This document shows, in pieces, positions 1 through 44,003 of a stretch of 44,003 bases of DNA. The notes under the pieces are model-generated. The model saw only the letters and a program-made list of their open reading frames with translations. It was not told where the DNA came from and made no database searches. Position numbers and translations under genes: made by a program. Source of the DNA: Hyphochytrium catenoides (Eukaryota > Protista > Hyphochytriomycota); assembly GCA_900088475.1 (NCBI GenBank), contig FLMG01003175.1:1-44003 (forward strand), written 5' to 3'. Numbering within the stretch: position 1 is the first letter of the stretch; each line of letters opens with the position of its first letter.

Positions 1-303
1 GTCTCTTCAATTCAACCAAAAACGAACAAAACCAAAAGAGCGCAAAGAGGCATAAACGAAACTGCTGCCACACTTGATGATGACATTACAAATAACAACT
101 TGTCTCAACAAGAAGAAAATAATGGTATGACAGAAGCCAAGCCGAAACAAAAGCTCGCCACCTATTGGGAAGGAGGGTGCACCGTTCTAAAAAAAGTGGA
201 CGCCCTAACATACAAATTAGGGTACACAAGAACAACCAAAACAGGCAAAACCCGCAAGAAAACTATCATTGTGCACAGGAAAAGTATTAGACCGTCACAA
301 TGA
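1..303 (+). CDS. Retrotransposon Pol polyprotein C-terminal fragment (integrase C-terminal GPY/F-like module)
   Basis: Frame 1 is open from base 1 to TGA at 301-303. KLATYWEGGCTVLKKVDALTYKL...IVHRKSIRP matches the Gypsy pattern KLxxxWxGPYxVxxxxxxxTYxL...VHxxxLxP, with GPY degenerate to GGC. Confidence 0.7.
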   Translation, partial: VSSIQPKTNKTKRAQRGINETAATLDDDITNNNLSQQEENNGMTEAKPKQKLATYWEGGCTVLKKVDALTYKLGYTRTTKTGKTRKKTIIVHRKSIRPSQ

Positions 304-621
304 CACTGATCAACAACAAACAACATTGATCAGACCATAAACCACCCCTCCAAAAACACCTTCCCAAGTGCAACAACAAATTACAAGTTGCCACAAATAC
401 CGCTGAACTGATTTTCCTTCACCTTTCTCAGGGCTCAAGCACAGCTCTACAGAGAGAAGGGAGGTTTTTTCCTCTTCAGCGATGAAATTATCATTAAATA
501 ACTCCTATAAGAAAGCACTACTCACACCTCATTCCCAAAAAAAATTAGTACTATAAAACAGTACTCGTAGTACTTATTATGCATTATCGCTCTTCAGGAT
601 CATTGCATTTACCATTGAGCT

Positions 622-630
622 GAAGGGGGG
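622..630 (+). other. Polypurine tract (plus-strand primer) of the LTR element
   Basis: GAAGGGGGG followed by CA and then the TG start of the LTR, which is the canonical PPT-LTR junction. Confidence 0.75.
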
Positions 631-632
631 CA

Positions 633-783
633 TGTAAGGGATGAGGGGTTGAGTAGCCAGCCAGCCCCCAGGACCTAGTCAGTGGGCTGGCCAGGGTGCG
701 CTGGCGTGCTCTCAGGAAGTCAATAAACAGTCTGGTTTTTCCATCTCATCGCCCTTTCGACCGCTGGAAGAACCTTCCTTACA
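633..783 (+). repeat. Short 3' long terminal repeat (151 bp)
   Basis: Begins TGTAAGG and ends CCTTACA (7-bp terminal inverted repeat, TG...CA). AATAAA at 722-727. The 5' LTR is outside the window, so LTR duplication cannot be confirmed. Confidence 0.72.
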
Positions 784-814
784 CTAGATCGTTCCCTGAC
801 AATTCTGGCTTCCT

Positions 815-879
815 ATTGGTCAAGAGTTTGACTAGCCTCACTTTGATTGGATGAGATCTTGAGGACCTACTCTGATTGG
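815..879. promoter_or_regulatory. Cluster of three ATTGG (reverse CCAAT) boxes
   Basis: ATTGG at 815, 846 and 875 (spacing 31 and 29 bp), two of them in the context TGATTGGAT. Function is not demonstrated. Confidence 0.3.
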
Positions 880-1554
880 ATAGATTTGGCCTTAGGTTTA
901 ATGGGCAGCCACCTTCTGTTGTCAAAGGTCGTAACAGCTGTAGTAATAGGCAAGGCTGCGGTCCTCTGCTTATAACCTAATTACTCGAAATCCGCTTCAA
1001 TAATTGACGTAGTAATACACTGAAGAGAGGTGGCAGCCAGGTCGTCTTCTAAGGAGAGTTTTCCCCAAACAGTCCCCATTCTTGTAGTCTACTTCCTTCT
1101 GGTTATGCTACGTTTCTAGGGGGAGTTTCCCCAAAAATGCTAAATATGGCAGGTTTCTGCCAGCTTGCCCCCAGAGGTGAGGCGGGACGCAGTCTCTGAA
1201 ATGTCCGCTGAGCGCTTTACTACTAACGGCTAGTAGAAGTCCCTCCAGCCATGAAGGCAATGTTGACCTGTCAACTTCTCTGCTCCCTCTCCCCTTCCTT
1301 TCTCTAAGACCGCACCAAGAACCAGAACAGCGGCGTATCCTTGGGCATCCCACAATGTCCGCGTATAGGTAAAAGTAGCAACTAGGCGGCACATGTATAG
1401 CTAGATCATGGCCAATCGTGGTCGAATATTGAGGTTAGGCGGTATATATTTGGGTAGCTAATGACCAAGGGCATGTGCAGTCTAAGGGATTGACGGAGTT
1501 CGAAGGCGGCGTAGGAATAGGGAGACTTCCATCACGAAGGTGCGGGTACAGGAA

Positions 1555-1590
1555 CAAGAAAAGAGAGGAAAGAGAAGACACAGAAACAGG

Positions 1591-1645
<55 letters not shown>

Positions 1646-2300
1646 GAGACAGAGAGACAGAGAGACAGAGAGACAGAGAGACAGAAAGGGGAAGAAGATC
1701 TAGACAGAGAGCGAGAAAAGCAAGAGCGAGTAGAGAGGGAAAAGGGGAGAGCGAGCAGAGAAAGAAGATGCTAGTAAGGAGAGAGAAAAAGAAAGAGAGA
1801 GAAAAAGAAAGAGGGAGAAAGGAGGAGAGTTTTTAAAAGGTAGAGAAGGAAGTGGAAGTGAGGGCATCTGATAGAGCACTTGCCTGTCTCTTCAGCTGCT
1901 CCTGTCCTTGTCGCTTGTTGCCAAAAGAGAGAGAGAGAGAAAGAGAGAGAGAAATAGAGAGAGTGAGAAAGAGAGAGAGAGAGAGAGAGAGAGAAACTGA
2001 GAGAGAGCGAGAGCAAAAGAGAGAGAGAGAAAGTTAGAAGCAGAAGAAAGGAATGAAGAAAGAGCTAGGGACAACCAAGGAAGAACGTTCCATGGCAGTG
2101 CAGCGAAGGATTTGACAATGAGAGCGAGCAATGGAGAGAGAGGCCAAATTGTAAGAAAGCAAGAGAGAGAGAGAGGTAGGCTGAAGACAAGGAAGGACAG
2201 AAAGAAAGAGAGAAAGACAAAGAAGAGAGAGAGAGAGAGAGAGAGAGTGAGAGAGCAAAGACGAAAAAGAACAGGCTAAGGAGAAAGGCGGAGACTCATC
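1555..2300. repeat. Polypurine (AG)n/(AGAGAC)n microsatellite region upstream of the BTB gene
   Basis: Long, near-continuous GA runs at about 1555-1850 and 1920-2300. Confidence 0.95.
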
Positions 2301-2639
2301 GAGGGAGAGGAGACACTTTTCAAGTTTCCGCATCCATTCCAAGTCTCTCATCAGTCTAACAGTGCGCAGACAGCTGCCTTGATCGTCCAGAACCATCCCA
2401 AGCCTCTCAGACGCTAAAGGGAAGAGCTTTCCTTTCCAAGGTACAGTCACCCGACGCGGGACAGAGATCAAAGCCACGTCTCTCTCTCTCTCTCTCTTCC
2501 TCCCTGTCTATCCCTGCCCTAGCTGCCACTTAGCTACGTGTAAATTCTCATCTCATCATCACACTCAAACACATCTCTCTCTTGCTTTCTCTCTCCCTCT
2601 CTCTCTCTCTCTCTCCCTCTTTTCCTCCTTTTCTGAAGG

Positions 2640-2836
2640 ATGACGGCGACGGCTGACATGAGCCACGCAGATCGAGCTCGGACAGGTCTCCGAGAGTTGG
2701 CGAACAGCAGGAGATACGCCGACGTCACCTTTCGCTGCAAAAATAATGAAGAGACTTACGGACACCGCTGCTTGCTTGCTTCCCTCTCGAGGTGTGGTCT
2801 CATTTGACTTATTGCTAGCTATCTTCTTACCCTTTT

Positions 2837-2873
<37 letters not shown>

Positions 2874-2974
2874 TACTCTCTGTTTCTCTCCCCCTCCCCA
2901 GTATAGCTATTTTCTGTACTGTGACCGAGCTTTCTCTTACTTTGGTGGCCTCTCTCTTTCTCTCTCTCTTTCTT

Positions 2975-3007
<33 letters not shown>

Positions 3008-3223
3008 TCTCTCGCTGACTGTCTCTCTTGGATGTCTCGCTACAGCTACTTCGCGAGACTCTTCGATCCAGCGGCTGAGGAAGAGCCGAAGGGAAGAGCT
3101 CGTCTTGATTTCTCTAACGTAGAGGTCGAGGCGATGCGACTGGCGGTTCACTTTATCTACACCGGACAAGTACGGTCTTCTCTATTCCATTCTTTTATTC
3201 TCTCCCGCAAGCCGTCGCTCTCT

Positions 3224-3256
<33 letters not shown>

Positions 3257-4093
3257 GCTCTCTCTCTCTCTCTTCCACTGAAAGTGACCGTATCCAGAAA
3301 GCCTATTCGTTCTCTCCTTTCCTACCTTTTCATGGTATCTCAGAGAGAGAGGGAGACAGAACTAAGCACGCTCGTCCTTCTCTCTCTCAGGTGTTGGGGG
3401 ACCTAGCGGGGCAGGACATCCACAGCGTCTTAGAGCTTTGCAAGCGGCTGGAGCTCAATGATCTGCTTGACATCTATGTCAAGACGCTCGATGAGAAGGT
3501 GGAGAGCGCTGTCTCTCTTCCCCCTTCCTTCACTGTCGCTGTTCTGTCTCTCTGTCTGTTTGTCTCTTCCTCTCTCTCTCGGTCGCTTCCCTTTCCTCCG
3601 AATCTCTGCATGTCCAAACAATATTTTGGAACGCCGTTCAATATGCTGTCAAACTTAAGAGACTCTCTCTTTCTCTCTCTCTTTCTCTCTTTGCCACAAC
3701 CTTACATCTGCTTCTCCCTGAGACAGATTCCTGACATAGGGTTCTACTTATCCTCTCCTCCACTGCTGTAGACTAAGCTTCTGACTCTCCTCTCTCTCTC
3801 TCTCTGTCTCTCTCTCTGTCTCTCTCTCTGTCCCTCTCTCTCCGTACAGCTCACAATAGAGAATGCTCTGGAGCTGTTTGTCCTCTCCAACCGCCACTCT
3901 CGATCCGAGTCTTCCTCCTACAGTTGGGTCCGACTCCGTGATATTTGTCTCAACTTCATTCGCAGCCACCTCGTGGACACTGTTCACTCCTCTCCTGAAG
4001 CTCTGCTCAAGCTTGACGCTAGGAGCATGAACGCCATCGCCGATGCTGCTGGTGAGAGATGAGAGAAAGGTGGTGAGAGGAACCAGAGCCACA

Positions 4094-4125
<32 letters not shown>

Positions 4126-6354
4126 AAGAGAGAGGGGACGAGAGTCAGGCAGGGAGAGACAATGAAGGACGACTAAGATACAGAGGACTCCAGAGGAAAG
4201 CAGGCGGACAGAACATCAGATCAAGAGCGCCAGTGGCAGAAGGGGATACCTTTAAAGAACCATTGCCTATTTCTTCTCCACTCTTGAAGAGAGAGAGAGA
4301 AGGGGGGGAGAGAGAGAGGGAGGGAGAGAGAGAGAGAGAGAGAGACAGAGAGAGAGAGAGAGGGCACAAAGATGCCACTGTCGTCCACACTCTCCTCGTT
4401 GCTTCTCCAGTTTTTCAACCACGAGTGCGGAACTTTAACAGTCGTCCTTCTCCCTTTGCATTCTCTACTCTCCTTCCCTCCGATCTCATCCTTCCAGGGC
4501 AGCTGCGGATGTCACCCCGAGAGTTAATGGGCTTCTGTTCTCTTCTTCTTCGTTGGGCGCAGGCGGAGTATGGAACGAGCTCTGCAACGGAGCTGCTGAA
4601 AGGAATTATGGAGACGAACTTTGATGAGTTCCAAGGGCTAGAGAGCCGTCCCTTTGTGTTCACCATCAAGGATGTCTCCTCTCTCCAGGGAGTGACAGAA
4701 AGTGAACCTTTTGAGGCAGGAGGATTCACGTGGAAGCTGCAGTTCCGTCGGAGAGAGAGAGACGACGACAAGAACTATAAGTTCCATCTGATCCCTTATG
4801 AGTGGAACGATCACTATCGAAAGGACTGGCAATGTTACGTGGCCTGCAGGACAGAGATTGTGAACCAGAGTGATGAGGCGAAGAATGTGACTGCGCACTT
4901 CTCCAAGACCTTCTCTCGCTATAACTTTCACGGGAGGTACAACAGACATATGTAGCTGTCTCCTGAGCCCTCTCCTGCTCTCTCTCTCTCTCTCTCTGTT
5001 TAACTCTCTCTCTCTCTCTCTCTCTGTTTGACTCTCTCTCTCCCTGTCTCTCTCTCTATTTCTCCCTTTCTTTCTGTCTGTCTGTTTGTCTTTCTCTCTC
5101 TGTCTCTTTTTCTCTCTCTCTCGTCCTTTCTTTCTTTCTTTCTTGTCCTCTCTCTTCTTTCATTGGAAGCAGCAGGAGGTCATTGCAAGTGACAAGCTCT
5201 CTGTTTGCCCTCTCTCTCTCTCATCACTCAAAACTCTGTGTATGTCCCTCGCTGTCTCTTTCTCTCTCTCTCTCTGCTCCCCTCTCACACTCCCTCTTTC
5301 TGCTCTCTACTGTTTATGGCCTTTCTCTCTTACATCCTGCACTCTCACTCTTAGATTCCCCTTCGGCTACTCTCGATTCGCCTCCACTACCAAGATCGAA
5401 GGCCCACTTGGTTTCCTCACTGCAGAAGGAGATTTGGTGCTGCGCGTGCAGATCAAGGCTAATGCGCTGTTTGGCATGGCCTCGACCTACCTTGTCACTG
5501 CCTTCCAGGACGTTGTGCAGGTGCTGGAGACAAAGGAAGGGAAGGGCACAGCGAGAGCAGAGGATAGAGAGCTAGAAAGAAAGAAAGAAAGAAAGACAGA
5601 GCGAGAGAGAGAGAGAGAGAACTGGAAAAGCTATGGGGTAATGACGGAGGCACTATGGACAAGAGGGGCACCTGAGATGGCTCTATCTTCTTACGTTCTC
5701 TCTTCTCTTTCTCTCTATTGCTCGGACGTTCTTTCCTAGACTTCAGAGCTTCTGGAACTTCCTCGCACAGTTCTTAAGCGTGTTGTCAGCTCTGACTATC
5801 TGAACGTGGAACGAGAGACGCTGGTGCTGGACGCGGTGCTGAGGTGGATAGACGCCAACAGCAACTGCACAGAAGAGCAGACAGAGAACCTTTTGGAGCA
5901 GGTACAGGAAGGGGAAGGACTTGCAACGCTGGCCATAGAGACGGAGCCTGCGTGTCTCTGGCCAAACTTTTCCTTTCTTCTCTGTGGCTTTTGCTCCATG
6001 CCTCTCTCTTTCTCTCTTGCTGTCAAGTCTCTCTTTCTCTTTCTGCGTTCACTTAGTCTCGTGCTAACCGTGGCCTAATCTCTCACCACCGTTGTCTCTC
6101 ACTCAGATCCGCTGGTCGCACATTCCAATCCCTGAGCTACTGGACACAGTGAAGTGTGTTCCTCTCCTGCAGCGGTCCGCTACCTTCAGAGAGATGCTCA
6201 ACTGGATCCTGCACGGCCGATCCCTGCACAGGCCGCGTTACGCTTACCCTGCCCGTCCTCCTACAGACAGGATTAGCTCCGTCGTCGACTGGCTGCTCAA
6301 GGGTCCAGCAGAGAGTGCAGGGGAGGCTACTGGCGGCAATACAGCTGCCATTGC

Positions 6355-6358
<4 letters not shown>
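2640..6358 (+). CDS. BTB/POZ-BACK-MATH-BACK protein (putative Cullin-3 substrate adaptor), 8 coding exons, about 534 aa
   Basis: Exons 2640-2791, 3046-3169, 3391-3498, 3850-4051, 4498-4936, 5355-5520, 5740-5901, 6107-6358; all introns GT-AG and phase-consistent (1605 nt). BTB: YADVTFRC...GHRCLLASLSSYFARLF...VHFIYTG. BACK: LTIENALELF...ICLNFI and ELLELP...SSDYLNVERETLVLDAVLRWI...LLEQIRW. MATH: FVFTIKDVS...SEPFEAGGFTWKL...GFLTAEGDLVLRVQI. Probable 5'-UTR intron at 2441-2638. Confidence 0.88.
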
Positions 6359-6407
<49 letters not shown>

Positions 6408-7278
6408 CGGAAGAGGGTCAGCGAGAGAGAAGGAGAGAAGAGGATCCAAGTAATGTGAAGATCGTTAGTTCAATGTCCTGTCAGAAGTGCATCATCTGTG
6501 GCCAGTCAATAACTCAATAAACTGATGCAACACGTGCTCCTTTCTCCTCATCGCCTAGAGCTGAGCTGAACCTCCACGGACAGTTAGGAGAGAGAAAAAG
6601 GATGAGAGAGAAAGATCCCTGGCAATCTTAAGCACACCAGCGCTTGCCTTCTGATAGCCCTTCGATCCCGCCGGGTTAGCCTATGTAACTATGGTCTCAG
6701 ACTGTATCTCTGTGCATGAGGCGACCACGACCCCCCACAGACGCACACACGCACTCAGCAGGCAGACGGCCAGCTATAGCCCCGTCTCCGCGATGCTTCT
6801 CAGAGATAGATGAGACAGACTTAAGGGGAACTCAAAGCCTTTACCTAAGGGACTGTGTATTATTTAGCTACGTCACGCAAGCGCGTCCATAGGGGCAAGC
6901 ACCTTGCGCCCATCCGTACCGCTATAAAAGAAGAAAGACAAGTGGATGCGGGCTGAGATGACGACCGGAAGCACAAAGAAAGGGAAAGAGACTGCGCCAA
7001 GTCTTCTTTCGCTCCTTCTCACCAGTGACTCTTGTCTTCACATCGCCCAATCCTTATCGTTATTTAGCTCTCGACCACCCTCCGCTGTCTGCCTGCCAGA
7101 CTGTCACCGAGACTAGCAGAAAATACTTTGACGTGCCACACTGATAGCTCTCTCTGCAGCTCGACCCGCTCCGCTACGTCCTCTTCCCTCATTCAGCCTT
7201 CGGAGAAGCAGAGAAAATGAGAAAAGGAAAGCGAGACAGAGGAGATACACGCGAAAGGAGGCAATGGAGCAGAAAGTC

Positions 7279-10200
7279 CTAACTTCCAGGTGCAGGGCCC
7301 TCACTTATCGTGGGAGCCGCAGGAGTCTTCTCTCCAGACTGAGTAACCTTTNNNNNNNNNNNNNNNNNNNNNNNNNNNNNNNNNNNNNNNNNNNNNNNNN
7401 NNNNNNNAGCCGCCGTCCTAGGCTTGGAACGGCGCTCTGACGCCTTCTGCTCCTCTCTTCCCGACTGCTCTGGCTCTTTGGCAGGGGCGTCAGTCGTCTG
7501 TGCCGCGGTAGCGGAGGAGACAACCCATTTCGTCGCTTTTCCAGACTTTCTTCCCTTCGCTAGAGCTCCGTCCGCGCTCTGGGGGCGGCTGTCAGAACCT
7601 GACGAAGGCGCCGCCTTGCTAGAAGGTGCGAGCTTCTTCTTCGTCCTTTCTGCACCGGGCTCTGTCTCTGGTCTGTCCTTCTTGTCCCCCTGCTTCTTTG
7701 CTGGCAGTGTTTTGCGCTGTGGCCTGGCAGAGGAAGATGGTCGCCTAGACTTTGCGGCGCCCTCAGAAGCAGAGGACTGACCCTCTGGCTCCCCGCTAGG
7801 AACAGCAGCAGACCTAGCTCTCCGTTTCTCTCTTCCTTTGTCACCTCCAGCCCCTCCAGCTCCCGCAGCCAGTGGAGGACTGGAATTCTTCCTCTCCGTC
7901 TCAGGCTCTCTCGCTCCAGAGGAGTGACCGCCAGCCCCTCCAGGGCCAGCCATCTGATGGCCATGGGGAGCAGGTGAAGCCGAAGGAGGAGTACGGACGT
8001 CCTTGCTCTTCCACTTGGCCTCCAATGTGTTGGGCACCCGTGAAGGCGCCTGAGGCTGTATAACAGTCCCTGCAGCGGGGACATTGGCAACTCCAGTCCT
8101 ATAGAGAATGTTAGCACTCGCATGCTGGGCGTTCTTTTCTATCGCTGCCGACGGCTTCAAAGAGGAATAGACAGGAACCGCTGGCACGCCAGCCATCTCT
8201 GGGCGACCTTGGGCCTGTCCTAGAGGCATTCCAGCCATGGCAAGGTCCTGTGGACGTCGAGGGATGAACTGCGCGTGGTGCATTGCCATTGCTGCCTGGG
8301 GTTTCATCGCGTAACCAAATGCAGGGCCTGCAAAAGCCATAGCCGGTTGGTACCGACCAGGAGAGCTGCCCGTGGAAGGCTGAGATGGAGCAGAAGACCC
8401 TGCAGGAGGGCCCTGAGAGCTCCTAGGAACCTCCTCAGATGCGCCCGTAGGCTTTTGTCCTCCCGACACTCTACGCTGCGGCTGAGGAGATCCTTGGGCC
8501 ATCATCTGCTGCTGCTGCCGCATCCCAAACTGAGATGGATCGGGCAGAGCTGTGGCCAGCCACGTCTGCGGGGTTGGTCCTCCTTCCATTGTACCTGCAG
8601 GGGCCATTGGAACACCTTTCCCTGGCGAAGGTACTGAAAAGGGAGAGTAGAAGGGGTACGCCGTCTGTGCAAACCGGATGCCTGCCTGTGGTCCGCCCTG
8701 AATGCTCCAAGTGGCTGGGTTGGTGCTGAGGTTCCCTGCCGTCGTGGAGAGAGAGAGATAGGGCTGCATCAGGAGCGGACCCACACTCATTCCTTGCGGG
8801 TGGAAGCCATGAGCTGCGGCACTGCCAAAGATCTGGGAGTATCCTAGTGGATAGCTGAAGCTCTCAGAAGTTGGAACTCCTACTGAAGCTGTCGGAGCGG
8901 TCGAAGAGCCTCCCCAGCTCATAGGGAGAGGGGCCGTGCCCTGCACAGGGACTGCTTGCTGCCACTCCGTCATAGGGGCCACCGCACCTTCTGGGAGAGA
9001 CTCCGTCTGTCCGTGCATGGCTCCAGCTGGAAGCTCGGGAACCCATCCCTGCGCAGGAAGAGCATCGGGACTAGGCAGAGAGGCCATTTGAGGAGAAGGA
9101 AGATACGCCTTAGCTGGCCCAAGCGCGGGCGAAGAGCCTGCAGAGCCCTTTCTTCCCAATTTTGGGGAAGAAGGGTGAGAACCGGTTGCTCTCTTCCCGG
9201 TAGAACCCTGAGACACATGCGCCGACGGTGCTTCCTCTTCAGTAGAGGCCTTCGCATCGTCCTCAGGCAGCGGAAGAGGAGAAGCGCTAGCCATAAAAGT
9301 AAGACCTTCGACTTCCGTCCTTTCCTGCTCCTCCCCGTGTTCTTCTGCACTTTGCTTCACCATTGACGGCTCTACAGATGTCTGTACTGCTGCTCCTTCG
9401 TCGTCTTGTGCTTGCGGAGCCTGGGGAGCCACCGTCTTCACCTCTTGGCCCTTCTGCTGCTTCTCCTCTTTCTCTTCCTGTGCGCCCTTCTCTTTTTGAC
9501 TACCTAGCCCTACGATCTGGGATGTGGTAGCTACGCTCTCCCAAGCTTGAGAGGCAGGAGGAGCTGCAGGAACAAAGGTAGAAGGCTTTTTCTCCGTTGC
9601 ACCTTCTGCACTGGCCGCTGGTCGGTCTGACCCTTCCGAAGAAGCAGTCTTCGCTTTGTTGCTTCCCTTTTCTGCAGAAGCAGCCGCTGGTCTTTTCACC
9701 TTGACAGACAGAGCCGCTTTGCCTGCTTTTGCCCTGTTGGCCAGCTTGACAGACACAAGCTTCCGAAGCTTTTCCTCTCTTTCTCTCTGCTCTTTCTTCT
9801 CCTTCAGAATCGTGGCCTTACTCTTAACCTCTTGAAAGCCCTCAGCATCCAGCTGATCGTATTCTATTCCTGTTTGGGCCTCAGTTAAGACCACAATGCC
9901 GCTGGAAAGGGTGGTGCCGCCGTTGTCAATGGCTTCCTGATAACCTTCCGCAAGCTTCATGGCAGGCTTTTTCTCTTTGGAGCTCTCGGAGGCGGAACCA
10001 GCGCTTTTTCGCGCGCTATCAGTTGCTTTCCCAGGTTTGACCTCTGCTGTCTTTTCTTTCTTGGCCTTTGTCGTCTTTGCAGATGACTCCACCCGCGCCT
10101 TCTTTGCTTCTTTGGAGCCCTCTGGGGTTTCCTTCCCTTCCCCAGACGCTTCAGCCAGCGCAGCTGCCTTTTTGGCCTGCCTCTCCTTCCGCTGCTGCTT

Positions 10201-13200
10201 TCTGTCTGCTGCCGCGTTCTCGGTGTCGACATTTACGATTTCACCCTTCTCATTGTACCTGCACAGAGTGCCGTTGGTCCTAGGTCCGCGCTCCTTGCGT
10301 TCCTTGGCCCGTCTTTCTCTAGCTGCAGCCGCTGCTTCGGCTCTCGATTTCTGCAGTTCAGCTCTTCTAGCCGCTTCCTCTTCTTGTTGCGCTTGTATCT
10401 TCTTCCTTCTCTCTTCTGCGTACTTCTTTCTCCTTTCCTCCTGTTCCTGGCGCTCCGAAGATCTTCTCTCTGCAAAGCGTGCTTTCTTTTCCCTATCTTC
10501 CGCCACCTGTTCTCCTCCGAACTCCTCCTTCTCTACCTCCACGGGCGTAGAGAGAGGGGTCACGCTCTCTACGCCGCCCTTAACAGCAGACTGCAACGTA
10601 GGGAACATGTCCGCATTGGGACTAACCACACTCTGTGCAGTCTGGGGCTTCGACCCCCAAGCGGACTTGATAGGAGCAGTCTCACCACCAGGCGCAGCAC
10701 CTTTCTTTCCCGAAGGTGCCGCCGCCGGCTTCTTCGGTGAAGAGGGAGCTTCTGTCGCGGGTTTCGGCTTAGGAGAGACTACCTTAGCACTTTCTGCCTT
10801 CGGAGGAGAGGCGGCGGAGACGGGAACCGCCGCAGGCTTGTCCTCTGACTGCGCTTTAGTCTTTGTGTCCTTCTTCTGAACGTCGAGTACCGGGGCAGCA
10901 GACGGAGAGGAGCTCGGTGCACCAGATACCTTGGCCTTGGCCTTGTCCCCTTTCTCCTGTGTGTTGCTTCGCTTTAGTGTAGACAGCTTGACGACGGGGT
11001 CCAGGTTCGTATCGTCGCCTCTGCTCTTGTTCGCCACCTCTACCATCGTTCCACTTTTAGGGTCAAAGAGCAAACGTGTGGCTGGTCGCTGCTGGATACG
11101 GATCTGCTGAACTGGAGGAGCAGGTGCAGGAGCAGCTGGTGGCGGAAGCGGAAGAGAAGCCTCTACACGCTTCTCAAGAGGCTTTTCCGTGAGAGGCGAA
11201 GGGATTGTAGGCGGAAGAGGGCGGTTGGCAGGTGCAGGAGTAGCCTCATCTTCCCTCTGCTCAAAAGGCCTTTGAACCTTTTGCCTGGGTTCCTGCGAGC
11301 GTTCTTGAACAGGTTTCTCCTGCACAGGTGCGGGGGGAGGTCTACGAAACTCTTCCTCTTCCCTCCTGCTATCTTGCACCCGGCTCGGCTGCGTGGGCTC
11401 TCCATAGGGAAGGTCCGTCCCTGGTCTTCCTTCTCTCTCCCTTTCCCTCTCAAACCCACCCGCACTGGACCTTCTCATCTCATCACCTCTCCTATCCACT
11501 GCACTGGGGCGTGACTCCACCCCTTCCTCCCTCCTTCGGTAGCCCAGACCATCCGACCGATAGCCCGTCTGCTCCTCCCTCCTACCATAGCCGTGCCGAT
11601 CTTCATGTTCGCTCACAGAGCCCACATCGCGACTCTGTGAGTCCCGATAGCCTCCTACTGGCTCTGAATCAGAGAAGCTCTTCTCCGGGCCAGCGGGCCG
11701 CTGCGGGGAAGGATGCCTTCTAGCGTCTCCGTAAGCAGGATACCCGCGCGCAAGAGCCCTATCGCCCCCCATTCTCTCCTCCCGGCCATCCTCCCTGCCA
11801 TAGCTGGGGTCCTCGGGTCTTCCGTATGGTCTTTCATACCTGTCCCCACCCGAATCTCTCCTGCCGTAGTCGTACTGAGGACCACTATCCTGCGAGTAGG
11901 GCGCGTACCTCTCCTAAAGACGTACAACCAAAGAAAAGACAGACAAGCAGATGATCCGTCAATCACGACCGCCTCCTTAAAAATGCGGAGCCATCGGGGA
12001 GCATTGACAGGCGATCGAGAGAAAAAGGAGAGAGGAACACTTTACGGAAGAAGCTTAGAAAGGCGGTGCTTACCGATGAGTATCTATCGCGGAAGCCGCC
12101 GCCCTGGCTCTCCCGGCGAGTGGGTTCTATGCCGCGGCGCCCATGATAAGCCCCGGCCCGGTCATCGTACCGGTAGCGGTCACTCTCCTCCGAGTACTGA
12201 GGACCGCCTCGAGATCTGTATCCCGGCCTATCATCCAGATACCGATCGTCCGCCCGATCTCGCCTCCAAACCAAGGGACCTGCACCGGGGCTTGGGTCTC
12301 GCCGATAACGGTCATCAGACCCATAATCCCCTCTCGAGAAACGCTCGCGAGGGCCGAGGTCGCGATCGCTCGGCCGTCCATATGACCCGCCATAGCCGCT
12401 GTCTCTATCTCTTTCACGGTCTTGGCGCGGCGGAGGGCTGCCTTCAAAGTCTGGACCTCTTCGCTGCGAATCTGTGAAAAGAGTACGAGATATACTGAGC
12501 ACCACATAGATACTATGCAAAAGCTGGGTCTCCATAGCCGCAACAACCTCATTCACAGAAGGGGATCTTAACCTCACGGTGATATGGCACACGCGAGCCG
12601 GGTAATGCAGGCACAGAGGCCACCAAGATAACATGAGAAAGAGAGCATTCTTAGTGTTTAGAAAGTGCTCCCACCTCGCTTCGCATCACGAAGATTCGGA
12701 TACTCCTCCTTTCGCGGCGGGATGTCGTCAGCAAACCGTCCTGAAGTTCGCCGTCTGGTGGCATCGTCCCCGCTCGATACCTCGGGGTTTCGAGACCATG
12801 GCGCTGGCCTTAAACCCCCGACAGGTACTGTCGAGCTGCCCTTGTCCAATGCAGGCGCTTCCTCGCCTGGCAGCGGGTCCTGCGTGGAACTGCGAGCACG
12901 AAGCGGCGAGTCTGAAGCCCTGCCCTCGCTTCCCTTTAACTCCGAAACCTTGTCAGTGGGTTGGCCCCAGCCACTGCCACCTACGTTATGGACATAAGAA
13001 ATAGATCACTAGAGGGTTCGCGAATAGATTTCTTTTTTTACCTTGTGGAACAAGGTTGACAGTAATGTCCTGTCCATTGTTCTCCTTCTTCAAGCTAGGA
13101 GTGTTGAGAGGAACAGGGGCAGAAACAGTCCCAGTCTTGACCACCGACTTTTGAGCCTTACTTAGCACCAACAGCTGATTTCGGTTTCCATAGCTGGCAT

Positions 13201-13377
13201 TGGCTGCAGAAGAAGAGGTTTAGCATATGCGAGAGGACCTACGTCAGTCTACAAGCGCAACTTACATGTCGACGAAGCAGGCGCAGGAGGAGCCTTATGA
13301 AGGGCGTTTAGATTACGACCGAACTTCGACTTCGAGGACGACGTGTTGGAAGTAGAACTTGGCAACGTCTTGGACAT
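7279..13377 (-). CDS. PRRC2/BAT2-like (plant MOS1-like) large low-complexity protein with N-terminal BAT2_N region, 5 coding exons, about 1870 aa
   Basis: Exons 13377-13266, 13203-13042, 12980-12675, 12471-12074, 11913-7279 (phase-consistent). The N-terminus has [11 protein letters not shown]...[31 protein letters not shown] and EEYPNL, like BAT2_N. It also has an internal SGIVVL...EGFQEVKSK motif, a coiled coil, and R/D/G/Y-rich and Q/P-rich regions. The last codons follow an N gap (7352-7407), so the stop position is uncertain. Confidence 0.82.
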
Positions 13378-16300
13378 AGTATATTCCCATCAAGGAGCGT
13401 CAATCAGGTTATAGCCGACCCTAGAGAAGCAAAGTCAGTCCGACAAGCAGGGAGCGGCTAGCTCAATCTAAACTTGCCTCAACCAGGAACTCGTACGTAC
13501 CAGATGCAAATGAAGGCTCTCGACAGGTTGCTTTGCCTAACAGTTTATTCGGTGTGAGGTAGGGTCTTCGAACGGTTGATCCACAAACTAGAGAGCAACC
13601 GTGGAGTTTGCCAATAATGCCGGTCGAAACGACGATTGAGACCTAGAAAGATAGCACCAACTTGAGCATCAGAGATCCACGACCCTTGTGTCTTTCATAT
13701 CAGACCCGCCAGCCCAGTGAGTCTTACCTTGGTCTCTTTCTAACAACCAGGGCGGCCCTAGCGAAGGGAGACAGAACTTTCTTTTTTGCTATCGCCGTCT
13801 CTCCCACACTGTTCGAGGCCGTTCTTCTTTCTTCGTTTCTCTAATCCCTAAGGTATTACCAGCGCGCTCCCTGTCGGCGCCACACAGCCGCAAACCCTAA
13901 ACCCACAGTACCAACCTGTGGGTCACTTTTCCCTCCCTTTCTTCCTGGAGGGAGGGAAGACCGAGAGAGGAGGAGGAGGGGACACAAACTCGCTGCAGAA
14001 GTCTCTTCCGGAAGGTAGAATAGTAGATGGCAGAAGAGGGGCATACTGGTGGTTTATATCAGTGATATGATAGTAGTAATACTGGTAGGGCAGATCTGAT
14101 TTTTGCGGTTGATAATTTCGTAGGTACATAGCATCCAGAGCAGGGTATATGAATGATGCCGTTAACGTTACTAATTCCCTTTTAGTGTTTGAGAAATCAT
14201 ATCAAAACCATAGTGAATTCGAAGCTAAAAAGACTCTTTAGCCGGTAACGCTATGGCCTACTTCCTCAGCAAGCGGTCAGCTTTATATGACATCATCCTC
14301 ATTCACAGCTGGTTGTTCCTTGTTTGGCGATGATGTGAGTTGAGTACAGAAGAATAACAACTACAACAGCAGGTGGCGGACAACTTTGCTACCCATTGTG
14401 GTGTCTTGTGTATTGAGCCAACAGCAGGAAGAAGACCACCCTTATTGCTATTTTTGGTGGAGATTTACTATCGTGAGTTGATTTAGATATGGTGATGGTT
14501 ACTAAGGCTTTACTACTTCTCAATCGGTCGTTTGTTCGACCTCCTCTTTCGACAACCGTCCGCTTTTGCCCTGTTATTACCTCCATTCATGGTTCATCCC
14601 AAGTTATTCTTCTTTTTGCCTTCGTTTTTTACTACTCTTCTCACTTTGCCAGGAGGAGGAGGAGGAGGAGGAAATGTTGGTTGTTGTTGGTAATGTTATC
14701 CACCAGTAGAGAGGATACCTACTAATATGTAGAGCGCCGCCAACAACCACAAGAAGTATCTAATAAACAGAGGACGGTGGCCGATGTAGGTAGTAGTAGT
14801 AGTTAGTGCGTCATTTTCATCATCAGCAATAATGTCAACAACATCATCATCATGGATTATTATGTTTCTCTTGCCGCCAATGAAAACTCCTGCTGCTTAT
14901 TAGTGCTTATAGTAAGGAACAACTGGGTGGGCAAATCGCAGATCGTTCAGGAGGGTAATACTGCAAGACAAGGGTTTAGGCCAGGAACACTCTTTTATTT
15001 CGTTAGGGGATGCTGACTACTTCTTACATTATTCTTGATTTTGCCGATTATTCAAACTTCTGGCTCTCGTACAGCATCCAAATAGGATGCACTTCTGCTC
15101 TTCATTCACTTGGAAGAGGAATACGAAGAAGTTATAAAGAAGAGACTTTATGACCAGAGGAATATTTTTATAAAGATAGGAGTCTCACTCTTCTTCTCAC
15201 CTAGTAGGAAAAAGGAGGAGGACGGGTGAATATCAATTCTCTTTTATAAGAAGAATAATCGTCGGAAATTACACCCTATTCTATTTATGTGGAAAATGAG
15301 CGGTACTCTTCTTCCATTACTTTTTTCTATGTTCCAGATATTATACATACTACTTAGCGTCCACCCTCCTCCTTACTTTGGCCTCTGTACATCAGAACAG
15401 GTGAATGGAAAAAGGAGTTATTATCACTGGTTGTACCTGGTATCTTGCTATTATCTAACAAAAACACTGTATCTAACAAATCAGGAGGTGATGCCCGCTC
15501 TTCTTACCGCTGATTGTTTCTGCTGAAATAGATTTTCCTCATGATTTAACCACCTCTCATTATTGTCATAATAGTGATCAAATGAACGGACCGACCACCA
15601 TGCAAACTCATAGAGGAGGGCAAAAAAAAAAAGAAAAGATGACGGCGGGCGGCTGTCACAAGTGTGATGAGGAGTGGTGGAGAGGGTAAGAGAAGAAGAA
15701 GAAGAGAAAAAGGAGAGAAATATGTCGTTGGTAAATGTTGCGTGGTTGCGCCGTGGCTGAGGATGGAGATGATGGTGGATATCACAACAAAAGGAAGAAC
15801 ATTCCTACTGCCTGTAAACTCTTATTATTCTCAAAAAGTTTTTATGGAAGAATAATGAGCCGCCGTCTTACTAGCTTATTAGGCGCATTTATCAGAAGAA
15901 TAAGGAGGCAACAAAAGTGAAAAAAAAATCGATCACTTCATGATTAACAGTGACCCACCACATCCTCGTGTTATTAGGGGTGCGGGAGAAGAGAGGGTTG
16001 TACAACAGGTGAATAGACCGCCTACACTGGTACAGTAACAACAACAACATACGCTATACCAGACACACACACTCTGAGTAATCTTTGGAGACTCACAACC
16101 ATGGCTCATGGACTCATAGATGATGGGTCCAAGGTTCCCACCCATCCATCTAAGGCTTCAGAACAGTGGACATTCTCAGAAACAACCACAATGCCTACCC
16201 TCCCTCGGACATTCCGTTATCGTCGATTCAAAATCAAATCCATAGCACAGCTACTTGTACTGTACCGCCGAGTATCTCGCACAACTACATCGCACATGCT

Positions 16301-16900
16301 TCTTTGACGGAGACAAGAACAGGCTTGGTATAGTTCTAAGTTCTAGGAAGTGTGCAGGGCGACGCTGCCTTTGCCACCTTGGGCAAGGCAAAAGCTCCAA
16401 CAAATGATGAAAGAACGAAAGGGGGAAAGCATGCAACACCAGACAGGACGACAGTGTCCCTAATCTCACCCCCTGAGATAGTAGTACTCCTGAAATTGTG
16501 CCAAAAGAACTAACAGTTGCATGACCTGTCGGTCATAGTAATACCATTCATTTGCTGAGCTTCGTCTGAGCTGCGAACTCATCTTCAAAGTGTCCATCAG
16601 TTGGGTTCGCGAAGTGGTGGCGGTGGGAGAAGGGAAGTCAGTTCAGGGGGTAGATCCACATTCCATACTTTAACACAGTCAAGCCCCTCATCCTTGTCCC
16701 CCATCCTCTCTCTCACACAGCTGGAATGTTCTACAGGCCATGCCCAGCAGCCGGCGTGGTCTCCCTTGTCCTGCCCCCTCTCCCCTACGCCACCAGCTCC
16801 ATGTATTGGGCATTGAAATCCATTATTACTACTTCCAGAAGAAAGCAGGCCAAAGTAGGGTAAATACTAGCAGGTTGTAATTCTATTTTAGCCGCAGACG

Positions 16901-17058
16901 NNNNNNNNNNNNNNNNNNNNNNNNNNNNNNNNNNNNNNNNNNNNNNNNNNNNNNNNNNNNNNNNNNNNNNNNNNNNNNNNNNNNNNNNNNNNNNNNNNNN
17001 NNNNNNNNNNNNNNNNNNNNNNNNNNNNNNNNNNNNNNNNNNNNNNNNNNNNNNNNNN
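16901..17058. other. Assembly gap (others at 7352-7407, 20690-20757, 36949-37023, 40431-40482, 42790-42798)
   Basis: Runs of N. Confidence 1.
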
Positions 17059-17157
17059 TCACAAATCAATTTCCGACAGAATTCAGAAACCTTCCCAAAT
17101 CTTCGTCGGAGTTTCCCGTCAACTCAAAGTTTACATCTTGGCTTTTTGCTTATCAAG

Positions 17158-17268
17158 GTAAGAAAGACGAGCTTCCTGCCTCTAAAAGAGAGTTTAGGCC
17201 CATTGTTTTCCCTTGTCCGCATACGGCTCTGAGCACGCAGCCTGACGCATCTTCCACTCATTTCACAG
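17158..17268 (+). other. Intron in the 5' UTR of the histone H3 gene
   Basis: AAG|GTAAGA donor at 17158, CCTGAC branch-like site at 17241-17246, and TTTCACAG acceptor at 17268, 10 nt before the ATG. Confidence 0.7.
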
Positions 17269-17275
17269 ACCTTAA

Positions 17276-17689
<414 letters not shown>

Positions 17690-18484
17690 GCATCTTTGGA
17701 ATCTACGACCGAAGTCGAAGCTCGCAAGATGGCAGAGAAAGGCTAGCCGCCTTGTCTCTCTCGCTGTAGCGATGCCTTATCGCCTATCTAACTCATGCTT
17801 CTGTCCCCTCATCTCTTTCTTTGTACATGATATCATCTAGAGGCTTCAGCTCCTCATTCTCTGCTATGATAAACCTACGTAATACTATTGCTTCGGCTCT
17901 TCAGCCACGATGAAGCAGTTGCCCCCATCTTGCCTCACTCTTTTAGTAGGAGCAGCAGAACGTGGAGATTTTTGCTTTTCGAACCCTAATAGACGGGTTC
18001 TGATAGAAGAGCGACTTCTCCTTGTTGAGATAGACCTCTTCAATGCCTCACTTCGACCCTTCAGACGCTATCAATAAGCACCTTTCAAGCATACTAATGT
18101 CCTTGGCACCACCTTTAGTTGCAACTGGGCCACATAGTTTGTCCGCGCCAGCCATGAGACGTTACGTATGTATTCGCCGTAGAGACTGACGTCAATCGCT
18201 CTTTAGTGGTCTCCCCGTATTCATATGACAGCTCTTTGGCTCCCCGGTCCGCCTACCTTCCGTCTCTACTATTGTGACTACTGCCAATTAATTAGAAACC
18301 AGTCAGGCTCGCCACTTGCGGAGTCGCACACCTCGTTGCAATCAAGAAACGGGAGCCATCATTCATCATTCACCCGAAGAGGAGGCGAAACAATCTCTTC
18401 CACCATCACACAGCGGAGCCGGGAGTCATAAGCAACTATGTTCATCATGAAGGGAGTTTACGCTTCCCGTTGGCCATTATGCCT

Positions 18485-18560
18485 TAGCTCGCCTTTAAAG
18501 TCACTAGTAAGTGGACCATTATTCCTAGCTCGCCTTTTAAGTGACTAGTAAGTGGACAAT
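18485..18560. repeat. Two-copy imperfect direct repeat, 41-bp period
   Basis: TAGCTCGCCTTTAAAGTCACTAGTAAGTGGACCAT at 18485 and TAGCTCGCCTTTTAAGTGACTAGTAAGTGGACAAT at 18526. Confidence 0.9.
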
Positions 18561-18922
18561 TTTGGGTCCGGGCTTCTTGACATCATTACTAGCGATCAAT
18601 TTTGACTATCCTTCCAGGCCTTCCAACAGCTGGGAGGGAGACGGAACGCTGCAGTAAGCTAGGTAGGCTTGACTTTAATACACCCTTAGCCTCGTGATCT
18701 GCCGCAACCTGTCCCGGGGCCAGTTCCGCCGACATACTAGCCTGACTTCTCCTCCATAGTGCAGAAATATTCTTACCGAACAGGTATCTTCTTTTTAGTC
18801 TTTTCTTCGCACAGTTCGTTGTAAGGACAGAATAAATAAGTAGAGTACAATCCAGCCAGAGAATTAACTGCTGGCGCCTTGAACTCTGTCAAACCAGCTT
18901 ACATTGTCCATCCCGCTCCTAG

Positions 18923-19429
18923 TTATCCCTTTTTAACCCTAGGCTTCAGCGCTGTAAGGTAAAAATACACAGCTTCTTGGAGTTCCAAAGACGGAGAGGG
19001 ACTGTTGGGAGAATGGAGTTCCCAGGCATGATGTTGAAACTCCACTGCTGCCTCCAGGAATCGCCTGGTTAGTACTTGTACTGTAAAGTTCTGGTGATGA
19101 AAGTGGTCGAGGTTGCCGCTGTTGCTGCTGTCCCTTGCTGCATGTGACGTCTGTGCCGCTCGGCCGGTATGGATTGTTGAACGGTAAGGAAGAATCTGAG
19201 AAGGCCAGTCACGTCATACAACCCTTGGTTGAAAGAAATAGGAAGCTTCCTCATCGGCGTTGGCGATTTTCTCATTGAAGCCAGTCTTTTGCCAGAAGCG
19301 GTATTGTTTGGACCATATATAGAAGGAGGCGATTAACTCGCTGTTCCTTGATGAAGCAAGAACTACGCGAGGGGGTTGTTGCTGCTGGCATATCTCTGGT
19401 GTCACCATCAAAAGTATGTCCTTATTCAT
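18923..19429 (-). pseudogene. Possible decayed ORF (about 168 codons with one internal TGA), perhaps a mobile-element relic
   Basis: The frame of the 19429-19214 ORF continues past its TGA without another stop until TAA at 18925-18923 (...VLTRRFLEAAVEFQHHAW...EAVYFYLTALKPRVKKG). No domain recognised. Confidence 0.25.
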
Positions 19430-19569
19430 TAATGAGGAGGGCTCTCAGCGGGATTCTTTCTTCATTGCGAGCCAACTATCGCTGCTTAGCCGACAACAGG
19501 TAAAAAGGCTCCTACCAACTTTTTCAAGCACTTATCTTCTATTCAAAAATGCGGCTGAATGGCCATAGG

Positions 19570-19609
19570 TGGTACTGGAGTGTCCATAGCATGGTACTGG
19601 AGTGTCCAT
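19570..19609. repeat. Two-copy direct repeat, 22-bp period
   Basis: TGGTACTGGAGTGTCCAT at 19570 and 19592. Confidence 0.9.
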
Positions 19610-20587
19610 GCTTTGCTTACAAAGTTCCGGAACCACTCTGTCCCCGCTGGAATGAATCTTCCAAATGTCAGCATCTCTCAATCCTGCGCAGATGAGTAGA
19701 TTATAACTAAGTAGCCGCAAGAGCCGTCCTTTCTTGTCATCACTTCTACCGCCATCATGGAAAGCATGCTTCAGGTCCCCATAGGCCTCACTTTTCGATA
19801 ATAGAGAACGCTCTGTAGCGTGTGACGCGGCCAGGCATTTACTACATTATACTCTTGAAAGAGCATAAGCAGAGTTGGTGCTAAAAGCTACTATCCTATC
19901 TTTTATCCTCTGTCGCCTACTGACGGTGCCCTACGACCCTTAATCTTCTATAGTAGAACTAGTGCAGTATCGTCTTCATGAGCTTCAAAATTCAAGTCTG
20001 TACAAGGAAGGCCCTTTGTTACTTCTGTAAAATGAGATGATGAAGCGCAGCAGTGGGTAGCGGCGCCAGATGCTGCAGAACAAGTACAAGTAGCAAGTGC
20101 AGGTATAAAGATCTTTGCAAGTCCAGACCTTAAAGGACTTGTAATTTAGTCAAACGTTCTGGTAAAGACCGTGGAAACCTTAGTGAAGTAGTGAAGCAAG
20201 CTTATTTACCTGTAGAAGTAGTTCCTACACGTAGCCTTGGACGGACCTACCTGCTCCATGCTAGAGTTCTATAAGTAATCTCTCGAAGTGGTTCTACTTG
20301 GGGCTGCTTTAGGATTATACTTTGGACAGTTTTGCGTGAAAATACAGAGAATTGCCTATTCTTACACGAAGCTGTCATTATTCGGATTTCTCATTTCTGA
20401 AGATTCTGGTGCTACGAGTATTTCTCCGATGACAGACGCGAAATCCCGATCGGATTTTAAGACGTAAATCTGCAGACGAGCCTGCACCTTGGGCATGTGA
20501 CGTTCTAACTTTCTGGCATGCTTTAGGCGTATCTGTCCAGGGCATGAGGCGGTATGTAGATGAGGGAAAGCAACCTGGCGCGCGGTA

Positions 20588-21922
20588 ATGATCCCAGTAA
20601 TAGCGAGGCTGCAGGAGCTTCCTACATGGAGGCTGTACTGTGGCCTTATCATTCTCTTTTTGAGTGGCCTTCTAGGAACATTTTCCAAGNNNNNNNNNNN
20701 NNNNNNNNNNNNNNNNNNNNNNNNNNNNNNNNNNNNNNNNNNNNNNNNNNNNNNNNNCAAGGAGTACTTCTTCATCTTCGTTTTGAAGGTTTTTGCCAGC
20801 ATTACCCTTGTGTGGTGCGTCAATGGCATCTTCGTCGTCATCAGACTCCATGTCGAGCGAAGGAAGACCATGCGGGACCTTCGTACCGGCAAGATCACAG
20901 AGTTCTCGGAGCTCTTGATTATCCGGGAAGGGCTTGCAATCGGAAAGACGGTGATAAACGTGATTATATTGACTTCTCTGATCCTGGGAGACGTGATATC
21001 TTACGTTTACAGCTCTGTGCTGACCTTTATCGCTGCATTTATCACATGGATTGTCCTCGGTGGCTACACGTTTGTTAAGAACTATTGGGGAGGTCTCTTT
21101 GTTATAGGGGAACACTACTTCGACAACCGGCCTTACGTGATAATGAAAGGTGAATTAGAGGGCATTGAAGGGATCTGCGAGCAAGTAGATCTCCGCTTTT
21201 CTCGCGTCATAAGCCCCGACAAGACTATCACGTACATCCCTAACGGTCTCCTCCTCGAGAACCCGATTATTATGCACTCTCTCGCCCCCAAAAAGCTCAT
21301 TCGCTTGACTCTCAACCTCCACAGGAAGACAAGGACGGCGAGAATCCGCCTCCTGCTGCGCATGTTGGACCAGCTAGTGGTCCAGCAGTTATTGGCGTCT
21401 AAGACCTTGAAGGAGACAACCCGCGCCGTAGACTTCATGTCAAGGTTTACAGCCAACCGTCTCCTGCTCAAAGCTCCACCTGTAGATGTGCATCACCAAC
21501 ACACATCTGGCCGAAGTTCTCCTCGAAGAAGTCCGCTCGGTTCTCCTCAGCCTCTGCATCAGAGAGTTGGACGCTCTTCTCCTCGTAGATCCTCTGGTCG
21601 TGCCTATGATGTACGATACGATCCTCATGGCTCCTCCTATAAGCAGCTGCCTTATCCTGACGAGCAACCTGAGAACCAGAGCGTCTCTTCAATGACGGGA
21701 GCGACCTTACCAAACGCTCTAGCAACACCAGAGGAGGGGTTATCTGCGCGTTGGCCATCGTTCGTGGTACTAGAAGGCGCATACCGAGTGGTCCTGCAGT
21801 GCTATCTGTCTGTGGTGGATGAGTCCGTTTTCCTTAGACAGAAGACCGATATCGTCTTATCCGTCAATGAGCTGATCAAAGGTCTGGGGATTAAGGTTGT
21901 GACAAGCAGTAAAAGTGGCTGA
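20588..21922 (+). CDS. MscS-family (small-conductance mechanosensitive) ion channel-like membrane protein
   Basis: Several hydrophobic helices, then VKNYWGGLFVIGEHYF...IEGICEQVDLRFSRVISPDKTITYIPNGLLLENPI (MscS TM3b/beta-domain pattern NxxxGxxxxxxxxF...GxVxxIxLRxTxIxxxDxxxxxIPN). The C-terminal domain reads RVVLQCYL...FLRQKTDIVLSVNELIKGLGI. The N-terminus and the frame across the gap at 20690-20757 are uncertain. Confidence 0.8.
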   Translation: MIPVIARLQELPTWRLYCGLIILFLSGLLGTFSKXXXXXXXXXXXXXXXXXXXXXXXKEYFFIFVLKVFASITLVWCVNGIFVVIRLHVERRKTMRDLRTGKITEFSELLIIREGLAIGKTVINVIILTSLILGDVISYVYSSVLTFIAAFITWIVLGGYTFVKNYWGGLFVIGEHYFDNRPYVIMKGELEGIEGICEQVDLRFSRVISPDKTITYIPNGLLLENPIIMHSLAPKKLIRLTLNLHRKTRTARIRLLLRMLDQLVVQQLLASKTLKETTRAVDFMSRFTANRLLLKAPPVDVHHQHTSGRSSPRRSPLGSPQPLHQRVGRSSPRRSSGRAYDVRYDPHGSSYKQLPYPDEQPENQSVSSMTGATLPNALATPEEGLSARWPSFVVLEGAYRVVLQCYLSVVDESVFLRQKTDIVLSVNELIKGLGIKVVTSSKSG

Positions 21923-22800
21923 GGCAAGCGTCGGCAGCTCTCCGACTGATCACACCTCTAATTTGGAGTCGTGCCACCTCTGCTTTAGCTCGCTGATCGG
22001 CTGTGAATTGCACCGCGTCGTGCTCTGGGCCCTACTAGAAACTCTCTTTCCCTTTGACGCAACGAAAGATCTCCAACAAGTGCCGCACGGATTGCCAGCC
22101 ACACACAGCAGCCATGAGCGCTTACGTTTCGACTAATTCAAGGTGGTTTAGAGTCATGGGATCTACATTTGCTCCTGGCAGCGACTTGTGAGTGGCTTCA
22201 AGGGGTAGAATTGACCCTCGATTTGCAGCCTGGAGGGAATGTAACTTATGGAGAGGCCCTGACCCGTTCTGTTCAAATAGCCCCCGCCCCCAAGCTCTAC
22301 GGTCTGCAATGCGCTGTAGCGTGCCTTTGATTCCCCGCAGATGACCCAGACCTTAGCCATGCCAGGGTGCTGTACATCCCACAAGTGATCCAGAACCTAG
22401 GTTATACATCTAGCCCTAGCGCTACCCGTGACCTTTGTCCCTCTTCTGCATCTCTTTCCAGATTCTGGCTACCTCAACCGCCTTCCCCTTCTTTCTGCCC
22501 ACAGAACTAAGGCCTGCAGATGGGAAGAGATCATTTCTAGTCGCTCTTTCCCCCAGAGTTTTAACTCCTGGAACCCCTGTAGTTTCTGTCTCTTCCCACG
22601 TTCCTTCTTCTTCTTCTCTCTCTACGTATTTACTCTCTCCTGACGCACAGTTACCTCTTCTCTGCTCTGGCCTTATCCCATCCCTACTGCGCCCGTTTAG
22701 CCACTGTGTTTTTCAGCTTCATGAACTGTCACGTACATCTTCTTCCATTGTCTCATTATGCTGAGTAACTCTTAAAATGGATGTAAGTTTCCTATCCCAC

Positions 22801-24612
22801 TCACGCCTGCAATAGCTCTACTGAGCACCACTTCTCGAACTCATCCAAACTAATCTTACCATCGGCGTTGGTGTCGGCCTCTCTAAAGCACTGCTCAGCA
22901 GTGATGCGCGCCAGCTCAGGTGGGTCCACGCCCATCTTCGCCCTAACATCAGGCGAAGTCTCATACATAACTTTGAAGATTGAGCTCAGATAGTTCACCA
23001 TCTCTGCTCTAGAGATGTATCCATCTCGATCTGTGTCGTACAGAGCGAAGGCAGCTTTCACCTTGTCTTCCATTCTGCTTCCACAAAGGACGGAGAGGCC
23101 GCTAGCCAGCTCATTGAAGTCGACCAAGTCGTTGTGATCCTCGTCAAAGAGAATAAAAAGACGGTTGATGATGTCTTCACTCTTTTTCTTGTCTTCCTCA
23201 CTGTCGTGACCTCCTCCTAGCTCTATAATTTTGTCAAGGCAAGCCACGAAGTCCTTTTTCCCTATGACTTTGTCAGGAACCGCTTCCTCAAATATCTCTA
23301 TGACATCATCTACTTCAAAGAGGTCAAGCTTCGTAATGCGTCGCGCCTCTTCTAGGTTCTCAAGGGCCGTTATAGACACCTCACTCGCATTAGAATCTCC
23401 TGCAAATGATGGAGATCGAGAGAGACGGCCCAGAGTTAGAAGGTATGCGAAGAGGCTGAAAGGCGCGCAATGCAGAACTAAAGCTTCCAACGCTGCTGAT
23501 CAAAGAGACGCGGCAAGCGCTAAGAGCGAGACCAGGCGAGTCATTTGGACAAAGAAGAGTACGTGGCAGAGCGGTCTCGACGAGGGAACGATGATGGTCA
23601 ACATTTCATGAAGAAGCGAACAAGAATAGAAAGGAACCACCCACTTGGTTTCACACCAAGACTGAGAGAGAGGAGAAAGCCGCCTTAGGAGTACGAGCCT
23701 TACTTTGTGGTCCTAGCCTGTCTCCAGCTGCCCTCAAAGCGTGCTCTGCGGTGGTCTCCACATCGATGCCAGCTTTCGAGTACCAGCGCTGGAACTCTTC
23801 AAAGCTGAGCCTCCCATCACCGTCCAGATCCGCCTCTGCGAAGCATTGCTCGGCCGTGATGGCTGCAAGCTCTTGCGGAGAGACTCCAATCTTTTGAGAA
23901 GTACCAGCTGTCGTCTCGTAGAGCAAGCGGAAAACAGAGGAGAGGTAACGGGTCATTTCTTCCAAAGATATGTACCCATCTCCGTTAATATCATAGAGAG
24001 AGAAAGCAGCTTGCACTTTCTCGTCTCTACTTCCGCCACAAATAACTGACAAGCCGCTAGCCAGCTCAGAAAAATCCACGCCACCACTCTTGTCCGTGTC
24101 AAAGATTCTGAAAAGCAAGCTGACCGCAAGGGATAGACGCTTCTTGTCCGAATCAATGCCAGCTAGCTCTGCCAGCTGAGAGAATGCCAGTCTAAAGGCA
24201 GCTGGAGAAAGAATTCCTTGCTGATCGGCCGCTCTGGCGAAGATCTCAAAAACTTCTTCCGCGTTGCACTTCCCCAGCCCAGTTAGGGCCTTTATCTCCG
24301 TCAAGGAAAACCAGCTGGGCACCCCTCTCTCTTCGACCTCCGGCAGCACAAGAGAGGAATCTGCATTGAGATACCAGCACTGAAACTCTTCAAAGGAGAG
24401 CTTCCCATCGTGGTTAAGATCTGCCTGCTCAAACGCCTCCTCTGCCGTCGCAATGCCCAGCTCTTCAGGAGAGACCTTGATCCTGATGGACTCCGGGGAG
24501 ACTTGATAAAGTACCTGAAGCAGTTGGGAACGAATGGAGAAAGCTTAGACACGGGTTGACTGCGTGGGAAGCACCAAGAAAGAAAGAGAGTGAGATTAAG
24601 AGAGAGGTAGAA

Positions 24613-24647
<35 letters not shown>

Positions 24648-27600
24648 GAGAGAGCGAGAGAGAGAGCGAGAGAGCGAGAAAGAAAGAGAGAGACAAACAG
24701 ACCAGGACAATTAGTAAGATAACTGTGAGTACCTTGAAGACCGAGATAAGATATCTCGTCATCTCCTCGAGGGAGATAAATCCGTCGCCATTGAGATCAT
24801 AGAGAGAAAAGGCCGCCTGCACCTTGTCCTCCTTTCTGCCTCCACACAGGACCGAGATCCCACTCGCTAGCTCGCTAAAGTCCACCATGCCGTTCCTTTC
24901 CGTGTCAAAGATTCTGAAAAGCCTGTCAATGACGAAAGATAGTCTCTCTCTGTCCACGGACGACAAGCTTCTTCCGCGGAGAATCTTTTGAAAGCACTGC
25001 AGGAAGCTGCTGCGGTCTAACAGACCGTCATCATTAGCCGCTAGAGCAAATATCTCAAAGATATCTTCAGCGGGGAATCTGTGCAGGTTTGTCAGCCTTC
25101 TAACTTCCTTCAGACTCATCCAGGAAGGGACTGAATTGTCCACCATCTGCTCTAATGACTGGCTGCTGGGGCTTAAATACCTGAGGCGGAGAGCATATGA
25201 ATGACTCAATATAGAAGACTAGGGCCGGCGTAGGCTTCACAGGCAGATCGATAGCGCATAGAGGGATATGAAAAGAGATCCGAGAGAAAGAGAGGAGAGA
25301 CAGCGAGCGAGAGAGAGAGAGAGAGAAAGGGAGAGAGCAGCGAATGCGATTGAGGGAATAGGTTGCGCCTTTCAGAATGTGAATGCCGCATAACGACTAA
25401 AGCTGCTAGCTCGGCTAACAGCGCTTCCTCTATCGCTTGTGTTCCCCCCACGCCGCACCCTTTTTAAACTCCTCGTTGCCCCTCTCTTGTTCTTTCCATA
25501 GCTCACCAGTGCTTGAACTCATCAAAGGAGAGCTTGCCATCGCTGTCACTATCAGCCTCTAAGAACGCCTGGCGCGCAGTCAGTTCCCCAAGCTCTGCTG
25601 GAGTCAGCGTCATGCGCTTGCTAATCTCCTCTGACACTTCGCCTAGGACCTTAAAGACTGAGGTCAGGTACCTATGAGACAGAAAAGAAAGCGTTAAGCC
25701 ACTTCTGAGGACCGAAGAAAGGTACGCAGACGAGAAGCCCACGATCGTGCTCCCTCTTTTACCCTCAACCTCGTCACCTTCAGTCTCACCCCAATAGACC
25801 TTCACTTTATCTAGCATTCTCTCTTCCAGAACCTTTTCTGAGTATCTCTCTAGGCTCAACTCGTTCATTTTGCTCACCTGGTCATCTCTTCCATAGATAT
25901 GTAACCATCTCCATTATAATCGTAAAGGGAGAACGCGGACTTCACTTTATCATCGCGGCTGCCTCCACAGAGGGCGGCCAGTCCACTGACAACGTCCTTG
26001 AAATCAACAACTCCTCTTTCCTCTGTGTCAAAGATATGGAAGATGCGCTTTACAATCCCTGCTGTCTTCTCCTGTCTTCCTTCTTCATCCATATTTCCTA
26101 TCTCCTCTGCTCTGTTTTCCGAGGTTTGTCTGCTATGGGATGGCTGCTTGCGCTTAAGTAGAGCATCAAAAGAATCTTGGAACGCTTGCTGGGTCAGCAG
26201 ACCATTTCGATCTACTCACGAGGGCAGCACACCGCACAATGAGATGTGAGAAGCAGTGGAAGAGAAGAGAGGATCAATGTGTGTGAGGGAGGGAGAGAGA
26301 GAGAAACAGAGAGAGAGCGAAAGAGAAGAAAAGGGGAGACAGATTGAGAGACAAGGAGAGAGAAAAAGAGAAAGAAGGAGGGAACAGAGGAAAAGGGAAG
26401 AGAAGGAAAAAGTTTATAAAAAGGAAGCTAATAAGACCGTCTGAAGAGCTAAGCTCACAGAGAAGAGAACAAACGAGGCTTAGGCAGCGCTGATGTTCAC
26501 TGAGTAGCCGAACAAATGGGCGCTATAATCTTCAACCTACCAGCGTTCTTTGCGAAGACTTCAAAGACGTCACTCGGTGCCAGAGTCTGCAGATTGAACG
26601 CTCTTCTTGCTTCCTTTAGATTGGTCCATCGCGGCAGAAGCTCCAGCGCTGGCTTCTTTTTTCGCGCTCTGTTTAGACTCCGCTCTTCTTTCGCGGCGTG
26701 CTCTTGTGCCCTCTGCCATTCCTGTTCTCTCCAATCTTTCTCTTGATAGGGGGCTACGTACCACTTCTTGAACTCCTCTAGAGAGAGAAGGCCGTCATGA
26801 TTAAGGTCTGCAGCTGCAAAGGCCTCTTCTGCAGTGATGGCAGCCAACTCATAGGGAGAGACTCCACCAAGCCTCTCTTTCGTGCCAGGAGCCACCTCAT
26901 AGAGTACCTGCGAGAGAGATGCAATTGGCCGTAAGCCGCTGACAAAGGAGCATCTCTCGGCCTTGTTGTACTTTCTTGCAGCCTGTCACTTGTACTTGAG
27001 CTCTTCTCGCTTAGCAGAGCGTAAGGCTTATCCCTCTCTTACCCCTTCTCTCTCTCGTTCTGTCTCTCTCGCTCATACACGGCTGCAGTGTCGACATAAT
27101 GCAGCTTCTGCACTGAGCAGAAGACATCGCAGAAGACATCGCGTCCTCACCCTTTCTCTTTTCCTCTGTACCATTCTCGCTCCAAACCCTCTCTTATATC
27201 TTGAGCCACCTTACCAAAACACCTTCACATGGCCAACTCATTTCTCTATCTTCGACCATTTATCCTTCCGCTTCTAATTACCTTGAAGACCGATGCCAAA
27301 TACCGCGTCATCTCTTCAAGAGATATGTACCCGTCCCCGTCATAGTCATATAACGCAAAGGCCGCAGCTACTTTATCCTCTCTACTCCCTCCGCAGAGGA
27401 TAGAAAGGCCGCTAGCCAGCTCTGAGAAGTCCACCACTCCGTTCTTATCCCTGTCAAAGACCGAAAACAGACGGCGAACCACGATGGAAGCCCTCTCTTC
27501 ATCTTCATTCTCTCCGAGTCTCTGGCCCATGAGCTCTGAGAAGCAGTCTCTGAAGACCTCCCATGACAAAACTCCCTCATCGTCAGCTTTCTTGGCAAAC

Positions 27601-30600
27601 ACTTCAAAGACATCTTCGGCATCAAAGTTCTGCAGGTTTGTTAGGCGGCGCACTTCCTGCAGGCTCATCCATTCAGGTGGCGGTTCTGCTGTGTGACCCT
27701 AAGGATACAGCCATCAAGTCAGATAAGAACAGGCGGCTGGGAGCGAGCAAGAAAGTGAGAGGAAACGTGAGCGCCAAAAGTGTAAGTGGCATTGTTGAAG
27801 CTTGCAAGCTGTCACAGGGAACGGCCAAATCATCTCCTCTGATTAGGTGACATCGTTACCTGGCGTCCTTCAGGACTAGCCTGTATGTACCAAAGCTGAA
27901 ACTCATCAAATGACAGACGGCCGTCTCTGTCTGTGTCTGCCTCTTTAAAGGCTTGCAGAGCAGTCAAGTCCCCCAGAACCTCCGCACTGATGCTCAGCTG
28001 TGAGGACACAAAGGGAGCAACTTCGTATAGCACCTTGAAGACGCTCCTCAGATATCTAGGCACAAGGAGGATGCAGTACAGGAGTAGAAAGGAAGGTGAG
28101 AGGGCAATAGTGAGCGCACAAAGGTCGCAGAAGCATCTAGTAGCTCCATGCTCCTACCTCTTCATCTCCTCCAAGGATATGAAGCCGTCTCCATCATAGT
28201 CATAGAGAGAGAAAGCCGCCTCCACCTTGCTGTCTCTGCTGCCTTCACAGAGCACTGACAGTCCGCTCACAAGCTCTGTGAAGTCTACCAGCCCATTTTC
28301 CAAAGGATCAAATATTGCAAACAGTCGATCGACGATCGCCTTCGCCTGCAGGCGTTCCTCCTATGGACACAGAGTTATCACCGGGCAAGATGGTTAAAGA
28401 AAAAGCATAACAAGCTGCTACAGCCTAGTCCTCGTCTCTGTAGTCATGACAGAGACTGACCACGGCCATGTTTCGCTACTCGGTGTGTCGCTGTGGTTTG
28501 CAGTCCTCTCCACTTACCTCTGTAAAGCCTAGATACTTGTCTCCGATGAGGATCCTAAAGCATTTATTGAACAGCGGCCGGGTCAACATGCCTTCCTCTG
28601 TGGCGTGCTCCGCAAAGATCTCAAATACTTCGTCAGGCGTGTAGCTTTCTAAGTTGGTCACATGCCGAGCCTGACGGACATCCCGGGGCAGAGACCCTGC
28701 CGTCCAGTTGCAAATGTCAGCAGAGTTGAATTTGTGAGTAAGGGAAATTGCATTGGCACTGCGAGTGTCACGAAGGAGCTAAGCGTACGACAGGGCGATG
28801 GAAGAAAGACATCTCTAGGTCACAAAATCGAATCAAAACGAGGGGCCAGAAGGTAGAACGAGTCTCACCAGCTTCAGTGATGCCTCTAGCTTCCCCAGAG
28901 CTGTACCAAAGAGTGAACTCCTCATAGTTCAGCCGCCCATCCCGATCCAAGTCAACCTCCTGGAACGCTTGCTGGGCAGTGGACTCACCCAGCTTCTGGG
29001 CGCTAACGCCCAATCTCCGCTGCAGCCCAGGCGTGACCTCAAATAGAACGAGGAACACAGAGGAGAGGTAGGTGGACATCTCCTCAATTGAAATAAAGCC
29101 GTCCCCATCGAGGTCATAGAGGGAAAAAGCAGCTTTGACCTTGTCCTGCCTAGTCCCTCCGCAGAGGACAGATAGGCCACTAGCTACCTGAGCAAAGTCA
29201 ACAACTCCTTCTCCTCTCGCATCAAAAAGGTCAAAGAAGCGTTCTAACAATAGCCTTGCCCGACTCAATCGAGCCGTCTGCCCACCAGTGCCGACTTTGG
29301 TTTGGATTAGGAGATCATTGACGGCTCTGCGGTAGGCAGAAAGCGTAAGAGCACCATTGTTATCTGCAGCTTCAGCAATCTTTTCAAACACATCCTCCAC
29401 GTTGAGCTCGCCCAACCCTGTTTGCCGTTTAATCTCCTCGAGACCTGAGATCCATCACAACGGATAGAATAAGAGACATAAGCCGCTGTCTGTCATGGGC
29501 TTAACGAGTCGAGGATCACCCAGACGAGAGAGAATGAAGAAGGACAACGAGCCACCCACCAGAGCGAAGAGTTCAGAGGGCAGAACTGGCGCTGTGGGAG
29601 AGAAAAGTAGGTTCGCAGGCTAACAGACGCAAAGGAAATTGAAAGTACGAAGCCGATTTCACTTCCTCAACCACCTACCAGCGCTTGAAATGTTTAGCAG
29701 TGAGCGGTCAGTTTCCTCCTCTTCTTCATCTTCCACTGCCTCTATTCCTCCTCGGGCGTACCATCGCCGGAACTCCTCAAAAGAGAGTCTCCCATCATGG
29801 TCCAGGTCAGCCTCCAAGAATGCCTGCTCAGCGGTCACACGAGCCAGCTCCTCAGGACGAACGCCCATACGCTCATGAGTGCCAGGATTCGTCTGATAAA
29901 GCACCTATGCAACAGTATTAGCAGAGCTGCCCATACGCACGTTATGGAAAATAGACGGGTTTTCCATTGAGTAAGAGGAGAGCAGGGACAATCCCTCTCA
30001 ACGGCAGCCATTCCTGAGTCTTTATGCTGATAAGGCTCACCTTAAACACAGAGGTAAGGTATAAGATCATCTCCTCTAGCGAGATGTACCCATCTCCATC
30101 TTCGTCATAGAGAGAAAAGGCGGCTTTCACCTTCTCATCCCTGGTGCCGGCACAGAGGACAGTCAATCCGCTGGCGAGCTCGCTGAAGTCCACTTTGCCG
30201 TTTCCGTCAACGTCAAATAAGTCGAAGAGGCGGCCAACGACAACCTGTAGCATCAGACAGAGGGTGCCCATCCGCGAAAGAACGATGAGTTAGATCCAGG
30301 AGAGAGTCCATTGACAGTACTGCATAAGGACTAGAAATAACCCTAGCATCACGTTAGGAGTCAAAAGCCCAAACAGCGAGAAGACCTCATGTATATGGTG
30401 AGTATGTCAGGAGAAATCCAAGCTGAATGAGAGAATGACTCTCACCTTTGCTCTTGCCATATCTGTCACCCAGGTGCCTATAAGGTCCTCAAAGCAGTCA
30501 AAGAACTCCTCTTTGGAGATCGCTCCGTCTTCTTCATCTGCAGCCGCAGCGAACATCGCCAGGACCTCTTCTACGGGATAGGACTCCAAATTTGTCAGAC

Positions 30601-33600
30601 GCTTGATCTGTAACGACAGAGTAAGACAGGTCAAAAAGTCAGGGATCTGTTATGCTGGATGAAACGACACAAGGAGATAGAAGGTGACAACCCGCACAGA
30701 GGCAAGGCCGGGCAACAATTAGAAGGTCCTTCCAGAGCTGTACGGGAGAGAACTTGTCTGCTCTGAGAGCGAAAGAGACCGCTGACATTAAAGACAAACG
30801 AAGAAGCAAAGACAGGCGGAATAAACTAAGACCAGCGAAGCGCAGGAAAGATTTTACAGGGGAATAAACAGTCAGAGACTATTACCTCTCTGAGAGTGTT
30901 GTCCTCTACAATCTGCTGTGGAGGTTGCGCATACCAAGCCTTGAACTCTTCAAAGGAAAGTTTGCCGTCCTTATTAAGATCTGCTTCAGCAAAGCACTGC
31001 TCCGCAGTGATAGTGGCAAGCACCTCGGGACTGACTTCCATAGATTGCGCAGTATCTGGAGAAGCCTCAAAAAGAACCTGATACGACCAGACAAGGAGCA
31101 CGAGAGTTCGTGATACGTAAGATAGAGGAGCGAAAGTAGACAAGTTATCGAAGTAAGATAAGTAAGCAGGACGTCATCAATCGTGGTGCTCTCACCTTAT
31201 AGACTGACGTCAGATAGTTGACCATCTCCCCTCTGTCTATGTATCCATCTCCATCATAATCATACAGCTCAAACGCAGAGCGAACCTTATCATCTCTACT
31301 GCCTCCACAGAGGATGGAGAGGCCACTGCCTAACTCTTGAACGTCGATCAGGTTGTTCTTGTCTTCATCGAAGAGGGAAAAGAGACGGTCGAGCACTTGA
31401 CGTGTCCGTTGCTAATGAGGAAAGAGGTTGATACGGAAACTTAGTCACTAGAAGGCAGCATTACTAGGTCAAAGAGAGAGAGTAGCAGGAGCATGTAAAA
31501 TAATTCCTCTTCGTGACTGGAGGGACAGGAGCAGCCCCTTGAGGAGAACTACAGGATAACCGCATTCGCAGCTAGGGCTAAAGGCAAGGGGTAGGGCTTG
31601 TCTGAGCCCTCCAAGGCACAGACAAGGTTTATCTAGTTGAAATTATTCTACATAGAGGTCAGGAGCGAGCAACGGTAGAGAGCATGTGGGTCGACCCACA
31701 AAGATCTACCTGCTCGCCAGGAGCTAGCTTGCCTCCCAACGCCTTCTGTATGAGCTTGTTGAAGCATCGATAAAACACTTGCCGACTAATATTCCCATTC
31801 GCATCCGCTGACGACGCAAAGAACTTGAACACATCCTGTCATATTGGTATTGAAGGAAGGAGAGAAGAAGAAGTTTGTGGATATGAGTAGGAGGAAGATC
31901 AACAAATAGAGCGGAGGTTTGGTGGAGAAGGATTGCACCAGCCGACTCAGGAAGAGGAGACAGTTGAGTACGCACCTTCACGTCATAGGACTGGAGGTTG
32001 GTCACCCTGCGAATCTCTTGCAAGCTGTTGGAGAGACTGGAAACACGCGTTTCAGGAATCCCTACCTGGACACCATCTTCTGGCTCTTCGGCGCGCCCTT
32101 CCTCATCCTTTAAGAGAGACTGCGCTGACGTCTTGTACCATCGCTGAAACTCTTCCAATGATATCCGCCCATCTCTGTCTGTATCAGCCTCCAAGAAGGC
32201 CTGTTGCGCGGTAATCCCGCCCAGGGTGACAGGGTCCACCTGCAGATCGGCTAGCGTTTCTTCATCCCCAGAGAGAAAAGGAAGAGAGAGAGATGAAGTA
32301 GCAGAGGGCGAGGTCTGATAGAGCACTCTAAAGACAGAGGTGAAGTACGTCGCCAGCTCGTCTAAGGATATATAGCCGTCGTCGTTAACATCAAAGAGAG
32401 AGAATGCTGCCTGTAGACATGCGAGAGGACAAACAACGATTAGATGGAGCCTTCATAGACAGGGTTATAAGGTATTTGACGTAAGACAGAAGCGCTAAGA
32501 TCCATTCTTTCTCCCATGGCCTCTTCCTCTCCTTAGGGCCGTACTTGGCCGTTCTGCGTACCTTGATCTTCTCCTCCGGAGTACCTGCACACAGGACAGA
32601 GAGTCCACAAGCAAGCTCCGTAAAGTCAAGGGCTGAGTTGTTGTCCGTGTCAAATATTTTGAACAGCTCGTCCAATATGAACTGAGCTCGTTCAGGTTCC
32701 ACACCGCCGTAGGGGAGCGCGGAAGACCGCATCAGACCAAGAAATGAGCCCATAAAGGCTTCACGGGTAAGAAGACCTGAAGATGACAGGAGACAATTGG
32801 GAAGGAAAGAGGAGACACCAAACAGAGCGGTAAGAGATCCAATGGGTTAGAAGGGCGGGGGCATTTTCTCGTGAATGATGCGTAGATAAGGGACAGACCA
32901 GCTCTACCCATAAGAGAAGACAGGGAGGAAAGCACTATGAGGGAAAACTGAGGAAGGTCTTCCACCTTCTTCGTTCGCACTTTCGGCAAAGTGCTCAAAA
33001 ACGTCCTCGACAGTATAGGCAGTGAGGTTCGTCACTCTCTGTACTTCTTCGCGCGTGATTCTGGAGTCCTCCAGCAGGGAGAAAGACCGACGAAAGCGGG
33101 TATCCGAGGAAGGAGAAGGAAGAGGAGCTTTGACTGTCTTCCCCTCTATATTCTCCTCCCGGGTTTCTGCAGGTCTGCGTTTGGAATACCACCGCTTGAA
33201 CTCTGCAAAGGATAATCTACCGTCGTGATTGAGATCTGCCTGAACAAAGGCTTGCTCGGCGGTGATGATGCCCAGCTCTTCGGGGCTGATCCCTAAAGTC
33301 TGTTGGGCTGTGGGGGAGGCCTCAAACAAGACACGGAAGACGCTTGTAAGGTAGGCCTAAAGGAGGAAAAAAGGAAGGGTGATTTGTCAGAGGAGCAAAG
33401 TTGAGCTCCAACAGAGAGAGAAGGGCAGGCATGCTGCAGAGTTGCAAACTGCCATGAGACGGAAAACAGACAGGCCCAACAGGCAAAAATGACACGTTTC
33501 AAAGCGTGGTCGCTGCCCTAGAGTGTGCTATATCCATCTAAACTCACCGTCATCTCGTCCAGCGTCATGAAACCATCCCCATTCTGATCATATAGCTGGA

Positions 33601-36142
33601 ATATAGCACTAACTTTATCATCGGAAGAGCCTCCGCATAGGACTGAGAGGCCACTAGCTAGCTCACCAAGGCTGACTCGACCGTTCCGGTTTTCATCAAA
33701 TGCGAGAAAGAGTCGGTCAATGAGAGCACGGACTTCCTTAGCGGTTCTTGAGGAAGGTAATTTCTGAGCACCGTATTGCTGAGCAGCTATGATACTCTCA
33801 AAGCACCTGCACAAGGCCGAAACAAAAGTGAGCCCGGCGTACGGAAGAGCGAGAGATGTAGAGGCATAGATATAGGCAGACAATGAAGAGGTTAAAAGAT
33901 GGATGCGCAGAGCGCTAAGAAGCTAGTTCAGATCGTTGAGAGTGAAGCGGTGACGTCCATAGGCCATCCAAAGTCTTTAAGCCTCCAACAGAAGCCTCAT
34001 TATAAAGTCCTCCGTCACATTATAGCCCACCTCCTGAAGGCTTCTTGGTCCAGCTCCCCGTCTCTAGCAGCAGCGCCAAAGAACTTTACCAATTGCTGGA
34101 CAGAAATGCTGCCCAGCCCAGTCATTCTTCTTAATTTGTCAACGCTCTGAGTGACAGTTCCTGAGCTTAAAAGCGAACTCCCAGTCACTTCTACGTCCAC
34201 TTCTCTTCTTTTAACGCTTTCTCTACTGGTAGTGCCAGAGTACCAGGAGCGGAACTCCTCAAAGGAAAGCTTGCCGTCGCGATTCAGATCCGCCTCTAAG
34301 AAGCACTGCTGGGCAGTGATGCGTCCCAGCTCCTGGGGAGAGACTTCGTGAAGTTTAAAGATATCTGGTGAAGTCTCAGAAATGACCGCGAAGACGGAGG
34401 TAAGATAGCGGGTCATCTCTTCAAGAGAGATAAACCCATCCCCTGGACGCACGATGAGGAAGAGAGGATGGATAAGTGAGTGTGTCCGTCAACAGAGATA
34501 GATCGAGAAGTAGCCCGACAAGGGTCATTCGTGCCCTACTTTCTCTCCAAACCTCCCCGCCTGCCGTGTTTCTCAAGTCGGACCGCTAGACTCTTTGCCT
34601 GAGTTCATATCCTTCTCTCAAACTACTTCCAGGCCGACACCTACAATCTCCGCCAGGCCGCTTATACTTCCCGCCCCGTGCTCTCACCATTTGTGTCATA
34701 TAGGTCAAAGGCAGCCCTTATTTTTTGGTCTCTTTCACCTCCCACCAGCACCGACAGTCCGCTAAGGAATTCCGTGGCGTCCACAACCCCGTTCCTGTCC
34801 CGGTCAAAAATATCGAAGAGCCGGTTGAGAACGGCACGGGTGCGACGATCAGCGGCCCCTCCCAAGAGCTGTGCGAAGCACTTCTGAAAGGTGATGCGGT
34901 CTATGACACCAGTGGGAGCGGCCTTTCTGAAGATCTCAATGAGGTGAGATACTTCATACCTAGTGAGGCCCAACCACCGGCGAGGAGAGATAGAAAGAGA
35001 TGCAGAGAGAGAAGACACCGATGAGAAGAGCAGCAATAGGGGGAACAGTATGGCGACATTTGCAGAGAGGATGAAAAAATGTGCGACGCGCTTAGAAGTT
35101 AAGAGAACGACAGGCAAGGGCAAAACAGTATTGCACAGACGTCCGAAGAGACCTTGCTCTAAAGCTGCTCGGAAGAAGGAAAGGAAGAAAATGGTAGAGA
35201 CGAACACGACCGTGCCATGGGCAGGGATATTGACAGTGCGTAATGTGAGAGAATGGAAAGAAAGAGCGAGACAAGAGGGACCGAAAATGTGCTGACACAG
35301 AGGATCGAGAGCATGGGACGTTACAGGTGATACCAACTGCATAGAAGAAACGGTAAACAAGCCGGAACGATATAGCTCAGCTCCTTACTTGTTGAGGTCA
35401 AAGATCATGGAGAGGCTGCCTTTCCGCCCACCATTTCGCCTTCTCCCTTTCTCCTCTCGGCTCGTCTCTCTTCCATTTTCGCTTTCAGGTGGTTGTCCTT
35501 CCAAAAGCAATGTGAACGAGGCAGCACTTTCCTCTCGGCCCGAAAAGAAAGCAGGAGCGCGGGCCAAGAGAGAGAGAGGGAAATGGACTTCTTGTTTCGC
35601 ATCCTGCGGGGGAACGGCCAGAGGCGTTGTGAGCTGCTGATGTCCGCTTACATAGGACTAGAAGGAAAGGCACTGCTGCCGATATGAAGAGGCTTTCGCT
35701 AGGATGAATGACGACGATGAATGTAACACGTGATGGATTGGACAACGAGGAAATAGAGAGCAATAGAGAAGGTAGAAACAAACCCTAGACCTTCTTCCAC
35801 AAAGAAAGAATGCGCTACAGGAGCAAACTTTCATGGCGCACTTCGAACAGCAGAGAGCAGATAGACAAAGAGATAGGTCGAGGAGGTCGATCGCTAATGG
35901 AACAGAAGGTAGAGCGAGGGGGAAAGGAGAATGAGAAGCATGTCGATTGCCATGAGAGGAACCTTGAGGCCAACGATATCTTTCTGTGTCCCAAACGCAG
36001 CCTGGAGTGTCTGCTTGAGGTCCGCTAGAGGGAGCCCAGGAAAGACAACGATGCGCTTCACCGTTCCGTTTAGAGCGATGGAAGCGGTGAAGCAGCCCGG
36101 AGAGCGGTTCTCGGCCCGCTTAGGAGCTGAGCCCACCGCCAT
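22801..36142 (-). CDS. Giant multi-EF-hand protein: N-terminal ~130-aa region plus 12 tandem NCS/frequenin- or calcineurin-B-like four-EF-hand modules; 25 coding exons, 2599 aa
   Basis: Exons (minus): 36142-35963, 35603-35389, 34959-34688, 34442-34031, 33806-33548, 33356-32966, 32776-32562, 32410-31976, 31835-31710, 31411-31196, 31077-30886, 30607-30446, 30244-30041, 29904-29679, 29444-28869, 28696-28518, 28360-28158, 28055-27860, 27698-27282, 26907-26541, 26211-25878, 25671-25507, 25180-24733, 24514-23704, 23399-22801. Sum 7800 nt; every intron is GT-AG with matching phase. Repeat consensus: RRLTNL..Y...DVFE.FA..A...G.L....F..CF...RLF..FD.D.NG.VDF.ELASGLSVLCGG.R..KV.AAF.LYD.DGDGYIS.EEM..YL.SVFKVLYE..P.....GVSPEEL...TA.QAF.EADL..DG.LSFEEF..WY. 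Confidence 0.9.
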
Positions 36143-36167
36143 TCTGAGCCTTAGACTTCTGATGCTA

Positions 36168-36203
<36 letters not shown>

Positions 36204-37771
36204 TCTGCCCGTGGATGCACAAGGTTCTCTCTATGTTTGAGTCGCTGTGGTAAAGACTCAAGATATCATTCTACCGGTCATCGAAGTAGAGTTGGAGAGA
36301 GAGAGAGAAGTAGCGTTAGCCACCGTTCAATCAGAATGGCACCATTCCTTAGTAAGCACAGAGAGGGGAGAGTGATAAACGGGAAGAGGAGAGAAAAAGA
36401 AAGAGATAGCCAGAAAGACAGAGTTGAGGGACGAAGAGTGCGATCTTTCAATAGCCTTCTGGAAGACGCTGACGGTCCCACCTTCTGAGTTCCATCAGGA
36501 CATGAAGAGCCTCAGACAGCGCCATATCCAAGCCTCCTAAACGCGACGATGCAGCTTACGAACTGGTTCTAGCCGTTCTGTCTGCCGGTCTTCCTCTTCT
36601 TCTCTCCTTCAGTGGTAAGGTGTGACCTCCGCTATGTTGGTTGCCGATGATGCAACACTAGCTGGCTCCTGTCTCTTTCTCTCCTCTCTTTGCTCCTCCT
36701 CCCCTGATCCCTTTCTCTCTCCAGCTAGTACTGAGAGACAGCTTTGAAGCGTCAATCTCTGGCTGCGAGCTTTGAGACTGCAAGCAGGAACTAGTTGATC
36801 CCGAAGTTGGGGCCCAACTCCAGCTGCCTCTACACAACGCACACTCTATTTGGTTCCCTCTCTTTCTCTCTCTCTCTCTCTCTTTTCTCTTCTCTTTCTT
36901 CGTTTTCCCACTGTCTATTGCCTCTCTCTCAATGCTCTTTCTTTCCTTNNNNNNNNNNNNNNNNNNNNNNNNNNNNNNNNNNNNNNNNNNNNNNNNNNNN
37001 NNNNNNNNNNNNNNNNNNNNNNNCTCTCCCTCAAGTGTGTCACTTTTCTGTGTGTTGCTTGGCTTTCTGACTGTTTTGCTGGGAGTCTTGGCAATTATTG
37101 TCATGCTAAAATTGTCAACAATGTAAAGGATACTTGTTTGAGACAGAGAAAACAGCGCAATGGTGTAATTCCAAATAAGAACCTTAACTAGCTTATTTCA
37201 TTCAAATTGGTATAGTTATTGCGCAATGATTGAGAATACAACAGTAGCCGATCCCGTGATACTCTTAAAGCACTATAAGTGAAGAATAAGTCAAAAAAGA
37301 AAGAATGACAAAACGATAGGGGAGCCACAAATACATAAGGCCTTAGGTACAGAGAGTATTTGTGATTGCGTGTATGTCAATGACGAGACGTGAATTTAGC
37401 TGTCAAGAATTATGTCAAGAATCATTCGTCCAGCTTTCAATCTTTGGATCTTTCATCATTTCTTGTCTGCGGTGGGATCTCTGAAGCTCTGTGAGCAGCA
37501 GAGTTCAGCTCTCGCACTCTCGGGCCTCTGGCCTCTGTCTGGCCTTCAGCTGGTCAAGGCGCATCAGATCTCGAGAGCTAGTATGACGATGCGCTGTTCC
37601 AAGAGCTCAAGGGTCGTCAAGCTTATACATCGACAGCATAAACAGTAAGACTTCGCGTTCACAGGAGCAGATCACGTTGGAATATCCGCCGGAAAGCTTG
37701 CAGCTGCTTTCTCACGGCTCCGAGGCCTTTCTAGCTAGCTTCCTATCCTGTGCCAGGTGACGCTGTCTAAA

Positions 37772-38300
37772 ATGTCCGATAAAGCGGCTGGGTCCGCGCT
37801 GCTGGGGATAAGCGCTACTGTGTTTAGTTATTATACTGTCTGGGTGCTGATCATGGTGAGTGGACGGTCACTGCATCCTCCGCGCCGACGTACCCTTTTG
37901 TTTCGCGAACATGGTTTGTTCTCACTCTTTATCAGCTCCTGTCGGCGCTTAGCCTGGGAAAACTAATTGACAGGCTTCTCTTTTTGGATATTCCTGTGAT
38001 TTCTATGCCTTTCATCTCTCGTGGCCAGCAGTAGGGTTACGTGCAACCATCCACCCTGCCCTCCTCCTCTGATTATAGGCTTAATCTGAGCGCATGACTA
38101 ACCTGCGTCTTTCGCCATTCCAATGTCCTCCTTTTCTGCAGCCATTTATTGAACCCGACCACTTCCTTCAGTCTTTCTTTTTGCCGCAGTGGTATGCCAT
38201 CGCCATTCCCGCTGTCCTACTGGTCCTCCTTCTTGTCTTCATTTCTTCTTTCATCGCCCTCGTCATAGTCAAGAACAACAAGAAGAAGAAGACCAAGTGA
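37772..38300 (+). CDS. DPM2: Dolichol-phosphate mannose biosynthesis regulatory protein, 80 aa, 2 exons
   Basis: Exons 37772-37855 and 38142-38300 (GTGAGT donor, TGACTAAC branch site, CTGCAG acceptor). Protein: MSDKAAGSALLGISATVFSYYTVWVLIMPFIEPDHFLQSFFLPQWYAIAIPAVLL...KKKKTK. It has the DPM2 signature F.YYT.W....PF....H....F.P..YA..IP, two TM helices and a C-terminal dilysine ER signal. Confidence 0.93.
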
Positions 38301-38958
38301 GACAGAAAGACCCAGGTATGGACGAGAGATGAGTTAAAGGAAGAGCCCAGGAAATGTTCCATAACTTATATACATGAGTGCGAAGAGGGATTAGTAAGGA
38401 AAGAGCAAAGCGGCGTCAGAAGACGAGGCAGAGAGAAGAGACAACCAGAGGTTAATAATGACAGGAACGGAAGGTAGCTGGGCTTTGGTCTAAAGGTCCT
38501 CTCTTCTTCCTGTGTAGAGTGGGGGGTGAAGAACCTTGATTTGTCAAGCAGAACATAGCATCCAGGGTACGGCCTCTGGTCAACTTGCACTCTCTGCTAT
38601 GAAGACGATCGCCGCCACTTTTGAGGGGAGGCACCACGCTTGGAGTTTGCCTTATAGGCCAGTCTTAGAGCTTGGAACGAGCCCAAAGTAGGACACCCGC
38701 AGGGGCTAAAGCCGGCACGCTTTCTTCATATATAGGGAAGGGATGAAGGAGCCCCCGCTCCGTCCATGGACACGGTAGAAGCGAACAAACATATTTGGTG
38801 TGACCCAAAGTCATGGATATATGTACCATTACTATGATAGGGCGGAGAGGTGGGGAGATCCTTGTGGAGTTAGAGTGTAGAGGGTTGCTAAACACTCAGT
38901 GGAGGTAATAAGCGAAATAGATAAGAGGTAATCGACATTCTACATAGAGAAGCAGGCG

Positions 38959-41900
38959 CTAGAGTAGCACCGCGTTCTCCGTCTTTTGTCGTCTCCCGAT
39001 TTCTCCTCTCTTCTCCCTCAGCACCTCTTCCTCGGGACTCCTCTCTCGCATGGCCTGTAAGTGGTCTAAACTCTTCCCTGAGGTCTCGTATGGGAGAAGC
39101 ATGGCTGCAAGGCCTATAAGAATATTAACTATGGCGTACGTCAGGATGACGAAAGAAAGTGACAGAGATTCATTGTCACAAAAGAAAGGTGTGATTCCTG
39201 CTCCTATCCGCGCCACGGCGTTCGCGAACCCATGCCCGGTTGCCCTGATGTGAGTGGGATAGATCTCCGGGGTAGCTACCCACGTGGCGCACGAGGCACC
39301 CATGATAGCCGCTCGGGCTATTCCCGCCGAAAGAGTCAGGACGGAAGGAGAGAAAGAGCGCCCGAACGAAAGAGGGACCATGAAGATCCCTGCGCCCACA
39401 TACATGATGCACTGAGACCACTTTCTTCCCCACTGGTATAAGTGAAGAGTGCACGAAAAGGAAAAAAGAGAGTTAGTTAACTTCCTCGTCAATTACATAT
39501 AAGATGAGCAAGGCGAAGAGGGAGATAAAAAGACAAAAGGGCGCTGCTCTTACTCACTCGGTCAATGACAAGCATGGCTACCACCACTCCTGCAGCCTCG
39601 CACAGCGTAGAGACGAACATTGCGGAGTAGTTAAAGGTGTCAGACGAGCCTTCTGAGCCTTTCTCCTCTTCTGAAGAGCCAAAAATTCGGGGCATGGACA
39701 GGACCAGACCGTAGTATGTGAACCTGGGATCAAGTGGAACAAGTCAGTGCAGATTGGCAAGGCCGTGTCTCGATATGTTGAACAATGTGGAAAAGAGACT
39801 TGGCAGATTCTCTGTTTGGTAGCAGGAAAGGGGAGTGGAGGTATCAGAACATTGGCAGTGGAGTTGCCCGTATGTCCAAGAAAGCCATAGTGTGAAGGCG
39901 AAGCTGGAGAGCTTAGGAAGCGCGCAAAGAGGCAGATATGAAAGCAATGGGATGGAGATTGAGGGTTAGAACGCCTGACAATCAAAGACCTAAACCGAGT
40001 ATTGAAGTTTATGAGGGCCAAGGGCCATACCCGTATCCACACCACAGCGCCCATAGCACCAGACTAGTTCGCAAAAATGGTCGTGAAAAGAGCTCCCGAT
40101 AGCTTCCTTCGGGCTCCACCGCATAACTGAGCTCCAAACCTTCAGGAAGAGAACTCTTGTTCTGCAGTGTTCAACAGACCATTGGATAAGATATTTGAGC
40201 GAGAGGAAGGAGGCAAGACCCACTATCAGCATGATAGGACACAAAAATTGGGGCAGACCTAAAAAAAAGGAAAATGGAGGTTCCTATCATACGGTTAGGA
40301 CTAGGGGGCAAAGCTCACCATATGGGCAATCTTGTGCATCAGTTGCACTGTCTCCTCCTTTTTGCCTTTAGCCATGAGCCATCTTGGGGACTCAGGCTGA
40401 AACAGAAGAAAACCGTAGGTTAGAGACGCTNNNNNNNNNNNNNNNNNNNNNNNNNNNNNNNNNNNNNNNNNNNNNNNNNNNNAGCCTCTTACCAAGAGAG
40501 GAAACATAGCCGCAGCAAGGACGAGAGGGAGGGAGGCTAGCAAGGCCATCACCCTCCATCCCACACTTTCCACCACTAGCCAGGCCACTACTGCGACGTA
40601 GACACTGCCGAAGGTCCAAAAGAAATTAGTAGCCATAAGCTTTGACCCTCGGGCAGACGGAGGAAGAGTTTCTGCCAGGAGATCAAACGGGATCACAAGG
40701 CCTAGAATAGAATAGTCGTACACGGAGAGGCAGTGAAAAGCGTGAGATAACGAGGGAAAGGAAAAACGAAGAGGAGGGAAGGCACTCGAAATAAAAGCTC
40801 AGCACTTGCAGGGACGAACAGAGACGAGGAAGCTCTTCCAAGACGTGAAGGGCACAGGTTAAACAGCCAATATCCGTCCGCGGTATTTCCTCCGCGTAGA
40901 CAAGTCCATCGAAAGGGAAAAGGTCAGGAGAAAGAGCCAGAAGACATCCTTTGATTGAGACAAAGGCAGTATGGGCAGGTGGTGAAAGGCAATAAGCTAG
41001 AGAGAGAGGCAGAGAAAACAACTTGAGCTCTTATCCCTAGTTCAGACGGACCTGCTACTCCAAACCCCACGCAAGCTCGACAAAGGAGTAGAAAGTGGTA
41101 AGAGGGAGAGAAGGCAGAGATGATCCCGCAGACCGCAACCATCAGAGTGGAATAGAGATAGCCCTTCCGCCGTCCATAGCGATCAGCTACAGGGCCCCAG
41201 AACAGGGCGCCAAAGAGCTCTCCCTGGAGGATAACAAACGTCCGAATGGTAAGAGATACAGGTTAATGCAAGACCCTCCCTTAGATCAGAAAGGGATACA
41301 CAAGGATAGAAGTGGACAGGCAGCAGAGGACAGCGCGAGTTTATGGCAATGAATAGCAGGAAAGACTGCTAGCGAGAGTAGACTGGACGCGACATAAATC
41401 AACAGAAAGGCTGTACGCCATACGGAGAGTCAGGAGGAGATGACCAGAAGATGAAGCAAAGGAGATGAAACTCATGGGTACCGCAAAGACTATGGCAGTT
41501 AGCGCTGCCTGCCCTGAGCTAGAGAGGTCCCATTCCTTCTTGACTAGGACCTGACATTGATGTGTCCATGAGCAGAAATGTTAGGACACTTTAGGAGACA
41601 GCGGACGGATAAGGAAGAGTCAGAAAGTACGACGAACAAAGGGAACATGCAAGACGAAAGCCTCCTGTCCTGGAGGGAAAGCCAAGAGCTGTGACGATTT
41701 GAAAAGAAGAGAGTGGCCGAAGAGAAAGAATAAGCATGCTCCACCTGGAGAAAGGAAAGGATCATCACTTCGACCGCATCCTGAAGAGAGAAACAGAGAG
41801 GGTAAGCCATAAGAGAGGATAAGATAGGGTGAGACTCAGCATTCTCAACGGGATGGAGCCAAGGTGTAGGGAGACACGACACAAGAGGCAGAGAGTGCTT

Positions 41901-42624
41901 CTACCAAGGAAGAAAGATTGAAAGAGACAGACACAAAGAAAGAGAGTTATAGTGCGTGAGAGCTAGATAGACAGACTAAGAAAGAGAGAGAAAGGAGCGT
42001 CCAGAAGAAAGGAGAAAGGCTCAAGATGCGTGGCATGAAGATATGCGTCAGGAGAGAGATACTAACAGCCATAAAAGCTAGTCCGCAGAGCAAGAACATC
42101 CGCGTTTGGAAGGGACCAATGCCTATCAAGGAGACAGCCTGTGGACCCAGCGGCACACAGCGAGGAGAGAGGTTAAGAGAGTGGCCAAGGGAACTAGAGC
42201 TGACAGCCTGAGAGAAACGAGGGAAGGAGAGCCAGGAGCAAGCCAGTAAAGGGAGAGAGGCAGCTGAGAGGAGAGAGAAGGTCCCTGTAAGGAGAAGTCC
42301 ATACGAAGCTGCAAAAGAAATGAAAAGGAGACAGAAGAAGATAGATACCTACAGAGGAGCGGGGTAGAGAAACAAGGAGAGAGAGAGAGAGAGAGAAGAG
42401 AATGACAGCAAGGGAAGGGGCAGCTCTACATAGGGAGACCTAGAGACCTGATCAATTGTCATTTCTCTCCTTTCAGTGGCCGTTGAGCCGCCCGCCAAGG
42501 CCCTTGAAGAAGTCCCTTCTTCTCCTACTCCTGTCTTTACCGGGGCTTTGATTGTAGAAGCCATGGCTTGGTCCTTTCTCTCTTGCAAAACAGAGACATC
42601 TTCTCTGCCCTCTGGAGAACTCAT
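38959..42624 (-). CDS. Major facilitator superfamily transporter, SVOP/SV2-related (organic cation/sugar-porter type), 10 exons, about 527 aa
   Basis: Exons 42624-42448, 42138-42067, 41780-41745, 41550-41482, 41223-41052, 40701-40493, 40396-40319, 40161-40031, 39723-39558, 39432-38959 (1584 nt, phase-consistent). Motifs: IGIGPFQ...CGLAFMADAVEVMILSFL, GPVADRYGRR (MFS motif A), AETLPPSARG, PESPRWL, FTYYG, IDRWGRK, PEIYPTHIRATG, LPYETSG. The start could instead be the Met at 42564. Confidence 0.9.
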
Positions 42625-42661
42625 CCTCGTCGTCCGCTCGCTACTTCGTCTCACACTCCTC

Positions 42662-42725
42662 TTACTCTCTCTCTCTCTCTCTGTGCCTCACTTATCTCTC
42701 AAAAGCTGTATCGCTCTATCGCTTG

Positions 42726-42789
<64 letters not shown>

Positions 42790-42830
42790 NNNNNNNNNCT
42801 CTCTCTCTCTCTCTCTCTCTTCGTCTCTTG
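42662..42830. repeat. (CT)n microsatellite tract with a short N gap
   Basis: Direct reading; N at 42790-42798. Confidence 0.9.
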
Positions 42831-43469
42831 CCCTCCGTCGTGAGTCTCTAATGGCTTCTCTTGCTCTGTTGTCCAGTGCAGCTGACGTCTTCCGACAAGT
42901 GAACAGAGGTTGTTTCTCTGCAGGCGCTGGCCGAAGAACAGAGACCACGATGGAGAGTGCCTCTACTGAAGAAGGCGGTGTTACCTGTGTGAAGATAGGG
43001 ACTGGCTCCGTTAGTCTCGCTCGCTCTCTCTTGTCTGTCTTTGCCTTTGGCAGCTCTTAAACAGGGAGGAGACAGGAGATGCACTCGTAAGAAAGCATCA
43101 GAAAGGGTAGAGAAACAGCTCAAGCGACACAAGGATAGGACTATCCCTTCGCTGATGTTTATTAGAGAAGAGACAGAAGAGAGAGAGTGAGAGATTGGTC
43201 TTGCCCTACCAGAGAAAGAGGAAGTCGGAGAGACAGAGAGAGAGACGCAGAGAGAGAGAGTCAGAGGTACCTCCTCTACTTTAGCCGCCTAAGTGCAGCC
43301 TTACATTTCGGTCAACTCGCCACTACCAGATCCTTAACCGTATAAAGCCGCTAACGGCCGTGCGAGGAGATCTGAAGAGACATCCACTTCCACTTCAACC
43401 CACTTTCTCTCCCTCGCCTAGCTAGCACTAACTCTCTTTTCTCTCTCTCCCTCTCTCTCCCTCTCTCTC

Positions 43470-43505
<36 letters not shown>

Positions 43506-44003
43506 GCTCTCTCATATACTCCTCCAATGCCCTCACCAGGTTCGATCCATCAGAAGGTAGCTCCTGCTGTCCCCCAATAAAGAAAGCCGGCTCGGCAGCT
43601 TCTGAAGAAACTGATCTGCTTAGGCCTCAGGCGCTTCATAATCAGCTTGCAAGGAAAGGTTTCGCCAAGCGGCTTCAGAGACCTCAGGTCCATGGCAACG
43701 GCGAAGGTAGCCAAGAAGTGGCCTGCTTTCCCATCATCTGTCCGTCTGCTGGGCAAGGCTCTACCCTCTGGGTATTGCCTCCAAGGAGATGCCACGGGGA
43801 AGAAAGAGAGAGAGGGTGGAAGGAGGACAGAGAGGCAGTCTGAAGACGAGTCGGCGGTGCCTGGACAGTTGAGAGAGAGGGAGTATAGGAGGGCAAGAGC
43901 TGTCCTTTGCTAGGAATGTGAAACAGAGATAAATAGATAAATAAGCTGGTAGGACCACTGCCCCTGATGACTAATACGATCACCTCTCTCTCTCTCCTCC
44001 CCC

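What the first reader, a model, noticed from the sequence alone, without database searches (positions are those of the whole stretch)
22801..36142. A 2599-aa polyprotein-like calcium sensor made of 12 tandem NCS/CBL-type modules
Seen: more than 20 short EF-hand ORF fragments join, through 24 canonical phase-matched introns and with no in-frame stop, into one protein with 12 copies of a ~190-220-aa unit. That gives 48 EF-hand positions. Established: each unit has the layout of neuronal calcium sensor/frequenin/recoverin and calcineurin-B-like proteins, with a non-binding EF1 (module 1 AAPTGVIDRITF resembles NCS CPSGxLxxxxF), EF2 followed by LSxxxxGxxxxKxxxAFxLYD, and a long EF3-EF4 linker. These proteins normally occur as single ~190-aa, often myristoylated, domains. 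Here there is no MG myristoylation start and no catalytic domain. Inference: a beads-on-a-string Ca2+ sensor or scaffold, a high-capacity Ca2+ buffer, or a Ca2+-driven conformational/contractile filament. Similar unannotated repeats may exist in related protists; I cannot establish novelty without a search.
Basis: partly seen in the sequence, partly recalled or inferred. Interest (0 to 1): 0.9.

Follow-up and report, generated by a model that had tools for sequence, protein, structure and literature searches.

The report
Giant 12-module calcium sensor gene
This minus-strand gene encodes a 290-kDa protein with a small ubiquitin-like head and twelve recoverin/NCS-type calcium-sensor units in a row; it belongs to an uncharacterised family already in the databases for oomycetes and dinoflagellates.

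Summary
On the minus strand, 25 exons joined by 24 GT-AG introns give one stop-free CDS of 7800 nt.

The protein has 12 tandem modules of about 185 aa. Each matches whole NCS proteins (hippocalcin, HPCAL1, neurocalcin; E about 1e-29). EF1 is degenerate in 12/12 modules, EF2 is canonical in 8/12, and EF3 and EF4 are canonical in 12/12, giving 32 canonical Ca2+ loops.

The architecture is not new. Collinear orthologues of 2200-3000 aa with 10-13 modules exist in all the oomycete genera returned, in dinoflagellates and in other stramenopiles. They are annotated only as "hypothetical", "EF-hand" or "Recoverin family protein". One paper calls PITG_04603 "exceptional" but gives no function.

A module tree shows strict position-by-position orthology within lineages. 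This argues against a cleaved polyprotein or a plain buffer and for an ordered multivalent Ca2+-switch scaffold.

No RNA data could be listed for this genome. The single-transcript claim therefore rests on exon-bridged module junctions, a 2206-aa uninterrupted ORF in Phytophthora infestans and a complete MMETSP transcript.

Function remains unknown. The scan also noted this stretch in another window (s1-371221).

The parts
22801..36142 (-). Whole gene (CDS start to stop). 25 exons: 36142-35963, 35603-35389, 34959-34688, 34442-34031, 33806-33548, 33356-32966, 32776-32562, 32410-31976, 31835-31710, 31411-31196, 31077-30886, 30607-30446, 30244-30041, 29904-29679, 29444-28869, 28696-28518, 28360-28158, 28055-27860, 27698-27282, 26907-26541, 26211-25878, 25671-25507, 25180-24733, 24514-23704, 23399-22801.
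   Evidence: Splice-site enumeration with frame and stop constraints. Final CDS is 7800 nt = 2599 aa with one terminal stop. All introns are GT-AG. Indels in DNA runs fall only in introns.
35499..36094 (-). N-terminal ubiquitin-like (beta-grasp) domain, aa about 17-95, split by intron 1 (35962-35604). It is followed by a charged low-complexity linker.
   Evidence: tblastn of orthologue N-termini hits both exons. An orthologue-only HMM hits aa 23-82 without a gap, E 1.9e-15. AF2 of orthologue P0178:1-80 gives pLDDT 92.7 with a bb-a-bb-a-b topology. Foldseek top hits are NBR1 PB1, NEDD8, ubiquitin, SUMO and UFM1, TM 0.6-0.7, E >= 3e-3. There is no Pfam family.
34228..35429 (-). Module 1 (aa 119-294). 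EF2, EF3 and EF4 are canonical; EF1 is AAPTGVIDRIT.
   Evidence: HMM 250 bits; loops. It forms a clade with module 1 of oomycetes and of the 13-module group, support 100/98.
33174..34158 (-). Module 2 (aa 318-507)
   Evidence: HMM 258 bits. EF2-4 canonical. The junction with module 1 lies inside one exon (34442-34031).
32123..33068 (-). Module 3 (aa 543-744), with a 15-aa insertion in the EF3-EF4 connector
   Evidence: HMM 255 bits; alignment.
30919..32038 (-). Module 4 (aa 773-960)
   Evidence: HMM 285 bits. Sister to oomycete module 4, support 99/86.
29746..30909 (-). Module 5 (aa 964-1146)
   Evidence: HMM 272 bits.
28891..29691 (-). Module 6 (aa 1165-1353); EF2 degenerate (DARGEGVVDFAQ)
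   Evidence: HMM 255 bits; loops.
27875..28691 (-). Module 7 (aa 1363-1548); EF2 degenerate at position 3
   Evidence: HMM 270 bits; loops.
26746..27677 (-). Module 8 (aa 1561-1746)
   Evidence: HMM 283 bits.
25165..26634 (-). Module 9 (aa 1784-1986); long EF1-EF2 insert; EF2 degenerate
   Evidence: HMM 268 bits; alignment and loops.
24359..25128 (-). Module 10 (aa 1999-2182)
   Evidence: HMM 280 bits.
23768..24319 (-). Module 11 (aa 2196-2379), entirely within exon 24514-23704
   Evidence: HMM 269 bits. AF2 pLDDT 91.9, pTM 0.85. Whole-module structural match to apo S. pombe Ncs1 (2L2E), Z 13.4 over 175 aa.
22813..23370 (-). Module 12 (aa 2411-2596). The protein ends 3 aa after it.
   Evidence: HMM 266 bits. 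Sister to the last module of oomycetes, support 95/95.

Best explanation
The locus is one gene for a soluble, acidic 2599-aa protein. It has an N-terminal ubiquitin-like domain, a charged linker, and twelve tandem NCS/recoverin-type four-EF-hand modules that run to the C-terminus. It is the orthologue, in a genome whose modules branch next to oomycetes, of an uncharacterised family typified by Phytophthora infestans PITG_04603.

Shown:
- The architecture.
- The NCS homology of each module.
- 32 canonical Ca2+ loops (EF1 dead in all 12 modules).
- Conservation of the array, and of individual module positions, across species.

Inferred mechanism: each module acts as an NCS-type Ca2+ switch that changes from a closed (apo) to an open state on Ca2+ binding at EF2-EF4. 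Because each position is separately conserved, the chain most likely works as an ordered, multivalent Ca2+-dependent scaffold. It would bind up to a dozen partner sites, or partner copies, in a defined order. The ubiquitin-like head would serve as an anchoring or self-association domain. On this reading it is neither a store of interchangeable sensors nor a simple buffer.
For: Gene model and 2599-aa frame.

One polypeptide:
- 8 of 11 module junctions are encoded inside single exons.
- The P. infestans orthologue locus carries one uninterrupted 2206-aa ORF.
- MMETSP transcript P0178 is a complete 2758-aa ORF with 13 modules.

NCS homology:
- The module profile matches HPCAL1, hippocalcin and neurocalcin over residues 13-170 of 193, E 6e-30 to 5e-29.
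- The AF2 model (pLDDT 91.9) superposes as a whole on Ca2+-free Ncs1 (Z 13.4, 175 aa) and on apo recoverin. Ca2+-bound NCS structures match only its C-lobe.
- EF-loop census.

Family:
- Collinear 2100-2600-aa alignments at 32-40% identity.
- Orthologues in oomycetes, dinoflagellates and other stramenopiles.
- All of them end right after the last module.

Position-specific conservation:
- Every module i of Pythium pairs with module i of Phytophthora.
- Every module i of P0178, P0001 and Durusdinium forms its own clade.
- Window modules 1, 4 and 12 are sister to oomycete modules 1, 4 and 11.
- The module-1 clade spans all lineages, support 100/98.

Other:
- N-terminal domain.
- Soluble and acidic, with no TM-like segment.
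- PITG_04603 mRNA is roughly constitutive and orthologues occur in azoosporic oomycetes, so it is not a flagellar protein (PMC5322657).
- Purifying selection on the predicted exons.
Against: - No transcript or protein evidence for this organism.
- No partner, localisation or phenotype is known for any family member.
- The scaffold mechanism is inferred only from NCS biology and from conservation patterns.
- Nine of the window's twelve modules are unresolved in the tree, so position-specific orthology with other lineages is shown only for modules 1, 4 and 12.
- The N-terminal fold was predicted for an orthologue, not for the window's own sequence, and its Foldseek E-values are weak (>= 3e-3).
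- The AF2 closed conformation may be a modelling preference rather than a state assignment.
Confidence: 0.6

Rival explanations
1. High-capacity cytosolic Ca2+ buffer or store. The array simply multiplies Ca2+ sites (32 or more per chain) and has no specific targets.
For: - 32 canonical loops.
- pI 4.63 with 453 acidic residues.
- Roughly constitutive expression of PITG_04603.
- No catalytic or known interaction domain apart from the small N-terminal domain.
Against: - A buffer needs neither fixed module order nor position-specific conservation, yet each module position is an independent conserved lineage.
- The whole NCS layout, including the dead EF1 and the pre-EF1 helix used by NCS proteins for target and groove interactions, is kept in all modules.
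- A conserved N-terminal domain is retained.
Confidence: 0.15
2. Ca2+-driven mechanical element. Concerted closed-to-open transitions in 10-13 serial modules change the length or stiffness of a filament or tether, possibly polymerised through the PB1/ubiquitin-like head.
For: - Serial modules with short linkers of 3-37 aa.
- The top structural hit of the N-terminal domain is the filament-forming NBR1 PB1 domain, though weakly.
- The modelled module resembles the closed apo NCS state, which implies a large Ca2+-dependent rearrangement.
Against: - There is no evidence for polymerisation.
- PB1 acidic/basic signature motifs were not examined.
- Linker lengths are variable and unconserved.
- The family occurs in organisms with no reported Ca2+-contractile structure of this kind (own knowledge, not tested).
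Confidence: 0.1
3. Polyprotein precursor that is cleaved into about 12 free NCS-like sensors (as polyubiquitin is).
For: The tandem head-to-tail units of similar size and the ubiquitin-like first domain recall polyubiquitin fusions.
Against: - Modules are only 38-61% identical to each other.
- Linkers have no shared motif.
- Each position is separately conserved.
- Module counts are fixed within lineages: 11 in oomycetes, 13 in the P0178/P0001/Durusdinium group.
- No protease domain or conserved cleavage site was seen.
Confidence: 0.05
4. Several adjacent short EF-hand genes (or a mis-joined model) rather than one gene.
For: - No RNA evidence is available here.
- The window's own full-length protein did not appear among database predictions, so an existing annotation may be fragmented or absent.
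Against: - 8 of 11 inter-module junctions lie within single exons without a stop.
- All 24 introns are GT-AG and phase-compatible.
- Orthologues are single ORFs or transcripts.
- The N- and C-terminal modules and the N-terminal domain match the ends of the orthologues.
Confidence: 0.05

Closest known systems
Unnamed family of giant tandem NCS-repeat proteins of stramenopiles and dinoflagellates. Examples: Phytophthora infestans PITG_04603, Saprolegnia parasitica SPRG_10981, Plasmopara halstedii CEG41765, Durusdinium trenchii CAK9094657 ("Recoverin family protein").
   Same: - N-terminal ubiquitin-like domain.
- 10-13 tandem NCS-type modules.
- The protein ends directly after the last module.
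- Collinear alignments over more than 2000 aa at 32-40% identity.
- Orthologous first, fourth and last modules.

   Different: - 12 modules here, against 11 in oomycetes and 13 in the dinoflagellate/MMETSP group.
- The gene here is broken by 24 introns, whereas the P. infestans gene is nearly intron-free.
- No member has a known function; the literature calls PITG_04603 only an "exceptional" 10-EF-hand protein (PMC5322657).
Neuronal calcium sensor / recoverin family (NCS-1/frequenin, hippocalcin, HPCAL1, neurocalcin, recoverin, KChIPs, GCAPs)
   Same: - Each module aligns with the whole NCS domain (residues 13-170 of 193, E about 1e-29).
- Four EF-hands with EF1 non-canonical.
- The LSV...G....K...AF.LYD segment after EF2.
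- A long EF3-EF4 connector.
- The predicted fold superposes on apo Ncs1 and recoverin.

   Different: - NCS proteins are single-domain proteins of about 190 aa, usually N-myristoylated (own knowledge).
- Here 12 domains are fused, there is no MG start, and the Cys-Pro of the EF1 CPxG signature is not kept.
- A family-specific L.E.RRLTNL start motif and a W-Y end motif are present.
Calcineurin B and plant CBL (SOS3-like) proteins
   Same: Four-EF-hand domains of similar size, with significant sequence matches (E 1e-14 to 1e-21 for single modules).
   Different: - The matches cover only EF2-EF4 (profile positions 65-180).
- Calcineurin B binds four Ca2+ (own knowledge), whereas EF1 is dead here.
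- The EF1 loops here are 11-13 residues, not the 14-residue CBL loop.
- No phosphatase or CIPK-type partner is indicated.
Dystrophin/dystrobrevin EF-hand region (structural look-alike only)
   Same: It is the best whole-module structural superposition of the AF2 model (1EG3, 9C3C; Z about 15, 191-192 aligned residues).
   Different: Sequence identity is only 10%, and dystrophin EF-hands do not bind Ca2+ (own knowledge). The match probably reflects the shared closed four-EF-hand packing, not kinship.

Membership tests
NCS/recoverin family (per module) | About 190-aa domain with four EF-hand motifs that is homologous over its whole length to NCS proteins | tested here: met
   The profile of 46 modules matches HPCAL1, hippocalcin and neurocalcin at E 6.5e-30 to 5e-29 over chain residues 13-170. 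The 12 modules score 250-285 bits.
NCS/recoverin family (per module) | EF1 unable to bind Ca2+ (classically through a Cys-Pro substitution, CPxG) | tested here: inconclusive
   EF1 is degenerate in 12/12 modules (position 1 is not Asp, position 12 is not Glu/Asp, or the loop has the wrong length). The Cys-Pro signature itself is absent; only module 1 (AAPTG) resembles it.
NCS/recoverin family (per module) | Canonical Ca2+ loops at EF2, EF3 and EF4 (some members lose one) | tested here: met
   EF2 8/12, EF3 12/12 and EF4 12/12 are canonical by the D-x-[DNS]-x-[DNSG]-x-x-[hydrophobic]-x-x-x-[ED] rule. Ca2+ binding was not measured.
NCS/recoverin family (per module) | N-terminal myristoylation consensus (MGxxxS) | tested here: not met
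   The protein starts MAVGSAP, and internal modules have no free N-terminus.
NCS/recoverin family (per module) | Compact two-lobe globular fold | tested here: met
   This rests on a prediction only. The AF2 model of module 11 (pLDDT 91.9) aligns with apo Ncs1 2L2E (Z 13.4, 175 aa, rmsd 3.3) and with apo recoverin 1IKU (Z 10). Global TM to Ca2+-bound NCS-1 is low (0.35-0.41).
NCS/recoverin family (per module) | Stand-alone single-domain protein | tested here: not met
   Twelve domains sit in one 2599-aa chain.
Calcineurin B / CBL | Four functional EF-hands (calcineurin B) or a 14-residue EF1 loop (CBL), with full-length homology | tested here: not met
   EF1 is degenerate with loops of 11-13 residues. 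Calcineurin B matches cover only EF2-EF4.
PITG_04603-like giant tandem NCS-repeat proteins | 10-13 tandem modules collinear with family members, ending at the last module | tested here: met
   The window has 12 modules. BLASTP alignments of 2100-2600 aa are at 32-40% identity. Module maps of 14 members are.
PITG_04603-like giant tandem NCS-repeat proteins | Conserved N-terminal domain of about 75 aa with a beta-grasp fold | tested here: met
   An orthologue-only HMM hits aa 23-82, E 1.9e-15. The fold was predicted on orthologue P0178.
PITG_04603-like giant tandem NCS-repeat proteins | Positional orthology of modules | tested here: inconclusive
   Modules 1, 4 and 12 group with oomycete modules 1, 4 and 11 with support 93-100. 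The other nine window modules are unresolved.
Polyprotein (polyubiquitin-like precursor) | Near-identical repeats separated by conserved processing sites | tested here: not met
   Modules are 38-61% identical to each other, and linkers of 3-37 aa have no common motif. Each position is individually conserved. Processing itself is not testable here.

The most novel reading that the evidence does not exclude
The family is an ancient, SAR-wide "molecular ruler" for Ca2+ signalling. It would be a 10-13-station chain in which each NCS-type module recognises a different partner, or one site on a large partner. A Ca2+ rise would then assemble or release an ordered multi-protein complex, or change the length of a tether. 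The ubiquitin/PB1-like head would fix one end or polymerise the chains. Nothing like a fixed-order array of a dozen NCS sensors has been described functionally.
Probability: 0.2. Interest if true: 0.8.

Novelty: new member of a known kind. Interest (0 to 1): 0.55.

Why it matters
NCS-type sensors are textbook single-domain Ca2+ switches. Here a chain of twelve, with a ubiquitin-like head, has been kept with fixed module order within oomycetes and within a dinoflagellate-containing group, and the family is found in both stramenopiles and dinoflagellates. Even so, no member has a name, localisation, partner or phenotype.

The family is present in the returned oomycete genera, which include major plant and fish pathogens, and in coral-symbiont dinoflagellates. 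It is therefore a conserved, lineage-restricted component of Ca2+ signalling that could be studied directly in tractable Phytophthora or Saprolegnia systems.

For this genome, the result gives an exact 25-exon model and shows that the locus is an orthologue of that family rather than a one-off oddity.

Tried and rejected
**RNA and read evidence**
1. Two run searches listed no RNA run. Only DNA runs X1-X3 of one organism were listed, so splice junctions could not be verified by reads.

**Searches that returned nothing useful**
2. Looking for the window's own annotated protein. Three full-length searches with orthologues (P0006, P0008, P0001) and the representative search did not return it. The closest hits are about 40-46% identical. 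The organism's identity stayed coded, and I did not pursue it.
3. A solved multi-module relative. A PDB search with the 2221-aa orthologue found only single-domain NCS, calcineurin B and calaxin chains.
4. Pfam on the N-terminal domain gave no family, only a sub-threshold TUG-UBL1 hit at E 0.048.
5. Literature. Searches by locus tags, by "Recoverin family protein", and by combinations of tandem, NCS, protist and dinoflagellate terms gave only PMC5322657.
6. The ESM Atlas look-up added only generic EF-hand clusters.

**Readings considered and dropped**
7. My first 5' models were superseded. These were the direct exon 1 to module 1 joins at 35291, 35336 or 35090, and the exon 2 acceptors at 35657, 35636 or 35633. 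They added intron-like peptide or were broken by the 35622 deletion allele.
8. The flagellar/axonemal sensor idea (calaxin-like) was dropped. Orthologues occur in azoosporic oomycetes and PITG_04603 is constitutively expressed.
9. Best-hit mapping of inner modules between lineages was ambiguous. The tree resolved only modules 1, 4 and 12.


Full report
**1. What is in the sequence**

The region 22801-36142 contains more than 20 minus-strand ORF fragments rich in EF-hand motifs. Pfam finds only EF-hand families in them.

I anchored on conserved peptides and enumerated all GT-AG introns that keep the frame and avoid stops. This gave a 25-exon, 24-intron model.

The only ambiguous junction was the acceptor of intron 1.
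- DNA contigs of public runs carry an allele with a 1-nt deletion at 35622, plus clustered SNPs. This would break acceptors 35657, 35636 and 35633.
- The acceptor at 35603 (pyrimidine tract followed by CAG, phase 0) avoids that problem.
- With 35603 the CDS is 7800 nt and the protein is 2599 aa with a single terminal stop.
- An HMM built only from orthologue N-termini aligns to residues 23-82 without a gap across this junction (E 1.9e-15).

The protein is 290.5 kDa with pI 4.63 and has no TM-like segment. The ATG at 36142 is the first in frame after an upstream stop. The gene ends opposite a convergent MscS-like gene.

**2. Support for the exon structure without RNA**

No RNA run could be listed, so I laid DNA contigs from three runs on 30201-36200.
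- All 7 indels fall in predicted introns. Introns make up 47.5% of the stretch, so P is about 0.005.
- Listed SNPs are half as dense in exons (14 in 3119 bp) as in introns (26 in 2823 bp).
- Exon SNPs are 7 synonymous and 7 non-synonymous. The tool did not show 18 further SNPs.

Eight of the eleven module-to-module junctions are encoded inside single exons. Those modules are therefore joined in an open frame regardless of splicing.

**3. The modules**

An HMM of the repeat finds twelve copies (176-203 aa, 250-285 bits). They are 38-61% identical to each other (mean 47%) and are separated by unconserved linkers of 3-37 aa.

The loop census gives:

| EF-hand | Canonical loops |
|---|---|
| EF1 | 0/12 (degenerate in all) |
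| EF2 | 8/12 (degenerate in modules 6, 7, 9, 10) |
| EF3 | 12/12 |
| EF4 | 12/12 |

That is 32 canonical loops out of 48 positions.

Sequence comparison with solved structures:
- A single module hits calcineurin B, hippocalcin, NCS-1, KChIPs and calaxin (E 1e-21 to 1e-12).
- A 46-module profile matches HPCAL1, hippocalcin and neurocalcin at E 6.5e-30 to 5e-29 over residues 13-170 of 193. That covers the whole NCS domain including the pre-EF1 helix.
- Calcineurin B matches only EF2-EF4.

Structure prediction for module 11 (AF2, pLDDT 91.9, pTM 0.85):
- As a whole it superposes on Ca2+-free S. pombe Ncs1 (Z 13.4, 175 aa), on apo recoverin, and on the dystrophin EF region (Z about 15, 10% identity).
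- Ca2+-bound NCS-1 structures match only its C-lobe.
- Foldseek global TM to Ca2+-bound NCS-1 is 0.35-0.41.

The modules are therefore NCS-type, modelled in a closed state. They lack myristoylation and the Cys-Pro EF1 signature.

**4.

Exons 1 and 2 encode about 75 conserved residues (…NGxxKxIxVxPGxxLxxLxxTLxAAFG…IVGL…FPLSLLxxxPxxF…). Orthologues share this stretch.

AF2 of the orthologue P0178:1-80 gives a confident beta-grasp fold (pLDDT 92.7). Its best structural neighbours are NBR1 PB1, NEDD8, ubiquitin, SUMO and UFM1 (TM 0.6-0.7, E >= 3e-3). Pfam has no model for it.

A charged low-complexity linker follows the domain.

**5. Relatives**

An exhaustive HMMER search with one module found 10,974 hits. 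The top ones are 2200-3070-aa proteins with 11-14 matched stretches.

Named members come from:
- oomycete genera: Phytophthora, Pythium, Globisporangium, Lagenidium, Saprolegnia, Achlya, Aphanomyces, Albugo, Peronospora, Hyaloperonospora, Plasmopara, Peronosclerospora;
- dinoflagellates: Durusdinium, Symbiodinium;
- other stramenopiles: Chrysoparadoxa, Triparma;
- an MMETSP complete transcript;
- one record labelled Batrachochytrium salamandrivorans.

All are annotated only as "hypothetical", "EF-hand" or "Recoverin family protein".

My model aligns collinearly with them over 2100-2600 aa at 32-40% identity.

Module counts:

| Group | Modules |
|---|---|
| Oomycetes | 11 |
| This window | 12 |
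| P0009 | 12 |
| P0178 / P0001 / Durusdinium group | 13 |
| Record labelled B. salamandrivorans | 10 |

All members end at the last module. The P. infestans locus has an uninterrupted 2206-aa ORF.

The one paper found, PMC5322657, calls PITG_04603 exceptional with "10 EF-hands". It reports fairly constitutive expression and orthologues in both zoosporic and azoosporic oomycetes, and gives no function.

**6. Evolution of the array**

I built an ML tree of 73 modules.
- It pairs every Pythium module i with Phytophthora module i (all support 99-100).
- It groups every module i of P0178, P0001 and Durusdinium together.
- Window modules 1, 4 and 12 are sister to oomycete modules 1, 4 and 11.
- The module-1 clade spans all lineages (support 100/98).
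- The other nine window modules are unresolved.

Positions therefore evolve as separate, conserved lineages, and at least the first module predates the split between the lineages sampled. The placement agrees with an earlier scan note that the genome is probably stramenopile.

Four modules (4, 5, 8, 10) share a phase-0 intron after SVFK, and modules 7 and 9 share a phase-2 intron. In-frame module skipping, as proposed in scan note s1-371221, is geometrically possible but untested.

**7. Interpretation**

Shown: one gene model, a ubiquitin-like head plus 12 NCS-type modules, 32 canonical Ca2+ loops, and membership of a conserved but uncharacterised family.

Inferred: an ordered multivalent Ca2+-switch scaffold.

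Alternatives:
- The position-specific conservation and the fixed counts within lineages argue against a plain buffer and against a cleaved polyprotein.
- The exon-bridged junctions and the single-ORF orthologues argue against separate genes.
- A mechanical or tether role cannot be excluded.

**8. Verdict**

The locus is a new member of a catalogued but functionally unknown family.

Noticed in passing
window 35604-35657 (minus strand, end of intron 1): Just upstream of the preferred acceptor, the frame reads QLTTPLAVPPQ. tblastn aligns this to the TPIAL/TPVAV strand of oomycete N-terminal domains. Alternative acceptors at 35657, 35636 or 35633 would add 10-18 aa in frame. One allele carries a 1-nt deletion at 35622 that would break them. 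This may be a relic or an alternative 3' splice site.
   Followed up: partly
window 30201-36200: DNA contigs of runs X1-X3 differ from the window at about 1% of sites, with two haplotype-like patterns. They also show a 196-bp skip (35020 to 35217) inside intron 2. This fits allelic variation in a diploid or mixed sample.
   Followed up: partly
window 24585-24693, 25282-25337, 26293-26410, 36168-36203: (AG)n/(CT)n microsatellites and purine-rich 16-mers lie in introns 21-23 and just upstream of the start codon. They produce the SLSLSL/ERERER pseudo-ORFs seen on both strands.
   Followed up: no
window 17279-17689 (+): Intron-less histone H3 gene (136 aa; Pfam Histone, E 6e-49).
   Followed up: partly
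window 7279-11772 (-): A 1497-aa uninterrupted low-complexity ORF (Ala/Pro/Ser/Lys/Glu-rich) in the GC-richest part of the window (55-60% GC). It has no Pfam match and is interrupted by an N-run at 7352-7407.
   Followed up: partly
window 20588-21922 (+): MscS-type mechanosensitive channel exon (Pfam MS_channel_2nd, E 1.7e-6), convergent with the EF-hand gene. It contains an N-run at 20690-20757.
   Followed up: partly
window 38959-40723 (-) and 4233-4955 (+): Sugar/MFS transporter exons (Pfam Sugar_tr) upstream of the EF-hand gene, and a MATH-domain ORF near the left end of the window.
   Followed up: partly
P0017 (database protein, 1991 aa): A 10-module family member is labelled Batrachochytrium salamandrivorans (BASA81_012439). 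It is the only record with a fungal label. It could be contamination of that assembly or a genuine chytrid member.
   Followed up: no
PMC5322657: The same paper names a second "exceptional" oomycete protein, PITG_10150 (8 EF-hands), induced more than 100-fold in sporangia. I did not check whether it is related to this family.
   Followed up: no
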